Part shown: positions 1 through 51,888 of the stretch, in pieces | Position numbering within the stretch: the first letter of the stretch is position 1 | Layout of the letters: each line of letters opens with the position of its first letter | Assembly: GCA_017694915.1 (NCBI GenBank) | Contig: JADIMF010000098.1 | Span: forward strand, 1-51,888 | Source of the DNA: Candidatus Ornithospirochaeta stercoravium | GTDB taxonomy: Bacteria; Spirochaetota; Spirochaetia; Sphaerochaetales; Sphaerochaetaceae | Direction: 5' to 3' | Length of the DNA: 51,888 nt | Notes under the pieces: model-generated | What the model was told of the DNA's origin: nothing | What the model saw: only the letters and a program-made list of their open reading frames with translations | The model's database searches: none | Position numbers and translations under genes: made by a program

Positions 1-907
1 CTGGATTCCTGTTCATGGAATGCTCTTCTTCCATTTTCATCTTCCTGAATTCTCTTGGCCCCATTCCCGTATATGAAGAGAATGAAGAGGAAAAGAGAGA
101 AAGGCTGGAAAAGCCCACGGCTTCTGCTACTTCATGTATCGGAACCGAACTGCCAGAGAGAAGTATCTTAGCATTCTCCATCTTCATTTCTCTTATCTTC
201 TGCCCCGGTGATTTATGATAGATATCGTTGCAGATTCTTGTAAGCTGGGACCGGCTGCAGTTCATCATCTTTGCTAGATCTTCGACCTTCCATGGCTCTG
301 ACATATCCTTTGCGACCTCGCTCCAGAGTGCTGCAAGCTGGCTGTGATGGAGCCTGCTTTCCGTGTTCCCCGCTGGTCTGATGGCCCTCTGGATTATAAG
401 GAGAAGGAGCTCTGCAGACAGCTCTATTGATTTCAGGCTGGTACTTCCCTCATACAGATCCTCATCTATGATGTTCCGCACAAGTTCCCTTATGAAAGAT
501 GTTTCTCTTTTTGAATCAATCTGGAAAACATCATAGTCGTCTATCGAGTCAGGGATGATTCCTGAATTATCGGAGAAGAGCAGCCAGAGCTGTTCCCAGG
601 GTTCAGGGCCTTCTGTTTCCTCTATGTGTCCCTGTCCGGAAGCGGATGAGACGAATACATCTCCAGGATGCACAAGAAAGGAAGTCCCATCCTCCATCGT
701 GAATCTTCCTCTTCCTGATAGCGTGATGACAACAGCGCTGAAGCCACGTGATGAAATCCTTTCGACATAGAAATCTATATCGTGCAGTCCGTATCCTCCA
801 TGGCGAACCATTGCCAGCCTGAAGGGATATACCTCAAGTATGCTGGGGGATAGATGCCACTGCTCAAAGCGTTTAGGTGAATGTATGACTTCCTTCAGGT
901 ATTTCAT
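1..907 (-). CDS. AraC-family transcriptional regulator (cupin-like N-terminal sensor + C-terminal double HTH); C-terminal end runs off the window
   Basis: Hand translation of the minus strand from ATG (complement of 905-907) stays open to position 1. It is missing from the ORF track because no stop lies in the window. It begins MKYLKEVIHSPKRFEQWHLSPSILEVYPFRLAMVRHGG. The C-terminal part WKVEDLAKMMNCSRSQLTRICNDIYHKSPGQKIREMKMENAKILLSGSSVPIHEVAEAVGFSSLSLFSSSFSSYTGMGPREFRK is a typical AraC/XylS HTH pair. It is divergent from the ABC operon starting at 1031. Confidence 0.85.
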   Translation of the reverse strand, partial: MKYLKEVIHSPKRFEQWHLSPSILEVYPFRLAMVRHGGYGLHDIDFYVERISSRGFSAVVITLSGRGRFTMEDGTSFLVHPGDVFVSSASGQGHIEETEGPEPWEQLWLLFSDNSGIIPDSIDDYDVFQIDSKRETSFIRELVRNIIDEDLYEGSTSLKSIELSAELLLLIIQRAIRPAGNTESRLHHSQLAALWSEVAKDMSEPWKVEDLAKMMNCSRSQLTRICNDIYHKSPGQKIREMKMENAKILLSGSSVPIHEVAEAVGFSSLSLFSSSFSSYTGMGPREFRKMKMEEEHSMNRNP

Positions 908-914
908 GTCAGAG

Positions 915-944
915 ATTATACACCGCATAATGCTGATGCTACAA
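915..944 (-). promoter_or_regulatory. Candidate leaderless-type promoter of the AraC gene (TTGTAG-18-TATAAT, -10 ends 7 nt before the ATG)
   Basis: The minus strand reads ...TTGTAGcatcagcattatgcggtgTATAATctctgacATG. The -10 is a perfect TATAAT (complement of 915-920). There is no Shine-Dalgarno sequence between it and the ATG. Confidence 0.35.
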
Positions 945-1030
945 ATCATAAACTTCTGACTACAAAATCCGGTAGAGCATACAAGATTATTACTGATAGG
1001 ATGAGCTCATAATTACCGGAGGTGTATCAA

Positions 1031-1603
1031 ATGGCAGAGTTTCCATATGATCCATGGCAGAAGTGCAAGACGATAAGCGGTCTTGCAGCAGATCTTGTTA
1101 TTTCCGCATTGCAGAAGGAAATCAGAAGAGGGCATGAGGAGAATGCCGCAACACTCGCTTATGAGATGATGATCACAAGCGAGGATATGGAGGATTATCT
1201 CTGGTTCCGTCTCAGAACCATAAGCGTAGAGGATGTGGGTTTTGCCAATCCTATGGCACCTGTTCTCATCGGAGAACTTGATCAGATGAGAAGGGTTACA
1301 AAGCAGCCTGGTGACAGAGGCCTTCTTGCGATTCATGCAGTACGTTACCTCTGCAAGAGCCAGAAGGACAGATCCAGCGATGAGATGTACAACTGGATCA
1401 TGAAGGAATACAAGGCGGGTAATCTCAGGCCTCAGATTCCTGATTATGCTATCGACAAGCATACTCTTCAGGGACAGCAGGAAGGCAGAAACGAGGATGA
1501 TTTCTACGCAGAAGGTTCCAAGGTCTATCCTGAATGGGAAGGCAGAGATAAGACTTACCGCGAAAGGATTCTGAAGATTCTTGCTGAAGAAAAGACAAAA
1601 TAA
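1031..1603 (+). CDS. Stand-alone MgsA_C-like protein (homologous by eye to the C-terminal domain of RarA/MgsA/WRNIP1, no AAA+ module)
   Basis: ORF 1022..1603; ATG 1031 lies 8 nt after GGAGG (1018-1022). By-eye matches to MgsA_C are: N-terminal YD, LVISALQKEIRRG ~ LISAFxKSxRGSD, AATLAYEMM ~ AALYWLARML, RLRTISVEDVGFANPMA ~ RRLVxxASEDIGLADPxA, AIHAVRYLCKSQKDRS ~ LAQAVxYLAxAPKSNA. No Walker A/B motifs. The stop is 13 nt before the SBP gene start. Confidence 0.6.
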   Translation: MAEFPYDPWQKCKTISGLAADLVISALQKEIRRGHEENAATLAYEMMITSEDMEDYLWFRLRTISVEDVGFANPMAPVLIGELDQMRRVTKQPGDRGLLAIHAVRYLCKSQKDRSSDEMYNWIMKEYKAGNLRPQIPDYAIDKHTLQGQQEGRNEDDFYAEGSKVYPEWEGRDKTYRERILKILAEEKTK

Positions 1604-1616
1604 AAGGAGGTCCGAA

Positions 1617-2930
1617 ATGAAGAGAATGATGCTTGTTGCTGCTCTGATGCTTCTTGCAGTGACATCAGTTTTCGCAATGGGTGGCGGAGAGACTTCAGCC
1701 GAGAGTGAGTATGACAGGATTGTCACGACTACTGTTACTGCTACATATCTCAATGAGACATGGTTCAATACGATGAATGCCGATTTCGAGGCAGAGACCG
1801 GTATCCATGTTGTTGTTCAGCCTGTTCCTGGCGACGAGGATGAGTATAAGGCAAAGATCAATATCGATCTCATGGGCGGAAGCACCGTCGATGTCGTCGA
1901 GACGCTTGGCCCGAAGGATTACTCAAGACAGGTGTCAGCTGGATTCTTCATGCCGCTTAACGAAGCTGTCGAGGAAGCTGGAATCGATCCATATTCGATT
2001 TATGGCGCAAACCTTCCTGTAGAGGATGATGGAAATTATTATGCGCTTCCATTCAAGCAGGAGATGTACTGCGTATTCTACAACAAGGCTATCTTCGATG
2101 AGGCTGGTGTTCCTTATCCTGAGGGACCTTGGACATGGGATGAATATGTTGAGACAGCTCAGAAACTGACTGATAAGAAAAAAGGTGTATATGGCTCATT
2201 CATGAATGCCGATCTTCCATGGATGTATATGCCTGCACAGCAGCTTGCTGTTCCATTCTACAAGGAAGATGGAAGCTGCAATTTCGATGATCCTGTTTTC
2301 AAGGAGTATGCTGAGTGGTTCAAGTACATTTCAAATGATCTTGGTGTACAGCCATCTGTTGCAGAACTTGAGGCGGAGAATGCGAACTGGAATTATTATG
2401 CTCTCGAAGGCTATCGTCTTGCCATGTTCCCGCAGGGCAACTGGTTCACACGTCTTCTTAATAGCCAGGAAGATTATCCTAAGGACTGGAATTACGGTGT
2501 AGCACCGCTTCCGTCAGCTGGAGAAGGTGGAAACAACAACCTCGTTTCCCTTGGCTATGTCGCAATCAACAAGAATGCCGCACATCCTGAAGAGGCTCTG
2601 ACATATGCTCTCTGGATTGCTGAGAACCAGTGGAAGTATGAGGGCGGAATCCCTGCATTCGCAACGATGAGCGAAGAGGATCAGCAGCTTGCATTCGGTT
2701 CGATTGCAGAGGCATCACACGGACAGGTTACTGTTGATGATCTTTATCAGAACCTCATCAATACAGGACTTGGCAGTGTCTCATCGGATATCGTCGGAAC
2801 AGCTGCTGCAGAGTACTACAACATCGTTAAGGAAGAGCTTTCCTCCTACAACATGGATCTGCAGGATATCGATACGGCGATTGCCAATATAGTTACAAGA
2901 GTCAACGAAGCAATAGCTAACGCTGAATAA
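1617..2930 (+). CDS. ABC transporter extracellular solute-binding protein (sugar/oligosaccharide, family 1)
   Basis: ORF 1581..2930, with the start moved to ATG 1617, which follows AAAGGAGG. Signal peptide MKRMMLVAALMLLAVTSVFA/MGGGE. About 430 aa mature, W/Y-rich, typical sugar SBP. Followed by two permease genes. Confidence 0.9.
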   Translation: MKRMMLVAALMLLAVTSVFAMGGGETSAESEYDRIVTTTVTATYLNETWFNTMNADFEAETGIHVVVQPVPGDEDEYKAKINIDLMGGSTVDVVETLGPKDYSRQVSAGFFMPLNEAVEEAGIDPYSIYGANLPVEDDGNYYALPFKQEMYCVFYNKAIFDEAGVPYPEGPWTWDEYVETAQKLTDKKKGVYGSFMNADLPWMYMPAQQLAVPFYKEDGSCNFDDPVFKEYAEWFKYISNDLGVQPSVAELEAENANWNYYALEGYRLAMFPQGNWFTRLLNSQEDYPKDWNYGVAPLPSAGEGGNNNLVSLGYVAINKNAAHPEEALTYALWIAENQWKYEGGIPAFATMSEEDQQLAFGSIAEASHGQVTVDDLYQNLINTGLGSVSSDIVGTAAAEYYNIVKEELSSYNMDLQDIDTAIANIVTRVNEAIANAE

Positions 2931-2937
2931 CCGTATA

Positions 2938-2959
2938 GGGGGGCCAGAAATGGCCCCTT
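2938..2959 (+). terminator. Intercistronic GC hairpin after the SBP gene (partial terminator / mRNA stabiliser candidate)
   Basis: GGGGCC (2940-2945) agaaat GGCCCC (2952-2957), extendable by G-U pairs. It lies between the SBP stop (2930) and the permease start (2981). There is no strong U-run. Confidence 0.35.
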
Positions 2960-2980
2960 GTCTGATAACTGGAGGAAGAA

Positions 2981-3874
2981 TTGAAAAGGAGATCGATTAA
3001 AGATGGGGAAGCTGTTGCCGGTTATCTTCTGATAACACCTTTCCTTGTCATGTTCGCAGTCTTCAAGCTCTATCCGATGCTTTATGGAATCGCCGTGGGA
3101 TTCTGGGACAGAAACTCGGAAATGAAGCTGCTGGATACGACATTCGTTGGCTTTGAGAATTATGTTACGGTTCTTAAGAGTGCCTCTTTCTGGGAGGCTT
3201 TTGGCCATTCAATAGTCTTTTCCGTTATATATATCGCATTCCTGATGGTGTTCGGCTTTCTTGTGGCCGTTCTTCTTAACAGGAAATTCTGGGGGCGTAC
3301 AGCTGTCCGCACATGCTTCTACATTCCATATGTAACGAACATGATTGCAGTCGGAATCGTATTCAAGTATCTGCTTAATCCAGTGAGAGGACCTGTCAAT
3401 GCAATATTCCGCGCGTTCGGAGCATCTGGCCCTGGATGGCTTTCAAGCCCTGTGATGGCACTGCCGACAGCTGCAGTCATAGCAGGATGGGCTGCTCTCG
3501 CTTTCCATATCATCACATGTCTCGCGGCTCTTCAGGATATCCCGACAGATATGTATGAGGTCGCGGATATCGAAGGCGCAGGATTCTTCCAGAGACTGAA
3601 GTACATCGTGTTTCCATATCTTACTCCGACTCTTTTCATGCTGCTGACGATAACGCTGATCAATTCTTTCAGGAATTACACTGTAATCGCAGGTCTTACA
3701 GGTGGTGGGCCTGGGACATCCAGCAAAGTAGTCTCAGCATTGATATACGATGATGCATTCAATTTCCTTGCATTCAGCCGTGCCAGTGCGGAGGGTGTCA
3801 TCTTTACGATTTTCATCATCATCGTGAATAGGCTGTTCACGAAAGCGAGGTCCATATGGGAAGCAAGAAACTGA
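2981..3874 (+). CDS. ABC sugar transporter permease (MalF/UgpA-like)
   Basis: 297-aa multi-TM ORF with a TTG start 5 nt after GGAGG. EAA-loop motif YEVADIEGAGFFQRLKYIVFP. Confidence 0.9.
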   Translation: MKRRSIKDGEAVAGYLLITPFLVMFAVFKLYPMLYGIAVGFWDRNSEMKLLDTTFVGFENYVTVLKSASFWEAFGHSIVFSVIYIAFLMVFGFLVAVLLNRKFWGRTAVRTCFYIPYVTNMIAVGIVFKYLLNPVRGPVNAIFRAFGASGPGWLSSPVMALPTAAVIAGWAALAFHIITCLAALQDIPTDMYEVADIEGAGFFQRLKYIVFPYLTPTLFMLLTITLINSFRNYTVIAGLTGGGPGTSSKVVSALIYDDAFNFLAFSRASAEGVIFTIFIIIVNRLFTKARSIWEARN

Positions 3875-4683
3875 AGTCGAAGGACATTGTATTTACAGCT
3901 GTCATGTGGATTCTGGCGCTTATGATGCTCTATCCGTTCATCATGATGATAGCTATTTCATTCCGTCCGTCCGGACAGGCTTATCAGCCGCTGTTTGCAC
4001 CAGGCATCATGCATACGCTCAGAAGCTATGAGCAGGTTCTTTCCCATCCTAATTTCAGTGACTGGTATCGCAATACGATCGTAACAGTTGTAGTCACGAT
4101 AGCCATAAGGCTTGTGATAACAATCCTTGCAGCATATTCATTCAGCCGTCTCCATTTCAAAGGCAAGGCTCTGATACTTGCATTCCTCGTTGCCACGATG
4201 ATGGTCCCCGGAGAGACTACAATGGTTCCGCGTTACCTTTATTTCAAGGAAATCGGGATACTCAACACTCTCTGGTCCATTGTCCTTCCTGAGGCAAGCG
4301 AGGTCTTCTATCTTATTCTTCTGATAGAATTCTTCAGCTCCATTCCCGGAGATTTCACAGAAGCGGCGACGATAGATGGAGCAGGGCATCTGCTTATACT
4401 CTCGCGTATATTCATTCCGCTTTCAGGACCTGCAATCGCGACAACTGTGCTTTTCTCGTTTATAAACATATGGAACAACTATCTCGATCCATATCTTTTC
4501 ATAAACAACATAGAGACACAGCTCATTACACCTGCGTTGCAGTTCTTCCAGGAGCAGGGTGGTGCGAATATGCCGGTACAGATGGCTGGTTCCGCACTTG
4601 CACTCATCCCCGTCATCATACTCTTCGTGTTTACGCAGAAGTATTTTGTACAAGGTGTAGCTTCATCTGGAATCAAAGGCTGA
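3856..4683 (+). CDS. ABC sugar transporter permease (MalG/UgpE-like)
   Basis: 275-aa multi-TM ORF overlapping the upstream permease by 19 nt. EAA loop EAATIDGAGHLLILSRIFIPL. Confidence 0.9.
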   Translation: MGSKKLKSKDIVFTAVMWILALMMLYPFIMMIAISFRPSGQAYQPLFAPGIMHTLRSYEQVLSHPNFSDWYRNTIVTVVVTIAIRLVITILAAYSFSRLHFKGKALILAFLVATMMVPGETTMVPRYLYFKEIGILNTLWSIVLPEASEVFYLILLIEFFSSIPGDFTEAATIDGAGHLLILSRIFIPLSGPAIATTVLFSFINIWNNYLDPYLFINNIETQLITPALQFFQEQGGANMPVQMAGSALALIPVIILFVFTQKYFVQGVASSGIKG

Positions 4684-4688
4684 TGATC

Positions 4689-4719
4689 GGGCTCGCTGAA
4701 AAGCGGGCCTTATCTTTTT
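4689..4719 (+). terminator. Rho-independent terminator closing the ABC operon
   Basis: GGGCTCGCT-gaaa-AGCGGGCCT hairpin (about 9 bp with two G-U pairs, GNRA-type loop), followed by TATCTTTTT. Confidence 0.7.
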
Positions 4720-4731
4720 CCTTCATTTCAT

Positions 4732-5661
4732 ATGGTGTACACTGCTCGCGGAATGATGAAACAGAATAAGGTTTTAACTGGTTCATTATGTGCCTTGGGC
4801 TGTGAGACGCTGTATGGACTGAGCTATATTTTCACAAGGAAGGCAACTGCGAATGCTGGAGAACTCGCGCTTCTTGGCTGGCGTTTCCTTATAGCCGTCA
4901 TCATAGTGACGATTCTTGCTGCAGCTGGTGCCGTGAAGATCAATCTGAAGAACAAACCGCTGAAGTATCTTGTGGCGGTAGCTGTTTTCAATCCTTGTAT
5001 CTATTTTATAGCGGAGACTTTCGGAATCAGTAACACAACAGCATCTGAGAGCGGGGTGTTCCTTGCTTGTATTCCTGTTGTATCACTTGCTGCATCTACG
5101 CTGGTCCTGAAAAAGAAGCCGTCAAAGATCCAGATTGCGGGAATCCTTATTACGCTTATAGGCGTTATTATCACCGTTCTGGTTGTAAGTGCTTCATCAA
5201 GCTTGTCCATCATAGGATACGTCTCTCTTTTGATTGCTGTTGTTTCGTATGCTGCGTACGGTGTCTCTGTAGAGAAAGCATCCTGCTTTACGGAAGCAGA
5301 GATTACATATTCCATGCTTGTTTTCGGTGCGGTGCTTTTTGTATTTCTTGCACTTGCCGATGCCCTGATGAATGGGAACATCGCAGAACTTGCCATGCTG
5401 CCTTTCACTGACATGAGCTTCCTTTCTGCAGTGCTGTATCAAGGGCTTGGATGCTCGATTCTTGCTTTCTTCCTTTCCAATGCCGCTATATCGCGGATAG
5501 GCGTGAACCGTACTTCATCATTCATCGGTGTTTCGACAGTTGTTTCAATTCTGGCCGGAGCGATATTTTTACATGAGGATTTCTCCGGTTATCAGATAGT
5601 GGGAGCTGCAATCATCATAGCTGGTGTTTATATTGCGAATTCAGGCAGGAAAGATTCCTGA
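4732..5661 (+). CDS. DMT-superfamily transporter (EamA/RhaT-like, 10 TM)
   Basis: 309-aa very hydrophobic ORF with two EamA-like halves. The start is uncertain (ATG 4732, 4753 or 4756), and there is no clear SD. Confidence 0.8.
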   Translation: MVYTARGMMKQNKVLTGSLCALGCETLYGLSYIFTRKATANAGELALLGWRFLIAVIIVTILAAAGAVKINLKNKPLKYLVAVAVFNPCIYFIAETFGISNTTASESGVFLACIPVVSLAASTLVLKKKPSKIQIAGILITLIGVIITVLVVSASSSLSIIGYVSLLIAVVSYAAYGVSVEKASCFTEAEITYSMLVFGAVLFVFLALADALMNGNIAELAMLPFTDMSFLSAVLYQGLGCSILAFFLSNAAISRIGVNRTSSFIGVSTVVSILAGAIFLHEDFSGYQIVGAAIIIAGVYIANSGRKDS

Positions 5662-5772
5662 TACTCATTCTTCGGTGTTTTCCGTAATTCCCCTAAGATG
5701 CAGATAAACTGTATTTCTGGAAATATCCAGGGCTTTCGCAACTTTATGTTATTGCCTTGGTACAGTACTAAT

Positions 5773-5841
5773 ATGGAAAAAATTCCATACCAGATATGGT
5801 GAAAGTTCCGTACTAGATACGGTGAAAATTCCATACTAGAT
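5773..5841. repeat. 3 x 23-bp tandem direct repeat in a convergent intergenic region
   Basis: The three units are ATGGAAAAAATTCCATACCAGAT (5773-5795), ATGGTGAAAGTTCCGTACTAGAT (5796-5818) and ACGGTGAAAATTCCATACTAGAT (5819-5841). Unit 1 is embedded in an inverted repeat TATGGAA-AAAA-TTCCATA. Confidence 0.8.
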
Positions 5842-5850
5842 CTTTCATTG

Positions 5851-5892
5851 TAAATAAAACGAGGAAAGCCTGATGACCTTCCTCGTTCTCTT
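5851..5892. terminator. Bidirectional rho-independent terminator between the DMT (+) and GH88 (-) genes
   Basis: ACGAGGAA (5859-5866) / TTCCTCGT (5879-5886), an 8-bp stem with a 12-nt loop. The minus strand continues TTTTATTTA and the plus strand continues TCTCTTTTCA. It lies immediately downstream of the GH88 stop (5894). Confidence 0.7.
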
Positions 5893-5893
5893 T

Positions 5894-7057
5894 TCACCAC
5901 CAGCTCTTCCAGGAGCCGCCGAGTCTTACGAGCGCTTCAAGCCAGTAGTAATCACCCCAGCTCACGCATTCATCGACACCTGCAGGTGTGCATGTGTTAT
6001 ATGGACTCTTCTTGGAATATGTTCCGTGCTTTACAAGGCCGTTTATTCCTTCTTCGTCCTTTTTCACCATGCAGGTATCATAGATAGCTTTCAGAAGCTC
6101 TTTCGCCATCTTCCTGTATTTTCTTGCTTTCTCATACTCGCCATTCTTCTCATACGAGTCTGCCGCTTCGAGGAAGCCGCATGCGACGATGGAACCTGAT
6201 GATGAGTCCCTTGGCTCGTCACCTGATGTGAATATGAGGTCCCAGTATGGGATCATGTCCTCAGGAAGCTTCTCCATGAAATAATCTGAGACGTGCTCGA
6301 ACAGGTCGAGATAGCTCTTCTCTCCTGTGTGTCTGTAGGCAAGCGCCAGGCCATATACAGCCCAGGCCTGTCCACGTGCCCATGATGAGTCAGCTTTGTA
6401 ACCCTGGCATGTTTCTCCACGTACAGGCTCTCCTGTTTCCTTGTTCATGAAGAATGTGTGGAAACTGGAGTAATCAGGTCTGAAGGAGTTCGCGATACAT
6501 GTTTTCGTGTGCTTCAGCGCGATTTCCCTGTATATTGATTTCCCTGTTTCCTTCTCTGCCCAGTAGAGGAGCGGAAGATTCAGCATGCAGTCGATGATGT
6601 ATCTGTAGTTGTCATCAGCACCCATCGCTCCCCATGCCTGTATGAACTGCCCTTTCTCCTGGAAGCGTGAGATGAGATTATCTGCAGCCATGAGAGCAGC
6701 TTCGCGAGCGTGTGCATTATGTGTGAGCATATATGCGGCTACGCAGGATGGAGTATACAGGAATCCCATGTCGTGGTGATCAACCGCGATATGTTTCTTT
6801 ATCCTCTCAAGGAAGCTTTCGACGAATATACCTGCAGCATGGGCAAAAACCTCATCATCACTTGCAAGATATGCAAGCCACAGCTCTCCTGGCCAGAAAC
6901 CCGTAGTCCATTCAATGTTATCTATCGGCTTGTATATGCCATCGACGGTATTCGTATCCTGGCACTTATATGTGTATTCAGGAAGATTGCGTCTTATGAT
7001 TGCAACTGCGTTATCTATTGCATCAAGTCTTTCTTTTTCTGTCAGTTCCCTGATCAT
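5894..7057 (-). CDS. Glycoside hydrolase family 88 (unsaturated glucuronyl hydrolase-like)
   Basis: 387 aa with no signal peptide. GH88-type motifs are WTTGFWPGELWLAY, DHHDMGFLY and SWARGQAWAVYGLALAY. It sits next to a heparinase II/III-like lyase. Confidence 0.88.
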   Translation of the reverse strand: MIRELTEKERLDAIDNAVAIIRRNLPEYTYKCQDTNTVDGIYKPIDNIEWTTGFWPGELWLAYLASDDEVFAHAAGIFVESFLERIKKHIAVDHHDMGFLYTPSCVAAYMLTHNAHAREAALMAADNLISRFQEKGQFIQAWGAMGADDNYRYIIDCMLNLPLLYWAEKETGKSIYREIALKHTKTCIANSFRPDYSSFHTFFMNKETGEPVRGETCQGYKADSSWARGQAWAVYGLALAYRHTGEKSYLDLFEHVSDYFMEKLPEDMIPYWDLIFTSGDEPRDSSSGSIVACGFLEAADSYEKNGEYEKARKYRKMAKELLKAIYDTCMVKKDEEGINGLVKHGTYSKKSPYNTCTPAGVDECVSWGDYYWLEALVRLGGSWKSWW

Positions 7058-7067
7058 TCTCTACCTC

Positions 7068-8984
7068 CTAGTATCTGATGACCTTTGCCTCTTCATCGTT
7101 TTTTCTGATGAACACTCTGCCATAGGCTTCAGCTTCTCCTGCTTTTATGAGGAATCCTCCAGCGGGGTATTCATTCGATATCATCGCTACTGAGTATCTG
7201 TCGCTACCCGATTCTATCTCGAGCCCGAATGAGATCTCCTCCGGTATTTCCTTTCCGGAAAGCGGCTTCACAAGAGGAATCTTCCTGTATGTGAAATCCT
7301 CATTTCCTATTGCTATAAGGGTAACGATGAGCTTTCTTCCTTCTGCCATATCCTTAACCGTTAAGAGAGGTGAGGAGAGCATCTCATTGTATCTCTTCGA
7401 CATAGGATACTCAGAAACGGAAGCTTTGCCTGAAAATGGAATAAGCTTCACAGAACTCTTATCCTTTATTGCCCTGAAGCCATCATTCTCCTCTTCCAGA
7501 GCCGTTCCCTCATCAAAATGATAGAGGATGGAAGCCTCCGCTTTGCCTTCTGATGCTATATCGTCGGCGATGATTACGAATCGGTCCTCGATTGTCAGTA
7601 TCGACCTTGTTACATAAACACCTTCCTTCATGTAACCAAGATGTGATGCCCTGAGGTATTTGTAATCTCCATCGACAACGGCATCCGAGAAAACAGGTTC
7701 AGCAAAGGATGAAACGCCCCAGCTGTCTTCCATAACCGACTGGTCATGCCCGTTGATTATCACGGTGTTATGACCGGACGCGCCTTTGAGGGCCCTGCGT
7801 TCCTTTGTGTCTACATATGTGAAACGTCCCGTGTCTGTAATAATCGTACTGCCATCTGCATAGAGATCGAAATGAAGCTGATCGAAATGTCCATGGCCGC
7901 TACCTATGAGACCGGAATGAAATCTCAGCGCCCTCTTTTCCGAAAGCGTGAGGATTGCGTTGCCGCTGTCCTTGAAATAGTACGAAGCATTTCCCGGATT
8001 CTCTTCTGGAGGAAGCTCTGCATCGAGCTCGTTCGACATATAGAACTCCTCATCGAGACCGCCTTTGGCATAGTGAGAGAGAATCCCGTCTGAGAAGAGA
8101 ATTGCGGCGGAGGCAATCATGTCGCGCATGTCGATTTCGTCGCTGTCTCCGAAAAGATAGCTTCTGCCATCAGGCCTGAGCGTTTTCGCAAGGCCCGTCG
8201 CAAGGAGATGTGTATTCTTTCTCAATGCATCCGGAACCGCAATGCCGTTTCTATCAGCGACGATGATCGTATCCATTGCTGCATGCAGCACTTCAGCCTG
8301 ATACATCGTGCTCTGTTCCCAGTGCATACCGTCAGGGAACGTCTGCAGCCTCATCTCCTCATCAAGGCGGGAAAGCGCGGTTTCCATGCTCTTCTTATCA
8401 TCAAGATAGAGAGAGGCCAGAAACAGACCATGATCCTGAAGAACTCCCCAGTTCGATATCTGATGGAATGCTGTGTGTGATGCGAGAAGATGCCTTATGT
8501 GGATTCTGAAGAACTTTCGGATATCATCCATCGTGCTTTCATCGAGAGGCGTTCCGATACCTTCGAATATTTCGATGCATCTTACGTAGTTCTCGATCCT
8601 TATGCCGCTCTCAAGCGATCTCCAGGAAAGGGAAGATGTCTTCTTCGAGAGTTCTGAGCGATGGAAGAAATCCTCAAAGAGCCTTATCCAGTTATCTCTG
8701 TATCTCGTATCTCCTGTGATGGCCGCCGCGATTGCATTCTTCAGCAGGAATGTATGTCGGTTGAAAGCGAAGCACCACTCGTTGTCACCGAAAGGAATAT
8801 AATCCCAATCGATATCTTTATCGAAGTGCACTTTCTTCGTGCACCTCTCCATCTCATATTTATCTGTGAATGAGAATATGTTCTCGATACTCTCATCTGC
8901 TTTCTCAATAATAGAGCCACGCCAGGAGGCGTTTCCCTGGCAGTGGCTGATGTTTTTTTTAGGATCTTTCAGATAAAAATACAT
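7068..8984 (-). CDS. Heparinase II/III-like polysaccharide lyase family protein (cytoplasmic)
   Basis: The ORF track gives 7068..9020 with a TTG start that overlaps the permease by 35 nt. I prefer ATG 8984, 4 nt after AAGGGA and 2 nt after the permease stop. Motif GHGHFDQLHFDLYADGSTIITDTGRFTY is typical of the Hepar_II_III C-terminal domain. No signal peptide. Confidence 0.85.
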   Translation of the reverse strand: MYFYLKDPKKNISHCQGNASWRGSIIEKADESIENIFSFTDKYEMERCTKKVHFDKDIDWDYIPFGDNEWCFAFNRHTFLLKNAIAAAITGDTRYRDNWIRLFEDFFHRSELSKKTSSLSWRSLESGIRIENYVRCIEIFEGIGTPLDESTMDDIRKFFRIHIRHLLASHTAFHQISNWGVLQDHGLFLASLYLDDKKSMETALSRLDEEMRLQTFPDGMHWEQSTMYQAEVLHAAMDTIIVADRNGIAVPDALRKNTHLLATGLAKTLRPDGRSYLFGDSDEIDMRDMIASAAILFSDGILSHYAKGGLDEEFYMSNELDAELPPEENPGNASYYFKDSGNAILTLSEKRALRFHSGLIGSGHGHFDQLHFDLYADGSTIITDTGRFTYVDTKERRALKGASGHNTVIINGHDQSVMEDSWGVSSFAEPVFSDAVVDGDYKYLRASHLGYMKEGVYVTRSILTIEDRFVIIADDIASEGKAEASILYHFDEGTALEEENDGFRAIKDKSSVKLIPFSGKASVSEYPMSKRYNEMLSSPLLTVKDMAEGRKLIVTLIAIGNEDFTYRKIPLVKPLSGKEIPEEISFGLEIESGSDRYSVAMISNEYPAGGFLIKAGEAEAYGRVFIRKNDEEAKVIRY

Positions 8985-8985
8985 A

Positions 8986-9819
8986 TCATCCCTTAAGACC
9001 GCTTGATGCGATTCCTTCAACGAAGAACCTCTGGAATGCGAGGAATACGATAAGAACCGGGATTATAGCCATGACGCTTGTCGCCATGATGAGGCCGTAC
9101 TCAGCGGAGTACTGTCCTACAAAGAGCTGTATACCGAGCTGTATCGTCTTGAGTCTGTCGCTGTTGAAGTAAATCATCGGGCCCATGTAGTCGTTCCATA
9201 CTGTAACGAAGCTCATGATGGTAAGAGTTGCCATCGCAGGCTTCGTAAGAGGAAGGACTATGCGGGCGAATGTTCCGTACTCAGAAAGACCGTCGATTCT
9301 TGCGGCTTCCAGAAGCTCATCAGGAATCGTGATGTAGAACTGTCTGAGAAGGAATACTCCGAATGCTGTGAAGCTCTGGAGGAGTATGATCGAGAGATGC
9401 GTGTCGATGAGGTGCATTCTCTGCATCATTACATACTGTGGAAGCATGTATACCTGCCATGGAATCGCAATCGTCGCGATGTAGGCGAGGAACAGTACGT
9501 TTCTTCCCGGGAATCTGCACTTGGAGAAACCATAAGCGGCGAACGATGAAGTCAGAAGCTGGATAAGTGTTATGAGAATCGACAGCTTGAATGAATTCAT
9601 TGTATATGTCGCGAGGTTTATCTTCTGCCAGATCGTTACGAAGTTTTCCCAGTGCCATGTTTCAGGAATCCATTTGATAGGGAATGAGAATACTTCGCTG
9701 GAGAGCTTGAATGATGAGCTGACCATCCATAGAAGAGGAAGAAGAGTAATGAATGTGAGCAGAATGAGCACGATGTACAGCAGAACTGTTTTTACCGGAC
9801 TTCTTTTTTCTATCATCAT
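8986..9819 (-). CDS. ABC sugar transporter permease (MalG-like)
   Basis: ORF 8986..9861, with the start moved to ATGATG (9819), which follows AGGAGG. EAA loop EAARIDGLSEYGTFARIVLPL. Confidence 0.9.
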   Translation of the reverse strand: MMIEKRSPVKTVLLYIVLILLTFITLLPLLWMVSSSFKLSSEVFSFPIKWIPETWHWENFVTIWQKINLATYTMNSFKLSILITLIQLLTSSFAAYGFSKCRFPGRNVLFLAYIATIAIPWQVYMLPQYVMMQRMHLIDTHLSIILLQSFTAFGVFLLRQFYITIPDELLEAARIDGLSEYGTFARIVLPLTKPAMATLTIMSFVTVWNDYMGPMIYFNSDRLKTIQLGIQLFVGQYSAEYGLIMATSVMAIIPVLIVFLAFQRFFVEGIASSGLKG

Positions 9820-9832
9820 TTTGCTTTCCTCC

Positions 9833-10744
9833 TTATAGATAATCGGTGAATTTCTTCTCACCGCGGAACTGGACGATCGTTACAGCAAGTACGATGACGA
9901 AGAGGATGATTGAAGCTGCCGCACTCTTGCCGTAATCCCAGTAGACGAATGTCTGGTTGTAGATGTAGTTCGCAAGAAGCGTCGTGCTTGTTCCAGGTCC
10001 TCCCATCGTAAGAGCATAGATGAGGTCGAAACTCTTGAAGCTGTTGATCGTAAGCATCATGAATACGAAGAATGTGCTTGGTGTGAGCATAGGAAGCGTG
10101 ATCTTCCTGAATTTCTGCCAGCCTGTAGCGCCATCAAGGGTTGCTGCCTCATAAAGCTGTACAGGTATATCCTGCAGACCTGCAAGATAGATGAGCATGT
10201 AATAGCCCATGAACTTCCAGATAGCAACAACTATTACGCCCCATATAGCCCAGTCAGTTGATGCGAACCATCCTGGAGGGTTGCTTACACCGATGGCCCT
10301 GAGAGCCATGTTTATAGGTCCGTAATTCGATTCGAAAAGCTGTTTCCATACAGCGCCGATGGCAATCATTGAAGCAACATACGGGAAGAAGATCGCCGAA
10401 CGGAATACATCTCTTCCTTTGATCTTTCTGTTGAGTACACAGGCGAGAGCGAGGGAGGCAAGAAGAGTGAGAACGACTGTGAAGACAACATAAAGAAGAG
10501 TAAGCCAGAACGCTGATTTAAATACTCTATCACGGAAAATCGAGCGGAAATTGTCAAATCCCGCGAATGTCATTGCATTGAAACCATCCCAGTTCATCAC
10601 AGAGAGAATTATCGTGAAGATAACAGGGAATAGAATGAATATGGCGAATCCGAGAAAGTTTGGCGCTATGAATGAGTAGCCGATCAATGACTGTCTGAAC
10701 TTCAGCGAGCCCTTTTTCTTTTCGGACATTGCAGTCTGAGCCAT
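9833..10744 (-). CDS. ABC sugar transporter permease (MalF-like)
   Basis: ORF 9833..10774, with the start moved to ATG 10744, which follows AAGGAGG. EAA loop YEAATLDGATGWQKFRKITLPML. Confidence 0.9.
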   Translation of the reverse strand: MAQTAMSEKKKGSLKFRQSLIGYSFIAPNFLGFAIFILFPVIFTIILSVMNWDGFNAMTFAGFDNFRSIFRDRVFKSAFWLTLLYVVFTVVLTLLASLALACVLNRKIKGRDVFRSAIFFPYVASMIAIGAVWKQLFESNYGPINMALRAIGVSNPPGWFASTDWAIWGVIVVAIWKFMGYYMLIYLAGLQDIPVQLYEAATLDGATGWQKFRKITLPMLTPSTFFVFMMLTINSFKSFDLIYALTMGGPGTSTTLLANYIYNQTFVYWDYGKSAAASIILFVIVLAVTIVQFRGEKKFTDYL

Positions 10745-10778
10745 TTTTCCTCCTTTGTTTCTGTATTTCATCAAGTGT

Positions 10779-10810
10779 AAAAAAGGGCTACCGGGAAAGC
10801 AGCCCTTTTA
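10779..10810 (-). terminator. Hairpin + U-run after the SBP gene (intra-operon attenuator/terminator)
   Basis: The minus strand reads TAAAAGGGCTGCtttcccgGTAGCCCTTTTTTACAC. It lies between the SBP stop (10826) and the permease start (10744). Confidence 0.5.
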
Positions 10811-10825
10811 TTCAGTGAGTGACTA

Positions 10826-12094
10826 TCACTCTGCCATGATTTCTGCGTAGTTTCTGTTCATGTTGGCAATACCTTCATCAACAGTCTCTTCGCCGAGGAG
10901 GATGAGCTGGTGCTCTGCAAGGAGCATCTGGTCAATCTGTGTTACCTTGTCCATAGCCGGGCGGTCTGGAGAGATATGTGTTGCATAGAGACCATCCATT
11001 ACGCCTTCTGGCATACCAGGTGCTGCTGCATATGCTTCAAGATATCCTTCGCCAATGAGAGCTGGAACCTGTCCGTTCTCTGCCATGATCTGTGCACCTT
11101 CTGGTCCGCTGATGAATTCAACGAATCTCCATGCTGCATCCTTGTCAGAGCTTGCGTTGTTGATACAGATAGGTGTTGTTGCACCGACTGTGTATCCGTT
11201 AGGAACATCGTCTGCATGTGGAACAACTGCTACTCCCCAGTTGATGCTTGTCTCGCCAGAGATAGTGCGGGATGCCATTGTCTGGATGAGCCATGAACCC
11301 ATCGGAAGCATTGCTACGAGACCCTGTGAGAATACGTCTGTGTAGGAAAGGCCAGATGCCTGGATCTGTGCGAATGACATACATGTGCCAGCTTCCTGCA
11401 TTCTGAGAACCATTTCATAGTATGGCTTGAAGAACTCATAGTCGCCGCTCATGATGGAGTGCTTGCCATCCTGAACGCCCCAGTTCTGTACACATGCATT
11501 CCATGAGTGGAAATATGCGCCATACTTCTTTGTCGGTCCCTCGCCCTGTGTGAGCTTAGCTGCGAGTTCCTCGAACTCTGCCCATGTCATATCGTTGTCT
11601 GGATATGCAACTCCAGCTGCATCGAAGAGGTCCTTGTTGTAGAAGAGAACATACTGGTCAGTGCGGAGAGGCATTGCATAGAGGCTACCGTCAAATGTGA
11701 AGTTAGCATCTGTTCCATTGTATGCTGTCATGTCGATTCCTGCAGCTTCTACATATGGAGTGAGGTTTGCAAGCTGTCCTCTGTCGTAGAATGTCTTTGT
11801 CTTGTCAGCTTCCTTGATGAGGAAGAGATCGACATCGGAACCACCATTGAGCTGTGTATTGAGCTTTGTGATGTAATCTGCAGCAGGTGAATCCTGAACT
11901 TCGATCTTTATATCAGGGTTTGCAGCCTCGAAAGCTGCGATAGCCTTTGAAAGATATGCATTCTGAGTATAATCCCATACAGCGAATGTAAGAGTTGTGA
12001 CTCCGTCATTAGCAGCAGCTTCTTTAGAGCCGCCTGCGAAAATAGAAGAAATTGCCATGAGGGCAACAAGAGATAATACAATGAACTTTTTCAT
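10826..12094 (-). CDS. ABC transporter extracellular solute-binding protein (sugar/oligosaccharide)
   Basis: ORF 10826..12175, with the start moved to ATG 12094, which follows AAAGGAGA. Signal peptide MKKFIVLSLVALMAISSIFA/GGSKE. Confidence 0.9.
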   Translation of the reverse strand: MKKFIVLSLVALMAISSIFAGGSKEAAANDGVTTLTFAVWDYTQNAYLSKAIAAFEAANPDIKIEVQDSPAADYITKLNTQLNGGSDVDLFLIKEADKTKTFYDRGQLANLTPYVEAAGIDMTAYNGTDANFTFDGSLYAMPLRTDQYVLFYNKDLFDAAGVAYPDNDMTWAEFEELAAKLTQGEGPTKKYGAYFHSWNACVQNWGVQDGKHSIMSGDYEFFKPYYEMVLRMQEAGTCMSFAQIQASGLSYTDVFSQGLVAMLPMGSWLIQTMASRTISGETSINWGVAVVPHADDVPNGYTVGATTPICINNASSDKDAAWRFVEFISGPEGAQIMAENGQVPALIGEGYLEAYAAAPGMPEGVMDGLYATHISPDRPAMDKVTQIDQMLLAEHQLILLGEETVDEGIANMNRNYAEIMAE

Positions 12095-12167
12095 TTTTTC
12101 TCCTTTTGTCTGATAATCTGATTCAAACATGATTTTTTCGTTAACTGAATGTAAAAATAAAGCCAGA

Positions 12168-12187
12168 ATTGGCAAAATTTTGCACTT
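12168..12187. promoter_or_regulatory. Copy 1 of the ATTGGYAAAATTTTGCAYTT motif (palindromic core GCAAAATTTTGC)
   Basis: attgGCAAAATTTTGCactt lies in the divergent SBP / histidine-kinase intergenic region. The 12-bp core is a perfect palindrome (12172-12183). Confidence 0.4.
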
Positions 12188-12363
12188 GATGTTTCATTTC
12201 CGCTTGTCCAATGAGGGGATTATTCTCTGTTTCTATCCATAACCAAGAATCTCTGAATCGACAGAATGAAGATTGTATTTTTCTATTCCACCGGTAGATA
12301 TCTATATGAAAACAGCGATTATGCTGAGAATAGTCTGCAATATTTTGTCCTTTTTACTTTTGT

Positions 12364-12383
12364 ATTGGTAAAATTTTGCATTT
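12364..12383. promoter_or_regulatory. Copy 2 of the ATTGGYAAAATTTTGCAYTT motif, overlapping a possible kinase promoter (TTGGTA-17-TGATAT)
   Basis: attgGTAAAATTTTGCattt matches copy 1 at 18 of 20 positions. TTGGTA (12366-12371) and TGATAT (12389-12394) flank it, upstream of ATG 12411. Confidence 0.4.
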
Positions 12384-12410
12384 TCAGTGATATGGCGGTA
12401 AAATTCAAAT

Positions 12411-14117
12411 ATGCATCATCACTCGGGAAGGACATTGAAAGCAAGGATACTCATATCTGTAATCATATGTTTCCTCATAGTCAGTATTCCCTGCTTCTTC
12501 ATTCTCTTTTCCCATATGAATAATCTTGTCTTTCAGGAATCGAGTGCTGCTGGTAATGCACGGGTGATGGATATCGTTGATGAGATCAATGAGAATCTTG
12601 AATCTGTCATCACAGCTGTCGCCTGGATTGCCGATGAGGATAGCGTGCGGGATGCGCTTTCTTACAGCAGTATGTCAGAGCCGGGTGCTGCGTTGGCTAT
12701 CCTGGATGCTCAGAATGATGTTTCCACTTTCATGACAGGTTCGATAGCCTCTGAATACCTGAACAAGATTGTTGTATTCAAGCCCGGAACCGATATTTCT
12801 TTCGAATTCGTTAGAGGACGATCGGGATGGCTCAATGACAGCGATTCCATAATGAGCACCGATGAGTTCGATAACCTGTCATTCCCAACAGGCTCCGTTG
12901 TGAGGCTTTTCCTTTCAGAGACCGTGAATCTGCCGGAGGAACTTGCAGTCGTGGCCTATGGCAGAACAAGGGAGAATGATGGATATATCTATGCCGAGCT
13001 CTCTTCAGATATATTCGATTCGCTCTACTCCTATGCGGATGCAAATAATATATTTATCGTATCGGATGGGCAGGAGTATCCCGAAAGCATTCCGGAGTCC
13101 TTCTTCGATGAGAATAAATGGACGGCTTACAATTTCCCTCTGTCCATCCCTGATTCATATGTCATACAGTTCATTGACAGGTCACCGCTCCGCATTGCCT
13201 CTTCGTATGGCCTTGCCGTATTCATTGCCATAATTCTTGCCTCTACAATACTTTTTGTAATCATTTCGTTCATATTGTCACGATCCCTTACAAAGGCTAC
13301 GAGGAAGCTAGAGAAGCATATCGGATACCTGACTGTCACCAATGATTTCGGCTATGTCGATAAATCAATCGAGGAAGGAGATGATGAGATTGCTGCCATA
13401 GGACATATAGTGAACAAGATGAGCGTCTCAATCTCCGAGCTTCTCAAGCGCAACGAGAAGCTTTTCGAAGAAAAGAAGAAGATGGAGATGGATATGCTTC
13501 AGATGCAGGTCAATCCTCACTTTCTCTACAATACGCTTGAGTCGATACATTATCTTGCGGAAGTGCAGAAGGATGATGGCATTGCCCATATGGCAAGGGG
13601 ATTATCGACGCTTCTAAGGAACATGGCAAAGGGCTCTGGCGATATCATAACGCTTTCTGAGGAGCTGAGCCTCCTTTCGGATTACGATGAGATACAGCAG
13701 GTCCGGTATATGGGGATGTATGAGATTGCATACTGCATACCTGAAGACCTTATGAACATGAGAATACAGAAATTCACTCTCCAGCCGCTTGTTGAGAATG
13801 CGATATTCCACGGCGTAGAACCTACGGGCAGATTCGGGATGATAACGATATCTGCCGTAGTTGATGGGTTGGACCTCATTATAACCGTTCATGATGATGG
13901 TATCGGAATGAACAGTGATGAGATTGCTCATATATTTGATGAAAAGAAGCATTCCAAGACCGACATGACAGGTGTCGGTGTCAGGAATATCAATGAAAGG
14001 ATAAAGCTGATGTATGGGAACGGATATGGACTTTCGTTCAGGTCGGAGAAGGGAAAATACACGGAAGCTGTCGTGAAGATAAAGGCGGAGAGATATGTTC
14101 AGGATACTGATAGCTGA
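12411..14117 (+). CDS. Sensor histidine kinase, YesM-type (TM - extracytoplasmic domain - TM - HAMP - His_kinase - HATPase_c)
   Basis: 568 aa. Two hydrophobic segments (ILISVIICFLIVSIPCFFILF and LAVFIAIILASTILFVIISFIL). His_kinase motif QVNPHFLYNTLESIHYLA. ATPase motifs HDDGIGM and GVGVRNINERIKLMYG. Confidence 0.9.
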   Translation: MHHHSGRTLKARILISVIICFLIVSIPCFFILFSHMNNLVFQESSAAGNARVMDIVDEINENLESVITAVAWIADEDSVRDALSYSSMSEPGAALAILDAQNDVSTFMTGSIASEYLNKIVVFKPGTDISFEFVRGRSGWLNDSDSIMSTDEFDNLSFPTGSVVRLFLSETVNLPEELAVVAYGRTRENDGYIYAELSSDIFDSLYSYADANNIFIVSDGQEYPESIPESFFDENKWTAYNFPLSIPDSYVIQFIDRSPLRIASSYGLAVFIAIILASTILFVIISFILSRSLTKATRKLEKHIGYLTVTNDFGYVDKSIEEGDDEIAAIGHIVNKMSVSISELLKRNEKLFEEKKKMEMDMLQMQVNPHFLYNTLESIHYLAEVQKDDGIAHMARGLSTLLRNMAKGSGDIITLSEELSLLSDYDEIQQVRYMGMYEIAYCIPEDLMNMRIQKFTLQPLVENAIFHGVEPTGRFGMITISAVVDGLDLIITVHDDGIGMNSDEIAHIFDEKKHSKTDMTGVGVRNINERIKLMYGNGYGLSFRSEKGKYTEAVVKIKAERYVQDTDS

Positions 14118-15666
14118 TGACGAACCCATAATCCTTTCTGGAATAAGGCATCTCATAGACTGGGAGAACGCGGATGCGGAGATAATCGGAAGCGCCAGAA
14201 ACGGTGCTGAAGCATGGTCGATTATCGAATCAGAGCATCCTGATATAGTGATTACCGACATCAAGATGCCTCTTATGGATGGGCTTGCCCTGGTGGAGAA
14301 GTGTGCGGATTCATATCCGAGGATAGTTTTCATCATCCTCACGAGCCTTGCGGAATTCAGCCTCGCGCGTGAAGCTGTCGGTTATGGAGTATCTGACTAC
14401 CTGCTGAAGACGGAACTTGATGAGAAGACACTGCTTTCTGCTCTTGAGAAGGCTGAATCCGAGAGCGTTCGGCGTTCAGCAACAGCCGGATCTTTTCAGG
14501 AGAATAATGATGACAGATTGTCATCCGAGATCCTGAATCTGCTGCTCCTCCGTCAGATAACGGCGGAAACAAGAAATCTTCTTTCTCATAGTGATGTGCT
14601 TTCATCTTATGCATTCATTGCCGCCGTGTATCAGTTTCCCGCGGAAAGCTTTGACAAGGAGTGGGATGCGGAGGATTACAGGAAGCTCCATGGTTGGGAA
14701 GAGGATGTTCTTCTGAAGGTTATCCATTCCTTTTCTGAGAATGTGTATCCTGTCACGGCCCCTTCCGGGAGACAGAGTTCATTTATATATCTTGTTTCAG
14801 GCATAAGCCGGGAGACATGGGCTGCGGTGTCCTCAAGACTGGAGGAGAAAGTCAGAAGCGCAGCTGGCATGGTGACAGGCCTTGATACGAAACTCCTTCA
14901 TACGGCTGTATATTCCGGAAGCGACAGCCTGCAGCAGTCGAGATCAGAGCTTGAGGCGCTTCTCATGGCTTATTATCTGGAAAAGGAGCCTGCCTCTGTT
15001 AAGCCTGCTCCACTTGTCATAGGCTCGGTGTTCCCGACGCTGGAGCTTGCAATAAGAGAGAAAGACAGGGTGGGTTGCAGAGCGTCTTTTGCAGAGATAC
15101 GTAGAGCAGTCTCATCTTCCGATCACAGCCTCAGTCAGCTGGAGTTCATGATAGTCGCACTGCGGTCTGCTGTAATGAGCGGTCTGGCATCGATAGGGCT
15201 TTCGGAAAGCGATGAAATAACGGAAATGTTCTCAGCTTCCGATTTCATTTCAAGAAGAAGCGAGGCTCTTCTGTTCCTTGATGATATAGAGAGCGGCTTG
15301 CTGGATATTGTCGAAAGTACTGGCGGCTCAGGAAGCGGGATTGCTGATAAAGCCCGCGAGTATATCCTCATGCACATAACAGAGCATATTGCACTTTCTG
15401 ATGTTGCCGCATATGCGTGCGTGTCTCCAGGATACATGTCCAAGAGCTTCAAGAGAATCATGGGGATTAGCCTTGTTGATTATATTAACCAGAAGAAAGT
15501 GGAGAAGGCGAAGGAGATGATGGCCGAGGGGAATGAGCGTATTGCTGATATAGCATTGGCTCTCGGATTCAGTAACATCTACTATTTCTCGAAAGTATTC
15601 AGAAAAATGGAGGGTATTCCGCCAACTGAATACATAAAAAATAGAGTGAAATCGGAATATAAATAA
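14095..15666 (+). CDS. Response regulator with AraC-type HTH output (YesN-type)
   Basis: 523 aa. REC domain MFRILIADDEPIILSG...PDIVITDIKMPLMDG. C-terminal AraC HTH (IALSDVAAYACVSPGYMSKSFKR...FSNIYYFSKVFRKMEGIPPTEY). Overlaps the kinase gene by 23 nt. Confidence 0.9.
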   Translation: MFRILIADDEPIILSGIRHLIDWENADAEIIGSARNGAEAWSIIESEHPDIVITDIKMPLMDGLALVEKCADSYPRIVFIILTSLAEFSLAREAVGYGVSDYLLKTELDEKTLLSALEKAESESVRRSATAGSFQENNDDRLSSEILNLLLLRQITAETRNLLSHSDVLSSYAFIAAVYQFPAESFDKEWDAEDYRKLHGWEEDVLLKVIHSFSENVYPVTAPSGRQSSFIYLVSGISRETWAAVSSRLEEKVRSAAGMVTGLDTKLLHTAVYSGSDSLQQSRSELEALLMAYYLEKEPASVKPAPLVIGSVFPTLELAIREKDRVGCRASFAEIRRAVSSSDHSLSQLEFMIVALRSAVMSGLASIGLSESDEITEMFSASDFISRRSEALLFLDDIESGLLDIVESTGGSGSGIADKAREYILMHITEHIALSDVAAYACVSPGYMSKSFKRIMGISLVDYINQKKVEKAKEMMAEGNERIADIALALGFSNIYYFSKVFRKMEGIPPTEYIKNRVKSEYK

Positions 15667-15740
15667 TGATATATTTCTGATAACACTGATAGTATCATAT
15701 GTCGACAAATAATGTGAAATTTCTCCATTTTCTGATCTGG

Positions 15741-15841
15741 ATTTGTTTGACAGAAATCTTTGATTTACGGCCTCTTTTTACATAATTTCTTATATTGCAA
15801 GTAAAAATTTGTTTGATTGTTGTTTGATAATTGTTTGATTG
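15741..15841 (+). repeat. 101-bp direct repeat, copy 1 (upstream flank of the AlbA_2 gene)
   Basis: ATTTGTTTGACAGAAATCTTTGATTTACGGCCTCTTTTTACATAATTTCTTATATTGCAAGTAAAAATTTGTTTGATTGTTGTTTGATAATTGTTTGATTG. It matches 17342-17442 with 6 mismatches by hand alignment, at an offset of 1601 bp. Confidence 0.9.
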
Positions 15842-15852
15842 TTATTTGACAA
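15809..15852 (+). repeat. 4 x 11-bp phased tandem units (iteron-like): TTGTTTGATTG / TTGTTTGATAA / TTGTTTGATTG / TTATTTGACAA
   Basis: Read directly from the sequence. The 11-bp period is about one helical turn. The last unit lies outside the 101-bp repeat and supplies the TTGACA -35 of the AlbA_2 gene promoter candidate. A related TTGTTTGAC occurs at 15743-15751. Confidence 0.8.
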
Positions 15853-15874
15853 CCAGCAAATGTTCTTGTATCTT
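15846..15874 (+). promoter_or_regulatory. Candidate leaderless-type promoter of the AlbA_2 gene (TTGACA-17-TATCTT, -10 ends 6 nt before ATG 15881)
   Basis: TTGACA 15846-15851, 17-nt spacer, TATCTT 15869-15874, then tataat and ATG. There is no SD upstream of either candidate ATG (15860 or 15881). Confidence 0.4.
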
Positions 15875-15880
15875 TATAAT

Positions 15881-17341
15881 ATGCAGAAGGGTTTTGATTA
15901 TCTGGCATTGGTGCATTTGCTGAGAAGCTATAAACAGGAAGAAGACTGGTTCGAATTCAAACTTAATAAGGTTATTCCCGAAATGCTTGGTAAATATGTT
16001 TCCGCATTGAGTAATTCAGCTGCGATCTCACAGCATCCTTATGGATATCTTGTATGGGGTATTGATGATTCGACTCACGAAGTAAAAGGAACATCTTTCT
16101 ATCCAGAAACTGAGAAAAAAGGGAATATGGATCTGCTTAATTGGCTGATTCTGAATATAACGCCGAGAATCAATATTGATTTCATAGAGCTTGAGACAGA
16201 AACAGGCAAGCACATTGTTGTTATGGAAGTTCCTGCTGCAATCTCAGAACCTGTGAGGTTCATGAAAGATGAATATCTAAGAATAGGATCGCATGTTCAG
16301 CCTTTATTGAAGTATCCGGACTATGAGCGCATCTTATGGAAGCGCTTTGAACATGTTCCTGCAGAAAAGCATATTGTGCAGGGCGGGGTTGAACTTGATG
16401 ATCTGAATAAGCTTCTTATATTAGAGCAATATTTTGTATTGCAGGGGCTGCCTACGCCTTCGAGTACAAAAAGGCAAGCTGAAAAATTCCTTGATGAGGG
16501 ATTTGTCGTTCATCAGGATGATGGCGCTTATGGTATAACTGCATTAGGAGCATTGCTGTTTGCTCGCGATCTCCGTCAGTTCCCTTCTCTTGCTTCGAAA
16601 GCTCTACGAATAATCAGATATCAGGGAGCAGGCCGAATCAACGCAGTAAATGATATTACAGTTTCAGAAGGTTATGCGATTTCATTTGAGAAGACGTGTT
16701 CGCTGGTTTATGAGTTTCTGAAACGACCAGAAACAATTGATGGAGGCCTTCGCAAAGAGAACTTCCTTTTTCCCCCCGCATCAGTTAGAGAGGTTCTTGG
16801 AAATATTCTGATTCATCAGGATCTGTCTGTTATGGGGGCTGGCCCTCTTGTGGAGGTTTTTGATAATAGGCTTGAAGGTTCGAATCCCGGCGCATTGCTT
16901 GTCCCCGCGGACAGGGTTATCGATGCTCCTCCTCGGGCTCGTAATGAGGCTTTGGCCGCATTTCTTAGAAGACTTCATGTCTGTGAGGAAAGGGGGAGTG
17001 GCTTTGACAGAATGGAGGAGGGCCTAGAGAGTGTTATGCAGCCATCTCCTCTGGTAGAGACTGCTCTTGATTTCACGAGAATCAAGCTTTTCAGGTATGC
17101 ATCATTCAAGGATTGGACAAAAGCAGATAAGATTCGTACTTGTTATTTTACAGTTTGTCTCAAATACATAGAGACTGTTCCTGTTTCCAATTCGATGCTG
17201 CGTTCTAGATTCGGTATAGACCAGGCAAATAGTGCCATAGTTTCCCGAGTTGTAAACGATACGATAGAGGCGGGGCTTATCCGAATACAGGATGCTTCTG
17301 TAGGGGCAAAGGCAAGAAGGTATGAACCATATTGGGCGTGA
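15881..17341 (+). CDS. Schlafen-like AlbA_2 domain + HATPase_c_4 domain protein (COG2865-type 'RecG-like ATP-binding / putative transcriptional regulator')
   Basis: ORF 15839..17341; I prefer ATG 15881 (MQKGFDYLALVHLL...). The N-terminal part EDWFEFK...YGYLVWGIDD...KHIVVMEVP is AlbA_2-like. The region VREVLGNILIHQDLSVMGAGPLVEVFDNRLEGSNPG...RARNEALAAFLRRLHVCEERGSGFDRM is HATPase_c_4-like, and the C-terminal tail is wHTH-like. The gene looks more AT-rich than its neighbours. Confidence 0.75.
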   Translation: MQKGFDYLALVHLLRSYKQEEDWFEFKLNKVIPEMLGKYVSALSNSAAISQHPYGYLVWGIDDSTHEVKGTSFYPETEKKGNMDLLNWLILNITPRINIDFIELETETGKHIVVMEVPAAISEPVRFMKDEYLRIGSHVQPLLKYPDYERILWKRFEHVPAEKHIVQGGVELDDLNKLLILEQYFVLQGLPTPSSTKRQAEKFLDEGFVVHQDDGAYGITALGALLFARDLRQFPSLASKALRIIRYQGAGRINAVNDITVSEGYAISFEKTCSLVYEFLKRPETIDGGLRKENFLFPPASVREVLGNILIHQDLSVMGAGPLVEVFDNRLEGSNPGALLVPADRVIDAPPRARNEALAAFLRRLHVCEERGSGFDRMEEGLESVMQPSPLVETALDFTRIKLFRYASFKDWTKADKIRTCYFTVCLKYIETVPVSNSMLRSRFGIDQANSAIVSRVVNDTIEAGLIRIQDASVGAKARRYEPYWA

Positions 17342-17442
17342 ATTTGTTTGACAGAAATCTTTGATTTGTGGCCTAGTTTTACATAATTTCTTATATTGCA
17401 AGTAGAAATTTGTTTGATTGTTGTTTGATGATTGTTTGATTG
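17342..17442 (+). repeat. 101-bp direct repeat, copy 2 (starts at the first base after the AlbA_2 gene stop); carries 3 x 11-bp units at 17410-17442
   Basis: ATTTGTTTGACAGAAATCTTTGATTTGTGGCCTAGTTTTACATAATTTCTTATATTGCAAGTAGAAATTTGTTTGATTGTTGTTTGATGATTGTTTGATTG. No plus-strand gene follows it, because the next gene (MATE) converges. Confidence 0.9.
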
Positions 17443-17574
17443 GAATCTGTTTTCTATGAAAATCAGGTGATGATAAAGTCTCTTGTTGAGAATACAGGAA
17501 GCCGTTAGTGATATGCCATCTTGGAGCTTTCCGTTTCTGGCGGAAAACTCCTGAAAGACATTTTACATGGAGGA

Positions 17575-18906
17575 TTACCTTACGATTTTCCTCAGTCTTG
17601 AGAAAAAAATTATCACAGCGACTATTGCTGTCAGGGCTGCAGCAAGCGGCGTTACGAACCAGAGGCCTTCAAGCTCGAAGCTGCCGAGCACGAGCATTGA
17701 GATGAGAGGGAAAATGAGAGCATTGCAGAGTGAGAGTACAGCAGCTTCCCTGTTGTATTCTATTGCTGATGAGAATGACTGGCATCCGTAGCTTATCCAT
17801 CTGACTGCATATGTAAGTCCCATTATGCTTATTGCATGCACAGCAAGTGACATATCAGAGGCATTTGTTTTCAGGAAGAGGGAGAATATCTCTCCTGGGA
17901 ATATGCTGAGAAGAAGGGTGAAGAGAATGCAGAGAAGAGCGATTGCAATGAATGAATAGAGTACGATCTTTCTGACTCTGTCTTTCCTTCCAGCTCCCCA
18001 GTTGTACCCGATGGCTGGTTGCATGGAATCGAAAATCCCGTACATTCCCGGTACGACGATACCATCTATATTCATGAATACACCGTAGACTGATACGGCA
18101 AGAGCACCTCCGAAATGAAGGAGAAGGCTGTTCATTATGATGGATGTGATCTTGCTCGATGTGTTGTTCAGGAAACTTGGAAGTCCCTGTTTGAATATAT
18201 CCTTCAGCGCGCTCTTCACATGTTTCAGCTTCACAAAATGAAGTGCCATCCTTCCTCTTGCGAATGGATAAATGCAGATGATGCAGACAATCGACATTCC
18301 GAGGCTTGTTCCAAGGGCAGCAAATCCGATTCCGAGATCGAATATATAAAGGAAGATGAACTCGAATATCAGACAGAGTGCTGACATCAGAAGATTCATC
18401 ATCATCGAGAATCTGACTCTTCCGCATATCCTCAGATAGTTGTCGAAAACGAACACAAGGGATGTAAGAGGTGCAAAACATGCATATACGGCAAGGTATA
18501 CAGTTGCATCCTTTACAAGCATCTCATCGGCTCCCATCAGGCGGAACATTGTTGGCCCGAAGATGATGAGAAGAGCCCCCGCAATAAGCGTGAGTATTAC
18601 AGCGGAGAATACTGCTGTGGTGAATAATCTGTCAGCACTGTCGTTCTTTCCTTCACCGAGTCTTATCGCAATGCCTATCGAAGAGCCTACAGCTATCATA
18701 TCGGCGAGAGCGAAGTTTATGAGAATGAGGGGGAGGGCAAGATTGCCCGCCGCGAAAGCATACTCTCCTATGAGTCTGCCGATAAGAAGCATCTCCAACA
18801 GGAAATAGATATTAGACGCTATCATTCCGACAGCTCCAGGTATCGAGGCTTTCAGGAATAGATGCGATGGTTTTGTTGATATGAAGAATTCATGTTCTGA
18901 ATGCAT
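17575..18906 (-). CDS. MATE-family multidrug/toxic-compound efflux transporter
   Basis: 443 aa, about 12 TM. Typical MATE N-terminus (LFLKASIPGAVGMIASNIYFLLEMLLIGRLIG) and a two-fold internal repeat organisation. Divergent from a MerR/BmrR-like regulator. Confidence 0.85.
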   Translation of the reverse strand: MHSEHEFFISTKPSHLFLKASIPGAVGMIASNIYFLLEMLLIGRLIGEYAFAAGNLALPLILINFALADMIAVGSSIGIAIRLGEGKNDSADRLFTTAVFSAVILTLIAGALLIIFGPTMFRLMGADEMLVKDATVYLAVYACFAPLTSLVFVFDNYLRICGRVRFSMMMNLLMSALCLIFEFIFLYIFDLGIGFAALGTSLGMSIVCIICIYPFARGRMALHFVKLKHVKSALKDIFKQGLPSFLNNTSSKITSIIMNSLLLHFGGALAVSVYGVFMNIDGIVVPGMYGIFDSMQPAIGYNWGAGRKDRVRKIVLYSFIAIALLCILFTLLLSIFPGEIFSLFLKTNASDMSLAVHAISIMGLTYAVRWISYGCQSFSSAIEYNREAAVLSLCNALIFPLISMLVLGSFELEGLWFVTPLAAALTAIVAVIIFFSRLRKIVR

Positions 18907-18912
18907 GCTGCT

Positions 18913-18944
18913 ATTGAAAACTATGGAGCATACTCCATAGTCAA
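18913..18944 (-). promoter_or_regulatory. MerR-type promoter candidate for the MATE gene (TTGACT - 20-nt spacer containing the dyad - TTCAAT, 6 nt before the ATG)
   Basis: The minus strand reads TTGACTatggagtatgctccatagtTTCAATagcagcATG. The over-long 19-20-nt spacer with a dyad between -35 and -10 is the classical MerR-family promoter architecture. There is no SD. Confidence 0.45.
18921..18940. promoter_or_regulatory. Palindromic operator candidate for the MerR-family regulator: CTATGGAG-CATA-CTCCATAG
   Basis: Perfect 8-bp arms with a 4-nt spacer, centred in the 54-bp divergent MATE / merR-like intergenic region. Confidence 0.6.
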
Positions 18945-18945
18945 G

Positions 18946-18954
18946 TGGTATACT
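18946..18954 (+). promoter_or_regulatory. Extended -10 promoter candidate of the merR-like gene (TGgTATACT, 6 nt before ATG 18961)
   Basis: TGGTATACTgttaccATG. There is no SD, so the geometry fits a leaderless transcript. Confidence 0.4.
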
Positions 18955-18960
18955 GTTACC

Positions 18961-19770
18961 ATGAAGTTTGATTCGATTTACTACACACCCCAGCAGATGG
19001 CCGATTTCTATGCACTGAAGAAGGATACTCTCCTTTACTATGATAAAATCGGGCTGTTCTCTCCTGCTTTACGAAAGGAGAACGGTTACAGATATTACTC
19101 GGCTCCTCAGCTTAATGAGCTTGAGGCGATTCTCACTCTGCGTGATCTAGGGGTTCCTCTTGCCTCGATAAAGAGATCCAAGGATAACATGGACACTCCA
19201 TCATTCATCGCCCTTCTCGAGAACGAGGAAGGCAGTATCAGGCAGAGGATTGATGAATGCAATTCGCTTCTGAATATGATCAGCGCCGTGAAAGCTTCCG
19301 TGAAGGAGGCAGAGGACGCGGAGAAGAGAAAGCTGTATAAGGTGCACTCAGGGGCGCAGTATATAGTAAGAACCTCTATCGATAACGACAGCGATGAGTA
19401 TACAAGCGATATAGTATGGCAGAATGCCTATCGTGATCTTCTGCAGAAATCAGATAGCAAATTGTTCATCACGATCGGAAGCATCGTTAGGCTTGATGAG
19501 GCTGTTAAGTACCATGGGAGCATATGCAGGGAAGTCTATGCAACTTATGCTTCCCCATCGGATTCAGTTATTCCGGAGGGCGTTTATGCATATATGTTCT
19601 TTCCCGGCTCCTTGTCGGATCTGAATTCTTTTTATGAGCATTTCCTTCAGTCTCTTGAGGAATCTTCGCTTACCCCTCTTGATGATATCTACGAAGAGCT
19701 TACAATTTCCTCTTCTGTTACGCAGAATGAGGCAGATCACGTCACAAAACTGATGGTCAGAGTCGGATGA
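18961..19770 (+). CDS. MerR-family transcriptional regulator with GyrI-like effector-binding domain (BmrR-like)
   Basis: ORF 18901..19770, with the start moved to ATG 18961 (MKFDSIYYTPQQMADFYALKKDTLLYYDKIGLFSP..RKENGYRYY, a MerR HTH). It has a coiled-coil linker and a C-terminal domain of about 150 aa (...VIPEGVYAYMFFPGS...) of GyrI/SOUL type. Confidence 0.85.
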   Translation: MKFDSIYYTPQQMADFYALKKDTLLYYDKIGLFSPALRKENGYRYYSAPQLNELEAILTLRDLGVPLASIKRSKDNMDTPSFIALLENEEGSIRQRIDECNSLLNMISAVKASVKEAEDAEKRKLYKVHSGAQYIVRTSIDNDSDEYTSDIVWQNAYRDLLQKSDSKLFITIGSIVRLDEAVKYHGSICREVYATYASPSDSVIPEGVYAYMFFPGSLSDLNSFYEHFLQSLEESSLTPLDDIYEELTISSSVTQNEADHVTKLMVRVG

Positions 19771-19801
19771 TGTGCTATCATACGGGGAAAAGGGAGGAAT
19801 T

Positions 19802-21694
19802 ATGGAAATGGATAAACTGCTTGGGTATCTCAATCCGGAGTATCCAGGGCTTGGTAATATCGTAAAGGAAGAAGGAAAGAAAGCAGAGAATGAACTTGCA
19901 GCATTCTTCCGTTCTTATCTCGACAGCACCCGCGATAAATACTTCTCGATTCCCTATGAGAAGCCAGAGAACGTTTACAAACTTCCGGGTGAAAGCGATG
20001 AGGAAGCATGTGAGAGAATCATAAAAGGCACGCTTGTATCTGTAGGCGTTCCTTCTGATTTCGGTTCTGTCGACAAGGTCGACTGGCATTCAAACCCTAC
20101 ATATAACGGTTATAAGGAATGGACATGGCAGTTCTCCCGTCATAATGATGTGAAGCTTCTTGCCCATCAGTATCTTCTCTCAGGAAAGAAGGAATATGCA
20201 GAAGCCGCGGCTTCGCTGATGTCTTCATGGATAGCCACATGTCCGCCTCCTGCTCCCGATGTTTCAGGAGGAGAGACGGACTGCTGGAGAACAATTGAGT
20301 GCGGCATAAGAATGGGTGCCAACTGGCCTTATATCATCTATGTTTTCTATAAGGATTTCTCTGATGAGCTTCTTTGCGGCATCCTCCTGTCGCTTTATCA
20401 GCATGGATGGAGGCTGAGGCATAACTATATGTCTGCCAACTGGCGTCTTATGGAGATGAACGGACTTATGCATATATCCGTTCTCTTCCCGTTCTTCAGG
20501 GATTCCGAAGAGTGGAAAGCTTTTGCCATAAAGATGATGCAGGAAGAGAGCGAGAAGCAGATATATCCCGATGGATTCCAGTACGAGCTTACGACAGGCT
20601 ATCATGAGGTAGCGATCAATAATTATCAGAGATTTTTGTCTGTAATGCAGGCCTTTGGGCTTGAAATGCCTTCGTCACTCATCGATGTCATAAAGCGAGG
20701 CGCTGAGGTTAATATCAAATTGATGCTTCCATCTGGAAGACTTCCTGATATAAACGATGGTACGGATCACTTCGTCAAAGAGCTTCTTATGCCGAAAACA
20801 CGGCTAATAAGCGATGATTCCATTGACTGGGTTATATCCGATGGAAAGAAAGGAAGGAAGCCTTCATATGATTCCATCGCGCTTGAGTACTCTGGTTTCT
20901 TTGTTTTCCGCACAGGATGGGGAAAAGATGATGTCTACGCCCTCTTTGATTCAGCGCCATTCGGCAGAGGTCATCAGCATGAGGACAAGCTCTCGTTCAT
21001 GATTGCAGATGGAGAGAGAATTCTTGTTGCTGACTCAGGCTGCTATGCTTATGATGACTCGGATATGCGTAAGTACACCATCTCATCATACGGCCACAAT
21101 GTGATGCTCATAGATGGAATGGGGCAGAACAGAAGACGCGATTACGTATGGCATGATGAGGATATAAAAGAGAAGTCCGATCTCGAATGGGAAATCAGCG
21201 AAGATCTTGAATGGGCAAGAGGCGGATACTCAGGTCCGTATGGAGATGACTGCGAGGAACCGGCTTCATGGAAGAGAAGCATATATTTCGTGAAGAAGAG
21301 CGCTTTGTCATCACGTCCGTATTTCATAATCCATGACGCAGTTGAAGGCAGTACAGAGCATGAGTACACGATGCTCTATCATGTCGATGCAGCAAGGAAG
21401 AGCATATCTTCGGACAGTGCCGTATTCGATGGAATTGCGTTTTCATTCGATGGAGAAGGCGAGCTTTCTTCCGTAAGGGGAGCAATGCACCCTGTACAGG
21501 GAATGATCGCAACTGGAAAGGAACAGGGAATGTACAAGAGCGTTGATGCCCTTGAGTACAGGAAAACAGACTCTTCCTGCAGTTTCCTGACCGTGATCTC
21601 TCTTGATGGTAGCACGTTCTCTGTGAGACTTGATGGTGATTCCATAGTCCTGTCACGAGACGGAAAAGAAGAGCGTGTAGGTATAAGGAAATGA
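19802..21694 (+). CDS. Heparinase II/III-like family protein (second paralogue, cytoplasmic)
   Basis: ORF 19772..21694, with the start moved to ATG 19802, which follows AAGGGAGG. Motif FGRGHQHEDKLSFMIADGERILVADSGCYAYDD is the Hepar_II_III signature. No signal peptide. Confidence 0.8.
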   Translation: MEMDKLLGYLNPEYPGLGNIVKEEGKKAENELAAFFRSYLDSTRDKYFSIPYEKPENVYKLPGESDEEACERIIKGTLVSVGVPSDFGSVDKVDWHSNPTYNGYKEWTWQFSRHNDVKLLAHQYLLSGKKEYAEAAASLMSSWIATCPPPAPDVSGGETDCWRTIECGIRMGANWPYIIYVFYKDFSDELLCGILLSLYQHGWRLRHNYMSANWRLMEMNGLMHISVLFPFFRDSEEWKAFAIKMMQEESEKQIYPDGFQYELTTGYHEVAINNYQRFLSVMQAFGLEMPSSLIDVIKRGAEVNIKLMLPSGRLPDINDGTDHFVKELLMPKTRLISDDSIDWVISDGKKGRKPSYDSIALEYSGFFVFRTGWGKDDVYALFDSAPFGRGHQHEDKLSFMIADGERILVADSGCYAYDDSDMRKYTISSYGHNVMLIDGMGQNRRRDYVWHDEDIKEKSDLEWEISEDLEWARGGYSGPYGDDCEEPASWKRSIYFVKKSALSSRPYFIIHDAVEGSTEHEYTMLYHVDAARKSISSDSAVFDGIAFSFDGEGELSSVRGAMHPVQGMIATGKEQGMYKSVDALEYRKTDSSCSFLTVISLDGSTFSVRLDGDSIVLSRDGKEERVGIRK

Positions 21695-22665
21695 TGAGGA
21701 AACTCATTTTCGCGGCTGTTTTTCTATGCCTTGTCTTTCCATGTTCAGCTTCGCCTGATTATTCCTCTCCTGATACGTGGGCATATTATGCTGAGGGAAA
21801 TGGCGGCGAGACAGATCTTTTCATCATAGCCCCCACTGTTGATATGGGGGCGGATGGGAATATGAACATGTCTCTTTCCGATGAGAAGACCAAAGGAAAT
21901 CTTGTCGGTGCCCTCAATATGGAGAGGGGAATTTTCGAGGATAGCACCGTCATGTATTCCCCGTTCTACAGGCAGATGACATTCCCCGTTTATGCTGAAA
22001 GGATATCTGAGGAAGGAGAGCATCTCGATATTGCCTATGGGGATATAAGGGAGGCGTTCATCTATTACCTTGAGAATATTAATGACGGCAGGCCGTTCAT
22101 CCTTGCCGGATTCTCTCAGGGTGGGCAGATGACGCTGATGCTGCTGAAGGAGTTCTTCGATGAGGAGGAACTTGCCGATCAGCTTATCGCGGCATATGTC
22201 ATAGGCTGGAGGATAACAGATGAGGATCTTGAGGAGTATCCGCACTTAAAGCTTGCTGAAAGGGAAGATGATACAGGTGTCATCGTCTCATTCAACACGG
22301 AGGATGTTTTCGTAAATGATTCCATAATCGTTCCGGAGGGCGTGAAGACATATGGTATCAATCCGCTTAATTGGAAGACCGATAGTACAGTAGCAGATAA
22401 ATCCCTCAATGAAGGTGGCTGCTTCACTGATTATTCCGGAGCGATAATAAGCGAGATTCCGAATCTGACAGGAGCATACATTGATGAGGAGCGCGGTACG
22501 CTGAAAACTCTTGATATAGAGCCTTCTGATTACTCCAGTTCATTGTTCCCTGACGGCGTTTACCATCTCTATGATTACCAGTTCTTCTTCCGTAATCTCC
22601 AGAGCAATGTTTCGGTAAGAACTGAAGCATGGTTTATGAACTGCTCATTGCAGGAAACAGCATAG
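21691..22665 (+). CDS. Secreted alpha/beta-hydrolase, DUF3089-like (GxSxG = GFSQGG)
   Basis: 324 aa. Signal peptide MMRKLIFAAVFLCLVFPCSA. Motifs DLFIIAPTVD and PFILAGFSQGGQM (nucleophile elbow). ATGA overlap with the upstream gene. Confidence 0.65.
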   Translation: MMRKLIFAAVFLCLVFPCSASPDYSSPDTWAYYAEGNGGETDLFIIAPTVDMGADGNMNMSLSDEKTKGNLVGALNMERGIFEDSTVMYSPFYRQMTFPVYAERISEEGEHLDIAYGDIREAFIYYLENINDGRPFILAGFSQGGQMTLMLLKEFFDEEELADQLIAAYVIGWRITDEDLEEYPHLKLAEREDDTGVIVSFNTEDVFVNDSIIVPEGVKTYGINPLNWKTDSTVADKSLNEGGCFTDYSGAIISEIPNLTGAYIDEERGTLKTLDIEPSDYSSSLFPDGVYHLYDYQFFFRNLQSNVSVRTEAWFMNCSLQETA

Positions 22666-22672
22666 GCGATAT

Positions 22673-24175
22673 ATGGAAGAATCTCTCTTTCTCAGAGCAT
22701 ATGAACTCGATAGCAGGAATCTGCCTTTTGCACTGGTGACTGTCATCGGCAGGGATGGAACCACACCGAGGAAGTCTGGAAGGATGCTGGTGGAGGAGGA
22801 TGGAGCAACCCATTCGACAATCGGCGGTCATCATGTGGAAACTGAGGCCGTGAAAGCTTCTATTGAGGCAATGAGAGAAGGCAGAGGTGGAATCATCTCC
22901 GTAGATTCGGGACACGGGAGGATGGAACTTATGATTGATGTGGTGAACAGAGTGAAAAGAGCATATGTAATTGGGTATGGACATGTAGGAAAGAAAATTG
23001 CAGAGACTCTTCATTCAGTGGACTTTGCTCTCTATATCTATGATATATGCCCAGTGGATTGTCAGTTTGCAGCTGAGATACATACCGGAAGTGATTGGAA
23101 GGGCATCCTTTCAGGTCTTGTCCTTGATGAGTATTCCGCCCTTGTTGTAACCGTTCATGCGAAAGATGATATTCTTTCCCTAGTGGATGCTTCGAAGGCT
23201 TTCTACATAGGTGCCATGTCATCGCGTTCCCGTATAATCCCCGGTAAGGATATTTCCTCGCCTCTTGGCCTTGATATAGCTGCGGAGACGCCGGAGGAAA
23301 TAGCGGTAGCTGTCACTGCTGAGATCATGCAGGCTTATAGCAGAACATCAGGAATGCCTCTCAGCGAGAAAGCTAAGCGTCTTGTTATAGTGAGAGGTGC
23401 GGGAGACCTTGCCACTGGAACGATAATAAAGCTCTGGAGAGCGGGGTATGATGTGCTTGCTCTTGAGATAGACAAGCCTACCCAGATAAGGCGGAGTGTG
23501 AGTTTTGCAGAAGCTGTTTACGATGGTGAAATGACTGTCGATGGGGTGAAGGCTGTAAGAATAGAGAGGGCAGAGGATGCATTCCATGCATTCGATGATG
23601 GTTTTGTTCCCGTGTTAGTCGATCCTGATGGGAAAGCGATTGAGAAACTTCATCCTGCTGTTGTCGTTGACGCGATAATCGCGAAGAAGAATCTCGGAAC
23701 GAAGATTGATTCTGCACCGCTTGTAATTGCTTTAGGCCCTGGATTTACAGCTGGTGTGGATGCAGATGCTGTCATAGAGACACAGCGTGGTCACAGGCTC
23801 GGGAGGATAATCAGGGAAGGTTCGGCGGCTCCCAATACGGGAAGGCCTGGGAATATCGGGGGATATACCACGGAAAGAGTAATAAGAAGTCCGAAAGAAG
23901 GTGTATTCCGTGGTATCAGGACATTCGGTGATATAGTTTCAGCTGGGGAGACTATAGCCTATGTCGGTGATACTCCCATAACAGCGACTATCGATGGAAT
24001 GATAAGAGGCATGCTTCATGAAGGACTTTATGTCACAGAAGGCTTCAAGGTCGCAGATATAGATCCCAGAGGAAAGGATGCTGATTACACGATGCCGTCA
24101 GATAAGGCATATGCAATCGCGGGTGGGGTACTTGAATGCGTTGATGCATTCTTCTCGGGAAGAAATCACATCTGA
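22673..24175 (+). CDS. yqeB: XdhC/CoxI-family + YqeB-family fusion (selenium-dependent molybdenum hydroxylase maturation-type accessory protein)
   Basis: 500 aa. The N-terminus NLPFALVTVIGRDGTTPRKSGRMLVEEDGATHSTIGGHHVE is XdhC_CoxI-like, followed by a Rossmann-like segment VIGYGHVGKKIAE. The C-terminal half LVIVRGAGDLATGTIIKLWRAGYDVLALEIDKPTQIRRSVSFAEAVYDG is YqeB/EF2563-type. Confidence 0.7.
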   Translation: MEESLFLRAYELDSRNLPFALVTVIGRDGTTPRKSGRMLVEEDGATHSTIGGHHVETEAVKASIEAMREGRGGIISVDSGHGRMELMIDVVNRVKRAYVIGYGHVGKKIAETLHSVDFALYIYDICPVDCQFAAEIHTGSDWKGILSGLVLDEYSALVVTVHAKDDILSLVDASKAFYIGAMSSRSRIIPGKDISSPLGLDIAAETPEEIAVAVTAEIMQAYSRTSGMPLSEKAKRLVIVRGAGDLATGTIIKLWRAGYDVLALEIDKPTQIRRSVSFAEAVYDGEMTVDGVKAVRIERAEDAFHAFDDGFVPVLVDPDGKAIEKLHPAVVVDAIIAKKNLGTKIDSAPLVIALGPGFTAGVDADAVIETQRGHRLGRIIREGSAAPNTGRPGNIGGYTTERVIRSPKEGVFRGIRTFGDIVSAGETIAYVGDTPITATIDGMIRGMLHEGLYVTEGFKVADIDPRGKDADYTMPSDKAYAIAGGVLECVDAFFSGRNHI

Positions 24176-24645
24176 TTATTTCCTTTCAGTCTGGCAATGC
24201 CATGAACTATTGAGCGGGCAAAGACATCGAAGGCTTCCCTTGCACCTTTCGGGGTTCCCGGAAGATTGATGATTATGGCTTTCTTCCTGATTACCGCGAT
24301 TCCACGTGTCAGCATGACATTCGGAGATGTTTTAATATTTGCGTTTCTTATTGCTTCTGCCAGTCCTTGGGCGAACCGGTCCGCAGCTTCCGCAGTGGCT
24401 TCTGGTGTGACATCTCTTTCTGCAAAACCGATACCACCTGCCGTGAGGATGAGATCTGCAGTATCATTATCTGCGATTTTCATGATTTCATCTCTGATTG
24501 CATCTTTTTCGTCAGGAAGTATTCTGTAGCCGGTAATTTCGAAACCTGCGGCTTTTACATTCTTGATGAGTTCAGGACCTGTAAGATCCTCTTTCTCCTT
24601 TCTTGAAGCCCTATCTGAAATAGTGAGAATGAAAACCCTGTTCAT
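24166..24645 (-). CDS. mog: Molybdopterin adenylyltransferase MogA / MoaB-family protein
   Basis: 159 aa. VFILTISDRASRKEKEDLTGP...DLILTAGGIGFAERDVTPEAT is the MoCF_biosynth signature. SD GAAGGAGG. Its 3' end overlaps the yqeB-like gene by 10 nt (convergent). Confidence 0.85.
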   Translation of the reverse strand: MNRVFILTISDRASRKEKEDLTGPELIKNVKAAGFEITGYRILPDEKDAIRDEIMKIADNDTADLILTAGGIGFAERDVTPEATAEAADRFAQGLAEAIRNANIKTSPNVMLTRGIAVIRKKAIIINLPGTPKGAREAFDVFARSIVHGIARLKGNNQM

Positions 24646-24740
24646 AAGTCCTCCTTCAGAAGGAATTGTAACCTGTGGAAAAGAATGCAGGAAGAAAAAG
24701 ATGAATTCCTTTTTCTGTCAGCGATACTGAATATTGTGAA

Positions 24741-24769
24741 TTGACACTATATTTATGTAGTGATACTTT
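24741..24769 (+). promoter_or_regulatory. Candidate sigma70-type promoter of hicAB (TTGACA-17-TACTTT with TGn extension)
   Basis: TTGACA 24741-24746; spacer ctatatttatgtagtga; TACTTT 24764-24769. It lies about 20 nt upstream of the hicA ATG, with AAAGGGGA as SD. Confidence 0.45.
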
Positions 24770-24788
24770 TGTTTTAAAGGGGATTCGA

Positions 24789-24974
24789 ATGCCTGTAAGT
24801 GGAAAAGAACTTATAAGAGAATTGCGCAAAGCAGGATACGAAGTAAAGAGAATTACAGGTTCTCATTATGTTATGGATAATGGAAAGATTACTGTTGTTG
24901 TTCCAAATCATAGTTCGGATTTGCCAATGGGAACAGAAATGGCAATAAGAAAGAGAACAGGAGTATGCAGATGA
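24789..24974 (+). CDS. hicA: HicA-family mRNA interferase toxin
   Basis: ORF 24741..24974, with the start moved to ATG 24789. MPVSGKELIRELRKAGYEVKRITGSHYVM... has the conserved GSH motif. About 61 aa. Confidence 0.85.
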   Translation: MPVSGKELIRELRKAGYEVKRITGSHYVMDNGKITVVVPNHSSDLPMGTEMAIRKRTGVCR

Positions 24975-25399
24975 ATGAATATCCAGCGCGGTTTGTAAAA
25001 GAGGAAGATGGAAAATTCAGTGTGTTCTTTCTAGGAAAAGGCATGGAAGGCTGTATTACGTATGGTAATGACAGAGACGATGCAAGAAAGAATGCTCAGG
25101 AGGCTTTAGATGCATATATTGGGTATCTGTATAGCGAGAGAAAGAGAATTCCAGCGCCTGTTTCTGTAAGCGGGGATGGAATAGAGTATTTTGCGCCTGA
25201 TTATAGAATCCAGTTTGCAATAACCCTGAGAAAAAACAGAGAAAAGAGGCATATCACACAAAGTGACATGGCATTCCGAATGGGAATTCTTCCTGCTCAG
25301 TATCAGAGGCTGGAAAATCCGAAGAAAACTAATCCTACGCTTGAAACAATACATAGAATCGAAGAAGCTTTGGGGGATTCTGTTTTCCTGAGATTCTGA
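24965..25399 (+). CDS. hicB: HicB-family antitoxin with C-terminal XRE-type HTH
   Basis: 144 aa, overlapping hicA by 10 nt. The N-terminal part YPARFVKEEDGKFSVFFLGKGMEGCITYGNDRDDARKNAQEAL is a HicB fold. The C-terminal part LRKNREKRHITQSDMAFRMGILPAQYQRLENPKK is an HTH. Confidence 0.85.
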   Translation: MQMNEYPARFVKEEDGKFSVFFLGKGMEGCITYGNDRDDARKNAQEALDAYIGYLYSERKRIPAPVSVSGDGIEYFAPDYRIQFAITLRKNREKRHITQSDMAFRMGILPAQYQRLENPKKTNPTLETIHRIEEALGDSVFLRF

Positions 25400-25427
25400 G
25401 AATGTCTCTTCATGAGATAACTTTTCA

Positions 25428-25456
25428 TTGTTTTCACATAAAAGCGGCGCTATGCT
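25428..25456 (+). promoter_or_regulatory. Candidate leaderless-type promoter of the AGE gene (TTGTTT-17-TATGCT, 6 nt before ATG 25463)
   Basis: ttgTTGTTTtcacataaaagcggcgcTATGCTtttcgtATG. There is no SD. Confidence 0.3.
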
Positions 25457-25462
25457 TTTCGT

Positions 25463-26641
25463 ATGGAAAATCTTAAGAATGTACGCGACAGATATTACAG
25501 TGAGCTGACAGAGAATATCCTTCCTTTCTGGCAGGAACATGGACTTGATAAGAAGAACGGTGGTATCTACACATCCCTTGATAGAGATGGCTCCCTGATT
25601 GAGACAGATAAATCAGTGTGGTTTCAGGGCAGGGCTCTCTGGATATTCTCCGAAGCCTATATCAGATTCGGCAGAAAGGAGTATCTGGACGCTGCTTCAA
25701 CGATAGTCAGATTCATCGATGAGCATTGTTATGATGCAGACGGGCGTATGTTCTTCCGTGTCACTGATGATGGACGTCCTGTGATAAAAAGAATCAGATA
25801 TTTCTTCAGTGAGACTTTCGCAATCATAGGCTATGCATCATACTCAAGAGCTTCCGGTGATAAATCATATGCTAGGAAAGCACTTGCTCTTTATGAGAAT
25901 GTGAAGAAGATAAAGAGCACTCCGGGAATCCTTATCCCGAAGTTCGACTCCTCAGTCCGTCCGATGAGGGGACATGCGGATTCCATGATTCTCATCAATG
26001 TGCTTTCAGAGCTTAGAGAAGCATGCCCAGAGGAGAAGGATTATCTTACATCCGATCTCGATAAGGAGATTGCGGATTGCTGTAGATACTTCATCCGTCC
26101 TGATATGCAGACGGTGCTTGAGACAGTAGGCCCGAATGGGGAATTCCTCGCAGAGCATTTCGAGGGAAGGATAATAAATCCCGGACACGCGATTGAAGGG
26201 GCGTGGTTCATTATGAACGAGGGCCGCAAGCGGGGTATAAAGGAGTATATCGACACAGGTCTTTCCGTCCTTTCATGGATGTGGGATAAAGGCTGGGATG
26301 CCGAGTACGGCGGTGGAATAATACAGTACAGGGATGCCCTTGGAAAGAGTCTATCGGAGTATCATCAGGATATGAAGTTCTGGTGGCCGCAGACAGAGGC
26401 TGTCATTGCAAACCTCATGGCGTACAGCGAAACTGGCAAGGATGTCTATCTTGAGCATTTCCACCTCGTCGATGATTACATCACGTCTCATTTCATTGAT
26501 AGGGAATATGGAGAATGGTTCGGCTATCTCCATCGCGATGGTACGCTCGCAACCCCGCTCAAGGGTAATCTCTATAAAGGCCCGTTCCATATCCCGAGGA
26601 TGTATATGAAAGCCATTGAAATCCTCGACAGTATCAAATGA
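25463..26641 (+). CDS. N-acylglucosamine 2-epimerase (AGE / renin-binding-protein family)
   Basis: 392 aa. There is strong by-eye similarity along the whole length to AGE enzymes: ILPFWQEHGLDKKNGGIYTSLDRDG, DKSVWFQGRALW, FEGRIINPGHAIEGAWFIM, WDAEYGGGI, KFWWPQTEA, EYGEWFGYLHRDG, YKGPFHIPR. Confidence 0.88.
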   Translation: MENLKNVRDRYYSELTENILPFWQEHGLDKKNGGIYTSLDRDGSLIETDKSVWFQGRALWIFSEAYIRFGRKEYLDAASTIVRFIDEHCYDADGRMFFRVTDDGRPVIKRIRYFFSETFAIIGYASYSRASGDKSYARKALALYENVKKIKSTPGILIPKFDSSVRPMRGHADSMILINVLSELREACPEEKDYLTSDLDKEIADCCRYFIRPDMQTVLETVGPNGEFLAEHFEGRIINPGHAIEGAWFIMNEGRKRGIKEYIDTGLSVLSWMWDKGWDAEYGGGIIQYRDALGKSLSEYHQDMKFWWPQTEAVIANLMAYSETGKDVYLEHFHLVDDYITSHFIDREYGEWFGYLHRDGTLATPLKGNLYKGPFHIPRMYMKAIEILDSIK

Positions 26642-26646
26642 GAGAT

Positions 26647-26675
26647 ATGTACAGCCATCATAACGGTGGCTGTAC
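26647..26675 (+). terminator. Perfect 10-bp hairpin after the AGE gene (terminator candidate, weak U-run)
   Basis: TGTACAGCCA-tcataacgg-TGGCTGTACA, followed by ctcattattgg. Confidence 0.45.
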
Positions 26676-26727
26676 ACTCATTATTGGACATCTCTCCCGA
26701 TATCCTGCATGTTCTCAAAAATCTTTC

Positions 26728-26755
26728 TTGCCTTTTCAGAAAGTAGTGATACGAT
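26728..26755 (+). promoter_or_regulatory. Candidate promoter of the SBP/permease/FAD-oxidoreductase/LacI operon (TTGCCT-16-TACGAT with TGn extension)
   Basis: TTGCCT 26728-26733; TGaTACGAT ending at 26755. It lies immediately upstream of the 18-bp palindrome. Confidence 0.35.
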
Positions 26756-26756
26756 T

Positions 26757-26774
26757 TGATTAATCGATTAATCA
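26757..26774. promoter_or_regulatory. Perfect 18-bp palindrome TGATTAATCGATTAATCA, a LacI-family operator candidate
   Basis: Perfect dyad with a central CG, 16 nt upstream of the SBP ATG (26791) and overlapping the predicted transcription start. The operon ends with a LacI-family gene. Confidence 0.6.
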
Positions 26775-26790
26775 CGAAAAGGAGGAGATT

Positions 26791-28083
26791 ATGAGATCAT
26801 CCTTGAAAATGAGAGTTATATGCATGCTTCTCTCTCTCTTCATGCTTATAGTTCCTGTAGTGGCAGGCGGAAGCACAGAGAGCAAAGCTGCCGCATCTTC
26901 TGGTCCTGTACATATCAAGATAGCTACATGGACAAGCAATCCTGACCAGATTGCTCTTCTTCAGAGCTTTGTTGATGAGTTTGCAGCAAAAGAGGGTATT
27001 GAGATAAATGCAGAGTTCGAGTCCATCGAATTCGGCGAGTACAATACAAAGCTTTCGCTTGAGCTTCAGGGGTCACAGGCTCCGGATGTATTCTGGGTAC
27101 TTGAGACATCCGCTCCTGCATTCATCGCATCCGGCCTTCTTGCACCACTCGATGAAGCACTTGCTGAATACAATCCTGAGGATTTCTCCGCAAAGGCAAT
27201 GGAACTCTGGCAGAATGGCGGAACAACATATGCTGTTCCATTCTCAACAAGCCCGTTCTTCATGATTTACAACGCAGATCTCTTCGCAGCTGCAGGAATC
27301 GAGACACCTGATCAGCTTGCTGCTGAAGGTAACTGGAACTGGGATACATTCCGCGCTGCTTCCAAGGCAATCAAGGATGCAACAGGTGTCTGGGGATACC
27401 AGACTGTTGATGGTGGCGGATACGATGTGAGAATCCTCCACAACCTCTGTCCTATCATCCGCTCCTACGGTGGTGATGCATGGACAAATGATGGCCAGAT
27501 CCTCATCAATTCTCCTGAATCCGCAGAAGCTGTCCAGCTCTTCCATGACATGGTTTATGTAGATGGCTCAGTTGTTCCTCCTGGAGATCAGAGTGATTTC
27601 TTCTCAGGTGCTGCTGCAATGACTGCTGCTCAGGTATCAAGAGTATCCAAGCTTTCCGATGTTGACTTCGCATGGGGCGTTGCTCCAATGCCTGCAGGTC
27701 CGATGGGTGATGTTCCTGTAACAGGACAGGCTGGAATCGGTGCATACAGCAAGGGACCTAATGTAGAAATCGCAAAGAAGCTTGTCGCTTATATGACAAA
27801 CGAGGAATGTGTAGCTCGCATGGCAGGAATATGGCCACCAGCAAGATACAGCGTTCTCGAGTCTCCTGACTTCCTCACATCACAGCCTCTCCTCACAGCA
27901 GATCAGATGGCTGCAGCAGTTGGTGGATCAATCGAGACTGGTAGAGTACTTCCTTCTCACGTCATGTATCCGCAGATCGAAGTCGAGTCGAGAATCGTAT
28001 GGGATAGACTCTGGAACCCGAACGCTGATGTTCAGGCAGTTCTCGACGGTGTCGCAGAAGTCTACGCAAAGTACATAAAGTAA
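26791..28083 (+). CDS. ABC transporter extracellular solute-binding protein (sugar)
   Basis: 430 aa. SD AAAGGAGGAG. Signal peptide MRSSLKMRVICMLLSLFMLIVPVVA/GGSTE. Confidence 0.9.
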   Translation: MRSSLKMRVICMLLSLFMLIVPVVAGGSTESKAAASSGPVHIKIATWTSNPDQIALLQSFVDEFAAKEGIEINAEFESIEFGEYNTKLSLELQGSQAPDVFWVLETSAPAFIASGLLAPLDEALAEYNPEDFSAKAMELWQNGGTTYAVPFSTSPFFMIYNADLFAAAGIETPDQLAAEGNWNWDTFRAASKAIKDATGVWGYQTVDGGGYDVRILHNLCPIIRSYGGDAWTNDGQILINSPESAEAVQLFHDMVYVDGSVVPPGDQSDFFSGAAAMTAAQVSRVSKLSDVDFAWGVAPMPAGPMGDVPVTGQAGIGAYSKGPNVEIAKKLVAYMTNEECVARMAGIWPPARYSVLESPDFLTSQPLLTADQMAAAVGGSIETGRVLPSHVMYPQIEVESRIVWDRLWNPNADVQAVLDGVAEVYAKYIK

Positions 28084-28099
28084 ACCGATGGGAGGAACC

Positions 28100-28999
28100 A
28101 TGAGAAAGAAACGGTCTAAGCTTGAAAGAGGAGAGGCATTGACGGGATATCTCTTCATATTGCCTCAGATGGCAGGATTCCTGATTCTTGTTCTGGTTCC
28201 TCTTATAATGGTTTTCACGTATTCCTTTGAATCCCGTAATCTCCTTTTCGGGAATATGGGATTCACTGGACTCGATAATTACAAGACGCTTATCGAAGAC
28301 GATCTGTTCTTCATGACGCTGAAGAACACGATCATATTCTCCCTTGGCGTCGTGCCTCTCAACCTCGTACTGTCCCTTGCGCTTGCTCTCTATCTTGGTG
28401 CGAATGCAGCGGGAGCAAAGGTTGTAAGAAGCGTCATTTTCCTCCCAGTAATAACATCGGGAGTCGCATGGGCAATCGTATTCACATACCTTTTCCAGGG
28501 TGGTGAGGCAGGCCCTATAAACTATCTGCTTGCACAGATTGGCATCACAGGCCCTAACTGGCTCCACGAGAAGGGCTGGGCTATGTTTGCCGTCGTCGTG
28601 TCGAGAGTTCTTAAGAACCTCGGAACGAACGTGCTTATCTTCATGGGAGCTGTAATGAATCTTCCTCAGGACGTGCTTGAAGCTGGTCGTATAGACGGAG
28701 CGACAAAGCCGATTCTCTTCTGGAAGATAAAGCTTCCACTTCTGATGCCGTCAATCCTTATGGTCATGATCGTTACTGTCATCGGTTCGATGAGAGTCTT
28801 CGATACGATAAAACTCATGACCGATGGTGGTCCTGAAGGATCGACGATGGTACTTGTTTATTACATCTATCATCAGGCGTTCAGAACATTCAATATCGGA
28901 TACGCATCGACAATCGCTGTAGTGCTTTTCTTCATTGTTCTTCTATTGACCATCCTGCAGTGGGCACTCAGAAGGAGGGCTTCGTACTATGAAGACTAA
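28100..28999 (+). CDS. ABC sugar transporter permease (MalF-like)
   Basis: ORF 28088..28999; ATG 28100 follows GGGAGG. EAA loop LEAGRIDGATKPILFWKIKLPLL. Confidence 0.9.
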   Translation: MRKKRSKLERGEALTGYLFILPQMAGFLILVLVPLIMVFTYSFESRNLLFGNMGFTGLDNYKTLIEDDLFFMTLKNTIIFSLGVVPLNLVLSLALALYLGANAAGAKVVRSVIFLPVITSGVAWAIVFTYLFQGGEAGPINYLLAQIGITGPNWLHEKGWAMFAVVVSRVLKNLGTNVLIFMGAVMNLPQDVLEAGRIDGATKPILFWKIKLPLLMPSILMVMIVTVIGSMRVFDTIKLMTDGGPEGSTMVLVYYIYHQAFRTFNIGYASTIAVVLFFIVLLLTILQWALRRRASYYED

Positions 29000-29819
29000 A
29001 GCTGTAAAAAGTATCATCTACTACATAATCGTCGCGCTTATCGTAGTGGTCTTCATCTATCCGTTCTGGTGGATGGTGACGAACTCACTGAACTCAATCA
29101 ACGAGATATTCGGAAAACCTACGCTGCTTCCGAAATCATGGATGTGGCATAACTATATAGAGATATTCCAGGTCCAGCCGTTTGCCCGGCATTACCTGAA
29201 TACAATCATCGTAGCGCTTCTCGGAACCGGTGGAAACGTGCTCATTTCAGCACTCTCGGGATATGCATTCGCACGTCTCAGATTCCCTGGCAGATCGGCC
29301 CTGTTCGTACTTCTCCTCACGGCTCTGATGATGCCGATCGAGGTAACGATCGTACCGATGTACTTCATGATGAACAGCATAGGCGCAAACGATACGCTTG
29401 TTCCTCTGATACTCATCCCTGTATTCTGTTCGCAGGGAGCGTTCTCCGCATTCCTTCTGAGACAGCATTTCATAACAGTCCCGAAGGAGCTTGAGGAAGC
29501 CGCGAGACTCGATGGACTCAGGCCTGCGGGCATATTCTTCAGAATCATGCTCCCGATATCTGTCCCGGTCCTCTCATCCGCCGCTATCCTTGCATTCCTT
29601 TCGGTATGGAACATGTATCTGGAACCGCTTGTATTCGTCTCGAGCATCAATAAGTTCACTCTGCCTCTTTCGCTCGCGAACTTCAATGATACATATGGTC
29701 TTCCTCAGTGGAACCTTCAGCTTGCGGCGACTACGCTTTCCGTTATACCTGTAATGACCTTCTACCTCATCTTCCAGACGAAGATATCGAATGCGATGGT
29801 CACTTCGGGAATGAAATAG
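28989..29819 (+). CDS. ABC sugar transporter permease (MalG-like)
   Basis: 276 aa. EAA loop EEAARLDGLRPAGIFFRIMLPIS. Confidence 0.9.
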   Translation: MKTKAVKSIIYYIIVALIVVVFIYPFWWMVTNSLNSINEIFGKPTLLPKSWMWHNYIEIFQVQPFARHYLNTIIVALLGTGGNVLISALSGYAFARLRFPGRSALFVLLLTALMMPIEVTIVPMYFMMNSIGANDTLVPLILIPVFCSQGAFSAFLLRQHFITVPKELEEAARLDGLRPAGIFFRIMLPISVPVLSSAAILAFLSVWNMYLEPLVFVSSINKFTLPLSLANFNDTYGLPQWNLQLAATTLSVIPVMTFYLIFQTKISNAMVTSGMK

Positions 29820-29829
29820 GAGATGATTT

Positions 29830-31185
29830 ATGAATACAGAACTTAGATATGATGTTGTCGTAGCCGGTGGCGGCATTGCCGGAACGCTTGCAGCTGTAGC
29901 CGCTTCACGCCATGGTGCAAAGGTACTTATAGTCGAGGAGACAGGTTTCCTCGGAGGGTGTCTCACGACCTGCGGAACAGGTCCAATGATGACATTCCAT
30001 GCCGGTGACAAGCAGGTTATAAAAGGTCTTGGTGATGAGCTTATAGAGCATCTCAAGGCAAAGAAGCTTTCGCCGGGGCATACTGTCGACAGTACTGGTT
30101 ATACATATACCGTAACACCTTTTGATGCCGAGGGCATGAAGCGTGAGCTTGAGCTGATGGCCATCGAAAGCGGTGCTGAGCTTCTTTATCATGCGAAGAT
30201 AGTCTCTGCAGAGGTGAAGGATGGAAAAGCTGAATCGATTACCGTCACATCAATGGGAGAGATGATCAGGATAAAAGCCGATGTCTTCATTGATTCTACA
30301 GGAGACGCAATCCTTCTCAAGCTTGCAGGTGTTCCTGTTGAGTCCGGCAGGAAACCAGATGGCGTCAATCAGCCGATGACGATGAATTTCAAGCTCTCCG
30401 GTGTGGATATTCCTCTTATAAGGAAGACGATGGAAGAGCATGTCGAGCTTTTTCCGTTCCTTGCTCCTCATGAGAAGGGCCTTGAGAAGAAGGCCTTAAG
30501 ACTATCTTTCTCTGGTTTCCAGGACATCATGAAGAAGGGAATAGAATCAGGAGAGCTGGATATAGATCGTGATATCGTCCTCTGCTTCGAGACGAACAAT
30601 CTCAATGAGGTGATTGTGAACATGACCCGTATCCCGCGTCTGAATCCGCTCGATCCTTTTGATATCTCAAAGGCGGAAACAGAGGGAAGAAGACAGGTCT
30701 GGGAGATGTATGCATTCCTGAAAAAACATGTTCCAGGATTCAAGGATGCCCTCCTTCTCACGTCAGGGCCTAGAGTCGGTGTCAGAAGTTCTGGACGTAT
30801 GGTTGGCGTGTACTCGATTACAGCTGAGGATATACTCAATGAGACGATGTTCTCCGATGGAATCGCATGCTGCGGCTATCCTATAGATATTCACTCAGAT
30901 GGAGCGGAGACAAAGTCAACATTTCTCAGATGGGGAGGGTATTATTCGATTCCTTACAGGTGCTTGATAAACAATACAGTGCAGAATGTAATGGCTGCTG
31001 GCCGCGATATCTCCTGCACATTTGAGGCACATGCTTCGCTGAGGGTCAGTCCGTGCTGCACCGCAACAGGACAGGCTGCAGGTACTGCCGCCGCTCTTGC
31101 CGTGAAGGATTCCATTTCCCCCCTCTCTGTCAACACGGATGTCCTTCGTGCGATACTGAAGGAGGATGGTGCTGTAATTGACTAG
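29830..31185 (+). CDS. FAD-dependent oxidoreductase (FAD_oxidored / GidA-like fold), cytoplasmic
   Basis: 451 aa. N-terminal dinucleotide fold YDVVVAGGGIAGTLAAVAASRHGAKVLIVEETGFLGG. C-terminal motif AAGRDISCTFEAHASLRVSPCCTATGQAAGTAAA. No signal peptide. Embedded in the sugar ABC operon. Confidence 0.75.
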   Translation: MNTELRYDVVVAGGGIAGTLAAVAASRHGAKVLIVEETGFLGGCLTTCGTGPMMTFHAGDKQVIKGLGDELIEHLKAKKLSPGHTVDSTGYTYTVTPFDAEGMKRELELMAIESGAELLYHAKIVSAEVKDGKAESITVTSMGEMIRIKADVFIDSTGDAILLKLAGVPVESGRKPDGVNQPMTMNFKLSGVDIPLIRKTMEEHVELFPFLAPHEKGLEKKALRLSFSGFQDIMKKGIESGELDIDRDIVLCFETNNLNEVIVNMTRIPRLNPLDPFDISKAETEGRRQVWEMYAFLKKHVPGFKDALLLTSGPRVGVRSSGRMVGVYSITAEDILNETMFSDGIACCGYPIDIHSDGAETKSTFLRWGGYYSIPYRCLINNTVQNVMAAGRDISCTFEAHASLRVSPCCTATGQAAGTAAALAVKDSISPLSVNTDVLRAILKEDGAVID

Positions 31186-32131
31186 GAGAGTAACGCTTTC
31201 CGACGTGGCAGAGAGAGCTGGAGTATCGAGAGCGACAGCCTCTGCTGTGCTCAGCGGAAAGGAAGGAAAAAGCATAAGAGTCAGCGATGAGAAACGCAGG
31301 GAGATTCTGGAAGCGGCTGCGTCCCTTGGTTATGTGCCGAATACAGCTGCCCAGCATCTCAAGCGTGGTGATGACAACCACATCATCGCTGTATTCACTT
31401 ATGAGAATATATTTCCCACCGATCCTAAGAGCGAATATTATCTCTTCTTCGCCGGCATACAGCAGGAAGCCGAGAAGGAGGGATATGACATACTCATACT
31501 CAATAACTGGGCAAAGGATAAATCGAGATCATCACGCATAAGGCTTGCCTCCGGCGCTATAATGATTGGTGTCACAAGGGATGATGAGCATATCACATCA
31601 CTGGTAAAGCAGGATTTTCCTCTTGTCTTCGTAGGAAGAAGGCAGATTGGTGATAATCTTCCCGTTCATTGTGTAACATTTGACTATAAACCTGCTGTAG
31701 AGGCTATCGTTTCACATCTCGATGAAAAGCAGATAGTGTATGTCTCATCAAAGCATTCCCTTGCTGAACCTTCTGCTGACAAGAGCTTGTTCCTTCATGA
31801 TTACTGCAATAGAAACGGCATAGCTGTGGTTGATATCGTCATAGAAGATGAACCATGCGAAGAGGATATGAAGAGAGTTCTCTCGTCCAGAGCCGTGATA
31901 TTCGACAGATTATTCATCGCGGATTTATTCGCTCCGGTTTTACCTGACCGAGGCATCAAATGCGCCATCTTCGAGGATGACTGGACGGAAACACATAGCA
32001 CATGGACAAGGTGGGAGAACAGGAGACTTGAGCTTGGAGCCCTTGCCGCAAAGCATCTTATTGCGATGCTCGGTGGAAACGAGGAGCCAGGGGAATCCTC
32101 TGTTTCCATTCCGCTGATAATCCCGGAATGA
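31178..32131 (+). CDS. LacI-family transcriptional regulator
   Basis: 317 aa. The TTG start overlaps the upstream stop. The HTH is VTLSDVAERAGVSRATASAVLSG...VSDEKRREILEAAASLGYVPN, followed by a periplasmic-binding-protein-like effector domain. Confidence 0.88.
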   Translation: MTRRVTLSDVAERAGVSRATASAVLSGKEGKSIRVSDEKRREILEAAASLGYVPNTAAQHLKRGDDNHIIAVFTYENIFPTDPKSEYYLFFAGIQQEAEKEGYDILILNNWAKDKSRSSRIRLASGAIMIGVTRDDEHITSLVKQDFPLVFVGRRQIGDNLPVHCVTFDYKPAVEAIVSHLDEKQIVYVSSKHSLAEPSADKSLFLHDYCNRNGIAVVDIVIEDEPCEEDMKRVLSSRAVIFDRLFIADLFAPVLPDRGIKCAIFEDDWTETHSTWTRWENRRLELGALAAKHLIAMLGGNEEPGESSVSIPLIIPE

Positions 32132-32232
32132 TGCAGGCAATGAAGAACTTATAATTGTTTGCTGCTGTTTTTTCAGAATGAGATCTTCGATTTTTCCTTC
32201 CATCTTCATATCCGGCATGAGAGAATATAGAT

Positions 32233-32655
32233 ATGCAGATTGATAAAGAACTCCTTATTGAGAAAGCGCTTGAAGCGAGAAAGATGAGTTATTCACCTTA
32301 CTCGCATTTCCAGGTAGGAGCAGCGATTCTCACTGAATCGGGGAAAATATATACCGGAGCAAACATAGAGAACGCTTCCTATGGGGCGACCATATGTGCA
32401 GAGCGTACAGCTGCTGTGAAGGCTATTTTCGAAGGGGAGAGACTCTTTGCCGCAATTGCCATCGCGGGTTCTCCTGAAAGAACTGCGGAAGAGGATTTCG
32501 TCTATTCATATCCATGCGGTATCTGCAGGCAGTTTCTCAGGGAATTCGCACTTCCTGATATGGCTGTTTATATAAAGGGGCCAGAGAACGAGATAAAGGA
32601 AACAACACTCTCAGAGCTGCTGCCTGATTCATTCGGTCCAGAACATCTCGGATGA
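32233..32655 (+). CDS. cdd: Cytidine deaminase
   Basis: 140 aa. YSPYSHFQVGAAILTESGKIYTGANIENASYGATICAERTA (C-A-E zinc motif) and YPCGICRQFLREF (PCGxCRQ). Confidence 0.92.
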   Translation: MQIDKELLIEKALEARKMSYSPYSHFQVGAAILTESGKIYTGANIENASYGATICAERTAAVKAIFEGERLFAAIAIAGSPERTAEEDFVYSYPCGICRQFLREFALPDMAVYIKGPENEIKETTLSELLPDSFGPEHLG

Positions 32656-32662
32656 GGATATT

Positions 32663-35659
32663 ATGGGAAAGAGAATCGGTCTGATGCTTGCGAATCTTTA
32701 TCAGGGCTCCAGTATTTCCATGTGGAAAGCCTTTGCGAAAGCTGCCAGCAGGCATAAGGATGGCTCGTTCTTCGTATTCCCTGGAGGCAAGCTGGGGGAG
32801 GACAATGGCGATGAATATATGCGTAATGATATATTCTCCCTTGTCACTCCTGAATCGATTGATGGTGTGATAATCTGGACATCGGCGCTCTCAGGTACAC
32901 GGGATGCATCAGAACTCCGCGACTATGCTCTGGAGAAGTCGAAGACAATGCCAGTTGTATCGATGGGAATGACCATCGATGGGTGTACCAGTGTGAATTT
33001 CGATGCTTATCAGGGGCTTCTCTCTGAAATCGAGCATATGATAACGGTTCATGATGACAGACGTATTGCATTCCTCAGAGGTCCAGAGACACATTCGAGC
33101 GCTGAAGCCAGATTCAGAGCTTATAGAGATGCGCTTGGAAAGCATGGGATAGAATTCGATCCTGAGCTTGTTTCCTCTCCCTTCCCATGGGCTGATGGAT
33201 ACAACGCTATGAAGGAGCTTATAGAAGGTCGTCATCTTGTTCCGGGAAAGGATTTCACGGCACTTGTCGCCGCATCAGATATGCTTCTGCTTTCGGCTTC
33301 GAATTATCTTTCAGAACATGGCTGGGAAATTCCCCGCGATCTTCACGCAGGTGGTTTCAATGACAGCGAGGATAATATCCTGATGCCGACGGAAATCACG
33401 ACAGTACGCATGCCGATAGATGAGCTTGCATCTGAATCATTCATGCTTATTTCCGAAATCTGCGAAGGGCGTAAGGCAGAGAGCCTTCTGCTTCCTTCAG
33501 CGCTGGTTATACGCAGGTCATGCGGTTGCAGCGGTATTTCCGGTAATGGTGATATCCATGCCTTCTGGAATCGCGTGAGGCCTCTTATTTCCTCTGATGA
33601 GGCACTGCATGCGGCGCGTGAGATTCTGGAATATATGACGGGTAAGGGAGATGATACCCGTCTTTATCGTTATGCCGAGATATTCATCGCCTCTGGCGGT
33701 GATGCAGGAGCTCTTTTCGATGCGGCTTCCGTCTATCCAGGAGCGATCATTCCTGAACGCAAGGACAGGATGCACCGCCGTATCGTGATGGAAGAGAGAA
33801 GGGCTGCCGCGAAGGAAAAGCAGAGAACGCAGACGCTGACATATGCACTGGATTCATTCAAGCGTGAACTCCTCGCGGCACGTTCAAAGGATTTCATCCC
33901 CGCGATAATGCTCTCGTCCTTCAGATATCTTGGTATCGACAAGGCATTCCTGATGCTTTATAGGGATTTCTCCTTCACCGAGTTTATCGGGGGGTTTGCC
34001 GATGATTCCCTGATTACCGGTCCTTCTGTATTTTCCCGTAAGAGCATTGTCCCCGAAGAGCTGGAAGAACACATTGAGAGAGGAACATTCATCGTGGAGC
34101 CTCTTTTCTATGGAAAGGAAGAGCTCGGATATATCGTAATAGGTACGGAGTGGGTTGAAGGGTATGTGCTCGAGGATATAAGAGTGTCTCTTTCCTCTGC
34201 ACTCAGGGGTATAAGTCTTCTTGAGGATGCGAATAAAGCAAAAGACAAGGCAGAGCGAGGTGAGCGTGATGCAGAGAATTTCTATGCAAGGCTTTCAGAG
34301 GGTGTAATGGTACCTCTTGGCGAGATACGCGCCTCCCTTCTCGACAGCACGAGGTTGTCGAGAGGCAGTCTTCTGAAATCTGTTCTCGGGGCAGAGCACC
34401 TTCTTGAGTTGTCGCTGATGGAGCGTGATGAGCTTTCAGTGAATAAGGTCCTGCAGTCGCTTTCCGATCTTCTGTCTGTTTTCGAGATAGAAGCCGGAGA
34501 CCTTCCATTGATAGAAGCTGATACTGAGAAGATCCGCGATACGCTGAGAATCCTCATGACAGGGAGACTCTCTATCTCATTCTCAGAGGATGGTGTTATT
34601 ATCTCCGGGCATCGGAATGCCTCAGACAAGCTTTCCCTTCAGTATGCTGAGCGCGTGATACTTATGCATTCTGGATTGATACACAGGGAAGATGGGAGCT
34701 GCAGTATCATGCTTCCATATCCTGTCCTCGGAGACGGGCAGGACGCAGGAAGCGGGGTGGTATTCTCAGGAGATGTTTCTTCTCTTCCTTTGGGCTTAGC
34801 TGCTGTCTCTGTGGACTGCCGGAAACTCGTTTCTGTAAATCCGCATGCGATAGTCATAACTCCTTCATCGTCTGAAGTCGCCTCAATGATTCTCTCATCA
34901 TCGCTCATTGATAAACGGCTCATTATCTTCGCTCCTCCCTCATCTTCTCTCAAGGCAACCCTTGAGCGTATAGCTGAGAATGATGAACTTACGATATCGG
35001 TGTTCGGTTCTTTGGCATCGCTTCCGGAGAAGCTTGAGGGGCTTGGCCGTATAGTGAACACCCTCCCTTCGGGCAGGATAGCAAAAGGAAAGACAATTGC
35101 GATTTTCACATCCTCTGATTATGAGGAGATAAGGGGATTCCGTTCCAGACAGCGCTATTCATCTGTTCCTGTCATCGTCGTGAGGGAGCGGTTCGACAGT
35201 AAGGATTTGGATGAGATTTCATCTTTGTCGAACACCATCATTGTGAATCCATCTGTGTTCGAAGCGGATGGTTTTCTTTCCCATCTCAAGACGATTGCGG
35301 CTTCTGGTACGTTGCCATCTCACACGGGAGTTCTCGTGAAGAAGGCTATAGTCTATCTCAATATGCACGCTGAGAAGCAGATATCACGATGGCAGGTGGC
35401 GGAGAGCGTGAACATAAGTGAGGACTACCTTGCACGTATCTTCCGCAGGGAGGTAGGACTATCACCATGGGAGTACCTTGGAATTTTCAGGATACAGCTT
35501 GCATCCGATATGCTTCTTAATACAGGAAAGACTCTTTCCGAGATAGCAGAGGACACTGGATTCATGGATCAGGCGTATTTCTCGCGTGTGTTCAGGAAGA
35601 TAAAAGGCTTTTCTCCTGGTGTTCTCCGACGTCATAAAAAGGTCGGAATAGTACAATGA
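32663..35659 (+). CDS. Large soluble one-component regulator: LacI-type sugar-binding (PBP) domain - central domain - degenerate HisKA/HATPase-like region - receiver-like region - AraC HTH
   Basis: 998 aa with no signal peptide or TM segment. The first ~290 aa or so (N-terminal) resemble a LacI effector domain (RIAFLRGPETHSSAEARFRAYRDALGKHG...LVAASDMLLLSASNYLSEHGWEIPRDL). A coiled coil is followed by FYARLSEGVMVPLGEI, which aligns to the HisKA H-box FxxxxSHELRTPLxxI. LSLQYAERVILMHSGLIHREDGSCSIMLPYP resembles the end of HATPase_c. The C-terminus is an AraC HTH (ISRWQVAESVNISEDYLARIFRREVGLSPWEY...FMDQAYFSRVFRKIKGFSP). Confidence 0.7.
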   Translation: MGKRIGLMLANLYQGSSISMWKAFAKAASRHKDGSFFVFPGGKLGEDNGDEYMRNDIFSLVTPESIDGVIIWTSALSGTRDASELRDYALEKSKTMPVVSMGMTIDGCTSVNFDAYQGLLSEIEHMITVHDDRRIAFLRGPETHSSAEARFRAYRDALGKHGIEFDPELVSSPFPWADGYNAMKELIEGRHLVPGKDFTALVAASDMLLLSASNYLSEHGWEIPRDLHAGGFNDSEDNILMPTEITTVRMPIDELASESFMLISEICEGRKAESLLLPSALVIRRSCGCSGISGNGDIHAFWNRVRPLISSDEALHAAREILEYMTGKGDDTRLYRYAEIFIASGGDAGALFDAASVYPGAIIPERKDRMHRRIVMEERRAAAKEKQRTQTLTYALDSFKRELLAARSKDFIPAIMLSSFRYLGIDKAFLMLYRDFSFTEFIGGFADDSLITGPSVFSRKSIVPEELEEHIERGTFIVEPLFYGKEELGYIVIGTEWVEGYVLEDIRVSLSSALRGISLLEDANKAKDKAERGERDAENFYARLSEGVMVPLGEIRASLLDSTRLSRGSLLKSVLGAEHLLELSLMERDELSVNKVLQSLSDLLSVFEIEAGDLPLIEADTEKIRDTLRILMTGRLSISFSEDGVIISGHRNASDKLSLQYAERVILMHSGLIHREDGSCSIMLPYPVLGDGQDAGSGVVFSGDVSSLPLGLAAVSVDCRKLVSVNPHAIVITPSSSEVASMILSSSLIDKRLIIFAPPSSSLKATLERIAENDELTISVFGSLASLPEKLEGLGRIVNTLPSGRIAKGKTIAIFTSSDYEEIRGFRSRQRYSSVPVIVVRERFDSKDLDEISSLSNTIIVNPSVFEADGFLSHLKTIAASGTLPSHTGVLVKKAIVYLNMHAEKQISRWQVAESVNISEDYLARIFRREVGLSPWEYLGIFRIQLASDMLLNTGKTLSEIAEDTGFMDQAYFSRVFRKIKGFSPGVLRRHKKVGIVQ

Positions 35660-35712
35660 GCGGTTTGGATTATCCTTAATTCCTCCTTTAGACTTTTTCC
35701 TGAGGTAGGGTA

Positions 35713-36672
35713 ATGAACACCACGAAAACCAGGAAAATGGATAAGGATATTATGCAGAAACCTTCCAGAAGCAAGCTTCGCAGGGAGATTGCCAGGCATC
35801 GTTCTGTATATCTCTTAGCTCTGATACCGCTTATCTATTACATAATCTTCAAATATGTTCCGATCTGGAATGCGCAGATTGCATTCAGGGACTTCATGGC
35901 CGTTCGCGGTGTGACAGGCTCCGAGTGGATCGGCCTTGAGAATTTTCGCACATTCGTAAACAGCTTCTATTTCTGGTCCTTGATCAGGAATACGGTTATG
36001 TATTCAGTCGGCAAGCTTGTGATTTCCCTTCCTTTGTCGATAATCCTCGCAATCTGTATCTATGAGTGCACGAGGCCGGGATTGAGGAAGGTCGTCCAGA
36101 CGCTGGCATATCTTCCGCACTTCCTTTCTTGGGTTATCATGTATGGAATACTTCTTGCGCTTCTCGCACCTGGCGATGGTGTCGTCAATGATGTGATAAA
36201 GATGGCAGGAGGAAAATCCATAGACTTCCTTTCGAATGTTAAGACATTCCCGTGGGTGGTTCTCTTCTCCGATGCTTGGAAGGAGATGGGATGGTCAGCC
36301 ATCATCTTCATTGCCGCACTGATGGGTATAGATGTATCGCTTTTCGAAGCTGCGATGGTCGAGGGCGCAAACAGCTGGCAGCGCGTGAAATACATCACGC
36401 TTCCTGCGATCATGCCTGTTATCGTGACCGTTCTCATACTCAAGCTGGGAACAATCCTCGATGCTGGTTTCAATCAGATATTCATGCTCTATTCGCCACA
36501 GGTATATTCCGTTGCGGATATCATCGATACATGGGTTTACAGACAGGGTCTTCTTGAATTCGAGTTCGGTCTGGCAACTGCCGTCGGACTTTTCAAGGGT
36601 GTTTTCGGAATGATTCTCGTGCTCTTTGCAAACTGGCTTTCAAAGAGACTTACGGATAGTTCACTCTTCTGA
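35713..36672 (+). CDS. ABC polysaccharide/oligosaccharide transporter permease (LplB/YteP-like)
   Basis: 319 aa. EAA loop FEAAMVEGANSWQRVKYITLPAI. Confidence 0.88.
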   Translation: MNTTKTRKMDKDIMQKPSRSKLRREIARHRSVYLLALIPLIYYIIFKYVPIWNAQIAFRDFMAVRGVTGSEWIGLENFRTFVNSFYFWSLIRNTVMYSVGKLVISLPLSIILAICIYECTRPGLRKVVQTLAYLPHFLSWVIMYGILLALLAPGDGVVNDVIKMAGGKSIDFLSNVKTFPWVVLFSDAWKEMGWSAIIFIAALMGIDVSLFEAAMVEGANSWQRVKYITLPAIMPVIVTVLILKLGTILDAGFNQIFMLYSPQVYSVADIIDTWVYRQGLLEFEFGLATAVGLFKGVFGMILVLFANWLSKRLTDSSLF

Positions 36673-36682
36673 GGAGGCTGGA

Positions 36683-37606
36683 ATGGCAGAGAATACTTTA
36701 AAGAGAAAACATCTCAGACATGAAATGCAGAACAAGAAGGTGAAGCTGACGAAGGCTGATCATGTATTCAACGTTGTCGTGAATGCATTCATGATATTCA
36801 TCCTCATCGTCATCCTCATTCCGGTCTGGTCTACGATAACCCTTTCATTCCGTCCGAATGACTATCTCGGATCGAATCTTCAGGGTATGTTCCTTCCACC
36901 TTGGGAGTGGTCTACGGATGCCTATACGGCACTTCTTGGAAATGATGGGTTCCTGAACGCTTTCATAAGCAGCTTCAAGATCCTCGTTGGCGGTGTCGCG
37001 ACAGCTCTCATACTCACAATCCCGATGGCTTATGTTCTTTCGGTACATAGCCTTCCAGGAAGGAAGATAGTGAATCTGATTGTCATCATTCCGTATGTAT
37101 TCAATGTCGGAATGATCCCGACATACCTGCTTGTCAGGGACGTGGGATTGATGAATCATCTGGCTGCTGTCTTCGTGCCAGGTGCGATATCCACATACAA
37201 CTGCATAATAATGAGGCAGTTCTTCGTCGGAATACCGAATGAGCTGAAGGAATCGGCAAGAATCGATGGCTGTACGGAGCTTCAGGTTCTTTTCAGGATC
37301 ATCCTTCCGCTTTCAAAGGCTATAGTCATGACAATCGGCCTGTATTATGGCGTATCGTTCTGGAATGACTTCTTCAACGCTATGCTGTATCTCAATGACA
37401 ACCAGCCTCTGCCGATACTCCTGAGGAACATACTCCTTGCTTCCGGAATGAATGAGTATGTCGAGGTAAGTGCATTCGGCAATGCGCCAGTGAGCGCAAT
37501 AAAGGCCGCTTCTGTATTCATGAGTGCCATTCCTATGATCGTGGCTTACCCGTTCATACAGAAGTATTTCACAAAGGGAACGCTCCTCGGATCGGTGAAG
37601 GGCTGA
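36683..37606 (+). CDS. ABC transporter permease (LplC/YtcP-like)
   Basis: ORF 36626..37606, with the start moved to ATG 36683, which follows GAGGAGG. EAA loop KESARIDGCTELQVLFRIILPLS. Confidence 0.88.
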   Translation: MAENTLKRKHLRHEMQNKKVKLTKADHVFNVVVNAFMIFILIVILIPVWSTITLSFRPNDYLGSNLQGMFLPPWEWSTDAYTALLGNDGFLNAFISSFKILVGGVATALILTIPMAYVLSVHSLPGRKIVNLIVIIPYVFNVGMIPTYLLVRDVGLMNHLAAVFVPGAISTYNCIIMRQFFVGIPNELKESARIDGCTELQVLFRIILPLSKAIVMTIGLYYGVSFWNDFFNAMLYLNDNQPLPILLRNILLASGMNEYVEVSAFGNAPVSAIKAASVFMSAIPMIVAYPFIQKYFTKGTLLGSVKG

Positions 37607-37634
37607 TCCGGAGATGATAAAAAAGGAGGAGAAG

Positions 37635-39215
37635 ATGAGAAAATTCAAGAGTATTCTTCTGGTAGTGCTTGCAGTGCTTCTGGCTATGCCTATGTTCGCC
37701 GGCGGCAGCAAGGAAACAAAGCAGGCTGCAGGTACACCTGAAGATCCAATTACCATAGATCTCTGGTTCGGTGCAGCTATAACCGAAGCTGGAATGATCC
37801 CTGAAGACTGGGTTGGATATGATATCATCCGCAATGAGCTCGGTATCGATCTCAATCTGACGATGCTTCCATCCAACGAGTCCGACCAGGATGTGAGAAT
37901 CCAGGCAGCTGGTGCAGCAAATGAGCTCCCTGACATCTTCATGGTACGCCGTCCTGTCCTTTCAAACCTTGTAAAGCAGGGTCTTGTAGCACAGGTTGAT
38001 GACTGTTTTGCAAAGATGCCGAACCGCACAGCTCTTATCTATGATGAGAATGCTATTGCACATGCAACAATCGATGGCCATGTTTACGGATTCGCATCCC
38101 CTGGAGCAATCGCAAAGAACGAAGGTCTTCTTGTCAGGAAGGACTGGCTCGACAACCTCGGACTTGAAGTTCCTACGACACTTGACGAGTTCCTCGAAGT
38201 CGCAAGAGCATTCACATTCGATGACCCGGATGGAAATGGCAGGAATGACACATATGGTTATGGTGCATTCGTAGAGACAGACGCAACACTCAAGGGATAT
38301 CCTGGTTCAAGACTGTGGCCAATCATGGGTGCTTATGGCGTTGAAGGCCTCTGGAGCTTCGATAGCGAGACTGCTGGACTTTCGATCTACAAGCCTGAGT
38401 TCTATGATTTCATGGTAACTCTGAAGCAGATGTGCGATGAGGGAATCATCGATCCTAACTGGCTTTCATATAAGAAGGATGACTTCAGAGCAGCTTGGAA
38501 GCAGGGTAGATTCGGTATGATGTATGAGCAGAATGCAGCATATGCAGCTACTGCAAACTACGCACCGTTCGACGCTAACTTCCCAGATGGCGAATGGATT
38601 GTAATCGATGCTATCTCCGGACCGGAAGGAAAAGCATCAATCGGCGCATATGATATGAACTACCGCATTTACGCAGTAAGCCAGAAGGCAGCAGATGCCG
38701 GTAAGCTCGACAAGATCTGTGAGCTTCTTGAATGGCTCAGCTCAGACGAGGGTTACTACCTTGTTGGATGGGGTCAGGAAGGCGTCAACTACGTATTCGA
38801 CGAGAACGGAATCCCTGTTGCAGGCGATCTTGGTGACAATGCATTCACAGGTTCGAAGGGACAGGTCGTGACACAGCTTAGGAACATGGTCTTCTATAAT
38901 GGCGATGTCGAGCTTGCTTCACGCTATCCGACCTATGTTACAGAGGTTTCCGGAAAGACGATGTCCGCACTTACAACACTGCGTGAGATGCAGGAGAAGA
39001 AGTGGACAAGCGCTATCGGATCTGGAACAATGCCGACTCCGAACGCTGACGTACAGAGATACTACGATCAGAGTCTTGCTGAGTTCCTTACCGGAGCAAG
39101 AGCACTTACACCTGAAAACTGGCAGGCTTTCATTGATCAGTTCAACGCTATTGGCGGTGAAGCATGGAATCAGGAAGGTCTTGCGAAGATGCAGGCAGAC
39201 GGTCTTATCCGCTGA
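37635..39215 (+). CDS. Large extracellular solute-binding protein (LplA/YtcQ-like)
   Basis: ORF 37614..39215, with the start moved to ATG 37635, which follows AAAGGAGGAG. Signal peptide MRKFKSILLVVLAVLLAMPMFA/GGSKE. About 500 aa mature. Confidence 0.88.
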   Translation: MRKFKSILLVVLAVLLAMPMFAGGSKETKQAAGTPEDPITIDLWFGAAITEAGMIPEDWVGYDIIRNELGIDLNLTMLPSNESDQDVRIQAAGAANELPDIFMVRRPVLSNLVKQGLVAQVDDCFAKMPNRTALIYDENAIAHATIDGHVYGFASPGAIAKNEGLLVRKDWLDNLGLEVPTTLDEFLEVARAFTFDDPDGNGRNDTYGYGAFVETDATLKGYPGSRLWPIMGAYGVEGLWSFDSETAGLSIYKPEFYDFMVTLKQMCDEGIIDPNWLSYKKDDFRAAWKQGRFGMMYEQNAAYAATANYAPFDANFPDGEWIVIDAISGPEGKASIGAYDMNYRIYAVSQKAADAGKLDKICELLEWLSSDEGYYLVGWGQEGVNYVFDENGIPVAGDLGDNAFTGSKGQVVTQLRNMVFYNGDVELASRYPTYVTEVSGKTMSALTTLREMQEKKWTSAIGSGTMPTPNADVQRYYDQSLAEFLTGARALTPENWQAFIDQFNAIGGEAWNQEGLAKMQADGLIR

Positions 39216-39223
39216 TGACAGAT

Positions 39224-39243
39224 GGCCGCTCTCCGGGGCGGCC
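39224..39243 (+). terminator. GC hairpin after the SBP gene (attenuator/terminator candidate)
   Basis: GGCCGC-tctccggg-GCGGCC, followed by ttaattat. It lies between the SBP stop (39215) and the GH105 start (39267). Confidence 0.4.
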
Positions 39244-39266
39244 TTAATTATGAGGAAATAAAATAA

Positions 39267-40346
39267 ATGACTGCGTTATCAATCGAGATGGTCAGAAGCG
39301 TGATGAAACGCTACAGGCCTGGCATGATGAAATGGCACTACGAGCATGGTCTTGTTCAGTATGCCTCATTGGAAGCTTCTTCTTTATATAAGGATGATTC
39401 CGTCTTTCCGTGGGTCTATTCAATGTATGATCCGATGATCGGAGAGGATGGCAGCATCGTGACATACAGAAAAGGTGAGTATAACCTCGATCAGATCAAT
39501 GCAGGAAAAACTCTCTTCGCGCTTCTTGATGGAAGCGGGGAGGAGAGATTCGGAAAAGCTGCCGATATCCTTTTTGCCCAGCTTGAGACACAGCCGAGGT
39601 GCAAATGCGGCGTCTACTGGCATAAGGAGATATATCCATGGCAGATCTGGCTCGATGGCCTTTATATGGAAGGACCGTTCAAGGCTGAATATGCACTGCG
39701 TCATAACGACAGCGAGGCGCTTGATGATATCGTGAAGCAGTGCATAACCGTATATGAGATCATGAAAGATAAGGAGACGGGTCTTCTTTACCATTGCTAT
39801 GATGAATCGAGGGGAATGAAGTGGTCAGATGACAGCACTGGGCTTTCTCCTCATTTCTGGTCGAGATCCATAGGCTGGTATCTCATGGCTCTTGTCGATA
39901 TCCTCGACTATCTTCCAGAGGAGCATAAAGGAAGAGAGGATCTTAAGGATATCATTTCAAAACTTTCATCATCAGTGCTGCAGTTCCAGGATGATAGCGG
40001 AATGTGGTATCAGGTGACGGATGAAGGCAGTAGGGAAGGCAACTATCTGGAGACATCTTCGACATCGATGTTCGCTTATTCATTCCTTAAAGGCGCAAGG
40101 CTCGGGTATCTCGATTCATCATTCATTCCAGCAGGAGTGAAGGCAATTGAGGGAATGAAGGAGAGATATCTGAGAAAGGATGGCGATGAACTGCACCTCG
40201 GAGGTATCTGCTCGGTTGCGGGGCTTGGTGGAAATCCTTATCGTGATGGTTCCTTCAGGTATTATATCAGTGAGCCTGTGAGAGAGGATGATTTCAAAGG
40301 AGTCGGACCTTTCATTCTTGCATGTACTGAGATGGAGAGAAGCTGA
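39267..40346 (+). CDS. Glycoside hydrolase family 105 (unsaturated rhamnogalacturonyl hydrolase, YteR/YesR-like)
   Basis: 359 aa. MKWHYEHGL, NLDQINAGKTLFALL, WHKEIYPWQIWLDGLYMEGPF, FWSRSIGWYLMALVD, ETSSTSMFAY. Confidence 0.85.
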   Translation: MTALSIEMVRSVMKRYRPGMMKWHYEHGLVQYASLEASSLYKDDSVFPWVYSMYDPMIGEDGSIVTYRKGEYNLDQINAGKTLFALLDGSGEERFGKAADILFAQLETQPRCKCGVYWHKEIYPWQIWLDGLYMEGPFKAEYALRHNDSEALDDIVKQCITVYEIMKDKETGLLYHCYDESRGMKWSDDSTGLSPHFWSRSIGWYLMALVDILDYLPEEHKGREDLKDIISKLSSSVLQFQDDSGMWYQVTDEGSREGNYLETSSTSMFAYSFLKGARLGYLDSSFIPAGVKAIEGMKERYLRKDGDELHLGGICSVAGLGGNPYRDGSFRYYISEPVREDDFKGVGPFILACTEMERS

Positions 40347-41668
40347 TGGCAGTAATCAATCCTTCTGCTGCAGATGTATCCAGAAGCATCGTCCAGGCGC
40401 TTGAGAAAGATGGCGAGGCTGTGCTTAGAGGCGGTATATATCATTCATCGCCGTTTTCTGTCCCTTCTCATAGCCGTCTTGTGATCGAAAAGGATGCAAA
40501 GCTTGTATTCATCCCTGATTTCTCTCTCTATCCTCCGGTATTCACCAGATGGGAAGGAGTTCAGTGCTGGTGTATGCACCCATGCATCTTCATAAACGAA
40601 AGCGAGGATGTGAAGATCGGGGGTGAGGGGGTAATAGACGGCTCCGGAGAGAAGTGGTGGAAGACATGCCTTGAGAAGAAGGAGAAGAACAGGACTCCCG
40701 AGACGGTACTTGAACTTCAGTTCGCCGCACTTAATCCCGATTACAGAAACCAGCCAGGAGGCGGCGGTGGACGTGAGTTCCAGTTCTTGAGGCCACCTCT
40801 TCTTCAGATTAGAAAGAGCCGTGATGTCCTTATTGAGGGAGTCACTTTCAGAAATTCTCCGTTCTGGACGGTTCATCCGCTCTTTTCCGATAATGTCACG
40901 ATAAAGGACGTGAGCATTATCAATCCATATGACGCGCCGAATACCGATGGTATAGATATCGAGTCATCGAGCAATGTCTCTGTGCTCTCATCTTCAGTCG
41001 ATGTCGGTGATGATGGAATAGCGATAAAATCAGGATCAGGATTGGAAGGAATAAGGGATAATGTGCCCTCCAGGAATATCCTGATAAAAGACTGCATCGT
41101 GAAAGCCGCTCATGGCGGTGCCGTGATAGGCTCTGAGACCGCCGCGGAGATATCTGATGTTACAGTTGAATCATGCCTTTTCGATGGTACTGACAGGGGA
41201 ATCAGGATCAAGACAAGACGTGGCAGAGGCGGAAATATTCATGACCTTGCGTTCAGGAACATAAGGATGAAGGATAATCTATGTCCTTTTGTGATAAACA
41301 CATATTATAAATGCGGCACAGATGATGATTCGCTTTTCTCCCTTGATGAGAAGCCTGTTGATGATTCAACACCTGTCATTCATTCGATAACGATCGAGAA
41401 CTGCCATGCAGAAGGCTCCAGAGCTTCCTGCGGTATGGCTGTAGGGCTTCCTGAGAGTCCTCTGGGGAATGTGGTTATAAAGGATTCCTCGTTCTCAATG
41501 GCCTCGGATAATCTTGTTCCCGTTTCACAGAGCGATATGTACCGGGGACTTCCTGATCCCGTCTCGCGTGGCTTCAGACTGCGTAATATCGAGGTCCATA
41601 TCGAGAATACCGATATCGGATGCGAGGGAGTGAAAATCATAAAAGAGGAGAACGCGGAGATTCTCTGA
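40346..41668 (+). CDS. Glycoside hydrolase family 28 (polygalacturonase / rhamnogalacturonase-like), cytoplasmic
   Basis: 440 aa. GH28 catalytic motifs NTDGIDIESS, GDDGIAIKSG, AHGGAVIGSE and RGIRIKT. ATGA overlap with the GH105 gene. No signal peptide. Confidence 0.88.
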   Translation: MAVINPSAADVSRSIVQALEKDGEAVLRGGIYHSSPFSVPSHSRLVIEKDAKLVFIPDFSLYPPVFTRWEGVQCWCMHPCIFINESEDVKIGGEGVIDGSGEKWWKTCLEKKEKNRTPETVLELQFAALNPDYRNQPGGGGGREFQFLRPPLLQIRKSRDVLIEGVTFRNSPFWTVHPLFSDNVTIKDVSIINPYDAPNTDGIDIESSSNVSVLSSSVDVGDDGIAIKSGSGLEGIRDNVPSRNILIKDCIVKAAHGGAVIGSETAAEISDVTVESCLFDGTDRGIRIKTRRGRGGNIHDLAFRNIRMKDNLCPFVINTYYKCGTDDDSLFSLDEKPVDDSTPVIHSITIENCHAEGSRASCGMAVGLPESPLGNVVIKDSSFSMASDNLVPVSQSDMYRGLPDPVSRGFRLRNIEVHIENTDIGCEGVKIIKEENAEIL

Positions 41669-41669
41669 T

Positions 41670-42362
41670 TCAGAACTGTGGCTGGAAGTAGCTTCTGTAC
41701 TCATCTGAGAAGAGCTTGCTTCCAAGCCTTCTGACGCCACCGTAGAGATGGCGGGTCATAAGCTCCTCAAGTCCGTCTGTGGACTTATTGTCTATCATCT
41801 CCATCATCTTCCTGTGGTCTTCCATTACATCCGGTACATTCTTTGCGCCCACGATATCGAGTCGGATGAAGCGGGAATAATCCGGATGCGGCTTTGTCAC
41901 AAGATTCCATATATACATCTTGTTCGCGCTCTGGAACCAGAGCCTATGCATCTCGAGGTCCTTCTTCAGGAAGAGATTTATATCAAAGGTCTCCAGATCA
42001 TCCTTACCTTTAGCGATTTCCTCCATCTGTTCGAATGCATATCTGACACTTTCTCTTTCAGTAGGAGAGGCATTCCTTATGAAATCGCGGAATATCATGG
42101 ATTCGACAGCGACTCTTAGATAGATGATTTCGGAAGCTGTTTCCATCGATATCGGCATGACGAATGTGCCTTTGCCCATGATTATCTTCACAAAGCCATT
42201 ATCCTGAAGACGTTGCAGGACGCTTCTTATAGGAGTGCGTGAGACATCGAATCTTGCCGCAAGTGAATTCTCTCCCAGTACATCGTTCGGCTTTATCTTC
42301 AGCTCGACGATTTCATCTTCAAGAATATTGTAAATCTGGTCCACGCTATACTGGGTTTTCAT
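41670..42362 (-). CDS. GntR-family transcriptional regulator (FadR/FCD subfamily)
   Basis: 230 aa. The wHTH is LGENSLAARFDVSRTPIRSVLQRLQDNGFVKI, followed by an all-helical FCD-like C-terminal domain. SD AGGAGAG. Divergent from the TRAP operon. Confidence 0.85.
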   Translation of the reverse strand: MKTQYSVDQIYNILEDEIVELKIKPNDVLGENSLAARFDVSRTPIRSVLQRLQDNGFVKIIMGKGTFVMPISMETASEIIYLRVAVESMIFRDFIRNASPTERESVRYAFEQMEEIAKGKDDLETFDINLFLKKDLEMHRLWFQSANKMYIWNLVTKPHPDYSRFIRLDIVGAKNVPDVMEDHRKMMEMIDNKSTDGLEELMTRHLYGGVRRLGSKLFSDEYRSYFQPQF

Positions 42363-42375
42363 TCACTCTCCTACT

Positions 42376-42383
42376 TGTATACA
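42376..42383. promoter_or_regulatory. TGTATACA palindrome 1 (GntR/FadR-type operator candidate), in the 5' leader of the GntR gene
   Basis: acTTGTATACAGGTta lies directly upstream of the GntR SD. The same TGTATACAGGT string recurs at 42528. Confidence 0.5.
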
Positions 42384-42527
42384 GGTTATTCAATGTCTTT
42401 GATTATAAGCTCCCGCATCATCACAATGCAAGTGAATTCCTTGCTATATAAGGAATTTTCGCAAAATGTAAATTTTGTGAAGATTTTTGTTGCACGCTGT
42501 ATGAAACAGTGTTAGCGTATAGTAAGA

Positions 42528-42535
42528 TGTATACA
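42528..42535. promoter_or_regulatory. TGTATACA palindrome 2 (operator candidate)
   Basis: agaTGTATACAGGTtt lies in the GntR / TRAP divergent region. A degenerate copy TGTATATA is at 42560-42567. Confidence 0.5.
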
Positions 42536-42594
42536 GGTTTCACTGAAGTGAATTCAAATTGTATATAACTTTATTAAGTATAGTTAGATACATC

Positions 42595-42602
42595 TGTATA
42601 CA
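42595..42602. promoter_or_regulatory. TGTATACA palindrome 3 (operator candidate), 45 nt upstream of the TRAP SBP start
   Basis: catcTGTATACAtttg. Confidence 0.5.
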
Positions 42603-42646
42603 TTTGTTGTAGTCCATTAGATGGTGGATGAAAGGAGGTTTCTCAG

Positions 42647-43690
42647 ATGAAGAAAGCGTTATCGGTTCTGCTCGTACTTCTGCTTGTATCATTCGCAGCA
42701 TTCGCAGGCGGCAGCAAGGAAACCGCTGCAGCAGCAAGTGCTGACGATCCATATGCAGGTCTTGGCAATTACACAATGATGATCGGCCATTCACAGCCTG
42801 CAGATAACCCAAGATCCATTTCCCTCGAGAAGTTTGTTGCTGATGTCGAGGAAAAGACAAATGGACATGTGACTGTTCAGGTATTCGGCAATGGCCAGCT
42901 TGGAACAGAGAAGGAAATGCTTGAGCAGGTTGTTATCGGAACACTGCAGGGTATGAGAGGCGGTCAGTTCGACTTCACTCCGCGTCTTCTTATGTTCACA
43001 CTTCCGTTCCTTGCACAGACAAGAGAGGAAGTAACAGCGCTTCTTCATAGTGATCTTGCTGCAAAGGTATGTGCAGAAGCTGAGGCTGAAACAGGTACTG
43101 TCATCATCAATCTCTGCGATGCAGGTGGTTTCAGACAGTTCTCGAACAGCAGACATCCGATTACAAAGCCTTCTGATCTCCAGGGCCTCAAGATGAGAAC
43201 AGCTGGAATGGAGACAATCGACAGAACATTCCGCGCTCTCGGCGCTACAACAACCCCAGTTCCGTATTCAGATCTTTATATGGCTCTCAGAACAGGTGTT
43301 GCTGATGGTCAAGAGAACCCATGGACCAACGTATCTAGCATGAAGTTCTATGAAGTCCAGAATTACTTCACAGAGGTTAACTACCAGTTCCATCCGGATC
43401 CGTTCTATGTGAATGCTTCGTGGTGGAACAGCCTTCCTGAGGAATTCCAGACAATCATCAGAGAATGCGCAACCGAGATGGGCACATACAACGATCAGCT
43501 CGTTGATGAGCTTCAGTCTTCAGCAAGACAGACTGTTGTTGACGCTGGCGGAGAGATTTACGTTCCGACGGCTGAGGAGCTTCAGGCATTCAAGGATGCT
43601 GTACAGGTTGTTTATCAGCAGTGTATCGATTCTGGTATTCTCACAGCTGAAGAGCTTGCTGAGCTTCAGGAAATCGTAGCAAATAACTGA
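42647..43690 (+). CDS. TRAP transporter substrate-binding protein (DctP family)
   Basis: 347 aa. SD AAAGGAGG. Signal peptide MKKALSVLLVLLLVSFAAFA/GGSKE. DctP-type motifs (GHSQPADNPRS..., GNGQLGTEKEMLEQVVIGTLQG, RTGVADGQENP). Confidence 0.9.
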   Translation: MKKALSVLLVLLLVSFAAFAGGSKETAAAASADDPYAGLGNYTMMIGHSQPADNPRSISLEKFVADVEEKTNGHVTVQVFGNGQLGTEKEMLEQVVIGTLQGMRGGQFDFTPRLLMFTLPFLAQTREEVTALLHSDLAAKVCAEAEAETGTVIINLCDAGGFRQFSNSRHPITKPSDLQGLKMRTAGMETIDRTFRALGATTTPVPYSDLYMALRTGVADGQENPWTNVSSMKFYEVQNYFTEVNYQFHPDPFYVNASWWNSLPEEFQTIIRECATEMGTYNDQLVDELQSSARQTVVDAGGEIYVPTAEELQAFKDAVQVVYQQCIDSGILTAEELAELQEIVANN

Positions 43691-43707
43691 TTGCAGTATC
43701 TGCAGGG

Positions 43708-43737
43708 TACTCCTGGAGGTTCCAGGAGTATTTTTCT
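43708..43737 (+). terminator. Perfect 10-bp hairpin + U-run between the TRAP SBP and small-permease genes (intra-operon attenuator)
   Basis: TACTCCTGGA-ggt-TCCAGGAGTA, followed by TTTTTCT. Confidence 0.75.
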
Positions 43738-43750
43738 CAAGGAGTAATCA

Positions 43751-44290
43751 ATGAATGACACATTGAAGAATGTGGGCAAGAAGCTATATGACATCTATTT
43801 TGCGATTGGTGCGATTGCAATGGGCCTTCTGGCGTTGCTTGTGGCTTTTACCGTCATCGCGAGATACTTCTTTGCTCATAGCTGGAAGGAGCTGGCTGAA
43901 TTCATAACAACGCTGTTTGCGTTTACTACATTCTGGGGAATGGGACTCTGTCTGCTCAGGAATGACCATGTCATAATCGATATTGTATATGACAGGATTA
44001 AGCCATCTATTAAACGTTGGGTAGCCGTACTTGACTACGCTATCGTATTCATCGTCGTTGCAGTATTTACATATTTCGGCTTCAAATATGTTGCAGCAGC
44101 TGGCAAGCAGATCAGCCAGGGTATGGGAATACCTATGAAGTATATGTACGGCATAATGCCGATTTCCGGAGTAATCTGCGGAATCTGTACAATCATAAAG
44201 ATAGTCGGGTTCATAACTGCTGACATCTCTGAATTCGCACCTGTCTATTACGACAAGAATAGAGACGAGAATGGGGGTGAGTCCAAATGA
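43751..44290 (+). CDS. TRAP transporter small permease (DctQ family)
   Basis: 179 aa, 4 TM. SD AAGGAG. ATGA overlap with the large permease gene. Confidence 0.88.
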   Translation: MNDTLKNVGKKLYDIYFAIGAIAMGLLALLVAFTVIARYFFAHSWKELAEFITTLFAFTTFWGMGLCLLRNDHVIIDIVYDRIKPSIKRWVAVLDYAIVFIVVAVFTYFGFKYVAAAGKQISQGMGIPMKYMYGIMPISGVICGICTIIKIVGFITADISEFAPVYYDKNRDENGGESK

Positions 44291-45576
44291 CCACGATGAT
44301 AATTCTCCTGGCTCTGTTGATCTTATTCGTTATCATCGGAGTTCCACTTGCGTTTGCAATCGGTGCAGCTTGTATCACATACCTGCTGTCTAATCCTTTC
44401 CTTCTGCAGATGCTTCCCCAGAGAGTATGGAACGGCTGCTATAGCGATCTCATGATTGCAATGCCTCTTTTCATGCTCGCTGGCGATATCATGAGCAGTG
44501 GTGGTCTTACAAAGCGTATTATCAGCTTCTGTACTCAGATCCTGCGTCCGATACATGGAGGACTGGGTGAGGTCAATATTGTTGACTCCATGATCTTCGG
44601 AGGTATCTCTGGATCTTCCGTTGCTGATACATCTGCACTCGGAAGCATCATCATTCCTGCAATGGAGGCTGATGGTTATCCAAGGAAGGTCGCTGCTGGT
44701 ATCACAGTAGCTTCTTCGACAATGGGAATGATTATTCCTCCATCAACACCTATGATCGTTTATTCGATGATTTCCGGAGCATCCGTCGGAGCTCTCTTCC
44801 TGGCCGGTGCTATTCCAGGAATCCTCGTAGGTGTATGTCAGCTTGCTTTCGTAGTATTCATGAGTGTGAAGAACCACTGGCACCCGGAGAGAAAGAAGTT
44901 CGATGCAAAGGAATTCTGGCACGATATTCTTGGCGGTCTTCCTGCTATTCTCATGCCGCTCTTCATCATCCTTGTTGTATCAACAGGTATATGTACTGCT
45001 TCTGAAAGTGCTGGCGCAGCTGTCGTCTATGCTCTTCTCGTTGGATTCTTCATCTATCGTGAGCTCACATGGAAAGATGTATGGGAATCTGTAAAGAATA
45101 CATTCGTATCCTCAGCTTCCGTCATGATCATCATCGGTTTCACGACGATCTTCACATGGATTCTCACGATGGAAGGTGTTCCAGATCAGGTTGGCGCATT
45201 CTTCATATCGCTTAATATGCCGCGCTGGGCTATTGCAATCGTATTCGACATCATGATCCTTCTTATCGGCTGCTTTATTGATGTAAGCCCTGCAATTCTT
45301 CTTCTGACACCTATCATGCTTCCTGTAATGGAGAGCTACGGTTTCTCATCTCTCCAGTTCGGAGCAATGCTCATCACAGGCCTTGCTATCGGACTCTGCA
45401 CGCCTCCTGTAGGTATGTGTCTCAATGTATGTAACAGGATTATGAAGATGCCTATCATCGAGATTTTCAAAGGTGCAGCTCCGTATCTCTGCTGCAACGT
45501 GGTAGTTCTCCTCGCAATCAGCCTCTGGGAACCTCTTACAGTAGGACTTCCGCTGCTCTTCGGATACAGCGTTTAA
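44287..45576 (+). CDS. TRAP transporter large permease (DctM family)
   Basis: 429 aa, about 12 TM, typical DctM organisation. Confidence 0.9.
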   Translation: MTTMIILLALLILFVIIGVPLAFAIGAACITYLLSNPFLLQMLPQRVWNGCYSDLMIAMPLFMLAGDIMSSGGLTKRIISFCTQILRPIHGGLGEVNIVDSMIFGGISGSSVADTSALGSIIIPAMEADGYPRKVAAGITVASSTMGMIIPPSTPMIVYSMISGASVGALFLAGAIPGILVGVCQLAFVVFMSVKNHWHPERKKFDAKEFWHDILGGLPAILMPLFIILVVSTGICTASESAGAAVVYALLVGFFIYRELTWKDVWESVKNTFVSSASVMIIIGFTTIFTWILTMEGVPDQVGAFFISLNMPRWAIAIVFDIMILLIGCFIDVSPAILLLTPIMLPVMESYGFSSLQFGAMLITGLAIGLCTPPVGMCLNVCNRIMKMPIIEIFKGAAPYLCCNVVVLLAISLWEPLTVGLPLLFGYSV

Positions 45577-45588
45577 AGGAGGAATGGA

Positions 45589-46377
45589 ATGACACTTAAG
45601 GAGAAAATGAAGAAGGGACCTGTTTTCGGAATGGCTTGCTTCACAGGTTCGACATGCGTTATCGAGAATATCGCGATGTCTGGTCTCGATTTCATCTACC
45701 TCGACCTCGAGCATACTGACTGGATGCTCGGCGAGGATTTCGAGAAGCAGATCATGGCTGCAAAGCTTCATGACATCGGAGTTCTTGTAAGAATGGCAGA
45801 TGATGATGAGGTCGCTATCAGAAAGGTGCTCGAGTGGGGTGCTGATGGCGTCGTTATTCCTCATTGTAAGACTGCTGAGATGGCAAGACGTTCTGTAGAA
45901 GGAGCTAAGTTCTATCCTCTCGGAAGAAGAGGCGGTGAGACAAATGTCCGTGCTGCAGGTTTCGGCTATCAGGATTTCGACTGGAACAAGTACATCCAGA
46001 GCCAGAATGAGAATACTCTTGTAATCCCGATGGATGAAGATTTCGAGTTCACCGATAACATCGATGATATTCTCGCTGTTCCTGGTATCGATGCCGTTAA
46101 CTTCGGACCTATAGATTACGCAGTATCGAAAGGCCTCAAGATCGGCTACACGATGGGTACTGAAGTCAAGGAAGCTTTCAAGGTTCTCGTCAAAAAGGCT
46201 AAGGAGAAGGGCATAGGTGTCCTCGGTCCTGTTGTTCCTCCTACAAAAGAGAACATAAAGGAAGCTATTGCTGACGGATATACGATGATCATACTCGGCA
46301 ACGATATGTGGCACTTCCAGAAAGCTCTTAAGGAGCTTGTGAAAGATGAGGTTGATGAGGTCCGCAAGGATTTCTGA
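45589..46377 (+). CDS. HpcH/HpaI-family aldolase (2-keto-3-deoxy-sugar-acid aldolase type)
   Basis: 262 aa. SD AAAGGAGG. FTGSTCVIENIAMSGLDFIYLDLEHTD, VLVRMADDDEVAIRKVLEWGADGVVIPH, GIDAVNFGPIDYA. Confidence 0.8.
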   Translation: MTLKEKMKKGPVFGMACFTGSTCVIENIAMSGLDFIYLDLEHTDWMLGEDFEKQIMAAKLHDIGVLVRMADDDEVAIRKVLEWGADGVVIPHCKTAEMARRSVEGAKFYPLGRRGGETNVRAAGFGYQDFDWNKYIQSQNENTLVIPMDEDFEFTDNIDDILAVPGIDAVNFGPIDYAVSKGLKIGYTMGTEVKEAFKVLVKKAKEKGIGVLGPVVPPTKENIKEAIADGYTMIILGNDMWHFQKALKELVKDEVDEVRKDF

Positions 46378-46389
46378 GCCTTAAGATGT

Positions 46390-46408
46390 CCCTATGCCTA
46401 GCATAGGG
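46390..46408 (+). terminator. Hairpin after the aldolase gene (terminator candidate)
   Basis: CCCTATGC-cta-GCATAGGG, 12 nt after the stop, followed by a moderately T-rich tract. A second, less regular GC structure plus ATTATTTTCTTTC lies at about 46430-46492. Confidence 0.4.
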
Positions 46409-46633
46409 CATTATAATGATTGTTCATTTCAGGCTCTGACTGGTCTTCAACCCTCTCAGGAGACTCGGCGGGGCCTGATTATTTTCTTTCTGATTATCAT
46501 AAGAACAGCAATTCAGATCAGATTTCGTAATGAATTCTGAGGATGAATCATGATTTCATTCAGAGTGAATCTTGCTTTTTCCATCAAATATAGTGGATGT
46601 TTATGAGTTCCCCATCATTTCTGAATCATTTAT

Positions 46634-46662
46634 TTGACGGTTTGCCATATGGCCTTTAGACT
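46634..46662 (+). promoter_or_regulatory. Candidate promoter of hppA (TTGACG-17-TAGACT)
   Basis: TTGACG 46634-46639; spacer gtttgccatatggcctt; TAGACT 46657-46662. It lies about 20 nt upstream of ATG 46682, with GGGAGG as SD. Confidence 0.4.
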
Positions 46663-46681
46663 GAGTTTAACGGGAGGTTAT

Positions 46682-48760
46682 ATGGAGAGCAATCTTTCGC
46701 TTTTCTATGGTTTATCGTTTCTGACAGCTGCAATAGCATTTCTTTTTGCCCTCTATCTTTATCTCTGGGTTAAGAAAGTAAAAGTTCAGAATAAGCGCAT
46801 TGAGGAGGTGTCAAAGCTCATAAAGGAGGGTGCTGATACCTTCATTAGAAGGGAGTACAGGATACTTGCCGCTTTCGGCGGTGTTGTGTCCATCATCATT
46901 CTCCTGTTCCTGCCTTCCCCTATATGGACAGGAAATGTAATGATGAACATAGCAATGGCGCTGAGCTATATCGCAGGTACGGTGCTTTCTGCAATAGCCG
47001 GCAAGATCGGTATCATCGTAGCGACTCTTTCGAACGGACGCACGGCAGAAGCTGCAGAGAAGGGACTTAAGCCTGCGTTCCTCATCGGATTCAGAGGCGG
47101 TGCGGTCATGGGACTTCTTGTTGTCGGCTGCTCGCTTTTAGGTGTAGCTGCAGTTCTGATGATTACTGGTGATACCACGATTCTTCTCGGATTCTCATTC
47201 GGAGCCAGCTCGCTTGCTCTCTTTGCAAAAGCCGGTGGCGGAATCTTCACAAAGACTGCTGACGTCGCTGCAGATCTCACGGGAAAGGTAGAGCTTGGTA
47301 TTCCAGAGGACGATCCACGTAATCCTGCAGTCATTGCTGATAATGTCGGCGATAATGTAGGCGATGTTGCCGGAATGGGAGCAGATCTCTTCGATTCAAA
47401 CGTTGCAGCAGCTTCTTCTGCGCTTGTCATAGCGGCAACTCTCTCCGGTAACGGGCTTGATACGATATCGATGGTATTCTGCTATTCGCTCCTTGGCCTG
47501 ATCGCTTCTGTTATAGGTATAGCGACGGCAAAGGTCGGGAAGAACGGCAATCCTACACATGCACTCAATTCATCGACATATGTTACGACTGCTGTGTTCA
47601 TGGTACTTACAGCAATCGCAACTGCTGTATTCCCAGGCTTCTCGTGGCGCATATGGGGAGCTTCAGCAACAGGCCTTCTTGTAGGAGTCATCATAGGTAT
47701 AACCACAGACTATTTTACCGATGATACGAAACCTATCGTGCAGAAAGTTGCACATGCATCGGCTTCAGGACCTGCATTCACGATTCTTTCTGGCGTATCA
47801 TACGGCTTTGTCTCAGCACTTCCTGCGATGATAGGAATCGCTGTATCCGCGCTGGTTGCATACAATCTCTGTGCGCCGCTTGGTGATGGATTCGCTATCT
47901 TCGGTATTGCGATGGCAGCTGTAGGAATGCTCTCAATCGTCGGAATGATCATCTCCAACGATGCATATGGCCCGATTGTCGATAACGCAAGAGGTCTTGC
48001 TGAGATGGGAGGACTGGGAGAGGAAACGATACGTATCGCAGATGAGCTCGATAGCGCCGGTAATACGGTAAAAGCCGTTACAAAAGGTTTTTCCATCGGT
48101 GCTGCTGGTCTTACTGTTATATCGCTTCTGGGAGCATTCATGTCAGAGGTAAATGCGGCTCTGGCAGAGAGGGGAGAAGCTCTGATCACTGGCTTTGATA
48201 TAATGCAGCCAACGGTCTTCTTCGGTGTTCTTATCGGAGCGGCGGTTCCAGCCGTTTTCTCTGCGATGCTCATTCTCGGTGTCGACAGGAATGCCCAGCG
48301 CATGGTCAGCGAGATACACAGGCAGTTCAATTCTATAAAAGGACTGAGGGAAGGAACTGCTTCTCCTGAGTATGGCAAGTGCATAGATATCGCGACAACG
48401 GGAGCACTGAAGGAACTCATACCTGCAGGTCTCTTCGCAATCCTTATGACACTTGTTGTCGGCTTCGTCGCAGGCGTAGAGGCTATCGGAGGATTCCTCC
48501 TTGGAAATATCGTAAGCGGACTTCTCCTTGCTCTCTTCATGTCGAATGCCGGCGGTCTCTGGGATAACTCCAAGAAATATGTTGAAGCAGGAAATGAAGG
48601 CGGTAAGGGAAGCAATGCCCACAAGGCTGCGGTTATAGGTGATACGGTAGGTGATCCGTTCAAGGATACTGCTGGTCCATCGATCAATACGCAGATAACC
48701 GTCGTCTCGCTTGTATCATCTCTTGCGGCAGCTGCATTCGTGGCATTTTCCATCTTCTGA
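46682..48760 (+). CDS. hppA: Membrane-integral H+-translocating pyrophosphatase (K+-independent type)
   Basis: ORF 46634..48760, with the start moved to ATG 46682. Motifs GGGIFTKTADVAADLTGKVE, DNVGDNVGDVAGMGADLFDS, and GNTVKAVTKG (Lys and Thr at the positions that are Ala and Gly in K+-dependent enzymes), plus DTVGDPFKDTAGPS. Confidence 0.93.
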   Translation: MESNLSLFYGLSFLTAAIAFLFALYLYLWVKKVKVQNKRIEEVSKLIKEGADTFIRREYRILAAFGGVVSIIILLFLPSPIWTGNVMMNIAMALSYIAGTVLSAIAGKIGIIVATLSNGRTAEAAEKGLKPAFLIGFRGGAVMGLLVVGCSLLGVAAVLMITGDTTILLGFSFGASSLALFAKAGGGIFTKTADVAADLTGKVELGIPEDDPRNPAVIADNVGDNVGDVAGMGADLFDSNVAAASSALVIAATLSGNGLDTISMVFCYSLLGLIASVIGIATAKVGKNGNPTHALNSSTYVTTAVFMVLTAIATAVFPGFSWRIWGASATGLLVGVIIGITTDYFTDDTKPIVQKVAHASASGPAFTILSGVSYGFVSALPAMIGIAVSALVAYNLCAPLGDGFAIFGIAMAAVGMLSIVGMIISNDAYGPIVDNARGLAEMGGLGEETIRIADELDSAGNTVKAVTKGFSIGAAGLTVISLLGAFMSEVNAALAERGEALITGFDIMQPTVFFGVLIGAAVPAVFSAMLILGVDRNAQRMVSEIHRQFNSIKGLREGTASPEYGKCIDIATTGALKELIPAGLFAILMTLVVGFVAGVEAIGGFLLGNIVSGLLLALFMSNAGGLWDNSKKYVEAGNEGGKGSNAHKAAVIGDTVGDPFKDTAGPSINTQITVVSLVSSLAAAAFVAFSIF

Positions 48761-48789
48761 TTCTGGTTTATCATCTCTCCGGAGGAAAG

Positions 48790-49512
48790 ATGGAGAGACA
48801 CCTGATAGCAGGAGATATTCACGGACAGTATGAAAGGTTGAGGGAAGCTCTCGATAAAGCTTCCTTCAATCCTGATACGGATATCCTGTACAGTACCGGC
48901 GATATTTCAGACAGGGGACCTGGCATGGTCCTTCTTGTTCGATATCTTATGTCGCTCCCTGATTACCGTCCGGTACTTGGCAATCATGATATATGGCTCA
49001 GGGACTATCTCGTTTCAGATTCCAGACCAGCTGTCTGGGTTGATGGCAATGGTGGACGCGAAACCATCCGTGATTTCGATTCTCATGGAGTTGGAAGGAA
49101 AGAGAAGGAGAGAATGGGGGAATGGCTTGCCTCAGCTCCATATGTACGTATTGAAGATAAGTACATCATAACGCATGGAGGTATTCCTAAAGGATGGGGG
49201 ATGAAGGAGCTTGAGTCCCTGTCAAAGCTCAGGATGAGGCTTATAGGGTATGCCATAGCAGAAGAGCCTTCGTCATCACCATTATGGAACAGATCGTATC
49301 TGCAGAGCGCGATGGCCGCAGAGCATGGAGCTGATCCGAAGGTTCTGGATCCTCCTCTTGATACGGATAAGACGATCTTCATAGGTCATACGCCCCTGGA
49401 TAAGCCATTTCATTCGGGAATCTATCATCTCAGGGCTGTTGATACAGGCGCAGGCCATGGCAGGAGTCTTACTGTCATGGATATGGATACAGGTGAATTC
49501 TGGCAGGCTTAG
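48790..49512 (+). CDS. Metallophosphoesterase, PPP-family (PrpA/PrpB / ApaH-like Ser/Thr or diadenosine-polyphosphate phosphatase)
   Basis: 240 aa. IAGDIHGQYERL, GDISDRGP, GNHD and ITHGG motifs. SD GGAGG. Confidence 0.8.
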   Translation: MERHLIAGDIHGQYERLREALDKASFNPDTDILYSTGDISDRGPGMVLLVRYLMSLPDYRPVLGNHDIWLRDYLVSDSRPAVWVDGNGGRETIRDFDSHGVGRKEKERMGEWLASAPYVRIEDKYIITHGGIPKGWGMKELESLSKLRMRLIGYAIAEEPSSSPLWNRSYLQSAMAAEHGADPKVLDPPLDTDKTIFIGHTPLDKPFHSGIYHLRAVDTGAGHGRSLTVMDMDTGEFWQA

Positions 49513-49562
49513 CTATAATTCGATTGGACAAGAACTGATTTCATGTTTACCTTAGATTTGCA

Positions 49563-50396
49563 ATGGAAATAATTGAACATAAGACATTTGATGAAGAGCG
49601 TGCACTTTACGGCATGCGCGATATAGATGTGAGGTCGTCATCATTCGATGGACCTGCTGATGGAGAGAGTGCATTCAAGGAATGCATCAATGTATCTGTC
49701 TCCGATTGCTACTTTAATCTCCGTTACCCGTTCTGGCATGACCATGTGCTCTCGATAAAGGACAGCGAGATGACAGAAGCCTGCAGGGCAGCCTTGTGGT
49801 ATTCCGATCATATTGAGATCAGGAATACGAAGATGCATGGGATAAAGGCCTTGAGAGAGTGCAGTGATGTGTACATTGCTGATTCTGATATTATCTCACC
49901 GGAATTCGGATGGTCTGTTCACGATATAACGATGGAGAACAGCAGGGCAGAGAGCGAATACTTCATGATGAGAAGTACTGATCTGAGATTCAGGAATGTA
50001 AACTTCACAGGAAAGTATTCATTCCAGTACATCGAGAATGCTCTCTTTGAGAACTGTGAGTTCAATACAAAAGATGCTTTCTGGCATTCGAAGAACGTCA
50101 CGGTGAAGGACAGCATCGTCAATGGTGAGTATCTTGCATGGTATTCCGAAGGCCTTACCCTGATAAACTGCAGGATAAAAGGCACTCAGCCATTCTGCTA
50201 CTGCAGCAATCTCCGTCTTGTGAACTGCAGTATGGAGGATACTGACCTTGCGTTCGAGAAATCTACAGTCGATGCGGAGATTACAACACCTGTCATCAGC
50301 ATAAAGAACCCGAGAGGCGGGGTTATAAGAGTTCCCGCTGTTTCGGAGATCATAATGGATGATAAAGAGGCTGAAGGAAAGATTGAGATAATCTGA
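49563..50396 (+). CDS. DUF3737-family protein (predicted right-handed beta-helix)
   Basis: 277 aa. FDEERALYG, GESAFKEC, RYPFWH, GKYSFQYIENALFENCEFNTKDAFWHSKNVTVKDS..GEYLAWYS and GTQPFCY match my recollection of DUF3737 proteins. Confidence 0.7.
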   Translation: MEIIEHKTFDEERALYGMRDIDVRSSSFDGPADGESAFKECINVSVSDCYFNLRYPFWHDHVLSIKDSEMTEACRAALWYSDHIEIRNTKMHGIKALRECSDVYIADSDIISPEFGWSVHDITMENSRAESEYFMMRSTDLRFRNVNFTGKYSFQYIENALFENCEFNTKDAFWHSKNVTVKDSIVNGEYLAWYSEGLTLINCRIKGTQPFCYCSNLRLVNCSMEDTDLAFEKSTVDAEITTPVISIKNPRGGVIRVPAVSEIIMDDKEAEGKIEII

Positions 50397-50412
50397 AAAC
50401 AGATGCTATTCT
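50383..50412 (+). promoter_or_regulatory. Candidate leaderless-type promoter of the oxidoreductase gene (TTGAGA-18-TATTCT, 6 nt before ATG 50419)
   Basis: TTGAGAtaatctgaaaacagatgcTATTCTatcgttATG. There is no SD. The -35 lies in the end of the DUF3737 gene. Confidence 0.3.
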
Positions 50413-50418
50413 ATCGTT

Positions 50419-51522
50419 ATGGAAAGAAGCGTTGTTATAGGCGGTGGAATAGCAGGCGTACAGGCTGTCACTGTTCTTTCGAAAGAAGGAAAAGTGGCGC
50501 TTATCACGAATGAGCCATGCCTCCCTTATTACCGGATGCGGATTGAGGAGATCATCCAGGGAAAGAATACCGAGGAATTGTATATACATCCTCAATCCTG
50601 GTATGACGAACGTGGTATTGAGATAATTCACGCAAACGCAGAGCGTATCGATACAGAGAAGAAGGATATCGTTCTTTCTGATGGGAATACCGTGCCTTAT
50701 GATACAGCGGTAATAGCAACAGGAAGCGAAGCAAGGTCATTTCCGATTCCCGGAAGAGATAAGAATATATATGTCCTGAGAAAAGCATCAGATGCTGAGA
50801 AGCTAAGGGAAGCATTATCCACAGCAGACAGCTTTGCTGTCATTGGTGGTGGTCTTCTAGGGCTTGAGCTTGCTTCATCGGTTGCAGAGCATATGAAGAT
50901 AACCGTCAGTGTCATAGAGACAGCTCCCTATATCCTTCCACGTCAGCTTGATGAAGCATCCGCTTCTCTTCTGCAGGCAAAGCTCAGTGAGAAAGGTGTC
51001 AGCGTTGTGACAGCTGCGAAAACCCTGAAAGCTGATGCTGAGTATCTCTATCTTGAGGATGGAAGGAAGATAAAGGCAGCTGTTATTGCATTCTCTGTGG
51101 GAGTGAATCCTGGAATAGAAATTGCAAAGGCTTCCGGCATTGAAACGGATAAAGGCATCATAATAGATGAATACATGAAGACATCCGCTGATTCGGTTTA
51201 TGCCGCAGGTGATGCAGTTGAGTACAATGGGCGTTTGTTCGGACTTGCCATGCATGCACGAGAGATGGGAACAGCCGCTGCTGACTCCATACTTGGAAAC
51301 GGAAAGCCATATGTACCATCTGAGCCGTCTGCGCTTCTGAAAGTCGCGGGAATCGATGTAATTTCACTAGGTTCTGTCACAGGAGATACAGAGGTGATAA
51401 CAGATGACGGTGTAAAACGCACAACGCTTTTCGTGAAGGATGGAATCATCACAGGTGCTGTGATAATCAACGACAAAGCGTCGATGATGAAGATAAAAGC
51501 AATGATTGGAACGAGGAGATAA
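50419..51522 (+). CDS. NAD(P)/FAD-dependent pyridine nucleotide-disulfide oxidoreductase (rubredoxin-reductase / NirB-N-terminal-like)
   Basis: 367 aa. [13 protein letters not shown] (FAD fold), [14 protein letters not shown] (NAD fold), YAAGDAVEY. Confidence 0.8.
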
Positions 51523-51524
51523 AA

Positions 51525-51888
51525 ATGGACGAGCTTGAGAAGAAAGCACTTGAGTATCATTCGAAGGATGGGGTACCTGGAAAGGTATCTGTAGTACCTA
51601 CAAAGCCGTGCAGGACCGCAGAGGATCTTGCGCTTGCATATACACCAGGGGTTGCAAAGCCAGTGCTTAAGATCGCGGAGAACAGCGATGATGCCTACCG
51701 CTATACATCCAAGGGTAACCTTGTCGCCGTGATATCGAACGGAACGGCAATCCTCGGACTCGGGAACAGAGGCGCTCTCGCTTCAAAGCCCGTGATGGAA
51801 GGCAAGGGCGTCCTCTTCAAGCGCTTTGCCGATATCGATGTGTTCGATATCGAGATAGAAGAGAAGGATCCGGAGAAGCTCATAGAGA
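51525..51888 (+). CDS. NAD(P)-dependent malic enzyme, N-terminal part (runs off the window)
   Basis: Hand translation from ATG 51525 gives [110 protein letters not shown], the classical malic-enzyme N-terminus. It is open to the window end and is not in the ORF track. Confidence 0.9.

Follow-up and report, generated by a model that had tools for sequence, protein, structure and literature searches.

Introduction

Prokaryotic Schlafens (pSlfns) were shown in 2025–2026 to be tRNA nucleases of phage defense (PMC13056530), so that the view taken in the preliminary description of the present locus, that the bacterial function of such proteins is not established, is outdated. Among 5,930 pSlfns, 19.2% have the composition named HisKinase-HTH (PMC13056530). 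Phage protection and tRNA cleavage on activation were shown for other pSlfn architectures only. Two HisKinase-type proteins were tested in E. coli and were not among the two constructs giving defense; the constructs tested carried only 100–150 nt of upstream sequence (PMC13056530).

A second relevant system is LacI, which blocks its own transcript at the operator O3, giving truncated, non-stop mRNA, SsrA tagging and tmRNA-mediated degradation (Abo et al., 2000, as outlined in PMC3711431). According to PMC13584721, RNA polymerase can be halted ahead of the stop codon by proteins bound to the DNA, and trans-translation provides rescue. For lac loops, an in-vivo helical repeat and spacings that place sites on the same face (55/66/77) have been measured (PMC3001091). 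Here we analyze a pSlfn gene of a gut spirochaete within the window, by which we mean the whole 51.9-kb stretch of DNA that was studied. The gene stands between two copies, R_up and R_dn, of a direct repeat, R.

Results

The gene and its genomic context

The gene studied is as follows:

15881..17341, + strand: Schlafen gene, 486 aa; Slfn/AlbA_2 domain, middle domain, GHKL-like HATPase_c_4 domain and C-terminal wHTH

Some gene calls give 493 aa by starting at an in-frame ATG at 15860, but this codon precedes the predicted start of transcription. The domains proposed in the preliminary description were recovered when HMMs were run: SLFN_AlbA_2 (PF04326) matched with E = 1e-14 and 55.5 bits, against a cut-off of 25.3, and HATPase_c_4 (PF13749) with E = 7e-16, above the Pfam cut-off. 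The Ex4(E/D)xK nuclease motif is intact as Ex4ExK (E20-EDWF-E25-F-K27), and E20, E25 and K27 are nearly invariant among 64 homologues. The AlphaFold2 model (pLDDT 89.5) has a C-terminal wHTH consisting of helices 414–430, 437–444 and 448–463 and a β wing, where residues 448–463 are the predicted recognition helix and 467–483 the wing. Foldseek matched the model to the N-domains of SLFN14, SLFN11 and SLFN13 and to PDK and histidine-kinase CA (GHKL) domains; for the wHTH, the match was to MarR-type proteins and was weak (E = 0.13). Against PADLOC and NCBIfam models the protein had sub-threshold matches only, and a PDB sequence search with it found nothing; 3LMM and the Schlafens were reached through the fold search, not the sequence search.

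By its domains and motif, the gene encodes a pSlfn of HisKinase-HTH architecture, a class whose Slfn/AlbA_2 domain with Ex4(E/D)xK, GHKL-type domain and C-terminal HTH it shares, and as with other pSlfns its relatives often lie beside restriction–modification (R-M) and other defense genes. It is unlike the defense-active examples, which carry other sensor domains, DUF262 and Ig-like (PMC13056530). The window protein may also have a role in defense.

The gene lies between a His_kinase/AraC-type response-regulator pair (a sugar two-component system) upstream and a convergent MatE gene downstream, as previously described. It had also been called more AT-rich than its neighbors, which holds mainly at third codon positions: its GC content is 0.433 vs 0.449–0.478 in six neighboring genes, and its GC3 is 0.37 vs 0.45–0.52. 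The reported lack of mobility genes agrees with our finding of no tRNA in the whole window; in the gene table of L001, a near-identical contig, neither integrase nor transposase families appear from about −8.7 to +10 kb. The gene is not in an obvious defense island; HicAB is about 7.4 kb away, and many relatives of the gene adjoin R-M, DUF1156/PLD, AIPR and similar genes. In Aliarcobacter, the gene and R are inside a type I R-M operon, in the order hsdR-hsdM-[gene]-R-hsdS, and in L040 and L048 the gene is directly upstream of hsdR. Type I R-M loci are also where the anticodon nuclease PrrC is encoded. The resemblance is that some relatives, such as that of Aliarcobacter, have a predicted tRNA-targeting nuclease gene among the hsd genes or adjoining them; the nuclease fold is however different, the association with R-M does not hold throughout, and no R-M gene neighbors the window copy.

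Extent and copy number of R

A repeat search of the window identified R as a two-copy direct-repeat family at 15738–15848 and 17339–17449 (111 nt, 91–93% identical, spacing 1601 bp). The preliminary description reported a 101-bp repeat pair with six mismatches, offset by 1601 bp, bracketing a single gene. MAFFT alignment of 15741–15841 with 17342–17442 gives exactly these figures, the ORF at 15881–17341 is the one gene between the copies, and the second copy indeed has its onset at 17342, the first base past the TGA (17339–17341). The alignable part of R_dn reaches into the stop codon, TG(G/A) being included.

Two probes of 25–26 nt taken from R each match just the two copies in the window, where 0.00 matches are expected, and TTGTTTGAT occurs six times in the window against 0.72 expected, every time within the two copies. 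No further copy was found in the window or in the 6–10 kb flanks of 60 related loci. A generic dispersed repeat is thereby ruled out.

A DGR template/variable repeat pair was also considered and dropped, since R is non-coding by inspection and its mismatches are not adenine-specific; the gene table shows no reverse-transcriptase family in the vicinity of the gene.

Anatomy of R

R is an array of 11-bp iterons (TTGTTTGAY), with the following features:

15738..15848, + strand: R_up, the upstream copy; box 1, 56-nt spacer and four tandem 11-bp iterons
15741..15751, + strand: box 1 of R_up, ATTTGTTTGAC, a distal iteron 66 bp (6 x 11) ahead of the first proximal iteron
15790..15800, + strand: conserved spacer box TTATATTGCAA of R_up
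15809..15852, + strand: R_up iterons, four tandem x 11 bp, TTGTTTGATTG / TTGTTTGATAA / TTGTTTGATTG / TTATTTGACAA
15846..15874, + strand: predicted sigma-70-like promoter; TTGACA (in the last iteron), 17 nt, TATCTT; 10/12 matches
17339..17449, + strand: R_dn, the downstream copy, beginning at the stop codon; box 1, spacer and three iterons
17342..17352, + strand: box 1 of R_dn, with its onset at the first base past the TGA
17391..17401, + strand: conserved spacer box TTATATTGCAA of R_dn
17410..17442, + strand: R_dn iterons, three tandem x 11 bp

TRF gives a period of 11 and 3.7 copies for the R_up iterons. The spacing from box 1 to the iterons is invariant in all copies from the Spirochaetaceae clade, the span of the pattern always being 87 nt. 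The −35 box of a predicted leaderless promoter is provided by the final iteron of R_up; this promoter is the best site in the region, and its −10 box is followed after 6 nt by the ATG. The same TTGACA-17-TAnnnT-6-ATG geometry is seen by eye in the alignment in L009, L005, L006 and L012; most clade members keep the −35 box in the last iteron, and L011 departs from this. It is this geometry that leads us to predict a leaderless mRNA, which accounts for the absence of a Shine–Dalgarno sequence, correctly noted before.

The two copies of R differ at 6 of 144 positions within iteron cores and at 45 of 335 elsewhere (p = 0.002), and the iteron cores are therefore under purifying selection. R_up and R_dn also evolve in concert, being more alike within one locus than between orthologous loci.

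Co-variation of the recognition helix and the iterons

The predicted recognition helix has at its start an invariant residue, N450, directly followed by residue 451. K451 pairs with TAGTTGA in 12/12 loci, M451 with TATTTGA in 10/10, and K451 together with M453 with TCGTTGA in 5/5, while S451 pairs with TGTTTGA; wing residues 474–478 switch along with the iteron type. The recognition helix and the iterons have been swapped jointly between otherwise identical genes. Thus L023 and L027 are 100% identical over residues 1–430 and 67% over 445–480, and their iterons differ; the same module-swap pattern is found for L016 against L019/L014 (96% vs 61–64%). Because the helix and the iterons are adjacent on the DNA, linkage could inflate their association; the association persists across segments that have diverged by 19–39%, and all the iterons of a locus change together.

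We read R as an operator because the iteron sequence co-varies perfectly with the recognition-helix residue, and R is most likely the protein's own operator array. It is from this co-variation only that we infer probable cognate binding of R by the wHTH. The pattern predicts a single-residue/single-base code, K going with G, M with T, and S with TGTTTGA. For the HTH of Schlafen-HisKinase-HTH proteins, which make up about a fifth of prokaryotic Schlafens, it suggests a candidate role, namely to read an iteron array within the gene's own module.

The downstream element across the gene family

The 24 nt past the stop codon recur further downstream in 38 of 46 homologous loci, compared to 0.3% of 366 control ORFs, where recurrence is defined as a match at 17 or more of 24 nt. 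An iteron pair begins 1–24 nt past the stop codon in nearly all loci, and in the 38 loci it is repeated at a distance of about n x 11 bp; the commonest downstream 7-mer has a first occurrence at +3 to +6, a second at +14 to +17, and later a further pair. Offsets from pair to pair cluster at 66, 76–77, 86–88, 98–101 and 111, and their best-fit period of 11–11.5 is that of the in-vivo helical repeat and of lac-loop phasing (PMC3001091), although this quantization could in part have come about as iteron units of 11 bp were gained and lost, and not by selection for helical phase.

Ten plasmid and phage homologues were inspected. The element is clear in those from Providencia, Aliarcobacter, Burkholderia (two plasmids), Desulfosarcina and Pseudosulfitobacter, and degenerate in Cupriavidus and in Burkholderia phage Musica; no clear downstream element was seen in the homologue from a Streptococcus satellite phage. 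It is thus present in most of the Proteobacterial and Desulfobacterial plasmid homologues examined, and a phased putative operator past the stop codon extends from Firmicutes and Spirochaetes to Proteobacteria.

In most family members R occurs downstream only, without an upstream copy; a second, upstream R is found in the spirochaete lineage of the window and in a few others. Most Lachnospiraceae loci lack the upstream operator, and promoter autorepression is therefore not general. Several relatives (L035, L036, L040, L041, L048 and L083) have three to four tandem R units. When loci in unrelated contexts are compared, homology runs from approximately the start codon to +23 to +25 past the stop, and the 3' end of this unit takes in the first site pair after the stop. 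A conserved partner gene downstream of R is ruled out, since the neighbors of 36–37 Lachnospiraceae loci are heterogeneous and on either strand. The presence of R after the stop codon characterizes this gene family in different bacterial phyla and has apparently not been described before: a search of the literature on AlbA_2/HATPase_c_4, on COG2865, and on Schlafens in connection with HTH, direct repeats and autoregulation gave no description of the element, and none of the terms repeats, operator, intergenic, autoregulat- and DNA-binding occurs in PMC13056530.

Gain and loss of the gene

At least four chromosomal sites in Spirochaetaceae have the arrangement R-gene-R. In contigs L112–L114, one chimeric R is found exactly where R-gene-R stands in L011, with flanks that are 95–97% identical, which bears out the earlier suggestion of repeat-mediated loss. 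At the window's own site (site A), the relatives L105 and L106 have other DNA in place of the gene and R, and the gene is therefore accessory; neither of these two relatives, which were those recovered, has a solo R there. Recombination between the flanking repeats is best read as a by-product of operator arrays. It resembles solo-LTR-type deletion and gene conversion, in that the R flanks are homogenized per locus and a chimeric single R remains after gene loss, but there is no replicative mechanism that regenerates R, and the R copies are selected cis-sites.

Known mobile units were compared with R as well. An integron cassette is likewise a compact ORF followed by an element of the size of a recombination site, about 100 bp, and the homology of the Lachnospiraceae relatives starts close to the start codon as a cassette would. 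In contrast to attC, R consists of direct repeats without hairpin potential rather than imperfect inverted repeats and has no IntI; in contrast to cassettes, R is confined to this gene family, and the window copy has its own promoter. With no inverted-repeat structure, no integrase and no further R copies, an attC/integron cassette is ruled out. An integrative element with att sites was similarly rejected: there is no recombinase or tRNA, the repeats are 105 bp long and 91–93% identical, and naive empty sites are without R.

Discussion

Proposed autoregulation through R_up and R_dn

We consider it probable that the R sites are bound by the Schlafen's own wHTH, and we propose that they serve autoregulation, including a roadblock at the 3' end of the gene similar to that of LacI at O3. 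The family-wide module consists of the ORF and, straight after its stop codon, R, in which 8-bp sites stand as a pair or run with a period of 11 bp and another set lies at a distance of approximately n x 11 bp (66 bp here). At this distance both sets lie on one face of the helix, and an oligomer could bind them via a small DNA loop. The protein may repress its own promoter through R_up, while protein bound at R_dn would halt RNA polymerase at the stop codon or shortly ahead of it, such that excess synthesis would lead to non-stop transcripts and degraded protein, as for LacI at O3. Together, R_up and R_dn would keep a potentially toxic tRNA nuclease low and buffered. Gene conversion keeps the two 105-bp repeats alike across the 1.6 kb between them, and unequal or intramolecular recombination between them now and then deletes the gene, leaving a solo R.

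The likeness to LacI/O3 is that R_dn, a putative self-binding site, is at the very end of its own gene, that a second site in helical phase permits looping, and that spacings are quantized at approximately 11 bp, as in lac loops (PMC3001091). The differences are that the putative R sites are direct 11-bp repeats for a wHTH, not palindromes; that R_dn is just past the stop codon and does not overlap it; and that no regulated operon is conserved downstream of R. The distance of 1–24 nt from the stop codon to the first site is looser than a strict model of roadblock before the stop predicts. In Aliarcobacter, moreover, R is upstream of hsdS, so a strong roadblock would reduce hsdS expression too, which argues against one.

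If correct, this would be a natural and widespread case of autoregulation by a 3'-end roadblock, known so far mainly from lacI. Clones that include only upstream sequence omit the conserved 3' element, and the HisKinase-HTH class might be mis-regulated or inactive in heterologous tests. In R-gene-R loci, the duplicated putative operators drive concerted evolution, gene loss to give a solo R, and possibly change in defense-gene copy number.

Alternative explanations

It is possible, if on balance not likely, that R_up is a relic of a tandem array, being the R_dn of a former upstream gene copy (gene-R-gene-R) that has since been deleted. R_up is preceded in L011 and L013 by 20 nt that agree with the final 20 nt of the CDS at 15/20 positions; weaker traces of the same kind are seen by eye ahead of R_up in the window, L009, L074 and L101; and the three to four tandem R units in several relatives indicate that R does duplicate. 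On the other hand, none of the loci examined has two tandem gene copies, and in most clade members R_up is precisely integrated with the promoter, whose −35 box is in the last iteron. R_up is moreover maintained by concerted evolution and by purifying selection on the iteron cores, and in L074 its spacer is unrelated to that of R_dn, which argues that the upstream copy is functional. A relic accounts for origin and not for maintenance, and is compatible with the operator explanation. Of the suggestion in the preliminary description that the locus is the remnant of a tandem array, we retain a plausible origin of R_up, to which the 15/20 trace of the CDS end points; it provides no function.

We are doubtful that R is an integral DNA component of the defense system, in which the nuclease would be held inactive on its own looped iterons and released by infection. 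The nuclease would be loaded in cis onto the iteron array once made, in an inactive oligomeric state, and the trigger could be degradation of host DNA, a change in supercoiling, or phage DNA mimics or decoy sites. The 11-bp phasing would then make the loop twist-sensitive, and the swapping of helix and iterons could be the outcome of selection that favors orthogonality or the evasion of decoys carried by phages. If true, this would be an immune module of a protein plus its cognate DNA site, or a toxin with a DNA "antitoxin."

The preliminary description also put forward a mobile or recombinational single-gene cassette, whose flanks of about 100 bp are mainly att-like or homologous-recombination substrates allowing excision of a circle and re-insertion, so that the gene would come and go as a unit. 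We think this unlikely. Its support is the solo R of L112–L114 and the occupation of several Spirochaetaceae sites, together with the atypical GC3 of the gene and its absence from relatives of site A. In addition, the window protein (site A) is 80% identical to that of L009 (site B), which is only 75% identical to that of L005 at the same site as L009, implying relocation; and the Logan unitig L002 has identical 30-mers at its two ends, 1601 nt apart. This overlap is however the usual look of a repeat-bounded de Bruijn unitig and gives no evidence of a circle, and deletion by R x R recombination is expected of any pair of 100-bp direct repeats. There is no integrase, transposase or tRNA nearby, the naive empty sites (L105, L106 and L108–L110) have no R to serve as target, and R is downstream only in most of the family. 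R also carries the −35 box of the promoter and appears to be made of the protein's cognate iterons, and at shared sites the gene has diverged in step with its housekeeping neighbors, indicating long vertical residence. Repeat-mediated loss therefore stands, and mobility through att-like flanks does not.

It is very improbable that R, transcribed in a 3'UTR or 5' leader, acts at the RNA level, where it might be a repeat RNA resembling type III antitoxins or a decoy resembling tRNA, and would bind and restrain the Schlafen RNase. The Schlafen domain does bind and cleave RNA (PMC13056530), R_dn follows the stop codon without an intervening terminator and so is probably transcribed, and the tandem units of some relatives are 76–97 nt long, about the size of tRNA. 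However, R has no Rfam match at E <= 1, the R copies of the window fold no better than shuffles (z = +0.7, +1.7; L014, z = −0.7), and among the window, L014 and L026, which were folded, only L026 has a spacer hairpin. The site period of 11 bp and the spacing of n x 11 are features of the DNA helix; R_up is upstream of the promoter and contributes its −35 box, and so is mostly not transcribed; and the co-variation is with the wHTH and not with the Slfn domain. A known or structured RNA family is ruled out for R by the lack of an Rfam match and of excess fold, as is a type III toxin–antitoxin system, from whose ToxN-like nucleases the protein also differs in family.

The order iterons, gene, iterons is that of P1 repA (incC/incA) and F repE (ori2/incC). 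As in iteron plasmids, direct repeats of helical period stand on both sides of the gene for their putative binder, the upstream set overlaps the promoter and would autoregulate, and protein and iteron specificities diversify together; in R, unlike those plasmids, the whole 105-bp unit is duplicated and not the iterons alone. That R is an origin, handcuffing site or centromere of a replicon- or partition-like module is nevertheless scarcely credible, even given this layout and the homologues on plasmids and in a phage, because the protein is Schlafen-GHKL-wHTH and neither Rep- nor ParB-type, the loci are vertically inherited at conserved chromosomal positions between housekeeping genes, syntenic across species and with no sign of an origin, and the plasmid copies lie among transfer and defense genes on plasmids that, where typed, carry other replicon clusters.

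Occurrence of R in metagenomes

A degenerate R pattern matched 37 stretches in the JGI metagenome collection. We read most of these as simple 11-bp microsatellites or chance matches, and three matches on viral contigs are unrelated. Three stretches (L074, L083 and L101) carry the gene, and in each of them R adjoins it.

The repeat pair and the gene that it brackets

A repeat search of 14.0–19.5 kb recovered the direct repeat of the preliminary description as the only long direct-repeat family in this interval. It had been put at 101 bp; the search extends it to two copies of 111 nt, which are 91% identical and spaced by 1601 bp, and alignment over the original 101 nt gave the same six mismatches. 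We refer to the repeat as R (approximately 105 bp in general), with R_up and R_dn on the 5′ and 3′ sides of the gene:

15738–15848: R_up
15881–17341: Schlafen gene, the single ORF between the copies
17339–17449: R_dn

Probes from the repeat unit match only R_up and R_dn in the window, where no chance matches are expected. The bracketed ORF was correctly described as the only one, and the second copy, as first delimited, begins at the first base past its TGA. For both SLFN_AlbA_2 and HATPase_c_4, the ORF scores above the Pfam cut-offs. It lies between a His_kinase/AraC-type response-regulator pair on one side and a convergent MatE gene on the other, as had been noted, and its impression of AT-richness is borne out by a GC3 of 0.37, compared to 0.45–0.52 in six neighbours. 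No tRNA was found in the whole window, and no recombinase family is listed within approximately 9–10 kb in the gene table of L001, a contig 99.4% identical to the window that was used to check the surroundings for an integrase or transposase.

The protein is a prokaryotic Schlafen

The translation contains E20-x4-E25-x-K27, corresponding to the Ex4(E/D)xK motif that Schlafen nucleases use for catalysis (PMC13056530). The AlphaFold2 model, based on an alignment of 64 homologues, is confident (pLDDT 89.5), and its C-terminal end is a winged helix-turn-helix (wHTH), with helices at 414–430 and 437–444, a recognition helix at 448–463 and a wing at 467–483. A Foldseek search of the PDB matched the structural-genomics protein 3LMM, the N-domains of human SLFN14, SLFN11 and SLFN13, and GHKL kinase domains; MarR-type wHTH proteins were matched weakly (E = 0.13). 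On the basis of the motif, the wHTH model and these matches, the protein is a prokaryotic Schlafen (pSlfn) of the ‘HisKinase-HTH’ composition, which accounts for 19.2% of 5930 pSlfns (PMC13056530). Bacterial Schlafens have been shown to act as tRNA nucleases in phage defence, to date with other sensor domains: two constructs gave defence, one a DUF262 fusion and the other an Ig-like fusion, and neither was a HisKinase fusion (PMC13056530). The nearest relatives of the gene are in uncultured Spirochaetaceae MAGs (58%–80% identity), with Lachnospiraceae and other Firmicutes next (44%–49%).

Anatomy of the repeat and the promoter

R is composed of 11-bp direct-repeat units (iterons), of which the distal one at the left end is termed box 1, and a spacer. 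Its elements in the window are:

Box 1: ATTTGTTTGAC, in both copies
Spacer: 56 nt, in both copies
Spacer box: TTATATTGCAA, at 15790–15800 and 17391–17401
Tandem 11-bp iterons, TTGTTTGAYnn: four in R_up, three in R_dn (17410–17442)

The distance from box 1 to the first iteron is exactly 66 bp (6 × 11) in every pattern-matching copy in the clade, and the span of the search pattern is constant at 87 nt in these copies, while the spacer sequences differ. The spacer box, which is centred on a TTGCAA palindrome, is kept in several Spirochaetaceae loci despite divergence of the remaining spacer. Iteron number varies even between strains that are 99% identical: R_dn has three in the window and in the related locus L104, and two in L003, whose R_dn (6040–6077) is short of one 11-bp unit relative to window 17410–17442. 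This suggests slippage within the array.

The last iteron of R_up provides a TTGACA, followed after 17 nt by TATCTT, and no other site in the region resembles a promoter as closely. The ATG follows only 6 nt after this −10 box, and the mRNA is therefore probably leaderless, to judge from promoter geometry, which would account for the lack of a Shine–Dalgarno sequence already noted. By eye, the same TTGACA-17-TAnnnT-6-ATG geometry can be read from the alignment in four further Spirochaetaceae loci (L009, L005, L006 and L012).

Iterons co-vary with the recognition helix

The iteron sequence is paired without exception with residue 451, the neighbour of an invariant N450 on its C-terminal side, where the predicted recognition helix begins. 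Wing residues 474–478 also change along with iteron type.

Iteron types and the associated protein residues
TAGTTGA: K451, 12/12 loci
TATTTGA: M451, 10/10 loci
TCGTTGA: K451, plus M453, 5/5 loci
TGTTTGA: S451, window, L009 and L011
ATTTGCA: N-M-Y
TAAGTTG: distinct wing (TAPRYYK)

A lysine opposite G and a methionine opposite T fit common amino-acid/base contacts. Over residues 1–430, the protein of L023 (K, TAGTTGA) has 100% identity to that of L027 (M, TATTTGA), against 67% over 445–480; for L016 compared with L019 and L014 the corresponding values are 96% and 61%–64%. In the DNA of L023 and L027, identity falls from around codon 435 and homology stops after the first site pair. The association is thus not simply phylogenetic: in at least two protein backbones, recognition helix, wing and iterons have been swapped jointly, as a module. 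Together, we regard this as strong, though indirect, evidence that the predicted wHTH reads the iterons.

The downstream element is a family-wide feature

Lachnospiraceae-type homologues lack the upstream copy of R. In these loci, two 8-bp sites with an 11-bp spacing follow directly on the stop codon, and this pair is repeated further downstream. The 24 nt past the stop recur downstream (at least 17/24 matching) in 38 of 46 loci, compared to 0.3% of 366 control ORFs taken from these loci. Since many of the 46 loci are relatives of one another, there are fewer independent observations than the counts suggest. The loci are mostly from metagenome assemblies, but the key architectures are seen again in separate assemblies and on finished plasmids. 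Offsets between pairs cluster at 66, 76–77, 86–88, 98–101 and 111; a period of 11–11.5 bp fits them best. This is the apparent helical repeat of DNA loops in vivo (approximately 11 bp), for which same-face spacings of 55, 66 and 77 bp have been predicted and used (PMC3001091).

Three or four R units are present in L035, L036, L040, L041, L048 and L083; in L040 (6631–6980) and L048 (2266–2598), three tandem units of approximately 97 nt lie between the gene and a downstream hsdR. When loci from unrelated contexts are compared, their homology typically extends from around the start codon to +23 to +25, just beyond the first site pair. Neighbouring genes are heterogeneous and on either strand, including R-M genes, helicases, serine recombinases, IS21 IstB, AIPR and housekeeping genes, which rules out that R serves a conserved partner gene.

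The same layout is found beside plasmid homologues of 37%–42% identity; in Cupriavidus necator and in Burkholderia phage Musica it is degenerate.

Downstream elements beside distant homologues
Providencia rettgeri plasmid: sites at +1, +12, +79 and +90
Two Burkholderia plasmids, Pseudosulfitobacter: element present
Desulfosarcina sp. BuS5 plasmid (L122), NZ_CP087953.1 14020–15477: perfect site pairs at +4/+15 and +103/+114
Aliarcobacter faecis plasmid pAFAEC (L118), NZ_CP053838.1 113622–115088: Schlafen-GHKL-wHTH gene, element present
Streptococcus satellite phage Javan309 (L117), MK448420.1 1285–2751: 36%-identical homologue adjoining a phage-satellite integrase

The L122 pairs are spaced by 99 (9 × 11); this gene is flanked by a DUF1156 ‘anti-phage-associated’ gene and a PLD-like anti-phage gene. 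In L118, gene and R lie inside a type I R-M operon in the order hsdR-hsdM-[gene]-R-hsdS, which resembles the embedding of the anticodon nuclease PrrC in EcoprrI. Inspection found no recognisable iteron pair past the stop of L117, making it a possible natural ‘R-less’ comparator; its protein has a short C-terminal extension (…PYWGIGYNE).

Gain, loss and relocation of R-bracketed genes

Within the Spirochaetaceae clade the R-gene-R bracket occurs at four or more different chromosomal sites:

Site A, response regulator / MatE: window, L001, L003, L104
Site B, NUDIX / 322-aa gene: L009; L005 with R_up only
Site C, yhbY / pfk: L006, L010, L011
Site D, 504-aa ORF upstream and truncated ORF downstream: L012, R_dn decayed

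R_up and R_dn of one locus are 96%, 93%, 92%, 86%, 78% and 64% identical, and are always more alike than R copies at orthologous sites of different genomes (65%–73%). The flanking housekeeping proteins track the same relationships (pfk 82%–91%, Schlafen protein 64%–74%), and R copies are therefore undergoing concerted evolution and were not inserted recently. Differences between R_up and R_dn fall at 6 of 144 positions in iteron cores and at 45 of 335 elsewhere (p = 0.002). R also brackets the gene in two distant homologues (35%–36% identity) that come from other metagenomes, with spacers that are unrelated in L074 and homogenised in L101.

Site C shows several allelic states. The gene is present in L006, L010 and L011. 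L112–L114, whose flanks are 95%–97% identical to those of L011 over 9.7 kb, have a single R, whose 107 nt align to both R copies of L011, R_up-like on the left, R_dn-like on the right and mosaic between; this is the product that recombination between R_up and R_dn would be expected to leave. L013 (5895–7290) is a decaying allele complementary to this one, with both R copies intact around a pseudogene from which the −10 box, the start codon and approximately the first 87 codons are missing. In the more distant L108–L110 (pfk 76%) the yhbY–pfk spacer has no R. An empty site with one remaining repeat, as had been anticipated for site A, is found at site C; at site A, two relatives (response regulators 82% and 67% identical) lack gene and R alike. 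One site A relative with the same sugar-utilisation synteny, L106 (7626–11141), has three unrelated genes in this position: a beta-helix protein, a 287-aa protein of unknown type and an AAA_14/DUF4143 ATPase. The slot thus acts like a small variable region. The window protein and that of L009 at site B share 80% identity, more than the 75% between L009 and L005, both at site B, so that the Schlafen-R unit must have moved at least once.

Of the two origins proposed earlier for the bracket, the remnant of a tandem array may account for where R_up came from, but leaves its maintenance unexplained. In L011 (5863–5882 against 7442–7461), the 20 nt that precede R_up, a stretch taking in the stop codon of yhbY, agree at 15 positions with the final 20 nt of the Schlafen coding sequence, and likewise in L013; this match could be a duplicated-gene-end relic, a gene-conversion tract extending past R, or insertion microhomology. 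The other origin, a mobile or recombinational cassette with att-like ends, would fit the solo R and the occurrence at multiple sites, but is improbable given that most family members have R downstream only, that no recombinase family is listed nearby, that naive sites have no R, and that R is built like an operator. A Logan unitig of 1631 bp (L002) that carries the gene has an identical R 30-mer at 1–30 and 1602–1631, 1601 nt apart, as expected of a repeat-bounded de Bruijn unitig; an excised circle would give the same picture.

R as a candidate autoregulatory operator

We infer the functions proposed here for R and for the protein from sequence, and consider it fairly likely that R is the cognate operator of the Schlafen protein and an autoregulatory array. 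A role as an RNA element is disfavoured: Rfam matches are absent, R folds no better than shuffled sequences, the periodicity of the sites is a property of the DNA helix, and R_up is located upstream of the −35 box. A replicon or partition module is likewise disfavoured by the protein family and by chromosomal synteny. Both the gene family and, in broad terms, its role are already known; the 3′ iteron element and its phasing, the code that links helix and iterons, module swapping and the R-gene-R arrangement were not found in PMC13056530 or in full-text literature searches of incomplete coverage.

As an autoregulatory array, R would be bound at both copies by the Schlafen protein as an oligomer. 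Binding to R_up would repress the leaderless promoter, while binding to R_dn, stabilised by a small in-phase loop, would stall RNA polymerase as it reaches the stop codon or shortly ahead of it, so that surplus expression would yield non-stop transcripts and degraded protein. This specific roadblock and non-stop step is offered as a tentative and rather doubtful addition. Its last part, the non-stop transcripts and degraded protein, corresponds to the mechanism described for LacI at O3 (PMC3711431), and a 2026 study (PMC13584721) reports that DNA-bound proteins block RNA polymerase before the stop codon, with trapped ribosomes rescued by trans-translation. Tight, noise-resistant control of dosage is a sensible need for a nuclease able to shut down translation.

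Apart from the Schlafen gene itself, a single module of defence or addiction type was seen in the vicinity, a HicA toxin/HicB-like antitoxin pair approximately 7.4 kb downstream, at around 24787–25397 (transferred from L001 17656–18266 by an offset of 7131).

Follow-up and report, generated by a model that had tools for sequence, protein, structure and literature searches.

The window analyzed here, a 51,888-nucleotide stretch of Candidatus Ornithospirochaeta stercoravium, carries an ORF of 998 aa at 32663-35659 on the plus strand, the orientation of all the features of the regulator and its operon given below. The ORF list and the translation agree that the gene is real. From the N terminus, the regulator reads as a periplasmic-binding-protein (PBP) domain, a helical/GAF-like module, a DHp-like region, a CA remnant, two pseudo-receivers, and an AraC domain. 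It is a soluble protein with no membrane anchor, as the initial annotation had proposed from the lack of a signal peptide or transmembrane segment. Averaged over 19 residues, Kyte-Doolittle hydropathy peaks at 1.56, at residue 699, where a strand/loop of a Rossmann-like domain is predicted, and the scan detected no hydrophobic segment in the regulator or in the intact members of its family.

The presumed target operon follows at 35713-41668 and, according to Pfam, codes for two CUT1-type ABC permeases (35713-36672 and 36626-37606, with BPD_transp_1 found twice), a 533-aa solute-binding protein (37614-39215, SBP_bac_8), a GH88/GH105-family hydrolase (PF07470; 39267-40346, Glyco_hydro_88 4.9e-94), and a GH28 enzyme (40346-41668, Glyco_hydro_28 8.8e-40). 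The ABC transporter and GH105/GH28 genes previously described at this place are indeed present, while the name "LplABC-type" given to the transporter could not be confirmed. Only 53 bp separate the regulator from the first permease, and no promoter-like site was found in this gap, so the regulated promoter may sit upstream of the regulator or of the preceding cdd gene.

Both ends of the protein were identified by Pfam, with Peripla_BP_1/3 at residues 4-288 and HTH_18/HTH_AraC at 913-990. The N-terminal LacI-type sugar-binding domain (32672-33526, residues 4-288) has the type I PBP fold of the LacI/GalR effector-binding core (Peripla_BP_3 2.2e-18, Peripla_BP_1 9e-12), and LacI-family cores in the PDB match the query down to 2.4e-21 and the family profile down to 1.5e-39. 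The LacI-type N-terminal HTH is absent: there is no PF00356 match, the PBP domain starts at residue 4, the ORF cannot be extended upstream, and the 8 nt between the cdd stop and the regulator start leave no space for it. At the C terminus, the AraC/XylS domain (35318-35647, residues 886-995) is a double helix-turn-helix of the usual size of about 100 residues (HTH_18 2.7e-20, 72.9 bits against a cutoff of 33.6; HTH_AraC 6.4e-14 in two stretches). Foldseek matches it to AraT (6swi, 4.9e-7, rmsd 1.0), with YesN, MarA, and SoxS also found; AraT, MarA, and SoxS superpose at an rmsd of 1 to 2 A. Across the family, mean pairwise identities are 45% for the PBP domain, including 13 invariant residues, and 60% for the AraC domain.

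Pfam gave no match between residues 288 and 913 even at E<=10, and NCBIfam and Pfam together found no domain over residues 290-890, a region that AlphaFold modeled with high confidence (mean pLDDT of 91.9 for residues 289-890 and 92.4 for residues 688-998). The domain list of the initial annotation holds in its elements, but what it called a central region resolves into two parts, and its single receiver-like region into two units. The junction with the PBP domain is marked by an S-C-G-C motif (33518-33529, residues 286-289) that is invariant in all 95 aligned members, intact and decayed. It is followed by a helical bundle ending in a 42-residue helix (33554-33877, residues 298-405; pLDDT >94, no Pfam match) and by a GAF/PAS-like alpha/beta module (33887-34147, residues 409-495) modeled as one helix and five strands, a fold assignment that is approximate. 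In Foldseek, the alignment to a full-length bacteriophytochrome kinase (9eut, 1.6e-8) spans 475 columns, and the GAF domains of PDE2A and the PAS-GAF-PHY region of Cph1 were matched as well. When decayed members were compared with intact ones by hhalign, residues 290-520 aligned to the corresponding intact region at 99% (E 6.6e-18).

A continuous 61-residue helix (34160-34342, residues 500-560; H212-272 of the model) runs from a signaling coiled coil into DHp helix 1 and aligns with the HisKA domain of intact members, for example residues 605-670 of P0116. Within it, the sequence FYARLSEGVMVPLGEI occupies residues 540-555 (34280-34327), exactly where it had been reported, and includes the H-box remnant FYARLSEGVMVPLG (34280-34321, residues 540-553), which in intact members reads LLANVSHELRTPLG. 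Glu546 (codon 34298-34300) falls in the phospho-His column, both in the family alignment and in hhalign, where the Glu of the decayed profile stands opposite the His of the intact one. Among 117 members, Glu is the most common residue in this column and is not fixed (E56, N12, G11, S11, D10, H6, A4, K3; Arg also occurs), and P0004, 59% identical to the regulator, has Gly. The frame F-x-A-N-[VI]-S-x-x-L-R-x-P-L is retained around the missing His, with the Pro at H+5 kept in 115 of the 117. DHp helix 2 (34361-34423, residues 567-587; H279-299 of the model) completes the hairpin and is matched by HK853, WalK, and DivL in Foldseek.

The CA (HATPase_c) remnant (34448-34723, residues 596-687) is lidless and, as suspected earlier, eroded. 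Aligned to intact HATPase_c domains that score 86 to 102 bits, the N-box Asn, G1 (DxGxG), the F box, and G2 (GxGxG) have been replaced or fall in gaps, and the segment from G1 to G2 is deleted, leaving about 68 aligned residues compared to about 110 in intact members and no Pfam HATPase_c match at E<=10. The stretch LSLQYAERVILMHSGLIHREDGSCSIMLPYP aligns with the G2 helix and last HATPase_c strands of intact relatives ("GLGLAISRRLAALHGGRIDA...RFTLRLPLP"), and the alpha/beta sandwich is kept in the AlphaFold model. When the query and its 57 closest decayed relatives were compared as a profile with intact members only, DHp plus CA aligned at 98.4% (E 6.7e-15). Foldseek returned more than 40 histidine kinase structures at probability 1.00, among them HK853 (3.8e-7), WalK, SrrB, EnvZ, and CpxA, together with DivL, YycG, RetS, and GacS. 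Pairwise BLASTP of residues 520-890 against one intact relative was not significant (best E 0.45), so the claim of homology stands on intermediates, profiles, and predicted structure. DHp and CA folds are thus detected by hhalign and Foldseek alike, and no overlooked His or ATP-binding box appears in the alignment of the regulator. The regulator has the fold and homology of a HisKA-type kinase but no phospho-His, no ATP lid, and none of the N, G1, F, and G2 boxes.

The second of the receiver-like units (34988-35305, residues 776-881) is an aspartate-less pseudo-receiver, identified by alignment to the intact Response_reg domain, hhalign, and a PDB profile search. Decayed members and 13 intact ones align here at 98.6% (E 9.4e-16), and with a profile built from decayed members only, 36 of 40 PDB matches were receiver domains (best 3kht, 0.0019). 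The segment KTIAIFTSSD...SVPVIVV aligns with beta3-alpha3-beta4 of the Pfam-positive receiver of intact relatives. The unit has the (beta-alpha)5 CheY-like fold, with helix alpha2 apparently missing, and an active-site position is found where each of the predicted strands beta1, beta3, beta4, and beta5 ends on its C-terminal side. None of the quintet remains: the DD pair is G782 and S783, the phospho-accepting Asp is T816 (35108-35110), the T is R841, and the K is P863. As all five active-site residues are gone, this domain is predicted to be unable to accept a phosphoryl group, in agreement with the earlier suggestion that phosphotransfer has been abandoned. Its best-conserved piece is the alpha3-beta4 loop, x-x-[VTI]-P, with Pro in 115 of 117 members. 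The best 50 Foldseek matches to residues 688-998 involved the AraC domain only, with no receiver among them. The first unit (34757-34981, residues ~699-773) is truncated, with alternating strands and helices at a pLDDT of about 90, and is Pfam-negative in intact members too. Its profile similarity to the second unit is weak (hhalign, 56 to 82%, E 1e-4 to 1e-5, about 40 columns), so that its receiver-like nature is tentative. Intact members also have it, between the CA domain and the receiver. From its sequence, the regulator is predicted to have neither autophosphorylation nor phosphotransfer activity.

Full-length homologs (148 at 90% clustering) come chiefly from Spirochaetales, and some of them have kept the complete machinery. 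These intact relatives (P0109, P0115-P0120, P0189, P0194, P0203, P0206, P0222, P0233, P0234, and P0238) show Pfam HisKA at 24 to 61 bits, HATPase_c at 85 to 102 bits, and Response_reg at 30 to 79 bits. They are Spirochaetota orthologs with the order PBP, HisKA, HATPase_c, REC, AraC; His-bearing members number 6 of 117 in the main alignment and 14 with further representatives. Orthologs such as P0116 (locus L081), P0109, P0194, and P0238 share with the regulator the domain order, the length class, the middle module, the invariant SCGC motif, and the downstream operon, but they keep the His, N, G1, F, G2, DD, D, T/S, and K, of which the regulator keeps none. They are uncharacterized and annotated solely as "substrate-binding domain-containing protein." Decay is graded across the family and arose more than once, with intermediates such as P0227 (HATPase_c, 68 bits), P0209 (HATPase_c, 26 bits), and P0220, P0186, and P0118 (HisKA, 21 to 26 bits). 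Members share on average 37% pairwise identity over the coiled coil plus DHp, 24 to 27% over CA and the pseudo-receiver, 21% over the helical module, and 19 to 24% over the two pseudo-receivers, the lowest of all parts. The decayed modules are still under constraint.

In more than 50 of 80 loci, a decayed regulator is followed by two permeases, the binding protein, GH88/105, and GH28 in this order, even where the regulators are only 31% identical. The same genes follow the regulator in the intact-clade loci L081 and L082, while at L083 two permeases are followed by the contig end. This conserved synteny suggests that the regulator controls the downstream transporter/GH operon.

The view of the regulator as a fossil of a hybrid two-component regulator is thus borne out by intact orthologs with identical domain order and downstream operon. 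However, the ancestor was not a membrane protein of the Bacteroidetes type, as this soluble spirochaetal family already possessed a cytoplasmic LacI-type sensor. The ancestral order is LacI-type sugar sensor, helical/GAF-like module, HisKA, HATPase_c, receiver-like unit, receiver, and AraC. The regulator very probably descends from such a cytoplasmic protein and lost its phosphotransfer chemistry; the DHp, CA, and receiver folds are kept, and every phosphotransfer residue is gone.

BT1754, the fructose sensor among the Bacteroides hybrid two-component systems (HTCS), has a PBP-fold sensor, and a sugar sensor of this fold is also what the regulator carries. Bacteroides HTCS place sensor, HisKA, HATPase_c, receiver, and AraC in one polypeptide, an order, including the kinase-receiver-AraC series, that the regulator has by descent, and both adjoin glycan utilization genes (their control by the regulator being presumed). 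The differences are considerable: HTCS are inner-membrane proteins with a periplasmic sensor and intramolecular His-to-Asp phosphotransfer, whereas the regulator lacks a signal peptide, membrane helices, and every phosphotransfer residue. Its sensor is cytoplasmic and LacI-type, a helical/GAF-like module and a further receiver-like unit are added to the architecture, and the gene is found in Spirochaetota beside an ABC importer instead of SusC/D. In HTCS, the alpha3-beta4 loop of the receiver carries an (S/C)HIP contact to the DNA-binding domain, and a REC-DBD contact gates DNA binding (PMC11253607). The same loop corresponds to the best-conserved piece of the regulator's pseudo-receiver.

Escherichia coli XylR (PDB 4fe4/4fe7) also combines an N-terminal PBP core without the LacI HTH and a C-terminal AraC double HTH, and it was matched at both ends by the query as well as by the family profile. 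Like the activator proposed here, XylR is a cytoplasmic one-component protein that responds to sugar and switches on a transporter/catabolic operon, and the regulator probably works in a way best modeled by it. XylR joins the two domains directly, whereas in the regulator they are separated by a scaffold of about 600 residues derived from kinase and receiver. DivL, with Tyr for His, and RetS are pseudo-histidine kinases that have a DHp-CA fold without canonical autophosphorylation and that signal by conformation or protein contacts (PMC4211667). Both share the DHp-CA fold with the regulator and are among its Foldseek matches (4q20, 5.7e-6, and 6dk7, 2e-4), but they act on partner two-component proteins and have a full-size CA domain, while the regulator has a CA without ATP lid, its own sensor, and its own DNA-binding output. 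Residues 776-881 satisfy the definition of an aspartate-less pseudo-receiver (PMC12632262). The kinase ShkA has a central pseudo-receiver ahead of its true receiver (PMC7010744), and the order of CA, receiver-like unit, and receiver in intact members mirrors it. Unlike in ShkA and other bacterial pseudo-receivers, that of the regulator is covalently joined to a decayed kinase, so that both phosphotransfer partners have decayed together.

Several other readings were weighed. That the kinase/receiver resemblance is coincidental and the middle region an unrelated domain might be argued from the blank Pfam and NCBIfam results and the nonsignificant BLASTP, but chance is effectively refuted by profile-profile E-values of 1e-15 to 1e-18, the Foldseek matches, the graded intermediates (P0227, P0209, and P0220/P0186/P0118), and the same synteny in intact members, and we give it next to no credence. 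The core could instead be only a structural dimerization spacer, with a XylR-like effect of the sugar on dimer geometry and with the remnants and Glu546 free of any signal. XylR itself demonstrates that PBP plus AraC is enough for sugar-responsive activation, the His column is free to vary (E, N, G, S, D, A, K, R), and conservation is lowest in the two pseudo-receivers. Nevertheless, the folded core of about 600 residues is full length in some 180 clusters (50% identity), with no shortened PBP-AraC derivative among the homolog matches; the coiled coil and DHp are more conserved than the helical module, the H-box frame is kept, and model confidence is very high throughout. A pure spacer seems unlikely to us.

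A role for Glu546 as a required phosphomimetic, which would hold the DHp helices locked at a "phosphorylated-like" rotation, would fit the prevalence of Glu and the 78 of 111 non-His members with E, D, or N. It also has an analog in DesK H188E, a variant that fixes the DHp helices in outward rotation and has served as a stand-in for the phosphotransfer state (PMC12033271, PMC7005713). Yet this DesK variant is inactive in vivo (PMC12033271), the receiver Asp able to read out a phospho-His is also gone, and many full-length members, P0004 included, have Gly, Ser, Ala, Lys, or Arg. The composition of this column does not support a need for the phosphomimetic Glu that was first suggested as a potential one, and we consider such a need quite improbable. 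Action through a partner, in a phosphorelay or by cross talk, as a pseudokinase similar to DivL or RetS with the AraC output secondary, is very improbable. The genome does have canonical two-component systems, such as a YesM/YesN-type pair at 12411-15666, and noncanonical kinases are among the structural matches, but what is conserved beside the regulator is the transporter/GH operon, with no kinase or response-regulator gene linked to it in the 80 related loci. Moreover, the regulator bears its own sensor and output, and its receiver is predicted to be unable to take a phosphoryl group.

We propose that the regulator likely activates the downstream pectin-oligosaccharide operon when gated by a ligand and independently of phosphorylation. 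It would be a one-component transcription factor, probably dimeric. A cytoplasmic sugar would bind the N-terminal Venus-flytrap domain; this is probably an (unsaturated) oligosaccharide imported after its release from pectin or rhamnogalacturonan, or a product of such an oligosaccharide. The shape change would pass along the helical/GAF-like module and then the long coiled coil to the DHp-like four-helix bundle. The CA-like and pseudo-receiver domains would then be repositioned, freeing or aligning the two AraC domains, and the neighboring operon for the ABC transporter and GH88/105-GH28 would be transcribed. Functional precedents are XylR and the REC-DBD contact of Bacteroides HTCS. As for this allosteric mechanism, in which the ligand, dimerization, direction of regulation, and allosteric route are all surmised, we lean only slightly toward it; descent with loss of chemistry blended with it is the best explanation overall and is held with somewhat greater, still guarded, confidence. 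The relay in the regulator would carry a conformational change and not a phosphoryl group, and it presumably controls the same pectin uptake genes as close relatives in which the phosphotransfer residues have all been kept.

The regulator gene (ORF 32663-35659, +) starts 8 nt past the stop codon of a cytidine deaminase gene (cdd) and encodes 998 residues, of which Pfam recognizes only the two ends, Peripla_BP_1/3 at residues 4-288 and HTH_18/HTH_AraC at 913-990. Between residues 288 and 913 there is not a single Pfam match, even at E<=10, and NCBIfam returns only LacI and AraC matches, all of them sub-threshold, leaving the middle region empty. As the first strand of the LacI-type binding-protein (PBP) fold begins at residue 4, the protein has no LacI helix-turn-helix (HTH), nor space for one. 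The highest hydropathy mean over 19 residues is 1.56 and falls within a predicted strand/loop, which indicates a soluble protein and leads us to reject a membrane protein; a gene fusion or assembly artefact can be dismissed as well, since more than 100 clusters retain the full length.

A search of 5.8 billion proteins identified 148 homologue clusters, almost all full length (1000-1200 aa), from Spirochaetales, Sphaerochaeta, Treponema and Ornithospirochaeta MAGs. The closest relatives contain the PBP and AraC domains alone and some add a weak HisKA match, while the remotest code for PBP, HisKA, HATPase_c, Response_reg and AraC domains, as in P0109 (HisKA 596-659, HATPase_c 707-815, REC 964-1045, HTH 1116-1194). 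We refer to the relatives that retain the phospho-accepting His, the ATP-binding boxes and the receiver active site as intact and to those without them as decayed. One relative, P0104 (1138 aa), shows 52% identity to the first 38% of the query and continues into RecQ-type helicase domains; a chimeric contig or an artefact of gene calling is the probable explanation. All 95 aligned members, intact and decayed, share an invariant S-C-G-C motif where the PBP domain ends (residues 286-289, positions 33518-33529); its CxC pair, to our knowledge not a feature of LacI-family cores, could be a metal, redox or interface site in a probable dimer.

In a 117-sequence alignment, the query aligns to the intact proteins over its entire length. 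The H-box is LLANVSHELRTPLG in intact members and FYARLSEGVMVPLG in the query, with Glu546 in the His column, and the same pairing is seen between profiles. The initial annotation had read this motif by eye in FYARLSEGVMVPLGEI (34280-34327, with Glu546 at 34298-34300); its coordinates are exact and its placement of the Glu holds. Its proposal of an eroded ATP-binding core is also borne out, as the N-box Asn, the G1 DTGxG, the F box and the G2 GxGxG, all present in intact members, are missing from the query, and the segment from G1 to G2 (the ATP lid) is deleted. The helix and strands past G2 can be aligned (GLGLAISRRLAALHGG...RFTLRLPLP in intact members, LSLQYAERVILMHSGL...SCSIMLPYP in the query). 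In the receiver, the D D D T K of intact members is replaced by G782, S783, T816, R841 and P863.

The query sequence alone does not prove homology to kinases or receivers, as pairwise BLASTP of residues 520-890 against the intact P0116 gave a best E value of 0.45, which is not significant. To this extent the match by eye was insufficient, but it became significant with profile-profile comparison, for which the query with the 57 Pfam-negative relatives nearest to it and the intact members only were aligned as separate sets. The hhalign probabilities were 98.4% for the kinase DHp and CA parts (E 6.7e-15, with the decayed-profile Glu opposite the intact-profile His), 99% for the middle module at residues 290-520 (E 6.6e-18) and 98.6% for the receiver against 13 intact members (E 9.4e-16). 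At the level of sequence profiles, this comparison does prove the homology of the middle region to the intact kinase and receiver. A receiver profile built from 35 decayed members only matched 40 PDB chains at E<=10, 36 of them receiver domains, with 3kht as the best match (0.0019) and the REC-DBD entry 12aw of a Bacteroides hybrid two-component system (HTCS) at E 0.15. There is also a first receiver-like unit (about 699-773), which is Pfam-negative in intact members too and whose profile resembles that of the second only weakly (56-82%, E 1e-4 to 1e-5).

The AlphaFold2 model of residues 289-890 (mean pLDDT 91.9) predicts a helical bundle (298-405), a helix plus five-stranded alpha/beta module (409-495), a continuous 61-residue helix containing Glu546 (500-560), a second DHp helix (567-587), an alpha/beta sandwich (596-685) and then two Rossmann-like units. 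Foldseek against PDB with this model gave 47 matches at E<=1e-3, nearly all histidine kinases, among them HK853, WalK, YycG, SrrB, AdeS, CusS, GacS, EnvZ and CpxA, and also the non-canonical kinases DivL (5.7e-6) and RetS. The match to the full-length bacteriophytochrome kinase 9eut (1.6e-8) extends over 475 columns and hence includes the sensor-like module, and matches to PDE2A and Cph1 suggest, as an approximate assignment, that the predicted 409-495 module is GAF/PHY-like. In a second model (residues 688-998, pLDDT 92.4), the aligned receiver active-site positions fall exactly at the C-terminal ends of four predicted strands: beta1 (776-781, followed by G782 and S783), beta3 (811-815, then T816), beta4 (837-840, then R841) and beta5 (858-861, then N862 and P863). 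The top 50 Foldseek matches of this model were AraC domains only (AraT 6swi, 4.9e-7), with no receiver or 12aw among them, so the fold-level confirmation of the receiver is indirect.

The initial annotation had also considered Glu546 as potentially phosphomimetic. A precedent is DesK H188E (PDB 3GIF), in which Glu fixes the rotational state of the DHp as a proxy for the phosphotransfer state and which is inactive in vivo (PMC12033271, PMC7005713). Glu is indeed dominant within the query's own clade and the commonest residue in the His column of the 117 members (E56, N12, G11, S11, D10, H6, A4, K3, R2), within an H-box frame, F-x-A-N-[VI]-S-x-x-L-R-x-P-L, that is otherwise retained (Pro at H+5 in 115/117). 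The column varies, however, to the point that P0004, 59% identical to the query, has Gly, and with the receiver Asp also lost there is no reader left for a phospho-His mimic. We conclude that Glu546 is a polar replacement that is tolerated and perhaps mildly favoured, and not a required phosphomimetic.

The genes downstream of the regulator, after a gap of 53 bp, code for two ABC permeases, a binding protein of 533 aa, a hydrolase of family PF07470 (GH88/GH105) and a polygalacturonase-related GH28 enzyme. NCBIfam gave no match at the curated cutoff that would name the transporter LplABC, and the binding protein had no match at all. The order regulator-permease-permease-binding protein-GH88/105 is kept in more than 50 of 80 related loci taken from species-representative genomes, and most of the remaining ones have the GH88/105 gene directly after the regulator. 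The intact-clade loci L081-L083 (Spirochaetes MAGs) contain the same operon, with GH28 in L081 and L082, while in L083 the contig ends after the two permeases. Since the same operon lies behind both, intact and decayed proteins, which are all soluble, are on gene order and sequence orthologous regulators of one presumed regulon. A promoter and terminator scan around the gene turned up a single promoter-like site, fewer than shuffled sequence yields and on the wrong strand, and no consensus promoter around the regulator or in the 53-bp gap. The second permease ORF (36626-37606) is listed with a TTG start 47 nt inside the first permease gene, and its true start is probably further downstream.

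The region 31178-32655 codes for a 317-aa protein with a LacI HTH and only a sub-threshold binding-domain match, and then for cdd, which lies ahead of the regulator in just a few of the related loci (L003, L017). At 41670-46377, directly past the GH28 gene, a minus-strand GntR/FCD regulator is followed by a TRAP transporter (DctP, DctQ, DctM) and an HpcH/HpaI-type aldolase; together they resemble a module for sugar-acid catabolism, which may complete the pectin pathway. A canonical YesM/YesN-type pair (12411-15666, +; His_kinase PF06580 plus HATPase_c, then REC plus AraC) adjoins an ABC transporter, a heparinase II/III-like lyase and a GH88 gene (5894-12175, -), so the same genome uses working phosphotransfer at another uronate-glycan locus. 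A Schlafen/AlbA_2 plus HATPase_c_4 protein, a second heparinase II/III-like enzyme and a DUF3089 protein are located at 15839-17341 and 19772-22665.

The family is small: when residues 289-700 were run exhaustively with phmmer against 1.84 billion representatives, no more than 180 proteins were recovered at E<=1e-3, and almost all of them are 1000-1200 aa long or fragments, matching at equal relative position. They include more intact members (P0189, P0194, P0203, P0206, P0222, P0233, P0234 and P0238), which a cluster look-up assigns mostly to metagenome proteins, and several intermediates that capture the decay part-way: in P0227 the His is replaced by Arg, HATPase_c still matches at 68 bits and the receiver is no longer detected, P0209 keeps HATPase_c at 26 bits, and P0220, P0186 and P0118 retain HisKA at 21-26 bits and nothing more. 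In neighbor-joining trees the intact members formed a single clan in 0/100 bootstraps, so we reject a one-time loss of phosphotransfer; one intact group clustered with the decayed P0220 and P0227 in 100/100. Provided that the complete set of motifs never returns once it is gone, there were two or three such losses at the least, a count that is uncertain as the trees are distance based and unrooted.

The simplest reading is that the query would be a ligand-gated one-component activator working like XylR, which also combines PBP and AraC domains and whose structures (PDB 4fe4/4fe7) match both query ends. Unlike in XylR, the conformational signal would be routed through the retained kinase and receiver scaffold. 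The best conserved parts are the AraC (60% mean pairwise identity) and PBP (45%) domains, followed by the coiled coil plus DHp (37%), and 13 residues of the PBP domain do not vary between members, intact or decayed. The GH88/105 and GH28 partners make an imported oligosaccharide derived from pectin or rhamnogalacturonan, or a product thereof, the most plausible candidate for the inducer. In Bacteroides HTCS, a REC-DBD contact at the (S/C)HIP motif in the loop between alpha3 and beta4 keeps DNA binding suppressed prior to phosphorylation (PMC11253607). No other element of the pseudo-receiver is as conserved as this loop (x-x-[VTI]-P, Pro in 115/117), which reads SSVP in the query (S833-P836) versus RHVP in intact spirochaetal members. 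A Pro at this place is common in receivers generally, so we regard its conservation as a lead on HTCS-like gating and not as a test of it.

Lacking features that define them, the query is functionally outside the histidine kinase, response regulator and Bacteroides HTCS classes. It descends from an HTCS-like relay. Its kinase remnant fits the pseudo-histidine kinases, such as DivL and RetS, and its receiver remnant the aspartate-less pseudo-receivers (PMC12632262). Bacterial pseudokinases and pseudo-receivers are each known, with their switching for the most part unclear (PMC12632262); here decay has affected the two partners of a fused His-Asp relay jointly, and sensor, output and target operon are unchanged. 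In the literature searched, neither a soluble LacI-sensor HTCS nor its decayed derivatives are described, and no soluble or degenerate HTCS or spirochaete pectin regulator came up; on that basis the soluble LacI-sensor version of the architecture is previously undescribed.

Tentatively, and at somewhat less than an even chance, we propose that one orthologous Spirochaetota family may have passed repeatedly and independently from a complete intramolecular His-Asp relay to a phosphorylation-independent allosteric one-component regulator with its regulon unchanged, the kinase and receiver folds serving as a purely mechanical conduit from sensor to AraC domain. Two-component systems are usually viewed as having evolved from one-component regulators, and this would be the reverse; nature would also have supplied matched versions of the same signalling wire with and without the chemistry. 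The coexistence of intact, intermediate and fully decayed orthologues under an unchanged regulon adds to the interest of the family, which is a natural comparison set for how far two-component signalling is conformational rather than chemical and would also permit a test of the survival of HTCS REC-DBD gating without phosphorylation. Current database names are generic ("substrate-binding" or "helix-turn-helix domain-containing protein") for some 180 clusters at 50% identity, which can now be annotated as a likely regulator of pectin/rhamnogalacturonan oligosaccharide uptake in gut and environmental spirochaetes.
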